Notes under the pieces: model-generated
What the model was told of the DNA's origin: nothing
Database searches by the model: none
Seen by the model: only the letters and a program-made list of their open reading frames with translations
Source: an uncultured Acidobacteriota bacterium
GTDB taxonomy: Bacteria > Acidobacteriota > Vicinamibacteria > Vicinamibacterales > CAVVIG01
Direction: 5' to 3'
Length of the DNA stretch: 64,000 nt
NCBI GenBank assembly: GCA_963750035.1
Contig: CAVVPE010000021.1
Location: 10,795 to 74,794 of the forward strand
Program-made: the position numbers and the translations under genes
Shown here: positions 1 to 64,000 of the stretch, in pieces
Numbering within the stretch: the stretch's first letter is position 1
Layout: each line of letters starts with the position of its first letter

Positions 1-142
1 AGCGCTGCACCACGACGACGGCGTCGGCGCCCGCCTCGAGGAGCGCCTCGCTCCAGCCGGTCAACGTCGAGTACCGCTCGAGCAGCTCGTCGGGATCGGC
101 CAGCGTCGGGGCGAAGTCGAAATTGACGTGCAGGACGGTCAC
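1..142 (-). CDS. glycosyltransferase, N-terminal fragment running off the window start
   Basis: Reverse-strand translation from GTG 142-140 gives VTVLHVNFDFAPTLADPDELLERYSTLTGWSEALLEAGADAVVVVQR, a typical GT-B/GT4-like N-terminus. It is absent from the ORF track because it is open at the window edge. Confidence 0.4.
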   Translation of the reverse strand, partial: MTVLHVNFDFAPTLADPDELLERYSTLTGWSEALLEAGADAVVVVQR

Positions 143-1276
143 GGCCCCCCGTTGAACAAGGTGTGGAAGAATGGCCCGCGCGTGCGAATCGCCCTCGTCG
201 TGACCGGCGGCGTCGATCAGAGCGGCCGCGAAAAGGTGATTCCCGCCGTGCTCTGGCTGATCGAGCGGCTCGCCCGGCAGCACGACGTGTTCGTGTACGC
301 GCTTCGCTACCACGAGCAGCCTTGTTCGTATCCGCTGCTCGGCGCCATCGTCCGCGACCTCGGGCGACCGGCCGGCGCGGTGCGCCATACACCGCGCTCC
401 TGGCGGCGCTCAAGCACGACGGCCCCTTCGATGTGGTCCACGGATACTGGGCGCTTCCAGCCGGTCTCGCCGCGGCGGCCGCGGCGCGGCGCCTCGGCGT
501 CCCGTCGATCGTGACCTGCGACAGCGGGGAGTTCTCGGCCATCCCCGAGATCGACTACGGCCTTCAGATCAGGTGGCGCCAGCGCACGGCTGTTTCAGCC
601 GCGCTGAAGCTGGCGTCACGCGTCACCGTGTGCACGGCCTACATGGAGCGGCTGGCTCGCGCGCACGGCACGATACCCGTCGTGATCCCGCTGGGTGTCG
701 ACGGAAATGTCTTCACACCGCCGGCGCAGCCACCGGCCGGACCACCCTGGCGCCTGCTGAACGTCGCGAGCCTGAACCCGGTGAAGGATCATCGCACACT
801 CATCGAAGCCCTTCGCATCGTCGTCGATCAAGTGGGCGACGTCCATCTCGATCTGGCGGGCGAGGACACGATGCGGCGGCACGTTGCGCGATGCGGTCGC
901 GCGACTGGCAATCGACAATCGCGTCACGTTCCACGGCCCTCTCCCGAGCGACGAGGTCGCAGCGCTCTACCGCCGTGCGCACCTGTTCGTCCTGTCGTCA
1001 CGGCATGAGGCGGCCGGGGTCGTGGCGCTCGAAGCCGCGGCGTCATGCGTGCCGGTCGTCGGCACCTCGGTCGGCTATGTCGCCGACTGGACGCCGCACT
1101 CCGCGCGTGCGGTGCCGCCGGCAGATCCCCGCGGACTGGCCGATGCGATCGTCGGCTTGTTGAACGATCCCGCTGCCCGCCGGCGGCTGGCGTCCTCAGC
1201 CCACGATTGGGCTGTCGCCCACGATGCCGACTGGAGCGCCGCCGAGTTCACCCGGCTTTATGCCAGCCTTGTGTAG
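128..1276 (+). CDS. GT4-family (GT-B) glycosyltransferase, two apparent frameshifts
   Basis: Track ORFs 128..514, 163..1008 and 884..1276 concatenate into one protein: RVRIALVVTGG / DVVHGYWALPAG...IPLGVDGNVF...LNVASLNPVKDH / NRVTFHGPLPSDEVAALYRRAHLFVLSSRHEAAGVVALEAAASCVPVVGT (E-x7-E). Frame switches lie near 385 and at 874 (an extra c after atg 871-873 restores MGGTLRDAVARL). Likely start is GTG 182. Confidence 0.8.
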
Positions 1277-2501
1277 GGGCCACCAGACCGCCGCCTCGCC
1301 CAGCGCGAGACCGGCTGCCGCGCCTGTCGCGCCGAACGACGGGATCAGGACTGCGCACGCCGCCGCCTGCAGCGCGAGCGCGACGGCACTCCACCTCACC
1401 GCCACTGCCTCGAAGCCGGACGCATAGAAGTACACCTTCCGCCCGCTGTTCACGAGCGTGGGCACCAGCCCGATGCCGGTCCAGACGAGCGGCACGACGG
1501 CACCCTCAAAGCCCTCGCCGTAGGTCCACGACACGAGCGGCGCTGCGAACACGATCACGATCGACGCTGAGGCCAGCGCGAACGCCAGCAGCGCTCGATC
1601 GAACCGTGCCCGCACGGCGTCCGACGCGGCGCGCCGGGCTTCGTGCGACAGCACCGGCAGCGCGCCCGCAAACGCCGCCTGTGGCAGCATCCGCACCAGG
1701 CCGCCAAAGCGCGAGGCCACACCGAAGACCGCCACCGCCGCCGGCGCGGCGAGGAAGCCCAGAAGGACCGGCGCGATCCGCTGCTGGGCGTTCGCAATCA
1801 GACCTGCCGCCGCGAACGGCCACGCATCGCGCAGGGTTCGAACGATCGTGACTGGCGATGGCCATTGAATCCGCATCCGCATGCCGGCGACCCGCAACCA
1901 GAGCGCCCACCGCCGCCGCGAATTGCAGCGCCTGCACGGCCGCCGCGAGCAGGAGGAGATCGACAATGCCCCGACCGGCCTGCAGCAGCCACCACGCCCC
2001 AGCCCATTGCGCCAGCGCCCCGGTGGTCTCGATGCCGAGCGTCATCACGAGCGAGCGGGGCCACGCCCGGAAGACCGACGCCAGGCAGCCGTACGCCACT
2101 CCCCCGATGGCAATCAACGGCGCGATGCGGAGGCCCGCGGCCGTGGCGGCATCCGGCGAGAGAAGCGACGGCGCGACGACGAAGAGGAGCGCAAGCGGCA
2201 GCAGCACACCGAGCCGGACCACGAACGCGACCGCCACCGCCTGGCCGGTCGCTGGATCGTCGCGGGCCGCATCGCGCGTGAGCAGCACGCCGAACCCGAA
2301 GTCGACCACCGTGGTCAGGACCGCGGCCCACGCGGTGCAGAGCGTCCAGCGCCCGAAGTCCTCGACGCCGAGCGCGCGGGCGATCACGAGCGACGTGGCG
2401 AACGAAATGGCCGTGCGCGAGAGGTTCGAGGTGGCGAACGCCGCAGACATGCCCACCAGCCGGCCGTACGGCGTCGTGCCGACAGGGTGAAGCGCAGCCA
2501 T
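1196..2501 (-). CDS. Wzx/MOP-type polysaccharide flippase, one apparent frameshift near 1900
   Basis: ORF 1506..2942 read from internal ATG 2501 (MAALHPVGTTPYGRLVGMSAAFATSNLSRTAISFATSLVIARALGVEDFGRW...) joins ORF 1196..1966 (...TIVRTLRDAWPFAAAGLIANAQQRIAPVLLGFL...). The product is multi-TM and hydrophobic. ATG 2501-2499 shares one base with the upstream stop (TGATG). Confidence 0.75.
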
Positions 2502-3737
2502 CAGGACAGGCACTCCACGCCCGGTTCGGCGATCGGACAGCGCGCGATGGCGTGCGCGAGACGGCACGACACCAATCGCTCCGTCTCGTCGATGCTGACC
2601 GGCTGCGCACGCGTCCGCCGGGCCACGAACACCGCGGACAGCGACGGGCAGCCCAGCACGGGCCGGCCGCCCATCGTGACGAGCGCCACATCGCGTCGCG
2701 CGGATCGGACGAGCGCGTCGGCCGGGGTGGGCGCCAGGGGCGGAAGCACGACGAGGTCGGCGGGGAGCCCCGGCGCAATCCTGCCGGCATCCGGCAGCCT
2801 CAGGATCCTCGCGGCCGCTTCCGTGACCATGCGAAGCAGCTCGGTTGCCGAAATGCCTCGGGCGGCCGCGATCCGCAGCTCGTCGAGCAGGTCGCGCGAG
2901 CCGGTGACGCGCGAGTCGCTGCCGAGGCAGATGTGCCGCCACGCATGCCCGTTCGCATCCAGGTGCGCGCGGACCGGCAGCGGTGCGTCCGAACAGAAAA
3001 TCGTTCGACGCCGGACACCAGACGAGGCTCGCGCCGCGTTCCAGGACGCGCTGCCAATCCTCGGTCGGTCATGGCGACGCCGTGGACGATCACGGTGTTC
3101 GGCCGCAGGCAGCCGAGCTCTTCGAGCCGGGCGAGCTCCTCGGCCGCGGCCTCGTCGATGCCTTCGGCCGCGTGGACGATGAACGGCACGTCTGCCGGCG
3201 TCGACGAGGCACCGCTCGCGGACGTCGCCGCCCGGTTCGCCGCGTGCGCCGACCGGCTGCCGTTCGAGCGCGAACGAATGCGCCCACCCGTAGCGGCGCA
3301 GGACGCGGACCGGGAAGCTCCGGCCGATCTCGCGATAGAGCGGGTTGTGATGCGCGACGGTCGTCACGCCCGGCAAGCAGGTTCTTCAGACGCGCCGATG
3401 AACAGGCGTGCCGCCAGCGGGTGGGCGCTGTCCGGCGCGAATCGCCGGATCGTCTGCGCAGCGCCGGCCGCAGGTCGTCGATCCAGGCGGTGGCGTTGTC
3501 GTAGCGATCGCGCCGCTTCAGCCGGCCGTAGTGATTCAGCTCGAGGTGATCGTGCGCGTTGATCAGCCCGGGCAGCACGAACGCGCCGTCGAGATCGACG
3601 ACCATGTCGCCGCGTCGCGGCGGCGTCGCCGACTGACAGGATCCGCGAACCGAACCGCAGCGACGCCGCGACGCCCGTCGGCCGTCAGCGACGCGCGCGT
3701 TGACGAACGCGACCGGCTGCGCCCACGGCAGCATCAC
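2501..3737 (-). CDS. amidohydrolase-superfamily protein, at least 3 frame switches
   Basis: Fragments: ORF 3090..3737 (VVDLDGAFVLPGLINAHDHLELNHYG, metal-binding HxH), ORF 2800..3189 (FIVHAAEGIDEAAAEELARLEELGCLRPNTVIVHGVAMT), ORF 2501..3376 (HICLGSDSRVTGSRDLLDELRIAAARGISATELLRMVTEAAARILRL...GLPADLVVL). Confidence 0.7.
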
Positions 3738-4476
3738 TCGGCCCCGCTCGACGACGTCGAACGTCGAACGACGACGGCGCGCTGACCGGCGCGATGCCGG
3801 GCTTCACCGCGTGAAAGACCACGACGACCGGCGCGGGCCGATCGCGGATCCGCGGCTCGCGGATCGCGCGCACGGCGAGCGGCGACGCCTCGAGCGCCGC
3901 CAGGTGCTCGTCGATCGTGTGCGGAAAGTACGCCAGCTCGACGCGGCGGCCCGTCGGCGTCCGCGGAACGTGCGGCGCCAGCCGCTGCGCCGCCCACGAC
4001 GGATGGAAGTCCGAGTAGACGAGGTGCCCGCCGGGCGCGAGCACGCGCGCCGCCTCGCGCGACCCAGGCGCGCAGATCGTCGACGTCGCCGACCATCAGC
4101 GACGAGCAGACCAGATCGAACGCGGCGTCGCGGAACGGCAGCCGGCAGGCATCGCCGCAGACGCGCGGCGCGTCGCAGGCGGTCCGCGCGTCAGCATCGC
4201 GCAGCGACAGGTCGAGGCCGACGACGACGCGCGCGCCGGCCGACTGCGAGCAGCGGCAGATACCGGCCCGTGCCCGTGCCGACGTCGAGCGCGCGCGCGG
4301 CTGCGCGGCGTCGCGATGAGCGGCGCGACGATCGCCTGCTCGGCCTCCATCAGCGGGTTGTGCGGCCGCGGCGGATAGGTGTCGGCCCAGAGCGCGTAGG
4401 CCTCGCGCGCCGGCAGTGACTCGTGGCGTCGCGAGCGACCCGCAACCACGCGCGAGCCAGCGAATCGCCAGTGCAT
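3734..4476 (-). CDS. class I SAM-dependent methyltransferase, frameshifted
   Basis: ORF 4096..4476 (ESLPAREAYALWADTYPPRPHNPLMEAEQAIVAPLIA), ORF 3734..4096 and ORF 3685..4044 (LAPGGHLVYSDFHPSWAA...VELAYFPHTIDEHLAALEA...VVVVFHAVKPG). Stop TGA 3736-3734 overlaps the next start (GTGATG). Start ATG 4476 lies 1 nt after the upstream stop. Confidence 0.65.
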
Positions 4477-4477
4477 G

Positions 4478-5986
4478 TCAGAACCCCGTCGTTTCCGGCC
4501 GCTGGTAGTGCATCAAGCCGCTGCAGCGCGCGCAGCTCGTAGGGCGCGCGTGTACACCTTGCAGGGCGTACCGCCAGGCGCTCGACCGCCTTGAGCAGCG
4601 CGCGCCGACGCGCGCGTGAGCCGCCGGTCGGTGACCGTCGGATAGAACGCGTTCAGCACCCGCTCGAAGTTGCGGACCCGGCGGCGGATCGCGACCGTCC
4701 AGCCACGGGATGCCGTCGCCGCGGCGCATCATCAGCTGCCGCCACTCGTCCGACGCCCACTCGTCGAGCGTCTGCGGAAACGCGAAACCCGAGCCGCGAC
4801 GCCTCGGCGTACAGCGCGCCGTCCATCGGCACCGGCGTGTAGGTGTAGAGGATGATCTCGGTCGCCGGGTTCACGCGCTTGATCGCGCGGATGAACTCGA
4901 AGGTCTGCGCCATGTCGCCCAGCGGATCGGGCGGCGAGCCGAGGACGAACGAGAACTCCGGCACGACGCCGTAGCTCGCGCATCCGCCGCGCCAGCTCCA
5001 GCGTCGAGGCGCCGCCGAGGCCTTGCCGCCCTTGTTCATCGCCGCCAGCGTGGCGTCGGACGCCGACTCGGCGCCGGAGAACACCATCTTCAGGCCCGAC
5101 CGCGCCATCGCCTGCCACGTCGCGTCGCGAGTACTGCATCAGCGTGTCGACGCGGCCGAGCGCCCACCACGTGATGCCGAGCGGCGCAATGCGCTCGGCG
5201 AACTCCGCGTCGCGCGCTTCGGAGATGAAGAAGTCCATGTCGTGCATCTGCACCGCGTCGACGCCGGTAGCGCTGCGACGAGGTGCCGCAGCGACGCGCT
5301 CCATGCGCGCCGGCGACTGCGCCAGCCAGCGCCGGTTCGTCATCGCGACGACCGCGCAGAAGCTGCACGCGAACGGACAGCCGAACGACGAGTTGTGCGC
5401 GACCGTCCGGCGTGCCGAGGTAGGTCGGATGGAGGTAGCGCTCCATGTCGACGCGGTCGTACGGCAGATCCGGCAGATCGTCGAGCGGCGTCATCGGGCC
5501 CGGCGGGTTGTGGACGATCGCGGCCGTCCGCGTCCTTCCACGACAGGCCGGCGACCGCGGTCGAGCGACGCCGCCCGCTCGCGAGCGCGTCGAGCAGCTG
5601 CGAGGAGCGGCCGCTCGCCCTGCGAGCGGATCGACGAAGTCGACGAACGGCGAGCGCGAGCACCGTGTCGGCGTGCTGCGTCGGAAAGTAGCCGCCCCAG
5701 ACGATCGGCACGTCGCGGCAGCGCGCGCGCGCACCGCGCGGCAGACGGCGACCGCCTGCGTCAGCTGCGGCCCGGGCATCACGGTGACGGCGAGCAGCGC
5801 CAGGTCGCCGGCCCGGCGTCGGATCGCAGACGCCGCGATGATCTCCGCGGCGGATCGCGCGTCGACGTTGCCGTCGACGAGCGTCCACGGCTCGCGTCCC
5901 TCGAGCACCGCGGCCAGCGACAGCAGCGACAGCGGCAGCGGCTGCTTCCCTGGCGTCGTCGACAGCGGGTTGAAGAGGACGATCAT
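4478..5986 (-). CDS. B12-binding-domain radical SAM enzyme, many frame switches
   Basis: N-terminus MIVLFNPLSTTPGKQPLPLSLLSLAAVLEG (ORF 5090..5986). DVPIVWGGYFPTQHADTVL is in another frame. AHNSSFGCPFACSFCAVVAM (CxxxCxxC) is read from 5400-5341. ORF 4653..5108 gives GLKMVFSGAESASDATLAAMNKGGK...VPEFSFVLGSPPDPLGDMAQTFEFIRAIKRVNPATEIILYTYTPVP. Confidence 0.75.
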
Positions 5987-6915
5987 CGGGCCACCCAGAC
6001 GCCGAACGCCGCCGGCGCGCGCCCAGACGCCGACGCGCGCGAGCTGCGCGGCGCAGCCGCCACGCCAGCGGTCCGCGCGATCGGGACGAACCGGCCGCGA
6101 AGCCCGAGCGTTCGGCGACGCGCGCTCGAGCCGCGCGAACGTCAGGAACCCGACGCCCGGCGCGGATCGGCGTCGGCGAGCCCGTGCTCGGCCGCGAAGC
6201 GGCGCTGCTGGTCGTCGACCATCGCCTGCGCCGTCGCGCGTCGCGGCGGAACATCGGCGAGTCCATCACCGCCAGCGCGCCGCCCGGCGCGAGCATGCGG
6301 CGCGCCTCGCGCGAGCGTCGCCGCCGGATCGGTCGAGTAGTGCAGCGAGCCGTCGAACACGACGAGGTCGAACTGCGCGCGGCTCGAACGGCAGCGCGTC
6401 GAAGTCGGCCTGCACCGCCGGAAACGGCACCGGGTAGTGGCGGCACGCGCCCAGCCCATCGGCCTCGTCGTCCAGGCGATCGACGGCGACGACGCGGTGG
6501 CCGAGCGCCGCGAGCCGGTGCGACAGCCAGCCGCAGCCGGCGCCGAGATCGAGGACGCGCATCGGGCCGCGCCAGACCGCCGGCAAGCGCGTGCCGCTGC
6601 AGGTGCGCGTAGCTCTCGCGCCGGATCCGCCACTCGGCCGCCTGCGGATCGTCGGCGGCACCGACGGCAGCATCCGGTAGTAGTCGCGGCGCGTCGGCGC
6701 GATAGCCGTCGCGCTCGCGCACGAGCGCGGTACTGCGTCGACGAACGGCGTCGGCCGCGGCCGCGCGCGCGTCGCGCGTCAGGAAACCGGCAGATGCCGT
6801 CGCGCCGGCTCGAAGCGCCGTGCCGCAGTCGGCAGCAGCGCAGCACGGTCCGCCGGCTCGTCGACTCGGCCGCCGGCCGCCGGCATTCCGGACAGGCGAA
6901 CGCGGCATGCCACAT
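5983..6915 (-). CDS. SAM-dependent methyltransferase with N-terminal Trm112-like zinc ribbon, frameshifted
   Basis: ORF 6142..6915 (MWHAAFACPECRRP; FDLVVFDGSLHYSTDPAATL), ORF 6266..6673 (MRVLDLGAGCGWLSHRLAALGHRVVAVD, motif I), and MLAPGGALAVMDSPMF in the 5340..7211 frame. The last frame ends GVWVAR, with TGA 5985-5983 overlapping the next ATG (ATGA). Confidence 0.65.
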
Positions 6916-6922
6916 GTCGGCA

Positions 6923-7787
6923 TCAGCGCTCCTTGCTCAGCACGATCGAGAAAGTGATCGCCCCAGCGTGCCGAACCCCGGCCACGCGCCGACCGCGTCG
7001 TCGAGGCGCTCGAGCGCGCGCGACGAGCGCCGGATGGCGGTCGGCAAACGCCTGCAGGTACGGCGGCGGCACGAACAGGCCGAGCGCTCGCAGCGACACG
7101 CGCGTGAACCCGGCGCGCTCGAACACGCCGCTCGAACTCCGCCGGGCGTGTAGTACCGCGTCCAGACCGTGCGGCCGTTCGAGCGGCACCGGCGACGCAC
7201 GCCGCGCGCAAAGCGGATCGCGGCCCGCGGCCAGTCGCCGCGCGACGCGTACAGCGCGATCTCCCACGGGCACACCCGGCCGATGACCGACGCGACCAGC
7301 ACGCCGCCCGGCCGCAGGCGTCGCGCGATCAGCCGCGCTGCGCGCTGCGAGATCGGCGACGCAGTTGAGCGGGCCGAAGTTCGAGCAGGCGCGCGTCGAA
7401 CGCGCGCCGGCGCCAGCGCGATCGAGCTCGTGGATGCCGAGGTGATGGACGTCGACGCGATCCGCGCACGCCGCCTGCGCACGCGGCGGCGCGCCTCGTC
7501 CACCATCGCCGGCGACCAGTCGATCGCCGGTGACCCGGTAGCCGTGCGCGCGCGAGCGCCTCGGCGTCGGTGCCCGGACCGCAGCCGAGGTCGAGGACGT
7601 GCGACGCCGCGCGGCACGTGCGCGCTGCACCGCCGCGAGCGCTCGCCGCCGCATGCCGCACAAGCGTCGCGGTTCTCGGCGTTCGAGCGGTCGTAGCTCG
7701 GCCGCGACGCCGTCGAAGGCGCGCTGCGTGTCTCGGCAGCGGCCACGCGCTCGACTGCCACGGCGCGTTCCTCCAGCCGGTCTTCAT
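6923..7787 (-). CDS. class I SAM-dependent methyltransferase, frameshifted
   Basis: HVLDLGCGPGTDAEALA (ORF 7329..7796), IDWSPAMVDEARRRV and RLRPGGVLVASVIGRVCPWEIALYASRGDW (6937..8091 frame), SNFGPLNCVADL and the end GAITFSIVLSKER (ORF 6923..7663). ATG 7787-7785 overlaps the upstream stop (ATGA). Confidence 0.65.
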
Positions 7788-8812
7788 CGAGCACACGCAG
7801 CGGCCGCAGACCGGGTTGCGTGCCGACGTCGAGCGTCTGCGCGGAACGCCGGCAGGTTCGTCGCGCGACGATCGTCGCCAGCGGCGCCTCGCGGATGTTG
7901 CCGATCGGCTCGTGAAAGAAGCAGGGCCGCACGACGCCGTCCGCCTCGATCACGACCGACATCCACGGCGCGTTGCAGGCGACCGGCGGAAACGGCGCCG
8001 TCGCCGGCGAGCGCGGCGTAGTACTGCGGCAGCCGCCGCAGCTTCGTCCGGCGACTCGGCGACGAAGCCCGGACTCGAAGTCGTCGCGCATGCGTCGACG
8101 ATCGTCTGCTCGACGATCGCCGCGAACTCGGCGATCTCGCCGGCGGTCGAGCGCCAGACCGCCGCCGGCGTCGGCGCGCCGCGTCGCGGCCGAACGCCGG
8201 CGACGACACGTCGGCGGCGAGAAACGAGATGCCGTCGAGCGCCATCGCCCTCGCGTGATCGATGAGCCGCGGCAGCTCGCGGAAATTCAGCCGGTGCAGC
8301 GTCGCGCGCGCGGTGACCGGCACGTCCGGCGCGAGCCGGCGCAGCCGCGCGACCCCTCGCTCGACCAGTCGCCAGCGCCGCGACGCCGCGGACGGCGTGA
8401 TAGAGCGCTTCGGTCGACGGCGTCGAGCGACACGATGACGCGGGAGAACTGCCGCGGCCACGTCGGCGGCGCACCGCTCGAGCAGCACGCCGCTCGTCAG
8501 CAGGTGCAGCGTCATGCCCGTGCGCGCGGAACAGCCGCGCCGCGTCGAACACCTCCGGCCGCAGCAGCGGCTCGCCGCCCGAGAACACCACGAGCGCGCG
8601 TGCCGAGCGCCGGCAGCGCGTCGGCGAGCCGCTCGATCTCGTCGAGCGTCAGGTCGTCGGCGCCGCTGCGACTTCCACCAGTCGCACGACACGCAGCGGC
8701 TGTTGCAGCGGCTGGTCGGAAAGAAGACCAGCAGCGGCAGGACGAACGTCGGTTCGTCGACCTCGCCGAGCCGCACGAGCAGTCGCCGTCGGCGAGCGCC
8801 TCGATGCGTCAC
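7784..8812 (-). CDS. radical SAM enzyme with SPASM/twitch-type C-terminus, frameshifted
   Basis: FFPTSRCNSRCVSCDWWKS (CxxxCxxC, ORF 7784..8812), MVFSGGEPLLRPEVFDAARLFRAHG (ORF 7950..8591), ACNAPWMSVVIEADGVVRPCFFHEPIGNIREAPLATIV (6937..8091 frame), and NPVCGRCVCS in a third frame. Confidence 0.75.
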   Translation of the reverse strand: MTHRGARRRRLLVRLGEVDEPTFVLPLLVFFPTSRCNSRCVSCDWWKSQRRRRPDARRDRAARRRAAGARHARSWCSRAASRCCGRRCSTRRGCSARTGMTLHLLTSGVLLERCAADVAAAVLPRHRVARRRRPKRSITPSAASRRWRLVERGVARLRRLAPDVPVTARATLHRLNFRELPRLIDHARAMALDGISFLAADVSSPAFGRDAARRRRRRSGARPPARSPSSRRSSSRRSSTHARRLRVRASSPSRRTKLRRLPQYYAALAGDGAVSAGRLQRAVDVGRDRGGRRRAALLLSRADRQHPRGAAGDDRRATNLPAFRADARRRHATRSAAAACAR

Positions 8813-10362
8813 CGCGCTGATCCGCTCGGACGCACGGCCTGCCGGCTGCTCGCGGGGTCGACGGCAGCGTGGCGGGTGAGCGACCGGCGGCGGCGCGAGC
8901 CGTGTCAGCGCGCCAGGCGCCTGACGCGTGCAGCTGGCGAGCGCACGACGCGCGCGACGCCGTGCGCAGACCGCGGCGCCGCGGTCGCGCGACGCGACGT
9001 GCGCACGCGCCGAGCGCTTCGCGCGCGCGGAACTCGGCGTGCACGAGCGCGTGCAGCGCGCGGTAGAACTCCGGCGCGTAGGTCGCGCGATACATCATCG
9101 CGAGGTCGTTCGAGTCGACCCAGTTCTGCTTCTCGCCGAGCTGCGCCTTGACGCGCTCGTAGAACGGCGTGCCCGGCAGCGGATACGACACCGACACGCC
9201 GATGTCGTCCGGCCGGCAGTCGCGCACCATCTGCAGCGTCAGCTCGATGTCCTCGCGCGTCTCGCCCGGATAGCCGAACTGCAGGAAGAACCCGACCTCG
9301 ATGCCCGCCTCGTGCAGCCGGCGCGGCGCCTCGGCGATCTGCTCGACGCGCGTGCCCTTCTCCATCGCGTCGAGGATGCGCTGCGATCCCGACTCGGCGC
9401 CGATCCAGGCCGTCCGGCAGCCGGCGGCGCGCGAGCGCCGCGACGACGGCGTCGGATCACGCCGTCGGCGCGCAGCAGGCACTTGAACGGCACGCGCGCG
9501 CCGCGCGACGATCGCGAGTCGCGCGAACCGCTCGATCCAGCCCGGCTTGAGGCCGAAGATGTCGTCGGCGATCCAGAGATGGTCGGGCTGGTAGGTGCGC
9601 CTTCAGCCACGCGATCTCGTCGACGACGTGCTCGGGCGATCGGGCGGTGTAGCGCTGGCCGTAGATCGGCTTCGCGCACCAGTTGCAGTGATACGGGCAG
9701 CCGCGCGTCGTCGACGATGTTCATCGAGAAGTAGCCGTGGCGCCGCTGCCAGATCGCGCGATACCGCTCGACGTCGACGAGATCCCAGGCCGGCCGCGGC
9801 AGCGCGTCGAGATCGCGGATGATCTCGCGCGGCCGGCGTCCGGATGATGCGCGCCGTCGCGCGCTCGCGCAGCACGAGTCCGCGGCACGTCTTCGCAGCG
9901 ATCTGATCGCGTCCGCCCGCTGCAGCACGTCGAGCAGCTCGACGAGCGTCACCTCGCCTTCGCCCGACGACGACCGCGTCGGCGCCCGCGTCGAGGTACA
10001 GCTCCGGGTGGTCGCTCGCGTCCGAGCCGGCGACGATGACGGCGATGCCCCGCGTCGCGCGCCGCGTCGATCATCGTCAGCGCCGCCTGGCGCATGCGGA
10101 GCAGGCACATCTTGCTCAGGTAGTTGAAGTTGTCTTCGTAGATGACCGCGAAGCGCGGGCGATGCGCGATCGAGCGCCGCCGCCCACTCGGCCTCCGACT
10201 CCGCGAGCATCGCGTCGAAGAGCGCGACGCAGTAGCCGTGCGCGCGCACGGCAGGCCGCCGCGTACAGCGCGCCGAGCGGCGGGTACGGCTGCCGCGGCG
10301 TCCCAGAGCTTCGGGTCGAAGCGCAGGAAGTACGCCTGGCCGAAGAGGACGTCGGCGGTCAC
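8809..10362 (-). CDS. B12-binding-domain radical SAM enzyme (second copy), frameshifted
   Basis: ORF 9949..10362 (MTADVLFGQAYFLRFDPKLWDA...RFAVIYEDNFNYLSKMCLLRMRQAALTMIDAARDAG). TTRGCPYHCNWCAKPIY (CxxxCxxC) is read around 9715-9665. ORF 8649..9482 gives AWIGAESGSQRILDAMEKGTRVEQIAEA...GFFLQFGYPGETREDIELTLQMVRDCRPDDIGVSVSYPLPGTPFY. TGA 8811-8809 overlaps the next GTG (GTGA). Confidence 0.75.
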
Positions 10363-10368
10363 GGACGC

Positions 10369-11615
10369 TCACGGTGCTCGAGGTTCACTGGGTGCTCGGC
10401 GCGCTCGGGGTTCTGCGGCGACATGGGGACGGCCGACAGGCCGTCTCGACGGCCGCGTCCGCATAGCGGCACGGGTGCCGTGCCGCGCCGCCCGAGCGAC
10501 GTCTGGCGGTAGACCTCGAGCGTCTCGCGCGCGGCGCGCTCCCACGAGAACGTCGCGCGATCGCTGCAGGCCGAGCGCCGACAGGTGCTCGCGCCGCTCG
10601 CGGCTGCGCGCCAGGCGCGACCAGCGCCTCGCCGAGCGACGTCGGCTCGAGCGCGATCGACGTGCTCGACCGCGCCGCCCGCCGACTTCCGCCAGCGCCG
10701 GACGTCGCCCGGTGATGACCGGCGTGCCGCAGGCCATCGCTTCGATGACCGGCAGGCCGAACCCTTCGTAGATCGACGGGAACACGAACATCTCCGCCAG
10801 GCTGTAGAGCGCCGGCAGATCCTCGAACGGCACGTACCCGGTGAACCGGATCGCGTCCTCGACCTGCAGCCGCTCGATCCGGTCCTCGATGTCGCGGCTC
10901 AGCCAGCCGTACGGGCCGGCGCAGACGAGCTGATGCGGCAGATCGCCGCGACTTCCGCCGCTTGCGCGAACGCCTCGATCAGCTTCGGCAGGTTCTTCCG
11001 CGGCTCGATCGTGCCGACGTAGAGGATGAACGCGGTCGGCCAGGCCGTACCGCCGCCGCACGCGCTCGAGCTCGATCGAGATCGTGCACGCGGCGGAACG
11101 ACGGCGCCGCCGCCTCGTGGACGACGTGCACGCGCTCGGGCGGAGGCCGTAGAGGCGGACGATGTCGCGCTTGGCGCTCTGCGAGACCGTGATGATGGCG
11201 TCGGCGCGCCGCGCCGCGAGATCGACCAGCGGCCGGTTGAGCAGCACGCGCCGCGGCGGATGGTAGCGCGGGTAGAGCGTCAGGCTCATGTCGTGGATCG
11301 TCACGACCGTCGGCACCGGCGACGCCAGCGGCACCATCCCGTTGGTGAAGTGCACGACGTCCGGCCTGCATCGTGCCGCAGCAGCCGCGGCGCCAGCGTC
11401 TGCATCCAGACCATCCGCGGCGATCCGCCACGACGAGCGTCGCGATCCGCACGCTGCGACGGCAGCGGGCGCGTCGTGTCGACCGGCCGGTTCGAGATGA
11501 CGACGACTCGTCGTCGCCGGCCCTGCGCCGCGAGGTGGTGCAGCAGGTGCTCGGTGTAGTAGCCGACGCCGGTGCGGCCCGGCCGCAGCGTCGTGCCGTC
11601 AAATGCGATGCGCAT
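10369..11615 (-). CDS. GT4-family glycosyltransferase, frameshifted
   Basis: From ATG 11615 in the 11301..11999 frame (MRIAFDGTTLRPGRTGVGYYTEHLLHHLA), then ORF 10369..11355 (VVTIHDMSLTLYPRYHP...AIITVSQSAKRDIV...FVFPSIYEGFGLPVIEAMACGTPVITG, E-x7-E). Confidence 0.8.
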
Positions 11616-13357
11616 GCGGCCAATGCCGCTGAAGCTGAGCAGGCCGAGAGTGACGGCAATCAGGATGTAGGTGGCGGTGAAGCTGAGGAACGAGTCGACG
11701 AGGCCGTGCAGCGCGATCGCGAGCGTCGCGGCGGCGATCGCTCCAACCGCTGGCTCCAGTGACGTGCCGCGCGATGCCCGCACGGCGGCGGCAAGTTGCC
11801 TGGCGGCGGCCCAGCACAACCACGCGAACGCGGCGCCCCCGATGATTCCTCCACCGACCAGCATCTCGATGTACATGTTGTTGCTGTGCACGCGGCGATC
11901 GAAGTTCGACAGGCCAGCATACTCGCCGTACAGCAGCCGGTAGTTGTCGGGTCCGACGCCGAGCGAGCGGCCGCGTCGCCAGCAGGCTGGCAGCGGCACG
12001 CCAGAGCACGAGCCGGCCGGGCCTCACGGGTACTGGTCGGCAGCGTCATGCGGTAGGCCCTCAGCGAGGGACCAATCGCCGGTCCTGAGACGGCGACACG
12101 CGTCACATAGAGAGGCGCCTCGGGTTCGGTGCTGAACCAGAGTCGGTCGCTCTGCTCCACATCCCACATGAGCCGGTATTCACCCGGTTCAGGAGGCGCC
12201 TCGACATGAGCGTCGAGCCTGATTGACGCCCCGGGCGGCACAGGTACTGGAAATGGCGTTCGAAGTCCTTCCCAGCTGACAACGATATCTTCGTCGGCAA
12301 GCAGCCAGTGGTAGGAGAGCTGAAATGGCTGCGGCGCCGACGAATTCCATGTCGCGCCACCGGTGTTGCGAAGGCGAACGGGCACCGCCGACTGGCTTCC
12401 CGTCCCCAGTTGGAGCCGAACCGGCGCCTGGATCTCGGCCCGGAACCACGCCTCCAGCGTCTCCGTCGTCAGCCTGAGACGCAGGTACTCGGCTGATCGC
12501 GACGACAGCAGTTGCACGGCGAAGACGGCTGCAACAACTCCCAGGACCGCTATGCCGCGATCGAACCCGGCACGCCGATAACGCAGCCACGCGACCACGG
12601 CCAGCGTCGAGGCGACGGTAATCAGGCCGGATCGAGTAAACGTGAAGATGATTCCCTGCGTGATGACCACGGCGAGGACGCCAAACATCACGACAGCGGC
12701 CCGGCGCCTGGAGTCGATTGCCAGCCCGATTGCGAACGCGAAGGCAATCTCCAGAAACATCGACGCGATCGTCGGATACTGAAGCGGGCCGCTCGCGCGG
12801 ATCTGGGATCCCGCGAGCGCAACCCAGGGCCGGAACAGGGCGAGAAACCGGAGGGCTGGTTCGAAGGCAAGATACTCGAGCACCGCGAGAACAGCGACCC
12901 CGGCGCCTGCGGCCGCCGTGGCGATGAGGATGGTCCGCAGCCGAGCCGCGGAGAGGACGCCGTTGACGGCAAGCAGGTACACTCCGAATGCCAATCCGAG
13001 GCGCCCGACCATATTGAGGGCGTTGTTCCGGTGCGCGGGCGCTGCCAACGCGGCGGCAAGCATCGCGCCGACGACGAGCAGCCAGGGTAACGTGAGTGAC
13101 GTCCGCCAGGCTGGAAGCGTGCGCGTCGCGAGAAGTGCGAGAACCCAGGCGCCAAGCGCGGCGATTAGCGCGGCTTCGACGGTGCTCAGCGATTGGCCGG
13201 GAAAGGTGACCAGCGGCCGCAGCGCCTCGAACGGCGCAACCAACACGAGCGCGCAGAGACTGACACACGCGACGGTTGCGACGGTCGCCTGGCTGTCGGC
13301 TTTCGAGCGGGCCAGCGCTGCGCGGGAGGATAAGCCCGGCGCCGCGACAAGAGACAT
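11616..13357 (-). CDS. O-antigen ligase/polymerase-like membrane protein with an inserted Ig/NBR1-like soluble domain; frame switches near 12030 and 11965
   Basis: ORF 11660..13573 read from ATG 13357 (MSLVAAPGLSS...). It has many TM segments (LPWLLVVGAMLAAALAAPAHRNNALNMVGRLGLAFGVYLLAVNG...IFTFTRSGLITVASTLAVVAWL). A soluble beta-rich block follows (VRLRNTGGATWNSSAPQPFQLSYHWLL...PGASIRLDAHVEAPPEPGEYRLMWDVEQSDRLWF). The C-terminal TM part is in ORF 11301..11999 (GPDNYRLLYGEYAGLSNFDRRVHSNNMYIEMLVGGGIIGGAAF). There is no in-frame stop before the GT4 ATG at 11615. Confidence 0.7.
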
Positions 13358-13386
13358 AGGATTGACCGGTACCGGTGTCCAAGAAT

Positions 13387-13411
13387 CTTGCCACGCCCGC
13401 CACGTGGCAAG
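13387..13411. promoter_or_regulatory. 9-bp inverted repeat CTTGCCACG-N7-CGTGGCAAG in a divergent promoter region (candidate operator)
   Basis: Read directly from the sequence. It lies in the 241-nt spacer between the divergent starts at 13357 (-) and 13599 (+). Confidence 0.3.
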
Positions 13412-13598
13412 GCACGGCCGGTGCATACCGGTCGCAGGCGCAAAACAGGTCGGATTCGAGCGTGACGCCAACGATCGCTCGAAATTCCACGTCGCGGAGG
13501 GCTGTCGGGGCTGGGCACGTTGCCGAGGCCCGCGCCGTCCGTCGTGTCGCCGTTTACGGCACTGGAAAGCCATTTCGACACGCGAAAAGGATCGCTGG

Positions 13599-15767
13599 AT
13601 GAGAACGGCTGCGCTCGTCGCTTACCGGGCAGCGTCCGACGTCGTCGGCAAGGCCGCGTTCTTCGTCGTGACGATCGTCGCGGCGCGCCGGCTCTCGTCC
13701 GAGGGGTTTGGCGTGTTCGCGCTCGGCACGACGATCGGATGGATGGCCGTCGTCGCCAGCGACTTCGGGTTGCAGATGCACCTGGCCCGCGCGGTCGCGC
13801 GCGCGCCTGACGCGGCCGGGTACGAATTGCGGAAGTGGCTGCGCGTGCGCGTCGTCCTCGCGGGCGCCGCGCTCGTCGTCGTGGCCATCTCCCTCGCCGC
13901 CTTCGACGGATCGCGGCACGCTCCGGCAATCATGCTCTTCGTCCTCGGGTATCTCGCGGCCGGCCTGGTCGAGTTCGTCCATTACTTTTATCGTGGCCTG
14001 TCGCGGACCGACATCGAGTCGACGCTGACGCTCTGGCAGCGGCTCGGGACGCTGGCCGCCGCGTGCATCGCGTTATGGGTGAGGCCCGACGCCGCAACGC
14101 TGGCCGCGGCCATGGTCGTGCCTCCCCTCGCGACCGCCGTGTACACGGTGCGGCTCGCTGCCGGCATGGGACGTGCTACTGCATCGCCTGGCCCCCCGGT
14201 CCAGTCACCGCTTTCGGAATTCGTCCGCGACGTGGCGCCGGTCGGCGCCGGCATCCTGCTCTCGGCGCTGTACTTCCGAATCGACGTGTTCCTGCTGGAG
14301 GCGTGGCAGGGCACGGAAACCGTCGGCCTCTACAATTCGGCGTTCCGAATCGTCGAGGCGCTCCGGCTCTTCCCGGCCGCGCTCCTCGCGGTGATGCTTC
14401 CACGCCTTGTCCGCGCGGCGAATCCCCGTCCACTCGTTCAAATGGCAGGCGCGCTGACGGCGTTCGGCATCGTGGCGGCGGTTGCACTCTGGCTCGCCGC
14501 GGACCGCCTGGTGCCGGCGCTGTACGGACCCTCATTTGCGGACGCCGTGCCCGCACTCCAGGTGCTCGCCGCGGCTTTTCCGCTGATGTCGCTGAACTAC
14601 GCGCTGACGTATCAGCTGATCGCGTGGAACGGGCACCGCGCGTACGCCGCGCTGTGCCTGGCGGCGCTCGTCTTCAACGTCGCGTTGAACGCGCGATGGA
14701 TCCCGGCCATGTCGTTGAACGGGGCGGCGTGGTCGACGCTCGCGACTGAAGCGCTGCTCACCGCCGGTTGCGCCGGCATCTTGAGCGCGGCGTCCCGCGC
14801 CGGCCGCGGCGATGGCGACGACATGAGGGCGGCCGCCAAGATCCTCCGGCATCCGGCGATTCCAACCGCCGGCCTGACGAGCGACGAGCTCGCCATCGCG
14901 CGCAGCGTCGTCTATGCCTCGCTGTTCGATTACCCGCTGACGCTGGCGCAACTGCGGCAGACGCTCATCGAATCGATCCAGACGCCGTCGCAGGTGCTCG
15001 CCACCTACAACGGGAGCGCGGCGCTGCAGGAGGCGATCGAGTTCCGCGATGGGTTCTTTTTCCCCAGGGGCCGCCCCGATCTCATCGAGGAGCGGCGGCG
15101 CCGCGAGTCGCGCAGCCGCACGTTCCTCCGCCGACATCGGCTCCTCCTGCAGCTCGCCTGCGCACTCCCCAGCGTGCGGATGGTGGCGCTGTCGGGCAGC
15201 ATCGCGCACCTGAATCTGGAAGGGACCGGCGACCTCGACCTGTTCATCGTCACGCGCGGCCGCCGCGTCTGGAGCACGACGGTCGCTGTCCTGATTCTCG
15301 CGAAGCTGATGCGGCGCCGTCGAATCGTCTGCGCCAACTTCGTCGTCGCCGACACCCGGCTCGTCCTCGAGCAGCAGGATCTGTTCGCCGCCAGCCAGGT
15401 GATCCACCTGAAACCGCTGATCGGACGAGATGTCTTCCTCCAGCTGCTCGACAAGAATCCGTTCGTGTTCCGTTTTTACCCCAACTTTCACGCGGCGGAC
15501 GCCGCATCGCTGCCGTTCCGGCCGAGCCGCGTGCTCGGCTGGATGAAGACCGTGCTGGAGACGGCGCTCGCGCCGGTCGCCCCGCTCGGCGAGCTGGTCT
15601 GCCGATCCGCGTACCGCGCGTACCTGCGCCGCCGGGCGGCGACCTGGCGGTCGCCCGACCAGGTCCGGCTGCAGGCCGACTGCCTGAAGCTCCATACGCA
15701 GAGCCACCGCCAGTCGGTCCTCGATCGACTGGAAGCGGGAATTTCAGATTTAAGATTTAAGATTTAA
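13599..15767 (+). CDS. Wzx/MOP-type flippase fused in frame to a Pol-beta-like nucleotidyltransferase-fold domain
   Basis: ORF 12918..15767 trimmed to ATG 13599 (MRTAALVAYRAASDVVGKAAFFVVTIVAARRLSSEGFGVFALG...), because the 5' extension is antisense to the ligase gene. About 400 aa are multi-TM. From the internal ATG 14823 comes a soluble domain with LSGSIAHLNLEGTGDLDLFIV (GS...DxD). The frame is intact. The last 10 codons (GISDLRFKI) lie inside the AT-rich repeat. Confidence 0.75.
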   Translation: MRTAALVAYRAASDVVGKAAFFVVTIVAARRLSSEGFGVFALGTTIGWMAVVASDFGLQMHLARAVARAPDAAGYELRKWLRVRVVLAGAALVVVAISLAAFDGSRHAPAIMLFVLGYLAAGLVEFVHYFYRGLSRTDIESTLTLWQRLGTLAAACIALWVRPDAATLAAAMVVPPLATAVYTVRLAAGMGRATASPGPPVQSPLSEFVRDVAPVGAGILLSALYFRIDVFLLEAWQGTETVGLYNSAFRIVEALRLFPAALLAVMLPRLVRAANPRPLVQMAGALTAFGIVAAVALWLAADRLVPALYGPSFADAVPALQVLAAAFPLMSLNYALTYQLIAWNGHRAYAALCLAALVFNVALNARWIPAMSLNGAAWSTLATEALLTAGCAGILSAASRAGRGDGDDMRAAAKILRHPAIPTAGLTSDELAIARSVVYASLFDYPLTLAQLRQTLIESIQTPSQVLATYNGSAALQEAIEFRDGFFFPRGRPDLIEERRRRESRSRTFLRRHRLLLQLACALPSVRMVALSGSIAHLNLEGTGDLDLFIVTRGRRVWSTTVAVLILAKLMRRRRIVCANFVVADTRLVLEQQDLFAASQVIHLKPLIGRDVFLQLLDKNPFVFRFYPNFHAADAASLPFRPSRVLGWMKTVLETALAPVAPLGELVCRSAYRAYLRRRAATWRSPDQVRLQADCLKLHTQSHRQSVLDRLEAGISDLRFKI

Positions 15768-15858
15768 GATTTCGATGACAAGATTTCGGCGACGTCCGAT
15801 CGAATGAAAATCTTGAAATCCTGAAATCTTAAATCTGAAATCTTAAATCTTAAATTCC
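15738..15858. repeat. 121-nt AT-rich imperfect palindrome built from inverted heptamer arrays (AGATTTA/C)
   Basis: Left arm GGAATTTC AGATTTA AGATTTA AGATTTA AGATTTC GATGACA AGATTTC. Right arm GAAATCT TAAATCT GAAATCT TAAATCT TAAATTCC. The outer ends GGAATTT/AAATTCC are complementary. The element contains the TAA stop at 15765-15767. Confidence 0.85.
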
Positions 15859-15882
15859 ATCGTCAGGTATACACTGTTCGTC

Positions 15883-16227
15883 GTGGGCGCTTCCGATCTC
15901 CTGAAAACCGCTTCGGCCGCGGCGCATGATGTCGTCACCAACACCGGGTCGGGCCGGGCATTCAGGAAGTTGGTGCGGGATTTCGTCGACGCGCTGGCAC
16001 GCGTGCCCGGCATTCCCGCGACGGAGTACTCGCCGTTGGAGATCGAGCAGCTGTCGTCGAAGGCCGAGCATGTCATCGCCGCGATCGAGCGGCATATCGA
16101 AGACCACGCCGACCAGGAGAGTGCCCGGCAGTCGCTGGGTGAGGAAATCGACGCGGTGCGGCACCAGATCAAGGAGCTCAACCGCTGGCGGCGGCATTAT
16201 CTTCAGTCGCCGACTAACTCACGCTGA
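15883..16227 (+). CDS. hypothetical protein, 114 aa, no family recognised
   Basis: Intact ORF with a GTG start. Its composition (MGASDLLKTASAAAHDVVTNTGSGRAFRKLVRDFVDALARV...EEIDAVRHQIKELNRWRRHYLQSPTNSR) is unlike the Arg/Ala/Pro-rich spurious frames. It is bracketed by AT-rich repeats. Confidence 0.5.
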   Translation: MGASDLLKTASAAAHDVVTNTGSGRAFRKLVRDFVDALARVPGIPATEYSPLEIEQLSSKAEHVIAAIERHIEDHADQESARQSLGEEIDAVRHQIKELNRWRRHYLQSPTNSR

Positions 16228-16231
16228 ACTC

Positions 16232-16274
16232 GTACACTTACACTCGAAATTTACAATTGAAATTCCAAAATTAC
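16232..16274. repeat. AT-rich short-period direct repeats (TACACT x2, then AATT-centred ~7-nt units)
   Basis: GTACACTTACACTCGAAATTTACAATTGAAATTCCAAAATTAC. It shares AATTTACAATT..GAAATT with the hairpin at 18184-18219. Confidence 0.55.
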
Positions 16275-16374
16275 TGCGTTCTTTTCACTCAGCCCTCAGC
16301 GCAACCGTCGGGTCGACGCGGACGGCCCGTCGCGCCGGCAGGCATGCGCGCCGAGAGGCGGTTCGAGGTGCCTC

Positions 16375-17268
16375 TCATACCAGGAGTTCCAGGGCGCCCG
16401 CCTCGACGTGCATCGACACCATTCGGTTCGGTGAACCCGGAAGAACCTCGTCGTCCACATGGATGTCAGTCGCGCCCTCGAGCGTTACCTGCTGCGCGCG
16501 CTGCGAGATCAGCGAAGGCGGTCGGTCGTCGCGCCCTTCGAGCAGGTCCCGTAAGTAGCGGTCGACCTCATCACGGTGTTCCTCGCCGGCCATGACCAGC
16601 CGGAACGAACCGTCAGACGGACTCGCGTCGTCCTCGAGGACGAGATTTGGACCGATTGAGCGGATATTGAGGACCTCGACGAGGAGAAACTCCCCGGTCG
16701 TCCGAACGCCGTCAGCGACGATGCTCCACTCCCGCGGCTGGAGCCGCACGAGCACTTTCCCGAACGTGCGAACGGCTTCTGCCAGCTTCGAACGCGCCGG
16801 GAGTTCATCTCCATCAGACCGCTTGTGCATATCGGCGATCGCGGCGGGAATCAGCCCGCTGCCGACGGCTTCCACGAAGTAGCGCCGGCCCCGGACGCCG
16901 TCCGCGACACCAAGGTCGAACGGCACGCGTCTGGCCGTCTCCCATCCTCTAATGACGTCGTCGATCGAGCCATGAGCCCCGACGCTTCTCGCAATGTTGT
17001 TGGCGGTACCCAGCGGCAGGATCGCGAGCGGAACCGCCTGGCGCGCCAGCATGCGCGCGGCAAAGGCGACCGTGCCGTCCCCTCCCGCCGCGATGACGAC
17101 GTCCGGGAGCGCTTCGAGCAGTCGCTCGAACTCGGTCTGCCGCTCGACGACGCAAACAAGGTCGTGGCCATGCTGCGCGACGACGTCGCGGATACGGTCG
17201 AGCGGCACCCCGTCGCCCGCGTTCCCGTTCCAGAAGAGCGATACTCTCACGCGTGCGCACCAATCCAA
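16375..17268 (-). CDS. diacylglycerol-kinase-family lipid kinase (YegS/BmrU-like)
   Basis: Intact ORF with [18 protein letters not shown] and [17 protein letters not shown] motifs. Start is TTG 17268 or GTG 17250. Confidence 0.85.
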
Positions 17269-17319
17269 GAATCACGCCGAAGCTGCAACTGGCCGCCGGT
17301 TTGCACTACGAGGTGACCG

Positions 17320-18161
17320 ATGCGAATTCTGGTGTCGAACGACGACGGGATCTACAGCCCGGGAATCTCGGTACTTGCCGAGGTCGCGTCAGAGTTCGGC
17401 ACCGTGCGCGTGGTCGCGCCGGACGTCGAGCAATCGTCGATGGGGCACGCGATCACGGCCACACGGCCGCTCTCGTATCGACCGACGCACATCGGCAATC
17501 TCACCGCCTGTCGCGTCAACGGAACACCAGCCGACTGCGTGGCGCTTGGCACGTATCACTGGGAGCAGGTGGACGTGGTGCTGTCCGGGCTCAACCTCGG
17601 ATTGAATCTCGGCAATTCGATCTGGCACTCAGGCACGCTTGCCGCGGCGAAGCAGGCGGCGCTGCTGGGTGTGCGCGGCGTGGCGCTGAGCGCTCCGGCA
17701 GGCATCGAACCGGACTTCGAACACTTGAAGCCGTGGATCCGGCGAGTGCTCGACGTACTGTTGACGGACTCGACATTACTGCTCGTCAACGTGAATTTTC
17801 CGCGCGAGCCCAGAGGCCTGGTGTGGACGCGCGCTTCCGTGCGTCGTTACGACGGCAAGATTGTGCCGACGAAAGATCCGCTCGGGCGCGAACTGTTCTG
17901 GTTCACGGTGAGCCCCTCGAAGGCGCCGAAGAAGGCACCGATCGATGGGCCGCCGAGCAGGGCTGGGTCTCCCTCACTCCGCTCAGGCTTGATCTGACCG
18001 ACGAAGCGCTGCTCCGTGCCGTCCGCGCGAGTCGGCCCCTTGACGAAGCGAGGGCGGCGGCGGTTTCACCACCGAAGTCGTCCGAGCAGGCGGCCGAATC
18101 GGTTCGCGAAGACGAGGCCGCCGCGTCGATCCCGGTGAACCACGGTGCTTCCCGCCGCTGA
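17320..18161 (+). CDS. surE: 5'/3'-nucleotidase SurE, one apparent frameshift near 17909
   Basis: [22 protein letters not shown]...[16 protein letters not shown]...[23 protein letters not shown] (ORF 17320..17997). The C-terminus [34 protein letters not shown] continues in the frame of ORF 17253..18161. Confidence 0.85.
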
Positions 18162-18183
18162 ATGCGCGCGGGGACGGCGGCGC

Positions 18184-18219
18184 GCAATTTACAATTTACA
18201 ATTTGAAATTGTAAATTGC
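18184..18219. terminator. AT-rich perfect hairpin (CAATTTA heptamers) between convergent genes; candidate bidirectional terminator
   Basis: GCAATTTACAATTTACAATTT G AAATTGTAAATTGC. Positions 18192-18204 pair with 18206-18218 (13 bp), and slipped registers are also possible. It lies between the surE stop (18161) and the VWA stop (18228). Confidence 0.7.
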
Positions 18220-18227
18220 AGATCTCT

Positions 18228-19259
18228 CTACGGCGTCGCCGCCGTGCGGGCCAGCACCGTGCCGCTGCGCCGCGTCAGCTTCACGGCCAGCTCCGCCCAT
18301 GTGAACGGGCCTTCGGGCGCTTCGACGAGCAGGACGTAATGGCCGGCCAGCGCGCCGGTCAGGCGTTGCACGGCCCGGTCTGGAAAATGGAACGAGCGCT
18401 CGTAGAACCCGCCGGTTTCCTCCGACACCGACTGGAGCCCGACTTCGAGCGAGTGATAGTCGGCCTGCGTGACGTCGATCGAGAAGACGGCGGCACGCGC
18501 GCGCTGGAGCGCGGCCAGCGCTTCGTCGTAGCCCTTCTCCATCATCACGCCCAGGGCGGTGTAGCGGCCAAAGCCGTGGCCGAACAGCACGATCGATTTC
18601 GAGCCGGGCAGCGGCTCGAGCGCCTCCCCCATCAGCAGCAGGGCTTTCTCGATCGGATACGCCTTCCGCCCTGCCGCCTGAGTCAGGCGGCGCGTCAACG
18701 AAATCTCGGCGGTCGCTTCGCCGAGCGCCTTCGGCCGCTCGAGCAGGAGACCACGCTCCAGGATCCGCCGGATCTCTTCACGATCGCCGGTGAAGTCGGC
18801 CCAGATCTTCAGGTGTGAATCGAACGAGACGACCGCAACCCGGTCGTCGGGGCCGAGCGTCTCGAGAAACGTCTTCGCCCTGAACAGCATCCGCATCAGG
18901 CCGACGATGCGGCTCGGCTCGAGATCCTTCTGGAAGAGAAACACGATCAGCCGGCCCCGCGGCAGGCTTCCTTCCGGAAAACCTGGCGCGATCACCGACG
19001 ACGAGGCATCGGCGCCGGCCCCGACCCACACCGCCGACTCGACGCGAACCGGCTTGCCGTGGATCTTGACGGCGAAGTCGTCGGCGGTCAGATCCTGAAT
19101 CGCGCGGCCCATGCCATCGAGCGCCCGCACGTCGACGACGATTCGCGCGACGTCGACCCGGTCGGTGAACTGCGGCTGCTGCGGCGCCTGCGCGAGCGTC
19201 ACTACGGATGGACCGCGCCCACCAGGAGGATGAGGCGCTATTCCACAAGATGCAACCAC
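18228..19259 (-). CDS. VWA-domain protein (acidobacterial VWFA-related type)
   Basis: Intact ORF: DVARIVVDVRALDGMGRAIQDLTADDFAVKIHGKPV...RLIVFLFQKDLEP...DRVAVVSFDSHLKIWADFTGDRE...SIVLFGHGFG...AAVFSIDV. The N-terminal signal peptide is unclear; RLILLVGAV is in another frame and is followed by VVTLAQA. Confidence 0.8.
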   Translation of the reverse strand: MVASCGIAPHPPGGRGPSVVTLAQAPQQPQFTDRVDVARIVVDVRALDGMGRAIQDLTADDFAVKIHGKPVRVESAVWVGAGADASSSVIAPGFPEGSLPRGRLIVFLFQKDLEPSRIVGLMRMLFRAKTFLETLGPDDRVAVVSFDSHLKIWADFTGDREEIRRILERGLLLERPKALGEATAEISLTRRLTQAAGRKAYPIEKALLLMGEALEPLPGSKSIVLFGHGFGRYTALGVMMEKGYDEALAALQRARAAVFSIDVTQADYHSLEVGLQSVSEETGGFYERSFHFPDRAVQRLTGALAGHYVLLVEAPEGPFTWAELAVKLTRRSGTVLARTAATP

Positions 19260-19336
19260 GAAGATCGCGAAGACTCGAAGAAATCCAGATCCGAAGATCA
19301 GGTTCTTCGCGTCTTCGTAGCCTTCGTGGCTTGCAT
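19250..19336. repeat. 87-nt imperfect hairpin built from CGAAGA / TCTTCG units (8-9 nt period)
   Basis: ATGCAACCACGAAGATCGCGAAGACTCGAAGAA...CCGAAGATCAGGTTCTTCGCGTCTTCGTAGCCTTCGTGGCTTGCAT. The outer 14 nt are near-perfectly complementary. A TTTTTT run follows on the plus strand. Confidence 0.7.
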
Positions 19337-19358
19337 TTTTTGCGACTCGTAGCGAGCC

Positions 19359-19998
19359 TTACTTGCCTGTCGACAGGCTGAATATGAATCCCGCACTCGA
19401 GCTTCTGGCCGCCCCACCGGCCCGAACGGGGGTTGAGCGGATCGAGCGGCACGGTCGTGCAGGGCTCGCAGCCGATGCTCGAGTAACCGGCGTCGTACAG
19501 CGGCAGCAGCGGGATGTCATGGGCCTTCGCGTAGCTCCACACATCCTTGGTCGTCCACATCGCCAGCGGACTGATTTTCATCAGGTGCTTCCCGCTGGGC
19601 AGCCGGAAGTCTTCCACCGGCTCGAGACTCGCGCGGCTGGGCGACTGCTCGCGCCGCAGGCCCGTGAACCAGGTGTCGTACGCCTCGAGCGCGCTGAACA
19701 GGGGGCCGACCTTGTGCCTGGCGCAGCAGTCCGTCGTGCTCGTCTGCCAGAGGCCCACGCTCGGCTCCGCCGCGCGCAGATTGACGATGTTCAGGCTCCA
19801 CCGCGCGGCCAGCTCGTCGCGGTAGGCCAGCGTTTCGGCAAAGTGATGGAACGTGTCGAGGAACAGGACCGGGATGTCGGGCCTGACCTGACGCAGCAGG
19901 TCGACGACCACGACGTCCTCTGCCTGAAAGCTGCACGTCAGGCAGGGGGCCGCCGACGACTGAAGGGCGTCCGCGACAACTTGAGTGACATCCGTCAC
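19359..19998 (-). CDS. cysH: assimilatory adenylyl-sulfate (APS)/PAPS reductase CysH, Fe-S type
   Basis: GTG 19998 overlaps the cysN stop (GTGA). Motifs: VLFLDTFHHFAETLAYRDEL, CCARHKV, SIGCEPCT and KLECGIH (ends at 19384). Track ORF 18778..19998 has no in-frame stop and would overlap the VWA gene by about 480 nt. A TAA in the neighbouring frame at 19361-19359 is the likely true end. Confidence 0.85.
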
Positions 19999-21320
19999 AG
20001 CAGCAGCTCCTCCAGCGCCTGGCGCACGGCGGCGATCGCTTCCGCCTCGCTGCCGGCGCCCCGCGCCGCCCGCGCAATGCGCTCAGCAACAGTGGGTCGC
20101 TGCGTGGCCGCGGGGGCGTCCTCGCTGACCACCGACGAGATCATCCCGGCGCCCGCCGTGAAGTTGGTCGTTGGATCGATCAGGATGAAGCTGCCGGTGC
20201 CGCGATTGTCGGCATACGTGTCGAAGAAGAGCGGGCGCGCCGCCGAGATCACCACCGATCCGATCTGATTCAGCACCAGTCCGCGATCGACCTGCGCCTT
20301 CACCGTACGCGTCGTGTGCTTCAACAGGTAGACGCGTGCCGGATCGAGCGGTCGCTCGTCCATCCAGACGACGTCGGCGCGGAAGCGTTGGCCGATGCTC
20401 GGACTCGCCCACGACTCAGCCCCCGACGCGCTCGCCAGCATGTCGCCGCGGCTGATGTCGATCTCGTCGTCCAGGGTGACCGTGACCGACATGCCGGCGT
20501 GCGCCACGTCGAGATCGCCGTCCCAGGTGACGATCCGGTTGACGCGCGTCGCACGGCCCGATGGCCACGCCATCACGACGTCGCCGGGGCGGACCGAACC
20601 CGAGGCAATCTGGCCGGCATAGCCGCGGAAATCCTGGCTGGGGCGGAGCACGAGCTGCACCGGGAACCGGAACGGCTTGCCAACCGCGCTGTGATCGACC
20701 TGCACGGTCTCGAGGAACTCGAGCAGCGCGATCCCGTCGAACCACGGGGTGCGCGGGCTGCGCGTGATGACGTTGTCGCCTTCGAGCGCGCTCATCGGGA
20801 TCGCGTGAATGTTGGCACCTGGCAGCAGCTTCTCGAACTCGTCGGTGATGTTCTCGAAGACATCCTGGTCGAAGTCGACCAGGTCCATCTTGTTCACGGC
20901 GAGCACGTAGTCGTTGATGCCGAGCAGGCGCGCGATCTGCGCGTGCCGCCGCGACTGCGCGCGCACGCCGTTGCGCGCGTCAACCAGCAGGATGGCGACG
21001 TCGGCGTTCGAGGCGCCGGTGGCCATGTTGCGCGTGTACTGCTCGTGGCCGGGCGTGTCGGCGAGGATGAACTTGCGGCGGGCGGTCGCGAAGTAGCGGT
21101 AGGCGACGTCGATCGTGATCCCCTGCTCGCGCTCGGCGCGCAGGCCGTCGGTGAACAGCGAGAAGTCGATCGGCCCCGCGGTCCGGTTCTTCGACGCCTT
21201 CTGGACCGAGTGGACCTGGTCCTCGTAGACCGATCGCGAGTCGTACAACAGCCGCCCGATCAGCGTGCTCTTGCCATCGTCGACGCTGCCGGCCGTGCAG
21301 ATCCGCAGCAGGCCCGACAT
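19995..21320 (-). CDS. cysN: sulfate adenylyltransferase subunit 1 (GTPase), no APS-kinase domain
   Basis: ORF 19995..21902 trimmed to ATG 21320, which overlaps the cysD stop (TGATG). Motifs GSVDDGKST, DTPGHEQY and NKMD. The frame is intact. Confidence 0.93.
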   Translation of the reverse strand: MSGLLRICTAGSVDDGKSTLIGRLLYDSRSVYEDQVHSVQKASKNRTAGPIDFSLFTDGLRAEREQGITIDVAYRYFATARRKFILADTPGHEQYTRNMATGASNADVAILLVDARNGVRAQSRRHAQIARLLGINDYVLAVNKMDLVDFDQDVFENITDEFEKLLPGANIHAIPMSALEGDNVITRSPRTPWFDGIALLEFLETVQVDHSAVGKPFRFPVQLVLRPSQDFRGYAGQIASGSVRPGDVVMAWPSGRATRVNRIVTWDGDLDVAHAGMSVTVTLDDEIDISRGDMLASASGAESWASPSIGQRFRADVVWMDERPLDPARVYLLKHTTRTVKAQVDRGLVLNQIGSVVISAARPLFFDTYADNRGTGSFILIDPTTNFTAGAGMISSVVSEDAPAATQRPTVAERIARAARGAGSEAEAIAAVRQALEELLL

Positions 21321-22270
21321 CAGAAGTAGCCCTCGCGCTTCTTCAGCTCCATCGACCCGTCCTGATCGTGGTCGATGATGCGGAGCTGACGCTCCGAGTT
21401 CTTGGTGACGATCAGCTCCTCGATGATCTTCGGCACGGTGTCGGCCTCCGACCGGATCGCGCCGGTGCACGGCGAGCAGCCGAGCGACCGCATGCGGCAC
21501 ATGATGCGCTGGGGCCGCTCGCCCGGCAGCAGCGGCACGAACGGCTGCTCGAGCGTGATCAGCGATTCGCCGCGGACGACGACCTCGCGCTCCCTGGCGA
21601 AGTAGAGCGGCACGACCGGAATGTTCTCGAGGTGGATGTAGCTCCAGACGTCGATCTCGGTCCAGTTGGACAGCGGGAAGACGCGGATGCTCTCGCCCGG
21701 GCGCACGCGGCTGTTGAGCAGCTGCCACAACTCCGGCCGCTGGTTCTTCGGATCCCACTGCCCGTTGGCGTCGCGCAGCGAGAAAATCCGCTCCTTGGCG
21801 CGCGATCGCTCCTCGTCGCGCCGTGCGCCGCCGAACGCGGCGTCGTAGCCGCCGGCCGTCAACGCATCGAGGAGCGACTTCGTCTTGAGCGCGCCGCAGC
21901 ACGCCTTGGTGCCGACGAGGAATGGCTGCGTGCCGTCGGCGATCGCCTCGGTGTTGGTGTGGACGATCAGCCGCGCGCCGATCTCCGCGGTGTACCGATC
22001 GCGGAACTCGATCATCTCGCGGAACTTGTAGGTGGTATCGATGTGAAGGAGCGGGAACGGAATGGAGCCCGGATAGAACGCTTTCTGCGCCAGGCGCAAC
22101 AGGACCGACGAGTCCTTGCCGATCGAATACAGCATCACCGGCCGCTCGAACTCGGCCACCACCTCGCGCATGATGTGGATCGCTTCGGCCTCGAGCGCGC
22201 GCAGATGGGTATCGTTCGAGGACACTACCCCGTCAATCACGCGGGTTTCCGGGAGCATCGCTACAGCCAT
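21320..22270 (-). CDS. cysD: sulfate adenylyltransferase subunit 2
   Basis: Intact 316-aa ORF: [16 protein letters not shown] (PP-loop), [20 protein letters not shown], ending [16 protein letters not shown]. Confidence 0.95.
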
Positions 22271-22285
22271 AAGTGAATCATCTCT

Positions 22286-22320
22286 GCCGTTCGTCGTTCG
22301 GGCGTTCGTCGTTCGTCGGC
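22286..22320. repeat. CGTTCGT heptamer array between the leader terminator and the cysD start
   Basis: GCCGTTCGTCGTTCGGGCGTTCGTCGTTCGTCGGC. The first 23 nt are identical to the reverse complement of 56116-56138. Confidence 0.65.
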
Positions 22321-22351
22321 CAAAAACAAAAAAGCCCGGGTTGCCCCGGGC
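22321..22351 (-). terminator. intrinsic terminator in the cysD leader
   Basis: The minus strand reads GCCCGGG GCAA CCCGGGC followed by TTTTTTGTTTTTG, ending about 50 nt upstream of the cysD ATG. Confidence 0.7.
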
Positions 22352-22476
22352 TTCAGGTCTCTTCTTTGTGTTGGGTGTCGCTTACTGGATATTCGTCAGC
22401 GAACCTGGACCTGTCGCACGGGGACCATCGGGGTCCTTGTACAACAACAGGCGCAGGTCGCGGCTCCGAACATCTG
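22325..22476 (-). ncRNA. candidate cis-regulatory leader RNA (attenuator/riboswitch-like) or small RNA upstream of cysDNH
   Basis: About 150 nt lie between a sigma70-like promoter and the terminator. The segment contains the hairpin GGACC-CCGAU-GGUCC (22422-22436). It also has two GACCUG copies (22454-22459 and 22354-22359, the latter abutting the terminator) that can each pair with a single CAGGUC (22408-22413). No known riboswitch class was recognised. Confidence 0.4.
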
Positions 22477-22482
22477 AACCCT

Positions 22483-22513
22483 ATATTAAGCGGGTCCGGG
22501 GGCAGGCTGTCAA
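22483..22513 (-). promoter_or_regulatory. sigma70-like promoter candidate (TTGACA, 18-19 nt spacer, TAATAT)
   Basis: The minus strand reads TTGACAGCCTGCCCCCGGACCCGCTTAATAT. The spacer is 1-2 nt longer than optimal. Confidence 0.4.
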
Positions 22514-22670
22514 ATCCCATTGATACTGTTACTTAAGGCCCCGCCGGAGGCGCCCTTGCCATCGGCACGCGAAATCGAGCCGGTCTTCGGCGGAAGAGTC
22601 TGCGTGTGAGGCCGCTTTCGTGTGCCGCAGGGGGCGAGAAAACCCGGGATTCCGCGTGAGCAGCGCTGGT

Positions 22671-23663
22671 TCAGCGGCTGGCGAGAGAGCGCCTCGCGGA
22701 ATGCACGGCAAGGACGACGAGCGCGATTGTCGCGGCGTACGCCGCACCGCTCAACGGACCCAATGTAAAGCCGGCCCAGCTGACCGACTGAGGCGCGTTC
22801 GTCACCAGCAACAGAATCGCAACCGCAATACCCATCGGCCTCGCGGGAACGTACCGAATCACCCAAGCTGCCAGCGGCGCGGCCACCACGCCGCCCGCAA
22901 GCATCGATAACAACACACGGCCGTCGACTCCCGCGACGCCAAGCGATCCGATCAGCGTAAACGCCGAAGCCGACGCCACCGCAACCTCCGCCGTATTGAC
23001 CGAACCAATCGCGAAGCGCGGACGCACGGCCCGGTTCAGAAGATACGGTGTCACCACCGGGCCCCATGCTCCGACCAGGCCGTTCGTGACGCCGCCCAGC
23101 AGTGCCGCGATCGGCGTCCCCCGCGGATGCGAGTGATCGATTCCGCGAGGCTGGCGAGCCAGACGGTTCCGGCGCCGGAAGTCCTTCTTGGCCAGGCCCT
23201 GGTTGCTCAGCAACACGGCGAGCGGCGGGCCGGAGATCGTCGTCACCGCGTAGAGGATGCCAACGCCGCCGCCGAAGACCGCGCCGACGCGCGCGCTCGG
23301 CCCGGATCGGCCGGCGGAAGCCCGCCGGCCTGCAGCAGGATCAGCGGCAGCAGGACGACGAAGGTGATGAACTTCAGCCAGGACGGATTCACCTGCGACA
23401 CGATCGCCGTGCCGATCGGCGACGCCGGGAAGCAGGCCAATCACGATCGGCAACACGCCGCCGCCAGACCGCCGGCAGCGACGCGCCGATTCACCCAGAG
23501 GACGTACGCGTTCAGGACGACCTCGATCGGCACGAGCGCGGGGTTCAGGACGCGATTCGACAGGAACAGCAGTGCGAGCGGGACGGTAATCGACAGAGAA
23601 GCCGTAGCCGAGGGCTCCGTTGACGATCGCCGCGAGGAAGGTGATCGACGAGAGGAATATCAC
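22671..23663 (-). CDS. TauE/SafE-family sulfite/anion exporter, frameshifted
   Basis: ORF 22671..23663 has the N-terminus MIFLSSITFLAAIVNGALGYGFS and the C-terminal half GVGILYAVTTISGPPLAVLLSNQGL...LLGGVTNGLVGAWGPVVTPYLLN...GVVAAPLAAWVIRYVPARPMGIAVAILLLV. The middle part (IGTAIVSQVNPSWLKFITFVVLLPLILLQAGG) is in ORF 23243..23440. Confidence 0.7.
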   Translation of the reverse strand: MIFLSSITFLAAIVNGALGYGFSVDYRPARTAVPVESRPEPRARADRGRPERVRPLGESARRCRRSGGGVLPIVIGLLPGVADRHGDRVAGESVLAEVHHLRRPAAADPAAGRRASAGRSGPSARVGAVFGGGVGILYAVTTISGPPLAVLLSNQGLAKKDFRRRNRLARQPRGIDHSHPRGTPIAALLGGVTNGLVGAWGPVVTPYLLNRAVRPRFAIGSVNTAEVAVASASAFTLIGSLGVAGVDGRVLLSMLAGGVVAAPLAAWVIRYVPARPMGIAVAILLLVTNAPQSVSWAGFTLGPLSGAAYAATIALVVLAVHSARRSLASR

Positions 23664-23759
23664 CGGCGCAGCCCTGCCAAGGTATTCATGGAGTTACCAG
23701 CCGCTCTCCCGAGCAAGCCGCTAAGGGTAACACCACGAGCAGCCACCTCGGTTCGCTTG

Positions 23760-24815
23760 TCACCGCGCCGCACGCAACCCCGCCCAGTCGATCTTGAGTT
23801 TTCGCATCCTGGCGCGGAGCGTATGTGGGTTGATCTCGAGCAGCCGTGCGGCACCGTGCGGCCCCTCCACGCGGCCCCGCGTCTCGCGGAGCGCTGCTTC
23901 AATATGGCGCCGCACCACGACATCGAGCGGCTCGATTCCCCCGGGGCGCGCCGCCTCTGAACCGGTCGGCGGCGGCGGCGACGTCCATGGACGTTGCCCC
24001 AGCGCGGCCGCGACATCCAACGTTCGCCCCTGCCCGACGAGGACAGCGCGGTCCATCACGGCCGCCATCTCTCGGACATTCCCCGGCCACCGGTACTCGG
24101 TCAGCAGCCGAACGTCATCATCTGAGACCGAAACCGGCCGCACGCCAAAGCGGTCAGCGGCGCGTGCGGCGAAGTACTCGGCGAACGCCCTGATGTCGCC
24201 GGGTCGGTCGCGGAGCGGAGGGATGACGATCGGAAACACCGCGAGCCGATAGTAGAGGTCCTCGCGAAAGACCTGCCCCTCGACCAGCGCCGGCAGATCG
24301 CGATGAGTGGCGGCGACGATCCGGACGTTGACATGCACGGCCCGGTCTCCGCCCACGCGAACCACCTCCCCGTCTTGCACGACACGCAGCAAGCGCACCT
24401 GGGCGGCCGGCGCCAGTTCTCCAACCTCGTCGAGAAAAAGGGTGCCGTTATCCGCCTGCTCGAACCAGCCCCGGCGCCGCGCAACCGCGCCGGTGAATGC
24501 GCCTGGCTCGTGCCCGAACAGCTCCGAGTCGATCAGCTCGGGCGAGATGGCGCCGCAATTGACCCGACGGAATGGCCCGTTCCGGAAATGGGAGTGCTCG
24601 TGGATGGCGCGAGCGATGATCTCCTTTCCAGTCCCGGTCTCACCAAACAGCAGGACCGGAGCGCTGCTCCTGGCAACCATCCTGGCGCGTGTCATGACGA
24701 CGGCGAGGCCGGTGTCGGCGCCGATCAGGCGGTCCTCCTCGGAGCGGGGGGCGCCATGGATCAGGTGTTCGGGCAGCGCCGCCGGGCGTGGCGCACCCTT
24801 TAGCTTCTGTGACAT
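23760..24815 (-). CDS. sigma54-dependent transcriptional activator (AAA+ plus Fis-type HTH) without an N-terminal sensory domain
   Basis: Intact ORF: LLFGETGTGKE (Walker A), GHEPGAFTGA (GAFTGA loop), GTLFLDEVGEL, YRWPGNVREM, and the C-terminal HGAARLLEINPHTLRARMRKL. Only about 40 aa precede the AAA+ core. Start is ATG 24815 (alternative 24863). Confidence 0.88.
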   Translation of the reverse strand: MSQKLKGAPRPAALPEHLIHGAPRSEEDRLIGADTGLAVVMTRARMVARSSAPVLLFGETGTGKEIIARAIHEHSHFRNGPFRRVNCGAISPELIDSELFGHEPGAFTGAVARRRGWFEQADNGTLFLDEVGELAPAAQVRLLRVVQDGEVVRVGGDRAVHVNVRIVAATHRDLPALVEGQVFREDLYYRLAVFPIVIPPLRDRPGDIRAFAEYFAARAADRFGVRPVSVSDDDVRLLTEYRWPGNVREMAAVMDRAVLVGQGRTLDVAAALGQRPWTSPPPPTGSEAARPGGIEPLDVVVRRHIEAALRETRGRVEGPHGAARLLEINPHTLRARMRKLKIDWAGLRAAR

Positions 24816-25091
24816 ATGCTTGAATTTTCCGTCTTTTTTAACGGATATTCCAGAACATATCACGGTTCTTCACGAAAGCCTCGCATCCACGCCCTGAGCG
24901 CGGCGGCCCGCGGGTTGCACATCCTCGCGCCAGTGTTCTCCCTCGCCATCCGCTGTCGCCGCCGATCGTGCGCCTGTCGGCCCACGTGTAGACGGCCGAC
25001 GACCGGCTGGTGAGCGTGGTCCCTCCAAAGCACCCTCGAGACCTTCCCTCCCCCGAGTCGATCGGCTGACGCGTTCACGCAGTCAGGGATC

Positions 25092-25106
25092 TGGCGCGTC
25101 CGTGCA
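25092..25106 (+). promoter_or_regulatory. weak sigma54 -24/-12 candidate TGGCGCG-N4-TGCA (GG to GC spacing one nt short)
   Basis: CTGGCGCGTCCGTGCATGG lies 35-50 nt upstream of the receptor ATG at 25140. Consensus is TGGCACG-N4-TTGCW. Confidence 0.2.
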
Positions 25107-25139
25107 TGGACAGCCGGTGCAGAGCGTCGAGGAGAGACG

Positions 25140-27734
25140 ATGAGATCGGATCAATCAGATCACAGGGAGTTTCGTCGCGTTCATCATCGCGGCGCTGCCG
25201 ATGCTGGCCGCCGGCCAGGACGCTCGCCCGGGCCCAGTACCTCGTCGTCCGGGATTCGTCGGGCGCGGCCATGCCCGGCGTCACCATCAAGATCATCAAT
25301 GAAGTCACCACGGCCGGCATCGAAGGCGTGAGCGATGCCGAAGGCCGCTATCAGGCGGGTCCGCTCATCGCCGGTCCGTACCGTGTCGAGGCCATGCTGG
25401 ACGGCTTCGAGCCGGTCCTGCGCAGGGTCGCGATCGACGACGCTCAAACGAGCGCGATTGAGCTGACCCTTCACCCGTCGCGGCTCTCGGAGTCGGTGGT
25501 GGTGACCGCGCGGCGCGTCGAAGAGGTCGCGCAGGAGGTGCCGATTCCGGTGTCGGTGGTCAGCGGCGCGCTCGCCGCCGCGACCGGCAGCTTCAACGTC
25601 AACCGCCTGAAGGAGCTGATCCCGACGGTTCAGTTCTACTCGTCCAACCCGCGCAACACGGCGATCAACATCCGCGGCCTCGGCGCGCCGTTCGGCCTCA
25701 CCAACGACGGCATCGATCCTGGCGTCGGTTTCTATATCGACGGCGTTTACTACGCGCGGCCGGCGGCGGCCACTCTGGATTTCATCGATCTGGAGCGGAC
25801 CGAAGTGCTGCGCGGTCCGCAGGGCACGCTCTACGGCAAGAACACGACTGCAGGCGCCATCAACATCACCACGCGCAAGCCGACGTTCGCGCCGGAGAGC
25901 CGGATCGAGCTCACGTTCGGCGGCCTGGATCTGGTGCAGGCGAAGGCCTCGGCCTCGGGACCTCTGTCGCAGACGGTGGCCGCACGACTCTCGTTTTCGG
26001 GCACGACGCGACGCGGGACGATCGGCCACGTCGGCACCGGCGAGGACCTGAACGGGCTGAACAATCTCGGCTTCCGCGGACAGGTCCTCTATACGCCCTC
26101 GTCGAAGACGGCGGTGACCCTCTCCGCCGACAACACGCGGCAGCGCCCGCGCGGCTATGCGCAGGTGGTCGCCGGTGTCGCGCCGACTGAGCGCGTCGCG
26201 AGTCGCCAGTACGCGCAAATCGCCGCCGACCTGCACTACAGCCCGCCGAGCTTCGACGCCTTCGATCGGCTGAGCGATGCCGACACCCCGCACCGCGCAG
26301 ATCAAACTCTCGGCGGCGCCTCGGTGGCGATCGAACGGGCGCTCGGCGCCGGTCGCCTGACGTCGATCACCGCCTGGCGCTATTGGGATTGGGACCCGTC
26401 GAACGATCGCGACTTCCTCGGCCTGCCGGTGACCACCATCTCGGCGAATCCCTCGACACAGCGGCAGTGGACGCAGGAGGTGCGCTACTCCGGCAGTGCT
26501 GGGCACGACATCGGCGTCGTCGCCGGCGCGTTCCTGTTTCACCAGACGATTGATTCGACCGGACGACAGGAGCAGGGTGCGGCGGCCGCGCGCTTTCTGC
26601 TCGCGCCGACCCCAGCAGCCGCGACACCCGGCCTGCTCGATGGCTACGGTCAGACCTCGGACATTCACTCGAGCAACCTCAGCGCGGCGCTGTTCGGCCA
26701 GCTCGAATGGCCGGTCACCGACCGCCTGCGCCTCCTGCCCGGTCTCCGCTTCAACTACGACGACAAAGCCGTCGACTACCGCGCCGAGGTCTATGGTGGA
26801 CTTGCCACGGATGATCCCGTGCTCGTCGCACTGCAGCGCTCGATCCTGGCGCCCCAGGCCTATCAGGCCGGCGCCGCAGACACCAACCTCTCCGGCCAGT
26901 TGACCGCCGCCTACCGGCTGAACCCCCGCATGAACGGCTACGCGACCTACGCGACGACTTACAAGCCAATCGGGTTGAATCTCTCCGGGGTGCCCACCGA
27001 CGCGTTGGGCCGCCCAGCCCTCGAAGTCGCCGCGGTGAAGCCCGAGCAGGAGCGGCATCTCGAGGCCGGACGTCAAGACCGAGCCGGCGCCCGGCATCAC
27101 CGCGAATGTCACCCTCTTCGACACAAACATCCGCGACTACCAGGCGAACGTCGTCAACGCGCAGGTCGGCGTGCTGCGCGGCTACCTCGCCAACGCCGAG
27201 GAAGTGCAGGTGCGGGGCGTCGAGGTTGACAGTAGCGTGCGCGTCAGCCGGAGGATGTCTGTCTACGCCGCGGTCGCCTACACCGAAGGCAAGTACGTCT
27301 CATTCCCCGATGCGCCGCCGCCGCTCGAGGAGACCGGCGGCCCGCAGGTGAAGGACATCTCCGGCTCGGACCTCCCCGGCATCTCCCCCTGGGCGCTCTC
27401 GATCGGGGGCGAGTACGCGCAGCCGGCGGCCCTATTCGGCACGCGAGGCGAGGTGTTCGCCGGACTCGACGGCAGCTATCGCTCGTCGTTCTCGTCGAGC
27501 GCCACCGCGTCGCGATTCCTCGTCATCGACGGCTACGGGCTGCTGAACGCCCGCCTCGGATATCGCTGGGGGGACGGCTGGTCGCTGTCATTCTGGTCGC
27601 GCAATCTGCTGGACCAGGACTATTTCGAACTGCTGTCGGCGGCGCCGGGCGGCTCCGGATTGTACGTCGGGCTGCCAGGCGATCCCCGCACGGTTGGCGT
27701 ATCGCTGCAGATAGCCATCCCATCGAACAAGTGA
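25140..27734 (+). CDS. TonB-dependent receptor with N-terminal carboxypeptidase-regulatory-like domain, frameshifted
   Basis: The signal peptide [17 protein letters not shown] is in a neighbouring frame. ORF 25106..27229 gives [23 protein letters not shown]...[22 protein letters not shown], then the plug [22 protein letters not shown]...[28 protein letters not shown] switch near 27070 leads to ORF 27171..27734 (barrel end ...[10 protein letters not shown]...DQDYFELLS...). Confidence 0.8.
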
Positions 27735-28772
27735 GGTTGAATGTGAAAGGCCGTCTCGCGTGGATCCCGGCGGCGGCCGTTGCGGTGGCGTGCGGCGGGT
27801 CGCCGAGCCGTGAGACGAGCGCTGGCGCGCCGGTCGAACTGCTGAACGTGTCGTACGACCCCACCCGCGAGCTCTACCAGGAGGTCGACGCGGCGTTTGC
27901 GGAGCGGTGGCGGGCCAGGACCGGCCAGACGGTTTCGATCCGGCAGTCGCACGGCGGCTCCGGCTCGCAGGCTCGGTCGGTCATCGACGGCCTCACGGCC
28001 GACGTCGTGACGCTCGCCCTCGCCTACGACATCGACGCCATGGCCAAGAGCGGACTCCTCGATGCCGCATGGCAGCAGCGGCTTCCGGACAACAGCGCGC
28101 CCTACACGTCGACGATCGTGTTTCTCGTGCGCAAGGGCAATCCGAAGGGCATCAGGGACTGGGCAGATCTCGATCCAGCCGGGCGTGTCGGTGATCACTC
28201 CCAATCCGAAAACCTCTGGCGGCGCGCGCTGGAATTACCTGGCGGCATGGGGATACGCGCTGCGGCAACCCGGCGGCAGCGAGCAGACGGCCCGCACCTT
28301 CCTCACGCAGCTCTTCGCCAACGTGCCGGTGCTCGATTCCGGCGCGCGCGGCGCCACCAATACGTTCGTCCAGCGCGGCATCGGCGACGTGCTCCTGGCG
28401 TGGGAGAACGAGGCGTACCTGGCCGTCGAAGAAGCCAAGGACCGAATCGAGATCGTGGTCCCTTCCGTCAGCATCCTTGCCGAGCCGCCGGTCGCCGTCG
28501 TCGACAAGGTCGTCGACAGGAAAGGGACTCGCGCCGTCGCCGAGGCGTATCTGCAGTTCCTCTACACGCCCGAGGGCCAGGCGATCGTGGCGAAGCACCA
28601 TTACCGGCCGCGAGACACGAAGGTCGCCGCCAGTGTCGCGGGCGCATTCGCCGACGTGGAGCTGTTCACGATCGACGACGTGTTCGGCGGCTGGCAGGCG
28701 GCGCAAGCGACGCACTTCGCCGACGGCGGCACGTTCGACCAGATCTACAAGCCGGCGGGGAGCTCGCGGTGA
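27731..28772 (+). CDS. sbp: sulfate/thiosulfate ABC transporter substrate-binding lipoprotein, frameshift near 28170
   Basis: GTG 27731 overlaps the receptor stop (GTGA). Lipobox [33 protein letters not shown]...[33 protein letters not shown] continues in ORF 28062..28772 ([29 protein letters not shown]...[15 protein letters not shown]). Confidence 0.85.
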
Positions 28773-28799
28773 TGGCAGACGCCGTCCGCTCGGTCGTTC

Positions 28800-29633
28800 A
28801 TGCGCGTGCACGCGACGCACACCGTGCTGCCCGGGTTCCGCGTCACGGTCGGGTTCACGCTGTTCTACCTGTGCCTGATCGTCCTGATTCCGCTCGCCGG
28901 GCTTGCCGATCCGCACCGCGTCGATGGGCTGGGAGTCCTTCTGGCAGACCATCGCGGATCCGCGCGTGTTGGCTTCCTACAAGGTGACGTTCACGACGTC
29001 GTTCTGGGCGGCGGCCGTGAACGGCGTCTTCGGCCTGATCATCGCCTGGGTGCTCGTGCGCTACGAGTTTCCAGGCCGCCGGCTCGTCGACGCCGTGGTC
29101 GACCTGCCGTTCGCGCTGCCGACCGCCGTCGCCGGCATCACGCTGACGACGCTGTATGCGCCGAACGGGTGGCTCGGCCGCCCGCTTGCGGCGTTCGGCA
29201 TTCCGGTGGCATTCACGCCGACCGGGCATAACCGTCGCGCTGATCTTCATCGGCCTGCCGTTCGTCATCCGCGCGCTGCAGCCGGTGATCCAGGAGCTGG
29301 ACCTCGAGCTCGAGGAGGCCGCGACGAGCCTGGGAGCGCGGCGCTGGCAGGTCATTCATCGCGTGATCCTGCCCTACTCTCCTGCCGGCCTGGCTGACCG
29401 GCGTTGCGCTCGCGTTTGCCAGGGCGATCGGCGAGTACGGGTCGGTGGTGTTCATCTCCGGCAACATGCCGATGCGCACCGAGATCGCGCCGCTGCTCAT
29501 CGTCACGAAGCTCGAACAGTACGACTATGCCGGCGCGACGGCCGTCGCCTTCGTCATGCTGCTCGTGTCCTTCGCGCTGCTGCTGGCGATCAACCTCCTG
29601 CAGGCAAAGACGGCACGGAGGGTGTCGGCATGA
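28800..29633 (+). CDS. cysT: sulfate ABC transporter permease CysT, at least 3 frame switches
   Basis: [28 protein letters not shown] (ORF 28800..), [70 protein letters not shown] (ORF 28903..), [34 protein letters not shown] (ORF 29156..), [39 protein letters not shown] (ORF 29445..29633). Confidence 0.8.
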
Positions 29634-30491
29634 TGCCGACCGCCGTGACGAACGCGGCCTGGCCGCGGCCCGTGCGCGGCAGCGCCAGCTGACCGAGCCG
29701 CTCGTGCGTCCGGTGGCTGCTCATCGGCCTGGCGCTCGCGTTCCTGACGCTGTTTCTGGCCATTCCGCTGACCGCGGTCTTCGTCGAGGCGCTCGCCGAA
29801 CGGCTTCGGGCCCTACTTCGCCGCCATCGCGGAGCCCGACGCGTTGGCGGCCCTGCGGCTCACCCTCCTGACCGCGGCCATCGCGGTCCCGGCAAACCTG
29901 GTGTTCGGACTGTGCGCCGGGTGGGCGATTGCCAAGTTCCGCTTCCGCGGCCGTTCGCTGCTGACCACGCTGATCGATCTGCCCTTCGCGGTCTCGCCGG
30001 TGATCTCCGGTCTGGTGTTCGTCCTGCTCGCCGGCCGGCAGGGCTTCTTCGGTCCCTGGCTGGCCGAGCACGACGTCCAGATCATCTTCGCCGTCCCGGG
30101 GATCGTGCTGGCGAGCGTCTTCGTCTCGGTTCCGTTCATCGCGCGCGAAGTCATCCCCATCATGGAGGCCAGCGGCACCCACGAAGAGGAGGCGGCGCGC
30201 GTGCTCGGCGCGAGCGGCTGGCAGACGTTCTTTCGCGTGACGTTGCCGAACATCAAGTGGGGCGTCGTCTACGGCGTCATTCTGTGCACGGCGCGCGTGC
30301 TGGGAGAGTTCGGCGCGGTGTCGGTCGTCTCGGGCCATATCCGCGGGCTGACCAACACGCTGCCGCTCCACGTCGAGATCCTCTACAACGAGTACCGCTT
30401 CCAGGCGGCGTTCGCCGTCGCGTCGGTCCTGACGTGCCTCGCGCTCGTGACCCTGGTGATCAAGACGGTGGCGGAGCGCCACGTCCGCTGA
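29630..30491 (+). CDS. cysW: sulfate ABC transporter permease CysW, N-terminal frame switches
   Basis: ATG 29630 overlaps the cysT stop (ATGA). [29 protein letters not shown] is in a neighbouring frame. ORF 29844..30491 gives [20 protein letters not shown]...[20 protein letters not shown]...[25 protein letters not shown]. Confidence 0.85.
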
Positions 30492-30509
30492 AACCGTTCT
30501 GGTGAGCTG

Positions 30510-31570
30510 ATGAGCATCGAAGTCCGGAACCTGTCGAAGATGTTCGGGCGCCACGCGGCGCTGCGCGACGTCAGCCTGACCGTCAACTCCGGCGAGCTGC
30601 TGGCCCTGCTCGGACCATCGGGCTCCGGAAAGACGACGCTGCTCCGCGTCATCGCCGGACTCGAGGCGCCGGACGCCGGCACGGTGCATTTCGACGGCGA
30701 CGACGCGACCGAGCCGCAGCGCGACCGATCGGCGCGTGGGCTTCGTGTTCCAGCATTACGCGCTCTTCCGCCACATGACCGTGTTCGAGAACGTCGCCTT
30801 CGGCCTGCGCGTGCGGCCGCGCCGGCATCGCCCGCTGGAAGCGGAGATTCGCCGGCGGGTCGAACGAACTGCTGGCGCTCGTGCAGCTCGACTATCTGGG
30901 CGATCGCTACCCTTCCCAGTTGTCCGGAGGGCAGCGCCAGCGCGTGGCGCTCGCCCGGGCGCTGGCCGTCGAACCGAAAGTGCTGCTGCTCGACGAACCG
31001 TTCGGCGCGCTCGATGCCAAGGTGCGCCAGGAGCTGCGTCGCTGGCTGCGGCGTCTTCACAGCCAGATCCACGTGACCAGCGTCTTCGTCACGCACGACC
31101 AGGAGGAGGCGCTCGAACTCGCCGACCGCGTCGTCGTGATGAACGACGGCCGGATCGAACAGGACGGCACGCCCGAGGCCGTCGTCGAGCAGCCTGCCAC
31201 GCCGTTCGTCATGACGTTCGTCGGAGAGGTGAACATCTTTCACGGGCGCGTCCAGGACGGGAAGGCCCATCTCGGCCCGTTGGCGGTGGACTATCCGGCC
31301 TACGCCGTCGGCGCAAGCGCGGCAGGCGGTCGGCTACGCGCGCCCGCACGAGCTGGAGCTGTCGCGCAGCCGGCGAGAGCGAGGCGTGGGCGACGACGGT
31401 ACGCGATGTGCGGCGTCTCTGGCGCGGTGGTGAAGGTGGAGGTCACCGACCGCAACGACGCGCCCATCCAGGTGGAGCTCGGGCGAGAGCAGTACGAGCG
31501 GCTGCAGCTCGCCCCTGGCGAGAAGGTCTACGTGAAGCCGCGGCGCATCCGCGTGTTCACCTCGGACTAG
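30510..31570 (+). CDS. cysA: sulfate ABC transporter ATP-binding protein CysA, frameshifted
   Basis: [20 protein letters not shown] (ORF 30510..), [24 protein letters not shown] (ORF 30736..), [32 protein letters not shown]...[25 protein letters not shown] (ORF 30881..31570). Confidence 0.85.
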
Positions 31571-31591
31571 CCGAGGGGCTTCGCCCCTCGG
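31571..31591 (+). terminator. GC hairpin immediately after the cysA stop (no U tract)
   Basis: CCGAGGGGC TTC GCCCCTCGG, flanked by the direct repeat CTCGGACT. Confidence 0.45.
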
Positions 31592-31687
31592 ACTCCCCCA
31601 CACGCTCTTCGCGCGCCGCTTCGCCGGCGCGCTCCGGTCGCGTGGCTCGCTCGCGCGCTCGCTCGCGACGGTAGTTGTCCAGGAACG

Positions 31688-32968
31688 TCAAAACGCGACT
31701 TGCGCCCGGAAGACGATGGCATCCTCCGGGTCGCGGTCGGGAACGAGACCCCCTTCGAAGGTCGTGTGCTCGTAGGTCGCGTAGTACTTGATGAAATACG
31801 CCGGATACCAGTTCACGCCGACGATGAACGAGTCCGCTTCGCGGCTCGAACCGACGCCGGCGAGCCCGGCGGTGAACGCTCGGTCGTCAATCGTGACGTG
31901 GCTGTAACGCGCGACGACCTGCAACGCGCCGTACGTCCCAGCGGTCGGATCGAAATTCGCGCGCGGCCGCACGCCGCGGTCCGCACCGGCCTCGCCAGTC
32001 AGCACGAACGATCCCGTGACCTGCCACCCGTGGTTGGCCACCGCGGTCGTCGTTCCAGCGTTCAGCACGTCCTGGGTTGACTGCATGTATTCCGCGAAGA
32101 TGCCGAGCGCGTTGTCGTAGTAGAACGCCGAGGGTGTAATCCGCGTCCGGTCGCCGCCGGGCGCGGCGGGCGTCACATAGCCGAAGTATCGTTGCCCGAC
32201 CGACGTCCGGAAGAGCGGCAGCACACCACCGCGCTGCGTTCCCTGTGAGGCGCCGAGCGCGAACCCGAGCCCGTTCAACCGTCCGGGGTTCTGGGCACGG
32301 CGGAACGGCTGGACGAGCACCCGTCCCGCGAGATCCTTGGAATCGCCCGAATCGAGGTCGAGCACCGAGCTCGTGCCGTCAGGGATGCCGTTGAATAGGC
32401 CGCCAGCGTAGGACACTCGGCCGCCGGCGAGATCGCCGAGCGCCTGGACGCCGACGTCGCGATTCGGCACGAGGCCCGACGCCAGCGAGCGCTCTGGAAA
32501 CAACAGGAACGGATCGCCAATGAGGATCTCGTAGCCGATCGGCGTCTTGCTCTTGCCCGCCCGCACCCGGAACGCGTTGCTGAACCGCAGATCAAGGTAA
32601 GCGTCCTGCAGCACCGAGAGGCCGCTGCCGAAGTCGGGCACCAGGGTGAAGTCGAAGTAGCGCGCGATGCGACCGTTGAGACCAGGCCTGGCTTTTCGGA
32701 TGGTGAAGGTATTGATCACCGCGTCGGTCTCATCGGAGACCACGAAGCGGCCATCGGCCTGGGCAACCAGCGTGAAGTTGAGACGGAAGTCGCCGTTAGC
32801 GGACTGAATGAAAAAGCCATCCTGCCAGCCCGTGGTGACCGGGTTGGCGGGCTGGGTCTGCGCGGCGGCCGGGACAGCGGCCAGCGCAACCAGGGCCGCC
32901 GCTGAGGCCCCCTGGAACCATCGATGTCGTGAACTCACAACGCTCCTTCGCGAAAAAGGCTCGTACAA
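31688..32968 (-). CDS. OprO/OprP-family anion-selective porin
   Basis: Intact 426-aa ORF with signal peptide ending AAVPAAAQ. FTIRKARPGLNGRIARYFDFTLVPDFGSG...LQDAYLDLRFSNAFRVRAGKSKTPIGYEIL and C-terminal aromatic end RAQVAF. Confidence 0.8.
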   Translation of the reverse strand: MYEPFSRRSVVSSRHRWFQGASAAALVALAAVPAAAQTQPANPVTTGWQDGFFIQSANGDFRLNFTLVAQADGRFVVSDETDAVINTFTIRKARPGLNGRIARYFDFTLVPDFGSGLSVLQDAYLDLRFSNAFRVRAGKSKTPIGYEILIGDPFLLFPERSLASGLVPNRDVGVQALGDLAGGRVSYAGGLFNGIPDGTSSVLDLDSGDSKDLAGRVLVQPFRRAQNPGRLNGLGFALGASQGTQRGGVLPLFRTSVGQRYFGYVTPAAPGGDRTRITPSAFYYDNALGIFAEYMQSTQDVLNAGTTTAVANHGWQVTGSFVLTGEAGADRGVRPRANFDPTAGTYGALQVVARYSHVTIDDRAFTAGLAGVGSSREADSFIVGVNWYPAYFIKYYATYEHTTFEGGLVPDRDPEDAIVFRAQVAF

Positions 32969-33126
32969 AGCAAAAGCCCGGAAGCGTAGGCGCCTCCGGG
33001 CCTTGGTACGTCTGAGTGAGAGTCGCCCTTCGAAGCTAGCCGATCAAGACGTTCATAAGGCGCTCTGCTTGTACCCGATCGGCCGAGCCAGTGTCAACGA
33101 AGGCCAGGCAGACTAGGCGGATCACG

Positions 33127-33144
33127 GCGGACCTAAAGGTCCGC
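33127..33144 (-). terminator. hairpin GCGGACC-TAAA-GGTCCGC, 1 nt after the HD-GYP gene stop
   Basis: Read directly from the sequence. No clear U tract. Confidence 0.45.
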
Positions 33145-33145
33145 A

Positions 33146-35080
33146 CTACGTGCGCCTGGCGTGGGCCACGAGCTTCAGGTCGCGGGCCGGAGCGGCCTGC
33201 AGCTGATGCGACCGGGTGCCTCTACGCGCCGCATCGAGCGCCGCCGCGACGTGCGGCGCCACCATCTGGACGAGGCGGCCGAAGTCTTCCGTGAACGCGT
33301 CGCGGCCCGGCGCGTACATCGTCAGCACGGCCACGAGCGAATGGCCGGCGACCAGCGGCACGCTCAGGCAGCTGACGAGCGGCGGCGTCGACTCTGCCGC
33401 GCGGGCGCCCAGGTCGAGCGATGCATCCGAATTCACGATGGCCTGACGGTTCGAGGCCACCCAGCCGGTGAGGTTCTCGCCGAGTCTCATCGCCAGATTG
33501 CGCAGCGCTGGCCCGGCAGGGCCGAATGCTTCTGCGACGGACAGATGCTCGCCGGTGTCACCCACCATGAACCATGCCCCTGACGCGCCGGGCGCAATGT
33601 TCCGGAGCAGGCTGGTCGACAGCGCGAGAACATCGGCGGTCGAGCCGTTGCCTTCCGTGAGACGGGCCAGGCTGACGAACGCGAGCACTTCGTCCGCCGC
33701 GCCGACGCCGGGACGCGGCGCCGGGGCGATTGGCTCGGGCGTCGGGTGACCCTGCATCGATCGGTTGATTTGCTGCAGGACTTCGGCGCGTCCGGGCTCG
33801 TCGTGTTCGGCGATCCGGACGTCCGCATGAATCCTGATAAAGGCATCGACGACGTCCGGGTCGTACATCTTCCCCTTGCGATCCAAAAGGATCGCGATCG
33901 CCGCCTCGTTGGTCATCGCCCGCCGGTACGGCCGGTCGGACGTGAGCGCGTCGAAGCAGTCGACCACCGACAGAATCCGCGCCCCGATCGGAATGTCGGT
34001 CCCCGACACGCCGGCGGGATAGCCCGACCCGTCCCAGTTTTCGTGATGACAGCGCACGATCGGGACGACGGGGTAGGGAAAGTCGACCAGCGAGAGGATG
34101 TTCGCGCCGATCTCGACGTGACGCTTCATCTGCTCGAACTCGGCAGGTGTCAGCCCTCCCGGCTTGTTGAGGATTCGCTCGGGTATGGCGAGCTTCCCGG
34201 TGTCGTGCAGCAACGCCGCCGCTTCGATCGCCTTGAGGGTCAGCTCGTCGCTGACCTTCAGCTCTTGCGCGAGCGCCGCGGCGTACGCCTGCACTCGGCG
34301 GACGTGGCTGTGCGTGACGTCGTCCTTGGCGTCGATCGCCATGGCCAGCGTCTCGACCGTCGAGTGGTACAGGCGATCGATCTGCGTGACGTGCCGGCGG
34401 GCGTCTTCCAGCCGTCCGAACGACGCCCGCAGCGTGTGGTGGAAGATGGCGACGACCGGCAGCATCATCGCGACCGCTGCCAGCCCGACTTGCCGCAGGA
34501 TGACGATCAGGCCCAGCCCGACCGAGGCTGCCGCGAGGTAGCCGATGGAGAGCCACAGGAAATGGTCGTACCAGATCTGGAACGGCGAACGCCGTGACTC
34601 CAGGCCGACCGCCACCGCTATCAGGCCCGAATTCAGCGCGAAATAGATCGTCGCCAGGAAGAACAGCGCCGGAATCAGCGGCCCGATGCGCGCGTCATTC
34701 GCCGCCAGAGGCGATGCGCCGGTGATCAGGAAGAAGACGTGGCCGGCGACCCACAGCGACAGGGCCGGCGCGACGGCGTTGAAGGCGACGCGGCGCCAGG
34801 GGTAGCCCTTGCGCCACGAGAGCACAAAGGTGTCGAGCGCCAGCGCCACGGTCGCGGGCGCCGGGCCGAACAGCAGCGTGGACGCAATGAGAAACGTGTC
34901 CGCGACCGAGATGCTCGCGTTGATCGCGGAGACGTTGAGCGTGAACGATCCCGTCAGGATGACGAGGGTCGTAAACAGGAACCACTCGAACGGGTGCGGT
35001 GCGCTGAACAGCCCGACCGCCGCGTGCGCGACCGCGGCCGTGCCCGCAACGACGATCAGCCGGACGTAGAGCGACAGCAT
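33146..35080 (-). CDS. membrane-anchored HD-GYP phosphodiesterase-family protein with C-terminal GAF-like domain
   Basis: Intact 644-aa ORF with about 7 N-terminal TM segments. AAALLHDTGKLAIPERILNKPGGLTPAEFEQMKRHV...VRCHHENWDGSGYPAG...DCFDALTSDRPYRRAM. It lies 10 nt downstream of the S8 gene. Confidence 0.9.
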   Translation of the reverse strand: MLSLYVRLIVVAGTAAVAHAAVGLFSAPHPFEWFLFTTLVILTGSFTLNVSAINASISVADTFLIASTLLFGPAPATVALALDTFVLSWRKGYPWRRVAFNAVAPALSLWVAGHVFFLITGASPLAANDARIGPLIPALFFLATIYFALNSGLIAVAVGLESRRSPFQIWYDHFLWLSIGYLAAASVGLGLIVILRQVGLAAVAMMLPVVAIFHHTLRASFGRLEDARRHVTQIDRLYHSTVETLAMAIDAKDDVTHSHVRRVQAYAAALAQELKVSDELTLKAIEAAALLHDTGKLAIPERILNKPGGLTPAEFEQMKRHVEIGANILSLVDFPYPVVPIVRCHHENWDGSGYPAGVSGTDIPIGARILSVVDCFDALTSDRPYRRAMTNEAAIAILLDRKGKMYDPDVVDAFIRIHADVRIAEHDEPGRAEVLQQINRSMQGHPTPEPIAPAPRPGVGAADEVLAFVSLARLTEGNGSTADVLALSTSLLRNIAPGASGAWFMVGDTGEHLSVAEAFGPAGPALRNLAMRLGENLTGWVASNRQAIVNSDASLDLGARAAESTPPLVSCLSVPLVAGHSLVAVLTMYAPGRDAFTEDFGRLVQMVAPHVAAALDAARRGTRSHQLQAAPARDLKLVAHARRT

Positions 35081-35090
35081 CGGCCGGCCG

Positions 35091-36923
35091 CTACGGCTCC
35101 GTCAGCACCTGGGTACCCCAGATGATCTCGTCGTCGCCGGACGTGCCCCAGATGATCTCGTCGCCGCTCGGATCGTGGATGGTCGTGCCCCAGATGATCT
35201 CGTCCTGATCGTTGGTGCCCCAGATGATTTCGTCGTTGGTGCCCCAGATGATCTCGTCGTTCGCGGCCCAGACGGCCACGTCGCCCCAGATCAGGTAATT
35301 CCGGGGCAGCGAGGCCAACGGGTTCAGCAGGCCGGCGAGGTTCAGATTGCCGAATCCGATGCCGCTCGGGTTCGACCACAGCCGCGACAGGTCGAGGAGC
35401 GACAGCAGCTTCAGGCCCTGGCCCGTGTAGACGCGGTGCGCAAGCGTCCCGGCGTCCCAGAAAAACGCGCCGCCGGTGTCACCCAGCAGACTGCCGAGCA
35501 GGCTGGTGAGCGAGTTCACGAGCGATGGCAGGCCCTTCGCGGCAATCTGCCGCGACGCCCAGATGTTGAGGCTGCCGGCGCCGGCGCCCATCAGGCCGCC
35601 GTCGTCGATCGGCGTCGCGCCGGATTGCAGCGCCATCTTCACGTGCGCGGTCGTCAGGCTCGGCGTCCCCTGCAAGAGCAGCGCGGCCGCCGCGGTGACG
35701 ACCGGCGCGGCCATGCTGGTGCCGCTCAAGTGCATGTAGGCGTTGTTGCCGACGCCGGCGCGATGCAGCAGCGGATAGGTCGCGGGCAGGTACGACCCGT
35801 TCGCTTCGAGCGACACGATTCGCGAGCCGGGTGCCACCAGGTCGGGCTTGACCGCGAAATCGAACTTCGTCGGTCCGCGCGAGCTGTAGGGGGCGACCGT
35901 GTCGTCGCTCCGCGAAGTCGTCCCCTTGGTATCAATCGCGCCGACGGTGATCGCATACGGCGAGTTGCCGGGCGACAGGACGCCGCCCATGATCCGCACG
36001 CCGCCATCAGTCTGACCGCTGTTGCCGGCCGCGGCGACGACCACGATGCCGGCGTTGACGGCTCGTCGAACGGCCTCGCACAGCGGGTCAGTCGCCGCCG
36101 GCTCCATCACCGGATGGCCGAGCGACAGGTTGATGACGCGAATGTTGTAGCGGCTCCGGTTGGCAACGGCCCAATTGATGCCGGCAATGACGTCGCTCGT
36201 GAATCCCGCGCCGTTGTCGCCGAGGACGCGAATGTTGATCAGTTGCACACCGGGGGCGATGCCGCTTGGGTACAGGCTGGTCGTCGAGGTCCGCGCGCCT
36301 GCGATGATGCCCGCGACGTGCGTCCCGTGGCCGTACTCGTCGGCGGTCGACGGGTCGTTGGCGAGCATGCTGACGTTCGCGACGACCTTGCCCTTGAGCG
36401 CGTTGTGCACCGTGATGCCGGAGTCGATCACGGCGACGCCGATGCCCTGTCCGGTCACTCCCTGGATGCCGCCGATGCCGAGCAGGCCGCCGGTGCCGGC
36501 CCAGGTGAGGTCCGCGCCGGTCGACTTGACTGCGACCGACATCGAGGGACGCACTTCAGGGTCCCCGGAGAGATGGTCGACGGCGCGATCGGCGGCGAGG
36601 CCGCTCACCTGCCGTCCGTCGGCGCGCAAGACAGCGCCGTCGTCGAGCCACCGGACCACCGACACGCCGTGTCGGCGGGCCAGCGCGCTGATCTCGTCGC
36701 GCGTCCCGTGGACGATGACGCGCGTGCGCTCCGCGGGACGCCGGCTTTCATGGAAGAGGAGATCGGTCGACAGGCGTGCGCGATGCTGTGCGCCAACGCC
36801 AACGCCGGAGCCGGCGGCGAGCGCGCCGGCAAGGGCTACCAGACTGAAGACGAAGCGCCGCCACGTGCGCGCTCCGCGAAGTCGTCGATCAGCAACGGCC
36901 ATGACTGGACACCATCCCCGCAA
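35091..36923 (-). CDS. S8-family (subtilisin-like) serine peptidase with C-terminal DEIIWGT tandem repeats
   Basis: Intact ORF with triad contexts AVIDSGITVHNAL, HGTHVAGIIAG and GTSMAAPVVTAAAALL. The C-terminus is NDEIIWGTNDEIIWGTNDQDEIIWGTTIHDPSGDEIIWGTSGDDEIIWGTQVLTEP. Confidence 0.9.
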   Translation of the reverse strand: MRGWCPVMAVADRRLRGARTWRRFVFSLVALAGALAAGSGVGVGAQHRARLSTDLLFHESRRPAERTRVIVHGTRDEISALARRHGVSVVRWLDDGAVLRADGRQVSGLAADRAVDHLSGDPEVRPSMSVAVKSTGADLTWAGTGGLLGIGGIQGVTGQGIGVAVIDSGITVHNALKGKVVANVSMLANDPSTADEYGHGTHVAGIIAGARTSTTSLYPSGIAPGVQLINIRVLGDNGAGFTSDVIAGINWAVANRSRYNIRVINLSLGHPVMEPAATDPLCEAVRRAVNAGIVVVAAAGNSGQTDGGVRIMGGVLSPGNSPYAITVGAIDTKGTTSRSDDTVAPYSSRGPTKFDFAVKPDLVAPGSRIVSLEANGSYLPATYPLLHRAGVGNNAYMHLSGTSMAAPVVTAAAALLLQGTPSLTTAHVKMALQSGATPIDDGGLMGAGAGSLNIWASRQIAAKGLPSLVNSLTSLLGSLLGDTGGAFFWDAGTLAHRVYTGQGLKLLSLLDLSRLWSNPSGIGFGNLNLAGLLNPLASLPRNYLIWGDVAVWAANDEIIWGTNDEIIWGTNDQDEIIWGTTIHDPSGDEIIWGTSGDDEIIWGTQVLTEP

Positions 36924-37194
36924 TAAGAAAGTGACGCTTCGCGAGGAGCAACTTCACGGCCAGGAGCTGAGCTTTTTCAGGAATCGTGTAGGACTTTAGC
37001 TGACAGTGAGTTACTGACACGTACAAAACTGTCATCAACGACGCGGTGGCTCGACATTGAACACGAGCCGACGGGTTTTGACCCGCGCCTGCGGCGAGAC
37101 AGGCGTGTTTCCTATACCTTTTGCAGTTGTTACGCTGGATGTGTTGTTTCAGACCACCATTTCAGAATCGAGACGACGTAATATCCGGGGGACT

Positions 37195-40029
37195 ATGCGA
37201 AAGCTCGCCGCGCTCGTGCTCAGCCTGTTGGCACTTCTGCTCGCCGTTTCTCCCAAGGCCCAGGCGCCGCAGCCTGCGCCCGCCACTTTCAATCCGCAGG
37301 ACGTCATCCCGTTCGATGCGGTCGTCCGCCGTGGCACGCTGCCGAACGGGCTCACGTATTTCATCCGCCGCAATGCCCGTCCTGAAAAGCGGGTCTCGCT
37401 GCGGCTCGCGGTGAAAGCCGGATCGCTGTACGAAGCGGACGATCAGCAGGGGCTCGCGCACCTCATCGAGCACATGGCGTTCAACGGCAGCGCGCACTTC
37501 AAGCCGGGCGAGCTCGTGTCGTACTTCGAGTCGACGGGCGCGCGGCTCGGGCCGCACGTCAACGCCTATACGAGCTTCGACGAGACCGTGTACATGCTCG
37601 AGCTGCCGACCGACAACGCCGAGATCGTGACGCGCGGGTTCGACCGCGCTGGCCGACTTCGCCGGCGGCCTGTCGCTCGATGCCGACCAGATCGACAAGG
37701 AGCGCGGCGTCGTCATCGAAGAATGGCGCGGGCGGCTCGGCGCCGGGCAGCGCATCCAGGACAAACAGCTGCCGCTGATGTTCTACGGCTCGCGGTACGC
37801 CGAGCGGCTGCCGATCGGCAAACCTGAAATCCTGAGGACGGCGCCGGCCGCACGTCTTCGTGCGTTCTACGACACGTGGTATCGCCCCGAACTCATGGCG
37901 ATCGTCGCGGTCGGCGATATCGACGCCGCACAGGCCGAACAGTCGATCCGATCGGCCTTCGGTCCGATCGCGGCGCGCGCACCGGCCGGACAGCCGCCGA
38001 ATGCGCAGGTGCCGCTGCATTCGGAGCTGCTCGTCAACGTCGCGACCGATCCCGAGCTGACGAGCTCGAGCGTGCGGCTGGTGACGAAGCAGCCGGCCGA
38101 GCGGCAGGACCGGGTCGGCGACTACCGCCGCAACCTGGTCGAGCGCCTGTTCGCCGACATGTTGAACGATCGGTTCGGCGAACTGGCCCGCAAGCCCGAT
38201 GCGAAGTTCCTCGGCGCCGGCGGCGGCGGCGGACCGCTGACGCCGACGGTGCAGACGTTCTCGCTGCAGGCGCGCGTGCCGGACGGCAGCCTGCTCGACG
38301 GCCTCAACGTGCTCGAGATCGAAGCCCGCCGCGTGCGCGAGCATGGCTTCAACCAGTCGGAGCTCGATCGCAACAAGCGCGAGATGGCCGCGTACTACGA
38401 ACAGGCCTACAACGAGCGCGACAAGAGCGAGAGCGGCGGGTACGCCGACGAGTACATCCGGCACTTCCTCGAGGGCGAGCCCGCTCCCGGCATCGCGTAC
38501 GAGTATCGCCTCGTACAGAGCGTCCTGCCCGGCATCACGCTCCAGGAAGTGACGACCTTCGCACGCTCGCGCCTGTCGGGCCAGAGCCGCGTGGTCCTGG
38601 CGGTGCAGCCGGAGAAGCCGGGCCTGACCCCGCCCTCGGAAGGCGATCTCCGCTCGGCGATCACCGCGGCCGACAAAGTGGCGGTCACGCCGTGGAGCGA
38701 TACGACCACGACGCGCGCGCTCGTCGAAAAGATCCCGGAACCCGCCCGCGTCGAATCGCGCCGCGAGCTCGCCAACGTCGGCGTCACCGTCGTTCGGTTC
38801 GCGAACGGCGTGGAGGCGTGGCTGAAACCCACCGACTTCAAGAACGACCAGGTCCTGTTCACGATGTATTCGATGGGCGGCGCGTCGCTCGCCGCGCGGA
38901 CGGACTTCGTCGATGCGTCGCTGGCCTCGAGCTACGTTGGGGCATCCGGTGCCGGGGGCCTGAAAGCGCTCGACCTTCAGCGCGTGCTCGCCGGCAAGCT
39001 GGCCGCCGCGTCCCCCTTCATCTCTGGCTCGACACACGGCATCAACGGTTCGGCGGCCCCGGCGGAGCTCGAAACGGCGTTGCAGCTCCTCTATCAATTC
39101 GTCGTCGCGCCTGGCGACGACCCCGAGGCGTTCGCGCTCATGAAACGCCAGCTCGAGGCCTCGATCGCCAACCGCGGCCGCAGCCCCGGCCAGGTCTTCG
39201 GCGAGCGCATCGAGCAGATCAACTCCTCGAACCACTACACGGCAGACCCGCTCACCGCCGAGGACATCGCGGCGCTCGACAGGGCGAAGATGCTGTCTTT
39301 CTACCGCGCGCGCTTTGCCAACGCGGCCGATTTCACGTTCTTCATGGTCGGGACCTTCGAGATCGACTCGGCCATCCCGCTGCTCGCGCGGTACGTGGGG
39401 ACACTGCCCTCCACCGGCAAGAAGACCGCGGAGTTCAAGGATATCGGCGTGCGGTTCCCGGCCAAGGTCATCACCGAACGCGTCGAGAAGGGGCGGGAGC
39501 CGCAGAGCCGGACCGTGATCAGCTTCTTCGCCGATCCGTCTCCGGATCCGGTGGACCAGGAGCGCGTCGGCGCCGCCACCACCGTGCTGGAAATCGCGCT
39601 GCGCGACACGCTGCGCGAGGAGCTCGGGCAAACGTATACGGTCTCGGTCGGCCTCGCCCAGTCGCTGCCGCAGCGAGGCGATGGCCACACACAGGTGAGC
39701 TTCGGCGCGGCGCCCGAGAACATCAACACCATGACCGAACGGGTCATCCAGGAAGTGCGGCGGCTGCAGGAAAAGGGGCCATCGGAGGATCTGACGTCAC
39801 GCGCCAAGGAATCGGCGCGCCGCACCTATGAAACGGCGCTACGGCAGAATTCGTACTGGATGCAGCGAATGCGGACGGTCCACATGCTTGGCCGCGATCC
39901 GGGCGAGATCCTCACCCGCGTCGAACGCATCAACGCGGTGACACCGGCCATCGTTCAGGAAGCGTTCAGGAAATACTTCCCGCTGGATCGGTACACGGTC
40001 GTCACGCTCCTGCCCGAGCCGGCAAGTAG
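37195..40029 (+). CDS. M16-family (pitrilysin/insulinase-like) zinc peptidase, double module, frameshift near 37645
   Basis: ATG 37195: MRKLAALVLSLLALLLAVSPKAQA. HLIEHMAFNGS (HxxEH). It continues in ORF 37778..40114 (ALADFAGGLSLDADQIDKERGVVIEEWRGR...). The track ORF reads through two terminator hairpins to 40114. A TAG in the neighbouring frame at 40027-40029, just before the hairpins, is the likely true stop. Confidence 0.85.
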
Positions 40030-40077
40030 GCCGACCCTGTTAGGGTCGGCTTCGGAATGTCCGGCTGAACGCCGGAC
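40030..40077. terminator. two GC hairpins between convergent genes (candidate bidirectional terminators / REP-like)
   Basis: GCCGACCC TGTTA GGGTCGGC (40030-40050) and GTCCGGC TGAAC GCCGGAC (40059-40077). They lie between the probable M16 stop and the EEP stop at 40079. Confidence 0.6.
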
Positions 40078-40078
40078 G

Positions 40079-41089
40079 CTACGGAATGGTCGTCATCAAC
40101 GGCCAATGGTCTGAACCAAACCGGCGATCGAGCCTGACGACCGTGAGTGCGGGCTCGATGCCTTTCGCAAAGACGTAATCGAGCCGGTTGCCCGTACCGA
40201 GCGGCCCGCGCCACGTCTCGCGCGACCTGACGGGTTTTGCGTCGGGAAACGCCCGCAGCAGTTCCTTCACCGCGGGCTCGTCGTCTCCCCACCAGGTATT
40301 GAAGTCGCCGCCGATCAGCAACGGCGGTGGCAAGCCCGCCACGGCTTGTATCAACGCGCGCGCCTGCCGGCGCCTGACGGCGCCTGGACCGCCGCGAAAA
40401 ATCCCGACGCTCGTGTCGACATGAACGTTGATGAGCCCGAGCGATTCGAGACGCGCACCCACCGTCACACGACGCTGCTTCTCGAATGGAAGCTCGACGA
40501 CGATGATGTCATCGAGCGGTGATGTCGAAAGGATCGCGCCGCCGCGATCGTCCGAGTCACCGTCTCGCCGACGGGCCGGCGCATACACCACATGCAGCCC
40601 TCGTTCGCGCGCGAACTCGAGAATTGAAGTCCGATAGACCTCCTGCAGGAGCAGCGCGAAGCGGCGGACGGACGATCCACTCGTGAATTCCCCGCGCTGG
40701 AGTCTCGAGACGAGCTCGGCGAGATTTCCGCGCCCGAGATAGGTGTTCCAGGAGAGCACGATCAACGGATCGGCGGAGCCGTCTGGTGACGGGCCGCTTC
40801 CGGCCTGGACGACGACCGGCCCAACCCCGGCGCAGGCCAGGTCGAGCTTGCCGCGGCGATCCGGGTCCTCAGGCAGAACCCAGGTGACGTGCACAGCCGA
40901 AGCGCTCACCACCGAGCGGCACGTTTCGGTTCGATTGACGTTTGGAACAGGGACCATGCGCGGCTGGACCACGCATGCCGCGACGCCGGTCAGGATGGCA
41001 AAAAGGGCGAGCAGGCGCCGACTGGCGTCAGCGCTTCCGCTTGCGCTTGGCCGGTTGCGGGTAATCGTGGGTCTGGTGCCGGCGGACAT
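40079..41089 (-). CDS. endonuclease/exonuclease/phosphatase (EEP) family protein, probable exported lipoprotein
   Basis: C-terminal part of ORF 40079..41512: SRRLLALFAILTGVAAC (twin-Arg-like signal plus lipobox), LIVLSWNTYLGRG, LLLQEV, LLIGGDFNTWW, GSDHWPL. Start is tentatively ATG 41089. The upstream part of the track ORF overlaps addA out of frame. Confidence 0.7.
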   Translation of the reverse strand: MSAGTRPTITRNRPSASGSADASRRLLALFAILTGVAACVVQPRMVPVPNVNRTETCRSVVSASAVHVTWVLPEDPDRRGKLDLACAGVGPVVVQAGSGPSPDGSADPLIVLSWNTYLGRGNLAELVSRLQRGEFTSGSSVRRFALLLQEVYRTSILEFARERGLHVVYAPARRRDGDSDDRGGAILSTSPLDDIIVVELPFEKQRRVTVGARLESLGLINVHVDTSVGIFRGGPGAVRRRQARALIQAVAGLPPPLLIGGDFNTWWGDDEPAVKELLRAFPDAKPVRSRETWRGPLGTGNRLDYVFAKGIEPALTVVRLDRRFGSDHWPLMTTIP

Positions 41090-41234
41090 TGTCGTGCGCG
41101 CTGTGAAGCCGATCGCGGTCGCGCGCGATATGTTCCGAGTTCTCCACGACGCGATTGTGAACCTGCGACAAGCGCTCGTTGAGGCGCCGCATACGCTCCA
41201 GCTGTTCCTCGAGAAATGATCCGTCAAAATCCGC
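41028..41234 (-). CDS. small hypothetical coiled-coil protein (68 aa) with basic tail
   Basis: MADFDGSFLEEQLERMRRLNERLSQVHNRVVENSEHIARDRDRLHSAHDNVRRHQTHDYPQPAKRKRKR. It is in frame with the addA track ORF but lies beyond addA's expected end, and its composition is protein-like. Confidence 0.4.
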   Translation of the reverse strand, partial: ADFDGSFLEEQLERMRRLNERLSQVHNRVVENSEHIARDRDRLHSAHDNVRRHQTHDYPQPAKRKRKR

Positions 41235-41325
41235 CATAGCCAGGGTCCCGCTTTTCCTGACTTTCGATCCAGCGAATCCCGTGCCAGCGGCCGAATGACT
41301 GCCGTAGTGGAGCGGGTCTGCTGAG

Positions 41326-44300
41326 CTACACGCGACGACGAGCACGCCTGACGCGGGCAACCCCGTCGCCTGCCGGATCGCGGACACGTAAAAGCCGATC
41401 TGCCGCCGATAGCGCTCCTCGCCGTCCGCAGCCAGCACGCGATCGCTCTTGTAGTCGACGACGACCCACGCGCCGCCTTCCTCGAACGCAAGGTCGACGA
41501 TTCCTTCGACAACGGTGCCGTCGGGCATGCGGCAGGTCACCGGTGTTTCGCGCCGGCACGCCCCGCGGCGCTCGGCGGCTTGCGCGCGCGCGATGATGTC
41601 GTGGCCCAGCACCTTCGCGGCCGCGCGAGCGGCCGCCGCGGCATCGGCGTCGCTCAGGCCGAGCACCCGAGCTTCGACGTCGGCGAGCGCCTCGAGCTGG
41701 GCAGGCGGCGCATCGAACGGCGCCTGCGACAACACGACGTGGACGAGGGCCCCAAAAGCCGCTCCCCCGCCGCGCTCCGCGTCGCCTGGCGCGGCGATGT
41801 TCACGACGGCGACTTCGATATCGAGCGGCTCGGCGACCGCTTGCTCGTCGGCCCACTCCTTCGCCGTTCGGACCGCCACGCTTGGTTCAGAGCCGGCCGC
41901 GCGCGCCTCCGCGCGGGCCAGGCACCAACGGTCGTAGCGGCCACGGCCGCTGGCGATGACGTCACGCGGCACGTCCTTGACGATCAAGTCGTCGCGCCGA
42001 ACGCCGAACAGCGTCTTGGCGCCGAGATTCAGTCCGCCGCCGGGACCAGGATCCCACCAGACGACCGAATATCCGCCGTCGACGAAGAGATGCGCGCCGG
42101 GCGCGACGGTCGAGGGCGCCGCCGTCTCCTCGTTCGGGCGCTGCAGCACGGTGTCTTTCGATCGAAACGCCGGACACCTGGCGCCCCGCTCCGGGCTGCG
42201 CCGCAGGTCGAGCGGCGGATACACCGCGCGATTGAGCGGCGAGAACCAACCGCCCTCCCAGGGTTCGTCCCCGAGCGCTGGAACGACGAGGAGATCGCGC
42301 GCCCGCGTCGCCGCGACGTACGCCAGGCGGACGCCTTCCGCCTGGTCGCGCGCCACCTCCTCGACTTCGTGATCGTGCAGTTCGTGCGGCGACCAGCCGC
42401 CGAGCTTCATCGCGCACAGGCCCGCTTCGGCATCGAGATAGCGGCTCGCGTCGCCCCGGTTGAGCCGGCACGTCAGGTCGGCCAGGATGACCACGGGAAA
42501 TTCGAGGCCCTTCGCCTTGTGGACCGTCATCAACCGCACGCCGTCGCTGCTTTCTTCGAGGATCGGCGCCTCGGCCGCCTCACGCTCGGACGCGGTCCGC
42601 AGCTCGTCGATGAACCCCCGGAACGAAATACCGCCGGCCGCTTCGTACTGGCGTGCCAGCTCCGCGACGTGGAGGACGTTCGCCAGCGCCTGCTCGCCGG
42701 CCGGCCGGAGGATGAAGCCCACGTGAGCGCGCGTTTCGGCGAGCAGGCGTCCGATGGTGTCGGCAACAGGCCGATAGTTGCGCCGCCGATGAAGCTGCTG
42801 CAGCAGGCGCAGAGCGTCGGCAATCGGCGTCAGCTGCGTCGTGGGCTCGCCCGTGAGCGCCAGGTCCTGGCCCGAGTTGCCGCCGAGCTCTCGCGGCACG
42901 CGGAACGGGTGCAGCGAGCCGAAGCGGTGGCGGAACTCGAGCAGCAGCTGATCGTCGACGGCAAAGAGCGACCCCCGCAGCGTCGCAAACACCGACAGCT
43001 CGTCGTCCGGCCACTCAATCGCCGCCAGCGCCGCGCGAATCGTTTCCACTTCTTCCCTGTCGTGAAACGCCTTGCCGCCGACGAGCAGGTGCGGGATGCC
43101 GCGCGCCTCGATCGCGTCGACGTATCTCCGGGTGACGTCTTCGCCGAAGCTCACGAACCGCCGAAAGAGGACGGCGATGTGCCGCGCCGCCAGGGGGACG
43201 CGGCGTTCAGCGCCGCCCGCCTCGCGCTCCACGACCTGCCAGCCGTTCTGTTCGTCGGTCAGCCACGCGATGAAGGCGCCGACGGCGTCGGGAAGCGACG
43301 CCTCGATCGCCTTCGCCGACGCCTTCAGCGGTCCCCGGGCCGAATACGGCCTGGGCACCGGCAGCGCGACGATCGCGGGTTGCGAGGGATCGTCGGCTCG
43401 ATGTGGCGCCAGGGGAACGTAGTCAGCCTGCAGCGTGCGCTCGTCGCCGGTCATGTCCGCGGCAAACGCGGCATTGACGAATCGCTGGATCGCCGGCACG
43501 CTCCGGTAGCTCGTTCTGAGCTGCAACACGCGCCCGCCCGACGAGCCCAGCTGACGTGCAACGCGCCAGTACGTCGCCACGTCGGTGCCGCGGAACCGGT
43601 AGATCGCCTGCTTCGGGTCGCCGACGATGAACAGCTTGCCCGGGACGGTCGTCGCCGCGGTCCACTCGGTCGCCGCCGGATCGTCGGCGGCCAGGAGGAG
43701 CAGGATTTCAGCCTGGATCGGATCCGTGTCCTGGAACTCGTCGACGAAGATGCGCGTGAACTTGCGCTGGAGATGTCCGCGGACCTCGGCGTCGCTCCTG
43801 ATGAGATCGCGCGCGCGCACCAGCAGATCGGCGAAGTCGAGCGACCCCGCCGCGGTCTTCAGCGCCTGGTATCGGGCGGTGGCACCCGCGAACTCCTGCT
43901 GCAGGCACGCGGCCAGGTCGGCATCCGCCTCCTTCCTGAACTGTTGCAAGTCGGCAAACAGCGCGTCGCGGCCCGCGAGCACCTCGGTTCGCGTGACGTC
44001 CTTGCCGAACTTGTAACCGCTCCCTTTCCGCGTACGAGAAAAGCCGCGGTCGCGCACGAGGTCGACCAGGCGCGCTTCCCAGCCGTCGTAATCGCGCCGC
44101 CCGAACGATGCCTCGAGGCTGATCTGCCGGCTGAGGCGGCGGACGCCGTCGGTATCGATGAAGAGGTTGTCGCGGCGCGACGACGCACGTGCCGTGAGCT
44201 CTGCGAGACGATGCAGATCGGCCACGAGGCGATCGATCTCGCTCTCGCGGGCGAATGCGGGCCGGCGCCACGGCGCTGGAAAGTCGCGCCACTCGGCGAG

Positions 44301-44865
44301 GGCGCGGCCGGCATTGCGCAGCCGATCGATCGGGCCGCCCGCGTCGCCGCCCCCGAACGAGGGCGCGGCCGTCCGCCGCAGCGCGCGGCGAAGGCCTTCT
44401 GGCGGTTCGCGCAGCGCGTCCTGCAGCCAGGCACGAAAGGCGCGATCGTAGAGGCGGTTCGCCTGCGGCTCGGTGAGGACGGCGAACAGGGGATCGACGT
44501 GCGCTTCGACGGGGCGTTCGCGCAGCAAATCGGCGCAGAAGCCGTGGATCGTGTTGACGTGCGCTTCCTCGAGCTTCTCGAGCGCCGCGTCGAGCCGCTG
44601 GCGGACGACCGGCCTCGTCCGCCTTCGCACGCTCGTCCTCGAGCTGCTCGCGCAGCCGCAGCTTCAGCTCACCGGCGGCCTTCTCGGTGAACGTCACCGC
44701 GACGATCTCGATCATCGTCGCGCGCCCGCTCGCCAGCACGGCCAGGATGCGGTTGACGAGCTCGGTCGTCTTGCCAGTGCCGGCGGCAGCCTCGACGACA
44801 AGCGTGTCGTCGAGGTCTTCAGCGATCGCGCGGCGGGCGTCGGCGTCGGTGATCACAGTGGGCAT
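41326..44865 (-). CDS. addA: AddA-type UvrD-family helicase with C-terminal PD-(D/E)XK nuclease, frameshift near 44605
   Basis: ORF 43708..44898 N-terminus ([37 protein letters not shown], from ATG 44865) joins ORF 41028..44630 ([77 protein letters not shown]). The likely true stop is TAG 41328-41326 in a neighbouring frame, after ...ASGVLVV. Confidence 0.85.
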
Positions 44866-44925
44866 GTCGAACGTGCCAGTGAAGGTCAAGACACGCACGG
44901 AAACGCGAAAACACGAAACCGAAAA

Positions 44926-45150
44926 GCATTAACACGGACACGAACGGCTGCGACCAGCGCGGCCGGCGCAGCCGGCCGCTGCTCGGATGAGAGGCGCCGG
45001 ATTCCACAAACCATCTCATCTCACGCGGTTTGTGAATCCGGCGTCTCTCCATCCGAGGCGCTTCGCGGCGCTGGTCGCAGACGGACACGTACGGATTCTG
45101 AACGCCGTAGCCGTACGTGATCCGTCCGTGTCCGTCGTGTCCGTGTTAGC
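44926..45150. repeat. 225-nt nested inverted-repeat element in the addB-addA spacer
   Basis: Three concentric arm pairs: GCATTAACACGGACACGAACGG / CCGTCCGTGTCCGTCGTGTCCGTGTTAGC; CTGCGACCAGCGC / GCGCTGGTCGCAG (perfect 13 bp); GGATGAGAGGCGCCGGATTCCACAAACC / GGTTTGTGAATCCGGCGTCTCTCCATCC. Local hairpins are GGCCGGC-GCA-GCCGGCC and ACGTACGG...CCGTACGT. It is preceded by CGAAA-type repeats (44893-44925). Confidence 0.75.
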
Positions 45151-45165
45151 TTTTCACGCACAGGC

Positions 45166-48100
45166 TCATCGGATCGCCCTGAGCGCGTGCAGGTCCGCGA
45201 GGCGGTCAACGGCCTTGCGCGCGACGCGCTCTTCTTCGCGCGGGCCGCACACGGGGCGGAAATCGCACCATGTGCACGCACGCTCGTCGGGAGCAGCGGG
45301 CAGGAACCCCTGCTCCACCGCGCGGTCGACGATCGTGAGGACCTCGAGGCCCTGGCCGCGCGTGTAGTCGTTGATCGGGATCCTGTGATCGGCGAATCCG
45401 CCGACCGTCGTGCAATAGAACAACCGGCCCTCGATCACCTTCTTGCCGAGCCCCTGCTCGAGCGCCATGCTGTACAGCACCGGCTGCAGCACGGCGCCGC
45501 CACCCACGATCAGGTCGGGGTTCGAGCGGTTCCTGCCGGTCTTGTGATCGGTGATCCGAAGCACGTCGAACTGCCGGTGGTGTTCGACGAGATCGACCGA
45601 TCCGCGAAGGACGAAGCGCCCGTCGACGATAATCGGATCTGGCAGGCTCCGCGGGTCGCGGCCTTCGTCGCTCAGCCCGAAGCTGAACTCGAAGAACGCG
45701 GGCTGCCAGTCTTCTTCGTCGGCGAGCTTCTGCACCCAGATGCCGAGATCCCGGCGCAGGTCGTCGATTTCGTCCCGCCAGACGCGATCGATGGCCGGCG
45801 CCAGATCTTCGGCGTACGCGCCGGCCACCCGGTCGAGCACCGCGTTGATGGCGAGCACTGCCTCCGGCAGCGTGGCACGCGTGACGGGCAGCGCGTTCCG
45901 TGCCTCCAGTTGACGGTAGAACTCGGCCTGGGTGCGATGAAAGAGGCTGCCCCGCGTCAGCGGATCCATGCGGACGATCGGCTGCGGCTCGTCCCACGGC
46001 TCGAGCCGGTGAATCGTCGCGAGCAGGAACTGGTACGGACAGCTCGCATAGCGCTGGAGCGCAGACAGCGAATACGGCCGCTGCCCCAGCCGGTGCGCCT
46101 GCAACGCCCGTCGCACGCCGTCGGTCGACGCCATGCAGGCCGTCGCTCGACGACCATGCCGGGCGTCCCCTGGCCCAGCGGCTGATCACCGACCGGCGCA
46201 GCGCCTCATTCAGGCCGAGCAGGTAATGCGCGTGACCCTTGACTGACGCCGGATCTCTGGAGTCGAGCAGCGGCTTGAGCGACGACAGATCGTGTTCGAG
46301 GTCGTCGATGGCGCGATCGGGATCGGCCGGCGCCGGCCACGCCAGGCTCGCGCCGGCTTCCTGCGCCGCGTCGGCCGCCAGCACGCGGTGGTCCGGGATC
46401 GCCCCGGTGATCGCCCGCATGACGTCGAGCGCATAGAAGGACGGGACCCGCGCGCGCGTTTCCGCCACGTCGAGGCGCGGGTACGAGAGGTACAGGCGCT
46501 CCGACGCGGCGCCAATCGCAATCTTGAGGAGAAGGCGTTCGGCCGCCGCGCGATCGTCCTGGCGCGCGAGCCGGGCGTCCGGAAGCCCGTCGCGCGCCGC
46601 GTCGAGGAGCAGCGGATCCTCGCGCGGCCGCTGCGGAACGACCCGCTCGGCGAGGCCGGGCACGAAGACCACCCGGAACGTTCGGCCCCGCGCCTGGAGC
46701 GGCGTCCCCACGAACAACCGTCCGTAGCGGCGAAGAGGCGGCTCCCAGTCGAGCGTGACGAGACGATCGTGCAGGACATCGCGCGCTTCCTCGATCGTCA
46801 CCGGCCCGACGCCGGCCATCGGCCGCAGCTCCGCCAGTGTCTGCAGCACCCGCGCGGGACGGCGCAGCACGCGTCCGGCCAGTTCTCCGAAGCGATCGAT
46901 CCACTCGCCCCACATCGCCTCATCGGGCCAGTCGGCAAGCGCGTCGATGATCGGCAGCGCGAACTGGCGCAGGTGCGCGAGGTTCCGCAAGTCGCGCTCG
47001 AAGCGCGCAATGCGTGCCGACTCGGGCTCCTCGCGTTTCAGCTCGGCGATCCGATATCGGAAGTCGGCCGCCAGCCCATCGAGCCTGCGCCGCCACCGCC
47101 CCTTGCCGTCCGCGCGGCTGCGTCCCCCGACGACCGCCGATTCGACGATCAGTTCCTCCCATTTCCATGGCGATCGCAGCGTGCCGGCCACCACCGCTTC
47201 GTCGTCTGAATCGGGTGGGTCCGGTTCGACTTCGGCGTGCCGTCTCTGCGGCTTCGCCGTCGTCGGGATGCTGCCCGCGTCTGCATCGACGCCCGGCCAC
47301 GGAAACACTTCGTCGCGGGGCCAGGTCTCGGGGCTCGGTGCTCGGTGTTCGGTGCTCGGCGCTTCCCCACCTGCCCCACCTGCCCCACCTGCCCCACGCC
47401 TGCCCTTCCCGCCCCGGCAATCTGCGGCACTTGTCCAAGCGACAGGTACTCGTCGAAACGCCTCGCGGAGAGGCCTTCGCACGCGCACGCCAGCAGCGCG
47501 ACGAAGGCGCGGCCCGCGGGATCGGGTCGACGGGTGCCGCGATCGAAGTACGCGGGCACGCCGCCTCGCGCGCACGCATGCTCCAGCAGGCCGAGGTACT
47601 GCCGCGGTGTCCGAAGAAAGACAGCCATCTCATCGAACGGAACGCCACGAGCGGCTTCGTCGAGCGCGCGCCTGACAATCTCCACGGCCTCGCGTCCCTC
47701 GCCCGGCGCCGAGAACAGGCGGACATCACCCGCGCGCGACCGCGCTGCCGGGCGATCCGGCGTGAAGACGAAACGACGGAGGTTGGCAAGATCGGTGTGC
47801 GGTGCGGCAGGATCCTGCGCGATGTCGACCACGGCGGTGGGCGAAAGGCTGCGCAGCGCCTCGAGCGCCGACTCGTCACCGTCCGGGACCGTCGCCAGCA
47901 CCGCTGGCGAGCGTCGGACGAGCGCGCCAACGAACGCGCGTTCGGCGCTCGAATCGAGCGTGACGTCGAGCAGCACCAGCGGCAGCGCCGCCCACCGGAC
48001 GTGCCCGTCGCCGCACGCCCGCGCGGCAAGCCTGAACAGCTCGGCGCGATCGGTGATCGACGTCTGCCGCAGCTGTCCTTCGATTCGCGCCAGGAGGCGG

Positions 48101-48543
48101 CCTACGTCGCGCACCGCGCGGTTACGGTCTTCCAGATCGGCCGCGGCCACGCCGGCCAGGCGAAGCTCGTGAACCGTTCGCGCCAGCGCTTTTGGAAAAC
48201 CCGGCATCCTGGCGACCGGCTCGAAATACTCCATCTCGCCCGCGGCGGCCGCATCGAAGACCGCGCGGGCCGCCGCCGCTTCCGCGCCCGCCTGCGTACC
48301 GGGCATGCGCCGGGCGCCGGCGAGCTGGACGGCGGCCGACCGTGCGGCCAGCTCGGTGAGCGAGACGCGGGTAATCCCGAACGTGGCGCCGTGGTCCACG
48401 GCGAGGCGCCGCGCGAGATCGTCTGCCGCGCCGCGCGACGCGCCGATGATCACGACTTCGGCCGGCGATGGATGCGACTGGAGAAAATGGCGCGCCTGGT
48501 CGAGCCGCGCCGCTGCGGAGGTCGACGTGATGATGCGCAACAT
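45166..48543 (-). CDS. addB: AddB-type PD-(D/E)XK nuclease subunit with Fe-S cysteine cluster, frameshifts near 47350 and 46140
   Basis: ORF 47149..48543 (MLRIITSTSAAARLDQARHFLQSHP...), the middle part in the 45206..47575 frame (WKWEELIVESAVVGG...FVPGLAERVVPQRPREDPLLLD...SFYALDVMRAITG), and ORF 45166..46134 (YSLSALQRYASCPYQFLL...SVDLVEHHRQFDVLRITDHKTG...ERACTWCDFRPVCG). Confidence 0.8.
47333..47402. repeat. tandem repeats inside addB: GCTCGGT x4 (7 nt) followed by CCCCACCTG x4 (9 nt)
   Basis: Read directly from the sequence. On the coding strand they encode a low-complexity linker (GVGQVGQVGQVG... or GAGGAGGAGG, depending on frame). One addB frame switch falls here. Confidence 0.7.
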
Positions 48544-48553
48544 GAGGAGCCTC

Positions 48554-48573
48554 GTCCGGACGCCTTGCCGGAC
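48554..48573. repeat. GTCCGG...CCGGAC hairpin just upstream of the addB start (possible third copy of the REP-like hairpin)
   Basis: GTCCGG ACGCCTTG CCGGAC. A second hairpin, GGCAGC GCTT GCTGCC, lies at 48584-48599. Confidence 0.4.
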
Positions 48574-48605
48574 ACCGCGCGACGGCAGCGCTTGCTGCCG
48601 AAACT

Positions 48606-48650
48606 GGAATTGGGGAATCGGGAAATCAGGATCGGTCAGGAACTTGAGGA
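48606..48650. repeat. GGAAT-centred 7-8 nt direct repeats in the addB/GT4 divergent spacer
   Basis: GGAATTG GGGAATC GGGAAATC AGGATCG GTCAGGAAC TTGAGGATTGAG. Confidence 0.4.
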
Positions 48651-48999
48651 TTGAGCTGACTCAGATTTCAACCGCCGCGTTCCGCGCCTCCAGTTACCTA
48701 GATCGCTCGATTACCCGCTCATCAGATTCCAGGATGGGATGGTAGCACGCGAGCGTGACAGGGCAGGTCACTGTGCTAGTGTTCCGGCGGCGTGATTTGC
48801 AGCGTGAATCCCGAAGCGCCGCGCCCGACTGGCAAGGCGCGAAGAACGAGCTTATTGGGCATAGTGAGCGATGAGCAAGCAGCCACGGGATGCCCCTCCA
48901 GGAATTATGTTGCGAATCATGCGACCGGGAGCGAGGCGCGACGAGCCAGCGAGTGCGAGTAGCGCGCGCGAGCGGCGGCGAGAGCCTCGGGAGACTACG

Positions 49000-50248
49000 A
49001 TGCCGCACGCATTGGTGACGGCGTTGATCGATCTCACGATGCTGTCGACGCCGAGCCGGCAGAGAGGCATCGGCCGATACGCGGCAGACCTCGCCTGCGC
49101 ACTGGACGACACCAGCGTCGACGCCGCCCGCGCCCCCGACGGCGGACCTGAGAGGTCCGCCCTACGAGGCTGGCCGGATGTCCAGGTTCGTGCCATCGAG
49201 CGGTTCGACTGGATCGGTCCAGCGACGATTACCGGCCCGCGCAGCGCTGTGCGCCGGATTGCGGAGGATGCCCGCCGCTTTTCACACGCGCAGTGGGCCT
49301 ACCGCGTGCGCCTGCGGCTCGCGTCCATCGTCCGCAGGAGCCGCGCCGACGTCTTGCACTAACACCTATCTCGACGCGACGCCGCTCGGACCGCTGGGGT
49401 GCCCGCGCGTCGTGACCTGTCACGATCTGATTGCGATGAAAGCGCCCGACCATTACGGCGGCTGGCGGGACGGGTGGCGCTGGGGGCGCCGGCGTCTCGA
49501 CGCGAGGCGTTATCACTCTGCCGATCACATCATCGCGGTCAGCGCCGCGACCGCGTCCGATCTCGTCGCGCTCCTCCGCATCCCGGCTCGCAAGATCACG
49601 GTCGTCCACCACGGCGTCGACACGGTTCGCTTCTCCGCCGCGCCGGCCGGCGACGACGAAGACCGTGCGGCGACGGCACGGGTTCGGGGACCGCAGGTAT
49701 CTGCTGTTCGTCGGCGCCGCAGACTGGCGCAAGAACGCCGAGGGGATGCTGCGCGCGCTCGCGATCGTTCGCCGGCGTCCGGGCACCTCGGACATCGTGC
49801 TCGCATGGGCGGGGAGGATCGACTCGCAGGATCTCGCCGCCGTTCGTGCGCACGCGCGGGCGGCCGCGGTGGCTGACGCGGTCATGATGCTCGGCTACGT
49901 GCCGGATGGCCATCTGGCGGCCCTGATGCGCGGAGCGCTCGCGCTGCTGTTCGTGTCGCGCATCGAGGGTTTCGGGTATCCGCTCGTCGAGGCGATGGCG
50001 TGCGGCTGTCCGGTGATTGGCAGCAACCGGCCGGCGATTGTCGAGATGGCCGGCAATGCCGCCTCGCTGGTCGATCCCGAGCGTCCGGAAGCGATCGCCG
50101 AGGCGATTGGGGCGCTCGCCGGCGACGTCCCTCAACGGCGCCTGCTGTCCGAGCGCGGCGTCGCGCGGAGTCAACACTTCAGCCTTGCGCAGGATGGCTC
50201 AACAGACGGCGGACGTGTACCGGCAGATTGCCGCGGGCCCGTCGCTGA
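49000..50248 (+). CDS. GT4-family glycosyltransferase, at least 3 frame switches
   Basis: ATG 49000: MPHALVTALIDLTMLSTPSRQRGIGRYAADLACAL (ORF 48871..), VVTCHDLIAMKAPDHY...ADHIIAVSAATASDLVALLRIPARKITVVHHGVD (ORF 49178..), YLLFVGAADWRKNAEGMLRAL...LLFVSRIEGFGYPLVEAMACGCPVIGS (ORF 49665..), and the tail MAQQTADVYRQIAAGP (ORF 50017..). Confidence 0.75.
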
Positions 50249-50249
50249 C

Positions 50250-51187
50250 GTGCGGCTCTCCATCGTCATCGTCAACTGGAATTCGCGCGACGACCTGCGG
50301 GCGTGCCTCGAGTCGCTGGCCGCGCAGACGTATCGCAACATCGAGGTCCTTGTCGTCGACAACGGGTCGACGGACGGCTCGCCAGAGATGGTCGGAACTG
50401 ACTTTCCGGCCTGCCGGCTCCTTGCGCAGTCCGGCAACGTCGGCTTCGCCGAAGGCTGCAACCGCGGCATCGAGGCCTCGACCGGCGAGTGGGTCGCGAC
50501 GCTGAACAACGACTGCGTCAGCGAACCGGGCTGGGCGCAAGCGCTCGTCGACGCGGCGGAGGGCGTGCCCGCATCGTGCGGCATGCTGCAGTCGACGATG
50601 GTCTTCCTCGACCGGCCGGGAACGATCAACTCCACTGGCATCGAACTGACGGCGCTCGGCGGCGGGCGCGATCGCCATCGCGATCGGACCTGGCCCAACG
50701 ACGAATCGCGGCGGCAGTCCGCGATCTTCTGCCCCACTGCCGGCGCGGCGGCCTATCGCCGGGCGATGCTGGACGCCGTCCGCCTTTCGACGGGCTATTT
50801 CGATCGCACCCACTTCATGTACTTCGAGGACATCGATCTCGGCTGGCGCGCGCGGCTTGCAGGCTGGGACGCGTTATTCGTTCCCGACTCGATGGTGCGC
50901 CACAAGTGGCACGGCAGCACCGACCGTCACGGGGCTGGCGTGGCTCGCCGTCCTGTCCGGCATCAACCGGGTGCGCACCCAAATCAAGAACGCGTCGCCG
51001 TCCCTCATCGCGCGCACGAGCCCGGTCACGATGGTCGAAGACGCTCGAGATCGCCCGGCACGCGGGCATCGACGGTCTGCGGCAGCTGAAAGCGGCCGTT
51101 CAAGAAAGCCTGGCGCTGCGTAAGGAAGTGGCGAAAATAGCGCGCGTCAGCCGGCGCGCGGTCGAGCGCACATGGACGACGTGGTAG
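50250..51187 (+). CDS. GT2-family glycosyltransferase, C-terminal frame switches
   Basis: GTG 50250: VRLSIVIVNWNSRDDLRACLESLAAQTYRNIEVLVVDNGSTDGS...NVGFAEGCNRGIEASTGEWVATLNNDCV...FMYFEDIDLGWRARLAGW. The tail is in ORFs 50857..51123 and 50489..51187. Confidence 0.75.
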
Positions 51188-51264
51188 TCCGGTGACACGC
51201 CCTGCTTGGCGCGGTCCCGCCAATCGATGCAGGCGAGTGAGAGCGGGTGGCGGGCGGGGGTGAA

Positions 51265-53625
51265 TCAGGAACCGTCCTGGGGCGTAAAAGGTCGTGAAAC
51301 CGGTTGGCCGGGCTCGAGTGTTACTTCTTCCTCCAGATGACCGACGGTGAGCCCAGTCCCCTCGCGAAGGAGGTAAGTCACCAGACCCTTCCTCCCCTCG
51401 ATGTCCACCGTCAAGAGCTGTCCCCGGATGGTGAGATGGAAGCGGAGGCCGTCAACCCGGCGCCCAAGGCGAGGATGGAACGTGATTCGGCCGTTGTAGT
51501 CGCGCAGGCCGGCGACGCCGTAGATGGCCGCCATCCACGTCCCACCCATGGACGCAATGTGGCAGCCCTGCTCGACGTTGGCGTGGACATCCGCCAGGTC
51601 CATCCATAACGCATACCTGAGGTAATCGATCGCCTTCTCCCGGTAACCGAGCTCCATCGCCAGGATGCTCTGAATAGACACCGAAAGCGATGAGTCGCCG
51701 GTGGTCAAGGGATCGTAGTAGTCAAAATTCCGGCGTTTCTGTTCGAGCGAGAATTCGTTCCCTAGCAGGAACATCGCCAGGACGATGTCAACCTGCTTAA
51801 TGACGTTATGGCGGTAGATGACCAGCGGATGGAAATGCAGCAGCAGCGGGTAACTCTCTGGAGAGGTGTTCGCGAAGTCCCACGGCTCCCTGTTCAGGAA
51901 ATCGTCATCCTGGAGATGGATTCCCGCCGTCTCGTCGTACAGGACGTACATGCGGTCGGCGGCGGTCTGCCAATCGGTGACTTCTGACTCGCTGAGCGAG
52001 GTCGCATGGGCCAACTCGTCGAACCGCTCCGGCTTGGTCACGCGGATTCCCTCCAGCGTCTTTGCGGCCGCCCGGAGGTTGGCCCTCGCCATCAGGTTGG
52101 TAAACGCGTTGTTGTTGACAACGGTGTTGTACTCATCCGGCCCAGTGACGCCGTTGATACAGAACCGTCCGTTGTTGCGGCTCGAGTAGAAGCCCAGGCT
52201 TCGCCACATCCGCGCGGTCTCGATCAGCATTTCCGCGCCTTCTCGATACAGGAACTCTGTGTCGCCCGTGACGTCCACATACTTCATCAGGGCATAGGCA
52301 ATGTCCGCGTTGATGTGGTACTGGGCCGTCCCCGCCGCGTAGTTGGCCGAGGCTTCGTCCCCGTTAATGGTCCGCCAGGGGAAGAGGGCTCCCTGCTGGT
52401 TGACGTCACGTGCGCGTCTGCGAGCGGCGTCCAGCATGCGATACCGGAACCGCAGCAGGTTCCGCGCGACTTGCGGGCTGGTGTAAATCAGGAACGGAAG
52501 AACGTAGATCTCAGTGTCCCAGAAATAGTGGCCCTCGTATCCGTGCCCGGTCAGGCCTTTGGCTGGTACGCCCATTCCATCTGCGCGTGCGCTGGCCTGG
52601 CAAATGTGGAAAAGGTTGAAGCGCGTGACCTGCTGTAGCTCGACATCCCCCCGCACTTCAACGTCTGCCCGATCCCAGAACCTGCCCAGGTACACCTGCT
52701 GTCCGTCGGCGAGCCCGTCGAATCTCACGCTGCCTGCCCGATCGAGTGCCCTCTCGGCGCGCTCCGCGAGCTCTTCGGCGGGGTCGTGCGATGAAGTGTG
52801 GTAGGTCAGGAGCTTTGTCAGACGCACCGTGTGACCGGCGCGACCGTGGACGGAGATGACCACCCGGCCTCGTTCGTCCGATGACAAGTTTTTCAGGTCG
52901 TACGAGCCGTCCGTCTCGATCTGATGGTCCATTCCGCAGGCCAGCGTCATTCTGCTGGTCCGCGTCATCGCCATCAGAATCGCCATCCCGCCGGAAGCCC
53001 GCGAGCCCTGCGGAAGCAGGACTCGCCCCGCAAAGGCACGGCTTCCCCGTGGGTCACCCTCGAGCGGGCGTGTCTCTTCTTCGTACCGGAGCTCTGACGA
53101 AATCACGATGGGCGCCGCGGCGTTGAGCAGCGTGACCTCGTACGAGACGGCGGCGACGTGCCTGTGCTCGAAGGAAACGAGCCGTCGCGAGCGAACTCGA
53201 ATCCGCTTGCCCGAGCCCGTTTCCCAGGTCACGTCGCGTTCGAGGAGGCCGGTCCGCATGTCGAGGGCACGCTCGTAGTCGACCAGCGTGGCGCGAGCGA
53301 GATCGAACGGTTCGTCGTCCACGTAGAGCCGAATCAGTGTGGCGTCCGGTGCGTTGACGATGGTCTGTCCGCTGCTCGCGTACCCATAGGCGGGCTCGGG
53401 ATAGACGATCGGCCACGTTTCATGGAACGCGTTGAGCAGCGTTCCTTTCTGAAAAACGGGTGTCCCTTCGTCGAACATACCGCGGATGCCGAGGTAGCCG
53501 TTGGCGAGCGCAAACAGCGTCTCCATTTGCGCCATCCGAGGAGGATGGTATTTCTTCTCCACAAGCCGCCACGGGTGGTGCGGATAGATGAAGGTGGGGA
53601 AGGTCTGGATGTCGCGCCGGAGCAT
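51265..53625 (-). CDS. glycoside hydrolase family 65 disaccharide phosphorylase (trehalose/maltose/kojibiose-type)
   Basis: Intact 786-aa ORF: ETLFALANGYLGIRGMFDEG, KGLTGHGYEGHYFWDTEIYVLPF, GCHIASMGGTWMA. Confidence 0.92.
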   Translation of the reverse strand: MLRRDIQTFPTFIYPHHPWRLVEKKYHPPRMAQMETLFALANGYLGIRGMFDEGTPVFQKGTLLNAFHETWPIVYPEPAYGYASSGQTIVNAPDATLIRLYVDDEPFDLARATLVDYERALDMRTGLLERDVTWETGSGKRIRVRSRRLVSFEHRHVAAVSYEVTLLNAAAPIVISSELRYEEETRPLEGDPRGSRAFAGRVLLPQGSRASGGMAILMAMTRTSRMTLACGMDHQIETDGSYDLKNLSSDERGRVVISVHGRAGHTVRLTKLLTYHTSSHDPAEELAERAERALDRAGSVRFDGLADGQQVYLGRFWDRADVEVRGDVELQQVTRFNLFHICQASARADGMGVPAKGLTGHGYEGHYFWDTEIYVLPFLIYTSPQVARNLLRFRYRMLDAARRRARDVNQQGALFPWRTINGDEASANYAAGTAQYHINADIAYALMKYVDVTGDTEFLYREGAEMLIETARMWRSLGFYSSRNNGRFCINGVTGPDEYNTVVNNNAFTNLMARANLRAAAKTLEGIRVTKPERFDELAHATSLSESEVTDWQTAADRMYVLYDETAGIHLQDDDFLNREPWDFANTSPESYPLLLHFHPLVIYRHNVIKQVDIVLAMFLLGNEFSLEQKRRNFDYYDPLTTGDSSLSVSIQSILAMELGYREKAIDYLRYALWMDLADVHANVEQGCHIASMGGTWMAAIYGVAGLRDYNGRITFHPRLGRRVDGLRFHLTIRGQLLTVDIEGRKGLVTYLLREGTGLTVGHLEEEVTLEPGQPVSRPFTPQDGS

Positions 53626-53638
53626 GACCGTCAGCGTC

Positions 53639-54403
53639 TCAGGACCGTGGTGACAGCAATTCCTCGAGGTCTGCGACCACGAAGTCGGCTCCTTCGTGTC
53701 TCAACGCGTCGGCGTTGCCGGTTCGAGCGATTCCAATCACCAGTCCGAAGCCGCCCTTCTTCCCGGCTTGCACACCGGCAATGGCGTCCTCGACCACGAT
53801 GGCGCGCGCGGGCTCGACCCCGAGTTGTCGGGCGGCCGCCAGGAACATGTCCGGCTCCGGCTTCCCGGCAAGACCCAGATCTGAAGCGGTCCGACCGTCA
53901 ACACGGACATCGAAACGGGACTCGATCCGTGCCGCGGCGAGAATGGCGGCACAGTTTTCGCTCGAGGAAACCACCCCCATCTTGTATCCCTGCTTTCGCA
54001 GAAAGTCCACCGCCCTGACCGACCCCGGATATGCTTCGACGCCTTCCCTCGCCATGATCTCGTTGACCAACGCATTTTTGTGGTTGCCGAGTCCGCAGAC
54101 GGTTTCAGCGGTTGGCGGATCGGTCGGTGCTCCGTACGGCAGACCGATTTGTCGGGATGCCAGGAAGCTGCTGACCCCATCGAAGCGCGGCCTGCCGTCG
54201 ACGTATCGTCGGTAGTCTTCACCGCTGTCGAAGGGGATGAAATGTCGATCCTGCGCTCCGGTCTGGCGCTGCAGGAAGATGTCGAACATCTGCTTCCACG
54301 CGGCTGCATGGAGCGTGGCGGTCGCCGTCAACACACCGTCCAGGTCGAACAGAATCGCGTCGAAGCGTTCTCGTGTGATCTCGGGGAACGAAATCATGCA
54401 CAT
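53639..54403 (-). CDS. pgmB: beta-phosphoglucomutase-family HAD hydrolase
   Basis: Intact ORF: FDAILFDLDGVLTATATLHAAAW, SSSENCAAIL, GKPEPDMFLAAARQLGVEPARAIVVEDAIAGVQAG. It lies 13 nt upstream of the GH65 start. Confidence 0.9.
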   Translation of the reverse strand: MCMISFPEITRERFDAILFDLDGVLTATATLHAAAWKQMFDIFLQRQTGAQDRHFIPFDSGEDYRRYVDGRPRFDGVSSFLASRQIGLPYGAPTDPPTAETVCGLGNHKNALVNEIMAREGVEAYPGSVRAVDFLRKQGYKMGVVSSSENCAAILAAARIESRFDVRVDGRTASDLGLAGKPEPDMFLAAARQLGVEPARAIVVEDAIAGVQAGKKGGFGLVIGIARTGNADALRHEGADFVVADLEELLSPRS

Positions 54404-54549
54404 CTCCCTTTAACAGCGTGGCCCGAACGTGTCCGCTGCCGGAGTCATAGCCCGAGCACAACTCTCATGCCGTCGAGGGCCCCGCATCGCAAGGGCATGT
54501 TCTGGCCCGACTGGTCGATGCGTCGGTGTCCCTCTCGTCACTCTCGAAT

Positions 54550-56052
54550 CTAGCCCGACTGCAGAATCGCGGTCCTTGAATCGGACGTCCGGCTAAAGCC
54601 GGACGCTGCGTCAGGCACGAGCGATCTCGCTTCCAGGAGCGCGCGGCGATCGACCAGCCAGACGACGGCTGCATAGACGCTCAGTGAAACAACCGCGGCC
54701 GCCGCGAACGAGAGTGGACCGTCCACTCTCGACGCAAGCACGAACCGTCCGGTGGCTGCGGTCAAGCAGGCGGCCGCCCATGGAACTCGGAGCCGCCTCC
54801 AGAACCGCGCCTCTGGCAGCATCCTCCGCAGCACCTCGGCGATCACGATGTTGCCAATGACGACGTGCGACGCGTATCCGATGGCGAAGCCGAGCGTGCC
54901 GCCGAGTGCCGTGCCGATTGGGACCGCGATCCAGGTAATGACCGTCCACAGCAGCGCCACGCGCGCGAACACACCTGGACGGCCGATCGCATCGAGCGCG
55001 GACGCGACCAGCGGCGACAGGAAGCCAATCGAAATCGCCACGGAAAAGACAACCAGCAGCGGGACCGCCGGTAACCACTGCTCCGAGAACACGTAACGCG
55101 TAAGTGGCTCGCCGAGGCCGATGAACAGCCCGACACAGCCGCAGGTGACGAACGCGCACAGGTGAATCGCGCGGCCGAGCGACTCGCCGACGAGCGCGCG
55201 GTCGTGCTGCAGCCGGGCGAACAGCGGAAAGCCGACGGTCCGCAGCGTGTCCACCATCTTCAGCGGAAAGTAAGCGGTCTGCCGCGCCCAGTTCAGGTAG
55301 CCGACCGCGGTGACGCCGAGCTCGCGTCCGCCCCAGAACGGCGTCACCGCGTCGTTGACGAGGCTGATGACGTTGCGCGACTGCTGCGCCAGGCCGAAGC
55401 GCATCAGCGGCCGGACCTCCGCCCAGGCGAACGTGGCCCGCGGGCGCCAGCCGGAAACGGCATAGGCGATCACGGTCACCAGGCTTGCGCGTCCGATCAC
55501 GGCCGCAGCCAGCGACCACACGCCCCAACCCAGGAGTGCGAGGACGACAGCCACGCCGTAGAAGGCCGCGCCGCCGGCGACGTCGATCAGCGAGAGTGCC
55601 CCGAAGCGCAACCGCCGCTCGAGCAGCAGCATTGGCGCGATGCGCAAGCTGACGAGCACGAAATCCACGGCCATGACCTGCATCAGCAGCGCCGAATCAG
55701 GCGGCAAATCGGGCCAGACGACCGGGATCGCTCCAGCCGCGGCGGCGACCGCCGCCATCAGGACAAAAGATGCCGCGAGCTGGAGATAGAAGACGCTGGA
55801 AAGCTGTCGATCCGTCGGCGGCGTCGCCTGTCGCACCAGCGCGCCGCCGACGCCCGTGTCCCCGAAGAACGCGACAATCGCGAGCACCGACTGGACGATG
55901 GCGAAGACGCCGAATTCGTGCGGCGTCAGCAGCCGCATCAGTGCGATGCTGCCCCCGAACACGACCACTTGCATGACGACCGTGCGCGACACCAGCGCGA
56001 GAATGCCCCGCGTCGCCAATCCGTTCAGAGTGGAGAGATCGATATCATTCAC
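54550..56052 (-). CDS. Wzx/MOP-type oligosaccharide flippase
   Basis: Intact 500-aa multi-TM ORF with GTG start (VSRTVVMQVVVFGGSIALMRLLTPHEFGVFAIVQSVLAIVAFFGDTGVGGALV...). The last ~20 codons run through a REP-like hairpin. A TGA in a neighbouring frame at 54613-54611 may be the true stop. Confidence 0.85.
   Translation of the reverse strand: MNDIDLSTLNGLATRGILALVSRTVVMQVVVFGGSIALMRLLTPHEFGVFAIVQSVLAIVAFFGDTGVGGALVRQATPPTDRQLSSVFYLQLAASFVLMAAVAAAAGAIPVVWPDLPPDSALLMQVMAVDFVLVSLRIAPMLLLERRLRFGALSLIDVAGGAAFYGVAVVLALLGWGVWSLAAAVIGRASLVTVIAYAVSGWRPRATFAWAEVRPLMRFGLAQQSRNVISLVNDAVTPFWGGRELGVTAVGYLNWARQTAYFPLKMVDTLRTVGFPLFARLQHDRALVGESLGRAIHLCAFVTCGCVGLFIGLGEPLTRYVFSEQWLPAVPLLVVFSVAISIGFLSPLVASALDAIGRPGVFARVALLWTVITWIAVPIGTALGGTLGFAIGYASHVVIGNIVIAEVLRRMLPEARFWRRLRVPWAAACLTAATGRFVLASRVDGPLSFAAAAVVSLSVYAAVVWLVDRRALLEARSLVPDAASGFSRTSDSRTAILQSG
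54587..54604. repeat. REP-like hairpin GTCCGGC-TAAA-GCCGGAC
   Basis: It has the same arms as the hairpin at 40059-40077 (GTCCGGC-TGAAC-GCCGGAC). Both are followed by GCT. Confidence 0.55.
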
Positions 56053-56073
56053 CGCAGGCTCATCCTAGCATCC

Positions 56074-56138
56074 TGTCGTTCGACGTTCGTCGTTCGTCGG
56101 GATCTCGTCGAACGTCGAACGCCCGAACGACGAACGGC
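56074..56138. repeat. inverted arrays of CGTTCG(T/A) heptamers filling an 87-nt intergenic spacer
   Basis: TGTCGTTCGACGTTCGTCGTTCGTCGGG ATC TCGTCGAACGTCGAACGCCCGAACGACGAACGGC. Positions 56077-56089 pair perfectly with 56109-56121 (13 bp), and alternative slipped registers exist. Confidence 0.75.
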
Positions 56139-56139
56139 T

Positions 56140-56928
56140 CTATCTCAGTAATGCAACCAGCAGCACGTTTCCCACCGTGAGAAACGCGACGAGCGCGAGT
56201 GTGAGCGCGTCAGACCAGAACGCGGACACAGCGAGTGCCAGATACAGCACGGCGAGGTGCGAGCCGAGGCCGAGTGCCGTCCAAGTACGCATGCGCTCCG
56301 TTGTCAGCGCGGATGGCGCAAACCCCGGCAGCGCCTCAGCGACCGCGCGGAGAGTCCCAACGTACTGGCGAAAGAACCAGAGGAGAAACGACCCGGCAAT
56401 CTCAATCTGCGCCAATTCTTCCTGCGTGGGGAGCGGCCGCGCTCCGATGCGCGACAAGTAGGTCCGCTTCGCGAAGTCGAACAACGAGCACTGGAGACCG
56501 TAGCTGCCCATGGCGACCAGGCCGAGCCCCCACAACATTTCCTCCCCCGACTGCCGCACCAACGTGTAGGTGATGCCGCTGAGAACGGCGAGGTTGACGG
56601 CGAGGTCGGCAAGCCCGTCGAACATGTCGCCCGTGCGCGAGGCCGTGCCCCGAATACGCGCCAGCTGACCGTCGACGCAATCCAGGATCACCGCCGTAAA
56701 GAGGAGCGCCGCCGCCGCGAGCCGCAGCGCCGGAGACTCGACGGCGAAAAACACCAGGATGCCGGCGGCGACACCAGTTGCGCCCGCCAGAGCGGTCACC
56801 TGGTTGGGTGTGATGGAGGTTGCGGCCAGCGGCCGGACGAGGATCGCGGCCAGCGGGCGATGGAGGCGTCGGTCAATCCATTCTTCGGCAACACCGGAAG
56901 GGGCGACCACGGGCCCCGAGCGGCTCAT
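56140..56928 (-). CDS. CDP-alcohol phosphatidyltransferase-family membrane protein
   Basis: ORF 56140..57171 trimmed to ATG 56928, which overlaps the upstream stop (ATGA). Complete signature DCVDGQLARIRGTASRTGDMFDGLAD (D-x2-D-G-x2-A-R-x8-G-x3-D-x3-D). Multi-TM. Confidence 0.88.
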   Translation of the reverse strand: MSRSGPVVAPSGVAEEWIDRRLHRPLAAILVRPLAATSITPNQVTALAGATGVAAGILVFFAVESPALRLAAAALLFTAVILDCVDGQLARIRGTASRTGDMFDGLADLAVNLAVLSGITYTLVRQSGEEMLWGLGLVAMGSYGLQCSLFDFAKRTYLSRIGARPLPTQEELAQIEIAGSFLLWFFRQYVGTLRAVAEALPGFAPSALTTERMRTWTALGLGSHLAVLYLALAVSAFWSDALTLALVAFLTVGNVLLVALLR

Positions 56929-57980
56929 TGCGCCGGCGCAGGGTCGAGCCGGCGAATCGCGTCGAGGACGCGCGCGCACTGCGAGAGCGTGCCAACCGTC
57001 ACGCGAACGAAGCCGCCCAGCTGCGGCAGCTCGCTGCGATCCCTGACCAGAAGGCCTTCGCCGCGCATCCGCTCGCAGAAGCCGGGCGGATCGGCGAGGC
57101 GCAAGAGGATGAAGTTCACGGGACTGGGAACAACCGTGTGGCCGAGGGCGCGAAGCGCCTCGACGAGCCATGCGCGCGCCGCAGATACCTCTTCGACGTA
57201 GCGTTGCATGTACGGCAGATCGTCGAGGGCGGCCACCGCCGCCACCTGGGCGGCGGCATTGACGTCACGGCCGCTCCAGAAGCGGCGCAGGCGTGCGGCG
57301 AGCGCCTCAGTCGACACCGTGTACCCGCACCGAAGCCCGGCGAGGCCGAACGCTTTCGAAAACGAGCGCATGACCAGGAGGTTCTCGAAACGATCAATCA
57401 ACGGAACCGCGGTCACCCCTGCAAACTCGAAGTAGGTCTCGTCGACGATCAGCACGCCGCCGGCAAGCCGCGCCAGCAAGGCAGAGAGTTCGTCCAGCGA
57501 GAAGGTCCGCCCGGTGGGATTGTCCGGGTTCGACAAGTAGACGATTCGCGTGTCGGAGTCGATGGCCCTGAGGAGCAGCGCCACATCCGGCGTGAACGGG
57601 TCGGCGGCATGGACCAGCTCGACCGTCAGGCCGGCGGCTTCGGCTGATCGGCGGAACCGATCGTAGGTGGGCGCGGCGACACAGACTCGATCGCCCCGCG
57701 ACGCGAACGTCCGCACCGCGCACTCGATCGCGGCATCACAGCCGTTGAATGGAAGCACTTCCGCGTCGCTGCGCGAGGTGTACTCGGCGAGGCGCGTGCG
57801 GACTATCGACGCCTCACTGTCGGGATACCACGAGGCGCGGCCTTCTTCCAGGAACTCCCGAAGGCGAGCTGCCACGAGGGGCGTCGGCGCAATCGTCGAC
57901 TCGTTGGCGTCGAGCTTCAGCACGGCAGCGCCCGGCGCGGCAGGAGTCGCCGGCCGCGATCCAGTGGCGCTGGTCAGCAC
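56925..57980 (-). CDS. class I/II PLP-dependent aminotransferase-fold enzyme (HisC/CobD-like)
   Basis: Intact ORF: LKLDANESTIAPTP, IVYLSNPDNPTG, MRSFSKAFGLAGLRCGY (PLP lysine). Start is probably GTG 57980; the longer track ORF would cross the divergent GT4 start. Confidence 0.85.
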   Translation of the reverse strand: MLTSATGSRPATPAAPGAAVLKLDANESTIAPTPLVAARLREFLEEGRASWYPDSEASIVRTRLAEYTSRSDAEVLPFNGCDAAIECAVRTFASRGDRVCVAAPTYDRFRRSAEAAGLTVELVHAADPFTPDVALLLRAIDSDTRIVYLSNPDNPTGRTFSLDELSALLARLAGGVLIVDETYFEFAGVTAVPLIDRFENLLVMRSFSKAFGLAGLRCGYTVSTEALAARLRRFWSGRDVNAAAQVAAVAALDDLPYMQRYVEEVSAARAWLVEALRALGHTVVPSPVNFILLRLADPPGFCERMRGEGLLVRDRSELPQLGGFVRVTVGTLSQCARVLDAIRRLDPAPAQ

Positions 57981-57998
57981 GAAGCAGACTCTAGCACA

Positions 57999-59112
57999 AT
58001 GCTTTCGATGCCGAGGATCGGCCTCGATGCGCGAATGATCGGTCCCACGCCGACGGGTCTCGGCACATACGCGCGCGGCCTCGTCCGCGCGCTCACGACG
58101 ATCGATCACGCAAACACGTACGTCGTCATCCGCGGACTACGCGCGGGTGGACCCATCGTGTCAGGACCGAATGTCGAGGACGCGATCCTTCCGGGCGAGC
58201 TCGACACCCCGCGGAATCTCCTGCACGGCGCCGCGATTTCGCGCCTGGGCCTCGACCTCTATCACAGCCTGCATCACTTCCTCCCACTCGGCCTGCGGGT
58301 ACCGCGCGTGGTGCTGACGCTTCACGATCTCATCTGGCTCGAGCACGCACACCTCATCATCGATGGCCGGTTCGGCGCCATTCATCGGGCGGCCACCCGC
58401 GTCTTCGCACGCGTCACGATGCGCCTTGCCGTTCGCCGGGCGGATCGCGTCATCTCCGTCTCGGGCCACTCGGCGCAGCGGGCCCTGGCCTATTACCAGC
58501 TCAATCCGCGGCGCCTGACCGTCGTGCACCACGGTCTCGACCACCAGGCGTTCGCCTTTCAGTTTCCGTCGGCGAGGAGCGATCGATACTTCATCGCGGT
58601 CGGCAACACACGTCCGTACAAGAACATCGCGACGGCGATCAAGGCCTTTGCGATGTGCGCGCAAGCGGATGCCGACGTCCGTCTCGTGATCGCCGGCCGC
58701 GGTGATGCCATCGCGACGCTTCGGCCGCTGGCCGCCCGCCTGGGCGTCGCGGATCGCGTCCGGTTCGCTGGCCCGCTGGCCCAGGATGAGCTGCTCGCGC
58801 TGCTGCACGGGGCGACCGCGCTCGTCTTCCCGTCACTGATCGAGGGATTCGGACTGCCGGTGCTGGAAGCGATGGCCGCCGGCTGCCCCGTGATTGGATC
58901 GCGAATCCCGACGGTGCAGGAGATTGCCGACGACGCCGCGCTCTTCGCGGAGCCGTCGAGTCCGGATGAGTTTGCCGCCGCGATGAGCCGGCTGCTGGTA
59001 GACGAAGGCACTGCGCAGCGACCTGGTCATGCGCGGGTGCCAGCGCGCGTCGCGGTTCTCCTGGGAGCGCTGCGCCGCTGAAACGCTCGCGGTCTACCAG
59101 GAATTGCTGTGA
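57999..59112 (+). CDS. GT4-family glycosyltransferase, C-terminal frameshift near 59000
   Basis: MLSMPRIGLDARMIGPTPTGLGTYARGL, LTLHDLIWLEH, ALVFPSLIEGFGLPVLEAMAAGCPVIGS. The tail ALRSDLVMRGCQRASRFSWERCAAETLAVYQELL is in the neighbouring frame and ends with TGA 59110-59112. Confidence 0.85.
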
Positions 59113-59128
59113 TAGTATCGCCGCCTCA

Positions 59129-59815
59129 ATGCGGCCGCTCGACGCGATCCTCTTCGATCTCGGCGGTACGCTCGACGGCCGTCACGGATGGCGCGACCGG
59201 TTTCATCGCCTCCTCCCCGGCGCCGGCATCGCCTGCTCGCGAGACCAGCGGGCGGCGGCCTTCGACTACGCGGAATCCCGATCACACGCCGAACCGGGGA
59301 TGGCAACCTCCGAATTGCGCCACATGGTGACGTGCCACGTCGGCTGGCAGCTCGAGTTCCTCGGCCGCCGCCCAGCCGGCGCCGTTGCGCAGATCGTCAA
59401 TTCGTTCATCGGCGACATCTATCAGGCAGCGGCGGTCAACCGGCTGGTGCTCGCCGAACTGGCCCGTTGCGGATTCAAGCTCGGCGTCGTCTCGAACGGC
59501 TGCGGCAACACCGCTGGTCTCTGCGAAGAGTACGGATACGCGAACACGCTGGCCGTCATGGTCGATTCACGCGAGTTCGGCGCGGCCAAACCCGACCCGT
59601 CGATCTTCCGCCATGCGCTGTCCCTCATCGGCAGCCTGCCGGAGCGGACGGCATTCGTCGGCGACTCGCTCGATCGGGATATCGATCCGGCAAAGTCGTT
59701 GGGCATGCACACGTTCTGGATCGCCGGCCGTGACGCGCGGCTTGCGCGGCGGGCTGACGCAATCCTCGACAGCGTTGCCGAGCTTCCCGCCGCGCTGGAT
59801 CGATGGTCCGCCTGA
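59129..59815 (+). CDS. HAD-superfamily hydrolase (phosphatase-like)
   Basis: Intact ORF: LDAILFDLGGTLDG, LGVVSNGCGN, AAKPDPSIFRHAL, AFVGDSLDRDIDPAKSLGMHTFWI. Confidence 0.85.
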   Translation: MRPLDAILFDLGGTLDGRHGWRDRFHRLLPGAGIACSRDQRAAAFDYAESRSHAEPGMATSELRHMVTCHVGWQLEFLGRRPAGAVAQIVNSFIGDIYQAAAVNRLVLAELARCGFKLGVVSNGCGNTAGLCEEYGYANTLAVMVDSREFGAAKPDPSIFRHALSLIGSLPERTAFVGDSLDRDIDPAKSLGMHTFWIAGRDARLARRADAILDSVAELPAALDRWSA

Positions 59816-60534
59816 TGCGCGCCGGAATTTTCGCCGCCGGATTCGGTGCGCGGCTGCGTCCGGATGCCGACCCCACCGGAACCCCCAAGGCACTGACGCG
59901 CGTGGCCGGACGTCCTCTGATCGACTGGGTCCTGTCGGATCTCGAGCGGGCCGCCGTCGAGCAGGTCGTCGTGATCGTCAACGAAGGTTCGACATCGATA
60001 CGGGATCACGTGGAGAAGAGCGGCAGGGCCAGCGTCACCTGGCTGGTCGAGACGACCGCGTCGTCGATGCACAGTTTTCTCCGTGTGCTGGAGGAGCTTG
60101 CCCGCGACGGAGACGACGGGCCGTTTCTCATCACGGCCGTCGACACGATCGCGCCAGCCGGGACGTTTCGACAATTCGCCGAGATTGCGGCCGCGGCGCC
60201 ATCGGCTGACATCGTCTTCGGCCTGACGACGTTCGTAGACGACGAGAATCCGTTGCGAATTGATCTGGCCGACCATTCGACCGCTGTGGCTGAGGTCACC
60301 TCCGTCGGTGACGGTCCGTACGCAACCGCCGGCTACTTTCTGGTCAGGCCCAGTGTGCTTCGCGAAGCCGGCGTGGCGCGCGCCAGCAGCTTCGGCGCGC
60401 TGCGTGTCTACCTGCGCCACCTCTTTGACCGCGGATACCGCATGTCAGGGGTCAGGATGGCGGATTCGATCGACGTCGACCGTCCGTCGGACGTCGCGAC
60501 GGCCGAGCGACTGCTCCGAGCGTCACTCTCATGA
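59815..60534 (+). CDS. sugar/alcohol-phosphate nucleotidyltransferase (NTP_transferase fold)
   Basis: ATG 59815 shares one base with the HAD stop (TGATG). MRAGIFAAGFGARLRP...PKALTRVAGRPLIDWVL...VVVIVNEG. Intact. Confidence 0.8.
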   Translation: MRAGIFAAGFGARLRPDADPTGTPKALTRVAGRPLIDWVLSDLERAAVEQVVVIVNEGSTSIRDHVEKSGRASVTWLVETTASSMHSFLRVLEELARDGDDGPFLITAVDTIAPAGTFRQFAEIAAAAPSADIVFGLTTFVDDENPLRIDLADHSTAVAEVTSVGDGPYATAGYFLVRPSVLREAGVARASSFGALRVYLRHLFDRGYRMSGVRMADSIDVDRPSDVATAERLLRASLS

Positions 60535-61385
60535 GCGAGTTTCTCGGCATCTACCGCGAATCGATCTGCTCGCCGGGGCGCCATCGCGAGAACGATACGG
60601 TCATCCTCGAGCTCGTCGCCGCCGAGCTCCAGCGCCGCGGGCACGTCGTCCATCTCGCCTCGCCGGACGAGGTCGGGCGGTTCGCCATCTCGAGGTTCAC
60701 GATTTTTTCGATGTCGCGCTCGCCGCGCGTCCTCAAGCTGCTGGCGCGATGGGCTGCCGAGGGACGGACGGTCGTCAACCGGCCCGATCGCGTCCTCGGC
60801 ACGGCACGCAGCCAGTTGGTCGATCGCGCCCTCGGCAGTGTGTCGTTGCCCTCGTGCCATGTCGTTCCCACGGCCCGCGCCGCGAGATCGAGCGTCCAGG
60901 CCGTCGACGGCGATTGGTGGGTCAAGGGCGGCGATCTGTACGCGAGCCGCCGCGAAGACGTGCAGCGGTTGGGCACGATGGAAGAGCTCGGTCGAGTCTT
61001 GAACGACTTCGAGCGACGCGGCATCCGGACCGCGGTGCTGCAGGAACACGTCCCGGGCCGCGAAATCAAGTTCTACGCCGTCCGCGGCGACTTCTTTTAC
61101 TGGTTGGAAACAGACAATCCCGCGGTACATGGAACCCTCGGCGAGCCATTTCAGGCGTGCGCGCAGGAGTCGGGAGCGGCGCTATCGCTCGACATCTTCG
61201 GCGGCGATCTCGTGATCGGCGAAGACGGCCGGACGACGCTGATCGATCTCAACGACTGGCCGTCATTTGCCCCGTGTCGCGACGCGGCAGCGCGGGCGAT
61301 CGCGCGGCACCTCGAGCTCCGATCCTTCGACGCCTACGCGGCTTCCTCCCCAGCCGGATCGGTGACGCCGTCCGCGTCTGCCTGA
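60531..61385 (+). CDS. ATP-grasp-fold protein
   Basis: ATG 60531 overlaps the upstream stop (ATGA). WWVKGGDLYASRREDVQRL, VLQEHVPGREIKFYAVRGDFFYW, LDIFGGDLVIGEDGRTTLIDLNDWPSF (the ID-x-N-x-x-P signature of ATP-grasp enzymes). Intact. Confidence 0.65.
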   Translation: MSEFLGIYRESICSPGRHRENDTVILELVAAELQRRGHVVHLASPDEVGRFAISRFTIFSMSRSPRVLKLLARWAAEGRTVVNRPDRVLGTARSQLVDRALGSVSLPSCHVVPTARAARSSVQAVDGDWWVKGGDLYASRREDVQRLGTMEELGRVLNDFERRGIRTAVLQEHVPGREIKFYAVRGDFFYWLETDNPAVHGTLGEPFQACAQESGAALSLDIFGGDLVIGEDGRTTLIDLNDWPSFAPCRDAAARAIARHLELRSFDAYAASSPAGSVTPSASA

Positions 61386-62548
61386 TACTCGGGGCCGTTC
61401 CACGCGATCCACTGGACTGTCGACACGACGGCCGAAGAGACCGTGATCATCGCGTGCCACAGGAAGGCCACCACCGGGACACCGGCGAGCGCCGTCACGA
61501 CGTAAAGCAGCGAATAGAAGTCGCGTCGCGTCACGTCACCCAGGAGGCGCTGCCTCGTCTCGGTCTCGGTGCCGCCTCCGATCCACCATCTCAAACTCGC
61601 GACGCTCCCCCGGCCGCCCGCCTTGACGATGAGGCCGGCGTACAGACCGGCAACGTGGATTAACTGCGCGACCAGCGCGATCCAGGCGACTGGCCACGCC
61701 CAGGGATGGGACGTCGACAATCCGATACCCACGGCCACGAGGAACGCGATGTTCAAGACATCGTCCACCACCTGGTCGAGCCACTCTCCGGCCTTCGACC
61801 GGAGGTACTTGAGCCGGGCGATCTCGCCGTCGCAGCCATCGAGCACGTTCTGCGCCTCGAACAACATCGCACCGACGACGAGGTTCCAGTACCCGCCGTC
61901 CAGGGCCACGACGACGCCAGCCGCGCCAACCGCCGCGGCGACGAGCGTCATCTGATTGGGAGTGACGGCGGTTGACAGCACCCGCTTCGTCACGAGCCTC
62001 GACAGCCGCCGGTGCAGGTGCCGCGAGACGAGGCCATCGGCCTGTTTGTCGAGCGACCGCAGCAGCAGGGCCGTCGCGCGACGGCGCTCGTCGTCGCTCC
62101 CGGCGATGACGACGAAGTCCGCGTCGGCCATCCACTGCACGTCCGGAACGGCATCCGAGATCGCCAGGGCCCGGATGACGTCGGAAGCAACCGCATCACC
62201 GCACAGGTAGACAGCGGCCGCTTCCGAACCGACGGCGACACTGCGATCTGGAGCGACCGCCTGGCGCGCGAGGCGGCGGACGACGTTCGGATGCCAGATG
62301 CATCCGGCGCGGGCCACGAGGATGGACGATTCGATCTCGCGCGGCGATCTCAGCTCGGAGACGTCGAGCCGCACGCGAGGGTCCGATCGGACGGCATCAA
62401 CGGACACCCCGACGAGATTGACGGACCGAATGCCGGCATCCTGCAGCGAAAGCACCTGGCGGAGGATGTTCGGCAGTCCGCCGACGACATTGAAGCTGAC
62501 GTCGGCAATTCCGGGCGGCGGCCCGACCAGGCAGGCACGCCGTGTCAC
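61334..62548 (-). CDS. CDP-alcohol phosphotransferase with ~200-aa N-terminal soluble domain (degenerate nucleotidyltransferase-like); IPCT/DIPPS-like architecture
   Basis: C-terminal part of ORF 61334..63292, read from in-frame GTG 62548. The soluble part is NVVGGLPNILRQVLSLQDAGIRSVNLVGV...ADFVVIAGSDDERR. Then ADGLVSRHLHRRLSRLVT...TPNQMTLV and the complete signature DGCDGEIARLKYLRSKAGEWLDQVVDD, followed by TM helices. Confidence 0.8.
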   Translation of the reverse strand: MTRRACLVGPPPGIADVSFNVVGGLPNILRQVLSLQDAGIRSVNLVGVSVDAVRSDPRVRLDVSELRSPREIESSILVARAGCIWHPNVVRRLARQAVAPDRSVAVGSEAAAVYLCGDAVASDVIRALAISDAVPDVQWMADADFVVIAGSDDERRRATALLLRSLDKQADGLVSRHLHRRLSRLVTKRVLSTAVTPNQMTLVAAAVGAAGVVVALDGGYWNLVVGAMLFEAQNVLDGCDGEIARLKYLRSKAGEWLDQVVDDVLNIAFLVAVGIGLSTSHPWAWPVAWIALVAQLIHVAGLYAGLIVKAGGRGSVASLRWWIGGGTETETRQRLLGDVTRRDFYSLLYVVTALAGVPVVAFLWHAMITVSSAVVSTVQWIAWNGPEYQADADGVTDPAGEEAA

Positions 62549-63292
62549 GTGCCGAACCGTTCGCGGGCAGCGGCAAGATCGCCCGCGTCGTCGATTTCCA
62601 TCCAGCTGAAGGCCGGCACGGGCGAGATGCCGAATCGGTACGCCGCCGTCGATCATCTGCTGGAACGCATCCTCGTAATAGGCCGTCGCGGCGCGGGTGC
62701 TCGCCAACGACTCGAGCGCCGTCCACATCAGCGGTGCGGCTGCCCTGCCGATCTTCTGGACACCGATTGATTCGCCCGCGCTCTCGGCCGCGTCGAGCGC
62801 CTTGGAAATTCTCTGCACAGAACGATCTGCGCGCAGCTGCACCTTCATCGCCTCGGCGTCCCATCGAATATTCGTGTCCACGGCTAACGCGCAGTCCGCC
62901 GGATGGGCAATCAAGGCAGGCAGCGGATCGGCCAAAAAGATCACATCAGCATCACACACGACGATCCCGTCAGTGCCCACCGCCTCGCGGGCCATCGCCA
63001 GGCTCGCCGCGTTGTTGGTGGTCGCGTACCGCGTGTTCCGAACGAGCGCGATGCCGAGCGAGCCTCGACGCGCGCGCACGCGTGCCTCGACCAACTCGAA
63101 ATGATGTCCGCCGACGATGACCGCACGGTCCAGCCCGGCCGCTTCAATGCTGTCGAGAAGCCGATCGATCAGCGGACGTCCCGCGACGTCGATCAGACAT
63201 TTCGGCGCAGCATCCGTCAGCGGACGGAGACGGCTGCCCGATCCGGCGGCGAGCACCACGGCAATCACGGCGCCCAGTGTAAGATAGAACAT
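62545..63292 (-). CDS. LicC/IPCT-like nucleotidyltransferase, frameshift near 62635
   Basis: MFYLTLGAVIAVVLAAGSGSRLRPLTDAAPKCLIDVAGRPLIDRLL...VVCDADVIF. The canonical C-terminus ISPVPAFSWMEIDDAGDLAAARERFGT is in the neighbouring frame. It ends with TGA 62547-62545, overlapping GTG 62548 of the next gene (GTGA). Confidence 0.8.
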
Positions 63293-63367
63293 TGCGTTCT
63301 CAGGCCTTCGACGTTGCTCAGGCCGACCCGAGCGAGTCGAAGGGTCGTCGGGCGTGCCGGAGGAGTT

Positions 63368-64000
63368 TTGACCCGCCGCGTCGCCGTCCTCTCCCTACTC
63401 ATCACACTGACGCTTCCGGTGCTTGCCGGAGCGGCGCAGTCCGTCTCGACCGGCGCGATCGAAGGATCGGTGTCGACGCCGAAGCCGGCAGTGCGGCTCG
63501 CGGGAGCGCTGCTCGCCGTGACCGATCGGCGAGGCGCGGAGGTCGCGCGGACGGCGTCGGACGGCGAGGGTCGATTCACGATCGGCGATCTTCCCGTCGG
63601 CCAGTATCGCGTCGTCGTCTCGCTCGAGGGATTCCAGGCGGCAGACATGCCGGTCGTCGTGGCGGCCGGCAAGACGACCATTCTCGACTTCGAGTTGCCG
63701 ATCAGCGTGCTCGCCGAGCGGGTGGAGGTCGTCGCGCCGGCCTTGCCAGGAGCGCCCGACACGTTCGGCGCCGCGGAGACCCTCGACGTCACCGCCCAGG
63801 AGGCGTATTCGACCGGCGGCGGCTTTCAGGCGGCGCTGCGGCTGCTGGCCAGTGTCATTCAGTCGCCGGGCGGGCTCAGCATCAAGGGCGGCCGGCCGAC
63901 GCAGGCGACGACCCAACTTGGCGCCGGCACGATGATGGATCCGTCGACGGGGCTCGTTCCGTTGACGCTGCCGCCCGATGCGATCGATTCGGTCGAGGTG
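63368..64000 (+). CDS. TonB-dependent receptor, N-terminal part (runs off the window end)
   Basis: My translation from TTG 63368, preceded by GGAGGAG: TRRVAVLSLLITLTLPVLAGAAQS (signal), GAIEGSVS...GRFTIGDLPVGQYRVVVSLEGF (carboxypeptidase-regulatory-like), then GGFQAALRLLASVIQSPGGLSIKGGRP (plug). It is open to position 64000 and is not in the ORF track. Confidence 0.75.
   Translation, partial: MTRRVAVLSLLITLTLPVLAGAAQSVSTGAIEGSVSTPKPAVRLAGALLAVTDRRGAEVARTASDGEGRFTIGDLPVGQYRVVVSLEGFQAADMPVVVAAGKTTILDFELPISVLAERVEVVAPALPGAPDTFGAAETLDVTAQEAYSTGGGFQAALRLLASVIQSPGGLSIKGGRPTQATTQLGAGTMMDPSTGLVPLTLPPDAIDSVEV

Follow-up and report, generated by a model that had tools for sequence, protein, structure and literature searches.

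A soil Acidobacteria gene cluster with a probable role in making and flipping an unusual membrane-lipid head group

Two complete CDP-alcohol phosphotransferase signatures, DCVDGQLARIRGTASRTGDMFDGLAD and DGCDGEIARLKYLRSKAGEWLDQVVDD, both fitting D-x2-D-G-x2-A-R-x8-G-x3-D-x3-D, lie in one gene cluster of a 64-kb stretch of Acidobacteriota DNA (the window), and raise the question of which alcohol is activated there and to what it is attached. The initial annotation described two modules, each a nucleotidyltransferase with a CDP-alcohol transferase, accompanied by HAD, ATP-grasp and HisC-fold proteins, a GT4 glycosyltransferase and a Wzx flippase; it left the target as lipid, glycan or polyol. The claimed genes, motifs and start/stop overlaps are present, as judged from sequence, Pfam and junction inspection (Table 1), and the two modules are supported. 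On balance the locus is probably a membrane-lipid head-group pathway of CDP-alcohol (Kennedy or IPCT/DIPPS) type, tied to bacterial ceramide synthesis and constituting the Acidobacteriota version of a module of many phyla. The head group is probably inositol-based and ceramide-attached.

Table 1. Features of the cluster and its flanks (window coordinates)
Feature	Position	Strand	Evidence
GT4 glycosyltransferase 'b' (orthologue of L002 19120-20310), in three frames	49012..50186	+	tblastn, Pfam
GT2 glycosyltransferase, two frameshifts (about 50936 and 51040)	50250..51184	+	tblastn, Pfam Glycos_transf_2
Wzx/MOP-family flippase, about 10 predicted TM segments (hydropathy)	54550..56052	-	Polysacc_synt_3 176.9 bits
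Intergenic inverted repeat, CGTTCG(A/T)CG units, transferase 1/Wzx gap	56077..56136		repeat search
CDP-alcohol phosphotransferase 1 (262 aa; PIPS/AIPS-like membrane enzyme)	56140..56928	-	PF01066 51.9 bits
HisC-family PLP enzyme (351 aa from GTG 57980; ORF extends to 58109)	56925..57980	-	Aminotran_1_2 181 bits
GT4 glycosyltransferase, frameshifted near 59005	57999..59109	+	Glycos_transf_1 118.8 bits
HAD-IA phosphatase-type hydrolase (228 aa)	59129..59815	+	Pfam Hydrolase/HAD_2
Nucleotidyltransferase A (LicC/IPCT-type, COG1213-like; AAGFGARLRP)	59815..60534	+	NTP_transf_3 50.2 bits
ATP-grasp-fold protein (284 aa)	60531..61385	+	AlphaFold model, Foldseek; ITPK-like C-terminal signature
CDP-alcohol phosphotransferase 2 (404 aa)	61334..62548	-	PF01066 40.2 bits; AF2299/DIPPS-type
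Nucleotidyltransferase B (LicC/IPCT-type; AAGSGSRLRPLT)	62545..63292	-	NTP_transf_3 57 bits; frame broken
Outer-membrane beta-barrel protein start, CarboxypepD_reg domain, runs past window end	63368..64000	+	Pfam 54 bits

Both transferase signatures are confirmed by Pfam PF01066, for which the cut-off is 22 bits. In NCBIfam, transferase 1 comes closest to synthases of archaetidylinositol phosphate (47 bits) and phosphatidylinositol phosphate (46 bits), both short of the cut-off (no enzyme of the cluster reaches a curated NCBIfam cut-off), and it falls in one protein cluster (cluster 4) with the module transferases of Bacteroidales, Runella and Verrucomicrobia, at 30-34% identity. Transferase 2 consists of a degenerate nucleotidyltransferase-fold N-domain, with RmlA-type matches in Foldseek, and a TM catalytic domain; a 94% identical relative (P0001) is likewise 404 aa. 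Its PDB matches are AF2299 (9.3e-22) and IPCT-DIPPS (2.2e-17), and its AF2 model (pLDDT 90.7) matches 4o6m over the full length with a TM of 0.75.

The start of transferase 1 overlaps the stop of the PLP enzyme gene in an ATGA (56925-56928), as annotated. For this enzyme, with its motif SFSKAFGLAGLRCGY, the proposed HisC/CobD fold stands, and scores are higher for HisC than for CobD: 257.2 bits for TIGR01141 hisC (cut-off 276.55) against 187.3 for CobD (cut-off 290.55), and 1e-39 against about 1e-18 to 1e-20 with PDB chains. Alignment shows E. coli HisC Y55, D85, Y110, N157, D184, Y187, K214, R222, R322 and R335 all kept; by sequence the HisC transaminases are nearer to this enzyme than the CobD decarboxylases are. 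Its L002 orthologue is 68% identical over the full length.

On the opposite strand the HAD, nucleotidyltransferase A and ATP-grasp genes are chained by short overlaps, as had been described: a TGATG (1-nt overlap, 59813-59817) and an ATGA (60531-60534). Pfam upholds the HAD and GT4 proteins and both nucleotidyltransferases. Nucleotidyltransferase A has PDB matches to 4y7t and LicC (1jyk) and groups (cluster 3) with NTP-transferases of modules in other phyla at 29-49% full-length identity; because identity to the Bacteroidales enzyme is just 29-30%, its substrate specificity may differ from that enzyme's. The L001 orthologue of nucleotidyltransferase B matches LicC 1jyk and, full-length, 4jd0, named as IMPCT, the T. 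maritima inositol-1-phosphate cytidylyltransferase (PMC12275187). Neither Pfam, NCBIfam nor a single-sequence PDB search supported the ATP-grasp call; the AF2 model of the protein (pLDDT 89.8), with Foldseek matches to RimK, Ddl, LysX and PsnB (TM 0.62-0.72), confirms the annotated fold. The profile of its family (1273 relatives in the database) matches ITPK4 (7pup) at E=1e-5 and ITPK1 at about 0.01-0.02, the alignment covering ...FGGD(I/V)...(L/I)ID(L/I)NxxP(S/G)(F/Y); the protein may be a kinase instead of a ligase.

The Wzx flippase (NCBIfam 'MOP flippase family' 148.6 bits, below cut-off) lies beside transferase 1, as claimed, and does so in L002 and L003 too. [The inverted repeat in the gap between them has arms of 13-19 nt that are 84-100% complementary, and differs in length from that of L010.] The GT4 gene next to the PLP enzyme is split by tblastn into 58008-59006 and 59011-59109; relative to L010 an extra A near 59005 moves the last 33 or so residues to another frame, the real end being about 59109, not 59081. 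The nearest solved structures to its L002 orthologue are MshA and PimA. For GT4 'b' the L002 protein gives three collinear tblastn pieces in frames 1, 2 and 3, with Pfam Glycos_transf_1 on ORF 49665-51089, and the GT2, 80% identical to that of L002, is also in pieces across three frames, its frameshifts being single-base insertions relative to L010. The beta-barrel neighbour has 817-824-aa orthologues in L002 and L003, with weak TonB_dep_Rec_b-barrel and OMP_b-brl_4 matches.

Adjacency is conserved. In relatives L001 (94% identity), L002 (64%), L003 (53%) and L010 (97% DNA identity) the order is kept: barrel protein; nucleotidyltransferase B and transferase 2; ATP-grasp, nucleotidyltransferase A, HAD and GT4 on the opposite strand; then HisC-like enzyme, transferase 1 and Wzx. 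About 5 kb from the cluster the relatives carry ceramide-synthesis-type genes (bCerS-like, CerR-like, PAP2_3). In L010 a PAP2_3 protein, a bCerS-like GNAT and a CerR-like epimerase lie 4-7 kb beyond the position of the window end, and L003 also has a serine palmitoyltransferase (NCBIfam 522 bits, cut-off 500). Inside the window there is no MIPS, Spt or ceramide gene, and the linkage is visible in the relatives only.

The neighbourhood of the ATP-grasp homologue was surveyed in 80 species-representative genomes of many phyla, with sphingolipid genes counted within 10 kb. HAD was present in 72, nucleotidyltransferases of type A in 60 and type B in 33, transferases of type 1 in 57 and type 2 in 40, a flippase-like protein (Wzx or LPG_synthase_TM) in 45 and MIPS in 12. 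Spt-like and bCerS-like genes each occur in 41, and at least one of Spt-like, bCerS-like and CerR-like in 47; the remaining 33 loci have no sphingolipid gene in that range. Runella limosa DSM 17973 has a single co-directional string of Spt (719 bits, cut-off 640), GNAT, epimerase, CarbopepD_reg protein, nucleotidyltransferase, ATP-grasp, CDP-alcohol phosphotransferase, LPG_synthase_TM and HAD. In Bacteroidales and Ignavibacteria the string is nucleotidyltransferase, ATP-grasp, phosphotransferase, LPG_synthase_TM, HAD and MIPS, with MlaE/F/D inserted in Ignavibacteria, and in L091 MlaC, MMPL and OEP adjoin a HisC-like/phosphotransferase pair. Rosetta-stone fusions join nucleotidyltransferase and phosphotransferase to HAD (P0065) or to a flippase-like TM domain (P0067). 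Family and fold are established for each enzyme, as are the conserved gene order and the physical proximity of Spt-like, bCerS-like and CerR-like genes and, in other phyla, of inositol-phosphate synthase and lipid-transport genes.

In the sequence as given, the frame carrying the nucleotidyltransferase B motif passes the GTGA at 62545-62548 without a stop, and a single 652-aa ORF (61334-63292) stays open through the junction with transferase 2. Natural two-domain fusions are known (P0037-P0051), but a genuine bifunctional enzyme, akin to archaeal IPCT/DIPPS and arising from a real strain frameshift, is very unlikely, and would need 33 out-of-frame residues to replace the conserved C-terminus ending in FSWMEIDDAGDLAAARERFGT and a stop, which three-frame translation places in a different frame. 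One surplus base at 62637-62638 (minus strand GTA[C]CGA) is absent on alignment from L001 and L010, and at least five further frameshifts occur in conserved window genes within 15 kb, while L010 has a set of its own; assembly indel errors fit this pattern better than real mutations do. Because two close relatives lack the base and other frameshifts are nearby, the apparent fusion is most likely an assembly error, not biology; the annotated GTGA is there, but coupling through it holds only after 1-nt correction. Least credible of all is that ordinary housekeeping pgsA/pssA and hisC copies are neighbours by chance. JGI labels relatives 'phosphatidylglycerophosphate synthase' and 'histidinol-phosphate aminotransferase', and the PLP enzyme keeps its HisC active-site residues and scores just below the hisC cut-off. 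However, both transferases score 27-28 bits on pgsA/pssA NCBIfam models with cut-offs of 107-109, there is no his operon, and the HisC-like subfamily, down to 47% identity, overlaps a CDP-alcohol phosphotransferase gene in lipid/GT/Wzx clusters, a 41%-identical relative being in an unrelated core-gene context. Moreover, an 87%-identical relative (L005/L011) lacks the locus apart from its HAD/ATP-grasp pair.

Wzx, GT4 and GT2 are classical polysaccharide-unit genes, and the cluster has Wzx, two GT4 genes and one GT2; CDP-alcohol phosphotransferases, however, are known from lipid and solute roles. A Wzx-dependent surface polysaccharide or oligosaccharide unit with a phospho-alcohol or amide-linked amino-alcohol decoration is an unlikely but weightier alternative. 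The HisC-fold, ATP-grasp and HAD trio parallels Cj1437/Cj1436, Cj1438C and Cj1435 of the Campylobacter jejuni HS:2 capsule, whose route makes an amino-alcohol phosphate, joins it to a uronic acid and then removes the phosphate (PMC11800397). Foldseek ranks amide-forming ligases, not kinases, top for the ATP-grasp model, and HAD (cluster 1) adjoins the ATP-grasp gene in 72 of the 80 loci, the tightest gene pair. That pair is nevertheless retained in Bacteroidales and Runella modules without an aminotransferase; a UDP-glucose dehydrogenase gene, for uronic acid, was not seen, and the module is embedded in Spt/bCerS/CerR strings and adjoins Mla/MMPL lipid transporters. A classical polysaccharide is further disfavoured because ORFs annotated at 44.6-64 kb include no Wzy, initiating phosphoglycosyltransferase, chain-length regulator, exporter or Wza/Wzc. 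The structural likeness of transferase 2 to AF2299 and IPCT-DIPPS, together with the HAD phosphatase, would suit a soluble polyol-phosphodiester solute (like di-myo-inositol phosphate or glycerophosphoinositol) made by IPCT/DIPPS logic with final dephosphorylation. This is quite improbable: the 136 bits of the 652-aa ORF on the IPCT/DIPPS NCBIfam model are far under the cut-off of 580, MIPS is absent from the neighbourhood in this lineage, the surroundings are flippases, glycosyltransferases, ceramide genes and lipid transporters, and no thermophiles were identified among the sampled relatives, metagenome-assembled genomes (several Microflora Danica, permafrost-palsa, Antarctic). Of the three targets first offered, lipid is favoured, the most likely acceptor being a membrane lipid with a tie to ceramide synthesis, not a glycan or solute.

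In such a lipid pathway, the ATP-grasp protein, possibly ITPK-like, and the HAD phosphatase would provide a phospho-alcohol, with myo-inositol phosphate the leading candidate, and the HisC-like transaminase a phosphorylated amino-alcohol (there is precedent for a serinol-phosphate-type product from a keto-alcohol phosphate). The two nucleotidyltransferases would use CTP to form CDP-alcohols, from which the two membrane phosphotransferases would place phospho-alcohols on a ceramide or diacylglycerol lipid or its growing head group. PimA glycosylates phosphatidylinositol, and in that style GT4 and GT2 would add sugars before Wzx carried the completed lipid to the outer face of the inner membrane. 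The probable product is a phospho-sphingolipid with an inositol or amino-alcohol group, which would be glycosylated before it is flipped. The alcohol had been held to be unnameable; inositol is now a named lead, as yet an unproven candidate here, because orthologous modules in other phyla adjoin myo-inositol-phosphate synthase genes and correspond to a putative inositol-lipid cluster in the literature. It may be other than plain inositol, since the Acidobacteriota lineage has the HisC-like enzyme where most phyla have Aminotran_3 and a GFO/IolG-like dehydrogenase.

In Caulobacter, CpgD (a nucleotidyltransferase) and CpgA (with a PgsA domain) lengthen the ceramide head group, the proposed donor being CDP-glycerate (PMC12275187, PMC9393093), and for Rhodothermus CDP-inositol is cited (via PMC4587543) as the donor of a lipid head group. 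In B. vulgatus and Prevotella, an NTP-transferase, a CDP-alcohol transferase and a HAD protein beside MIPS were proposed as an alternative inositol phosphoceramide route (Heaver 2022, PMC9246714). The recurrent core of HAD, nucleotidyltransferase and CDP-alcohol transferase matches this "alternative inositol lipid cluster", itself unconfirmed, and the Acidobacteriota cluster is an uncharacterised, expanded relative of that pathway, which to date has been proposed only in gut Bacteroides.

The locus is probably an enlarged form, in Acidobacteriota, of a putative lipid head-group module that occurs widely and is related to the CDP-inositol route proposed for inositol sphingolipids. Directly established are the enzyme families and folds, the preserved order and coupling of the genes, and their linkage to ceramide, inositol and lipid-transport genes. 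The initial annotation had described two modules here (window G+C ~67%), each pairing a nucleotidyltransferase with a CDP-alcohol transferase and acting on an alcohol it could not name; the finding is real and its logic essentially right, and it can be placed more precisely as a putative lipid head-group module. ORF calling and Pfam searches recover all the genes it named at their positions (table), and the junctions ATGA (56925-56928), TGATG (59813-59817), ATGA (60531-60534) and GTGA (62545-62548) are all read in the sequence. Both transferases carry the exact D-x2-D-G-x2-A-R-x8-G-x3-D-x3-D motif, exceed the Pfam cut-off of 22 bits and have 4-5 transmembrane segments predicted by hydropathy, and the flippase matches the Polysacc_synt family with a segment number within the 10-14 expected.

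Genes of the head-group locus (window positions)
Feature	Position	Strand	Evidence
Wzx/MOP flippase	54550-56052	-	Pfam PF13440 (Polysacc_synt) 176.9 bits; 10 hydropathy segments
CDP-alcohol phosphotransferase 1	56140-56928	-	PF01066 51.9 bits
HisC-fold PLP enzyme	56925-57980	-	HisC-family scores
GT4	start 57999	+	
HAD	59129-59815	+	
Nucleotidyltransferase A	59815-60534	+	
284-aa ATP-grasp-fold protein	60531-61385	+	
CDP-alcohol phosphotransferase 2	61334-62548	-	PF01066 40.2 bits
Nucleotidyltransferase B	62545-63292	-	

Though the GTGA overlap between nucleotidyltransferase B and transferase 2 is present as claimed, in the sequence as given an unbroken reading frame runs through it, and the frameshift responsible had been overlooked. 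A single 652-aa ORF (61334-63292, minus strand) holds both AAGSGSRLRPLT and the second transferase motif, while three-frame translation places the nucleotidyltransferase's conserved C-terminus (...FSWMEIDDAGDLAAARERFGT*) in another frame, where it ends at the GTGA. In the three relatives L001 (a 94%-identical metagenome contig), L002 (64% identity) and L003 (53%) the two proteins are encoded by separate genes with a 4-nt overlap, the L001 products having 240 and 404 aa. An extra base is present in the window at 62637-62638 (GTA[C]CGA) relative to L001 and to L010, a contig of an uncultured Acidobacteriota MAG from Microflora Danica (CAVREM010000079.1) that is a close relative of the window (96.9% identical, 48 gap openings). 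Searches (tblastn) with L002 proteins reveal other frameshifts in the window, in GT4 (~59005), GT2 (~50936 and ~51040) and a second GT4 (~49365 and ~49666). Since the extra base is missing from L001 and L010, and other frameshifts occur in both the window and L010, the fusion ORF is most likely an assembly indel. A genuine fusion of nucleotidyltransferase and transferase was considered and set aside on the L001/L010 alignment and the several further frameshifts; sub-threshold scores and context also weigh against a real fusion enzyme, which is highly improbable.

In all, at least 6 single-base frameshifts fall in conserved genes of the window within ~15 kb (two in the second GT4, two in GT2, one each in GT4 and nucleotidyltransferase B). 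Those of L010 are different ones, in the barrel outer-membrane protein (OMP) gene (two), transferase 2 and HAD and, beyond the window end, in beta-lactamase-like, second HAD, PAP2_3 and bCerS-like genes. Both look like indel-prone assemblies, and ORF boundaries in the window are not to be taken literally.

The whole arrangement is kept in L002 (a 39-kb contig) and in L003 (1.67 Mb), so the idea that the adjacency might be peculiar to this genome fails. The order begins with a barrel OMP with a CarboxypepD_reg domain and the overlapping genes of nucleotidyltransferase B and transferase 2; ATP-grasp, nucleotidyltransferase A, HAD and GT4 come next, on the opposite strand, and finally the HisC-like gene overlapping transferase 1, followed by Wzx, with GT2 and GT4 genes close by. 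Just past the window end L010 has PAP2_3, bCerS-like and CerR-like genes, and L003 carries a bona fide Spt (522 bits, cut-off 500). No myo-inositol-phosphate synthase (MIPS) gene is found in the window or L010 by tblastn, nor in L002 or L003. In another near Acidobacteriota relative with 87% ATP-grasp identity (L005/L011, 9318-10852) only the HAD/ATP-grasp pair of the cluster is present, adjoining DinB, HAD, beta-lactamase, PAP2_3 and acyl-ACP-type genes. Missing there are the two nucleotidyltransferases and the two transferases, as well as the HisC-like gene, GT4 and Wzx, showing that the larger cluster varies among near relatives.

The spacer between transferase 1 and Wzx (56077-56136) contains a nested inverted repeat of CGTTCG(A/T)CG units, with arms of 13-19 nt that are 84-100% complementary and with many small indels relative to L010; it could be a terminator/attenuator or a small repeat element. 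The HisC-like and GT4 genes are divergent (57980-58008) with start codons only ~18-27 bp apart (26 bp in L002), so any promoters must sit within the adjoining coding regions. The ATP-grasp and transferase 2 genes converge, their 3' ends overlapping by 52 nt (61334-61385), and a similar overlap of 49-52 nt is called in L001, L002 and L003. Between Wzx and the GT2/GT4 pair lie genes for a GH65 glycoside phosphorylase (786 aa) and a beta-phosphoglucomutase-like HAD protein (51265-54403), also present in L010; since GT2 directly follows Wzx in L002, these two genes seem to have entered the cluster as a 3.3-kb insertion. Further upstream (41028-48543) are helicase-nuclease genes, encoding a 1200-aa UvrD-helicase with PD-(D/E)XK and a 322-aa PD-(D/E)XK protein. 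The ORF at 47149-48543, which by eye resembles a helicase-nuclease subunit fragment, has an end apparently out of frame and may hold another frameshift.

The model of transferase 2 (pLDDT 90.7) matches both AF2299 and IPCT-DIPPS along its whole length (Foldseek: 4o6m, E=2.6e-14, TM 0.63/0.75; 4mnd, TM 0.65/0.64). Its N-terminal 165 residues have a nucleotidyltransferase fold from which the GxGxRL motif is absent. The nucleotidyltransferase B orthologue of L001 aligns full length with the T. maritima inositol-phosphate cytidylyltransferase 4jd0. For transferase 1 the best NCBIfam models are archaetidylinositol-phosphate and phosphatidylinositol-phosphate (PIP) synthases, both sub-threshold (46 bits for the latter, cut-off 170). 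Among database proteins there are natural fusions of nucleotidyltransferase, CDP-alcohol transferase and HAD, of nucleotidyltransferase, CDP-alcohol transferase and an LPG_synthase_TM/HpnL-like domain, and of nucleotidyltransferase and a CobD-like PLP enzyme (P0065, P0067, P0073, P0075, P0078), useful as Rosetta-stone links among the component activities.

The PLP enzyme, initially annotated as of HisC/CobD fold, is nearer HisC than CobD both in NCBIfam (TIGR01141 hisC, 257.2 bits vs cut-off 276.55; TIGR01140 CobD, 187.3 vs 290.55) and in PDB matches (2e-39 for HisC, 6e-20 to 7e-17 for CobD chains). It conserves every aligned active-site residue of E. coli HisC (K214, D184, Y187, N157, R222, R322 and R335), presumably the catalytic lysine, PLP-binding residues and two arginines that bind the substrate phosphate. 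On scores and residues a CobD-type decarboxylase is less likely than a HisC-type transaminase; nucleotidyltransferase-CobD-like fusions exist (P0075), but with only 30% identity over 211 residues. The HisC equivalog role is not supported either, the score being below the TIGR01141 cut-off and no his genes surrounding the gene. The gene is coupled to a CDP-alcohol transferase in L002, L003 and a further relative locus, L091. Of its relatives, those with 55% and 47% identity lie in clusters of lipid type, one with acyl-ACP-type genes, DAGK_cat, PlsC, Wzx, GT4, nucleotidyltransferase, ATP-grasp, Aminotran_3 and GFO genes, the other with the gene between two CDP-alcohol transferases followed by OEP, MlaC and MMPL; a relative at 41% has an unrelated core-gene context.

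Among solved structures, the L002 GT4 orthologue is closest to MshA and PimA, which are both inositol-directed; only the C-terminal half aligns, and the evidence is correspondingly weak. In other relatives GT-C glycosyltransferases stand beside Wzx (L006/L013, 1072-2220, Verrucomicrobia-type, PIG-V-like Mannosyl_trans2/PMT_2; L091, 4872-6440, PMT_2/PMT), a hint that, as in GPI or PIM/LAM synthesis, a flipped glycolipid may be extended in the periplasm.

The 284-aa protein has no match in Pfam (including the Ins134_P3_kin model), NCBIfam or single-sequence PDB searches, and the informative results for it come from a family profile and a structure model alone. It has 1273 database relatives. An AlphaFold model (AF2, alignment of 37 relatives; pLDDT 89.8) has the three-domain ATP-grasp fold, bearing out the initial assignment; RimK, Ddl, LysX and PsnB (TM 0.62-0.72) lead the 542 PDB matches that Foldseek returns at E<=0.001. 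The family profile finds the inositol-phosphate kinases ITPK4 (E=1e-5) and ITPK1 (0.013-0.018), aligned over only the C-terminal 50-70 residues. The aligned family signature is FG-x-D...(I/V)-D-(L/I)-N-x-x-P, with D-L-N where the aligned ligase PsnB has E-L-N.

For a census, loci of ATP-grasp homologues were collected from 80 species-representative genomes (Acidobacteriota, Verrucomicrobiota (Chthoniobacterales), Elusimicrobiota, Ignavibacteria/Melioribacter, Bacteroidales, Runella, Gemmatimonadales, Binatia and others) and all flanking ORFs were clustered. HAD is present at 72 of the 80 loci, Aminotran_3 at 63, nucleotidyltransferase A type at 60, transferase 1 type at 57 and a GFO/IolG-like dehydrogenase at 55. 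Spt-like and bCerS-like GNAT genes each occur at 41, transferase 2 type at 40 and nucleotidyltransferase B type at 33, followed by the flippase-like LPG_synthase_TM (24), Wzx (21) and MIPS (12). The window proteins cluster with these families; in the window lineage the HisC-like enzyme replaces the Aminotran_3/GFO pair, and MIPS is not close by. Runella limosa has a co-directional string of Spt (719 bits, NCBIfam cut-off 640), GNAT, epimerase, CarbopepD_reg/DUF5686, nucleotidyltransferase, ATP-grasp, CDP-alcohol transferase, LPG_synthase_TM, HAD and DUF4833 genes. The order in Bacteroidales and Ignavibacteria, the only groups whose loci include MIPS, is nucleotidyltransferase, ATP-grasp, CDP-alcohol transferase, LPG_synthase_TM, HAD and MIPS.

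In Ignavibacteria/Melioribacter, the nucleotidyltransferase and ATP-grasp genes are separated by inserted genes for an MlaE permease, an ABC ATPase and MlaD (L074, 7480-9999; also L059, L076, L081, L087 and L088), an arrangement that speaks for a trafficking route dedicated to the lipid product. In a Tannerella sp. MAG (L089, 8954-12265) the ATP-grasp and transferase genes are adjacent and preceded by a nitronate-monooxygenase-like gene, with no nucleotidyltransferase, HAD or MIPS gene close by; this minimal version could bear on the use of exogenous inositol by Tannerella.

In the proposed mechanism, the nucleotidyltransferases would make CDP-alcohols from which the two transferases would put phospho-alcohols on ceramide/DAG or its head group. 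ATP-grasp and HAD would interconvert the free and phosphorylated alcohol, the HisC-like enzyme would supply an amino-alcohol phosphate, GT4/GT2 would glycosylate and Wzx would flip the product. Transferase 1 might alternatively use PIPS-like chemistry, joining a CDP-lipid and an alcohol phosphate, with subsequent dephosphorylation by HAD. A more specific reading, which we regard as speculative and rather unlikely, is that the ATP-grasp protein is the missing bacterial inositol (cyclitol) kinase, feeding free inositol into CDP activation, and that the product is a bacterial counterpart of glycosyl-inositol-phosphoceramides or of mycobacterial PIMs: a ceramide bearing sugars and one or two CDP-derived phospho-(amino)cyclitol or amino-alcohol groups, which Wzx would flip as an outer-membrane lipid.

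Comparably doubtful is that the locus decorates a Wzx-dependent glycan; Wzy, PGT and export genes are absent from the neighbouring ORFs annotated, the upstream ORFs at 46292-48543, where Wzy-like or PGT genes were sought, do not encode membrane proteins, and the context is one of lipid genes. Synthesis of a solute like di-myo-inositol phosphate (DIP) is much less probable, given the sub-threshold scores and the same context. That these are simply housekeeping pgsA/pssA and hisC genes is the least credible proposal, with the PgsA and PssA cut-offs not reached by the transferases (27.1 vs 109.1 and 28.1 vs 107 bits), hisC likewise sub-threshold and the contexts of lipid type.

Little of the head-group chemistry and transport of bacterial sphingolipids has been mapped, and the researchers working on Caulobacter state that no sphingolipid flippase is known (PMC11087976). 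Literature searches found nothing on bacterial ceramide phosphoethanolamine with a CDP-alcohol phosphotransferase and nothing relevant on Chthoniobacter sphingolipids. The lipid head-group module yields candidates for an inositol kinase, CDP-alcohol:ceramide transferases and sphingolipid flippases. The core trio of the unconfirmed alternative inositol-lipid route of Bacteroidetes belongs to a much larger module kept in many phyla, whose most constant member is an ATP-grasp gene that had gone unremarked, and which has two candidate flippase types and, in the cultured Runella, direct operon linkage to Spt/bCerS/CerR. By implication, complex phospho-glyco-sphingolipids may be made by abundant soil Acidobacteriota and Verrucomicrobiota. 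Tannerella forsythia lacks MIPS, takes its inositol from exogenous sources alone and has no inositol kinase that could be identified (Megson et al. 2015, PMC4587543); the kinase reading, if true, would explain its inositol ceramides.

Several known systems resemble parts of the locus. For the HS:2 capsule of Campylobacter jejuni, Cj1436 and Cj1437 are PLP enzymes. Cj1435-Cj1438 (PMC11800397) provide a precedent for a PLP enzyme, ATP-grasp and HAD on amino-alcohol phosphates, the likeness, by description, lying in a PLP enzyme whose substrate is a phosphorylated C3 unit (DHAP to serinol-P; Ser-P to ethanolamine-P). However, the capsule ATP-grasp is an amidoligase on glucuronate without CDP-alcohol chemistry, whereas the window is without a uronate pathway and is dominated by CDP-alcohol enzymes and ceramide genes. 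Mycobacterial PI/PIM synthesis (PgsA1 PIP synthase, PIP phosphatase, PimA GT4) shares an inositol-phosphate transferase, a phosphatase and a GT4 acting on an inositol head group, but transferase 1 falls well short of the PIP synthase model and the mycobacterial route uses neither nucleotidyltransferases nor ATP-grasp. In Caulobacter, CpgD (a COG1213 cytidylyltransferase) and CpgA (PgsA domain), encoded beside spt/bcerS/cerR, put phosphoglycerate on the ceramide head group, CDP-glycerate being the proposed donor (PMC12275187, PMC9393093). The likeness, by family only, is of a COG1213-type cytidylyltransferase and a CDP-alcohol-family enzyme near sphingolipid genes; Caulobacter differs in its phosphoglycerate substrate, its additional use of a ceramide kinase (LCB5 type) and CpgC, and its lack of ATP-grasp, HAD, HisC-like, GT4 and Wzx partners.

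IPCT-DIPPS and AF2299 (PDB 4mnd, 4o6m) and the Rhodothermus IPCT/CDP-inositol-dependent ether-lipid synthase (a pathway cited in PMC4587543) share the logic of CTP plus alcohol phosphate giving a CDP-alcohol for a membrane CDP-alcohol transferase, with an optional phosphatase, and transferase 2 has the architecture and fold of AF2299. In contrast to IPCT-DIPPS, all close relatives have a gene of its own for each of the two activities, transferase 2 is without GxGxRL in its N-domain, the bifunctional equivalog NF041135 scores 136.1 bits vs a cut-off of 580, and the context is lipid, not solute, with no MIPS close by. Also similar is the cluster of Heaver et al. 2022 (PMC9246714), where an NTP-transferase, CDP-alcohol transferase and HAD lie beside MIPS as a putative, unconfirmed inositol phosphoceramide route of B. 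vulgatus/Prevotella; the ATP-grasp gene is not mentioned there. The grouping of NTP-transferase, CDP-alcohol phosphatidyltransferase and a hydrolase of HAD type is common to both, and nucleotidyltransferase A, transferase 1, HAD and ATP-grasp of the window fall in sequence clusters of the Bacteroidales loci (the first three in Louvain clusters 3, 4 and 1; BLASTP to L080/L079 29-30%, 32% and 26-28% identity, E<=2e-13). A CarboxypepD_reg-domain protein is a neighbour in both; on the question of homology to the Bacteroidetes CarbopepD_reg/DUF5686 neighbour, the window barrel OMP shows no BLASTP similarity to the Runella protein. The differences are that identities are only ~26-35%, that Wzx takes the place of adjacent MIPS and LPG_synthase_TM, and that the window adds a second nucleotidyltransferase/CDP-alcohol transferase module, a HisC-like enzyme and GT4/GT2.
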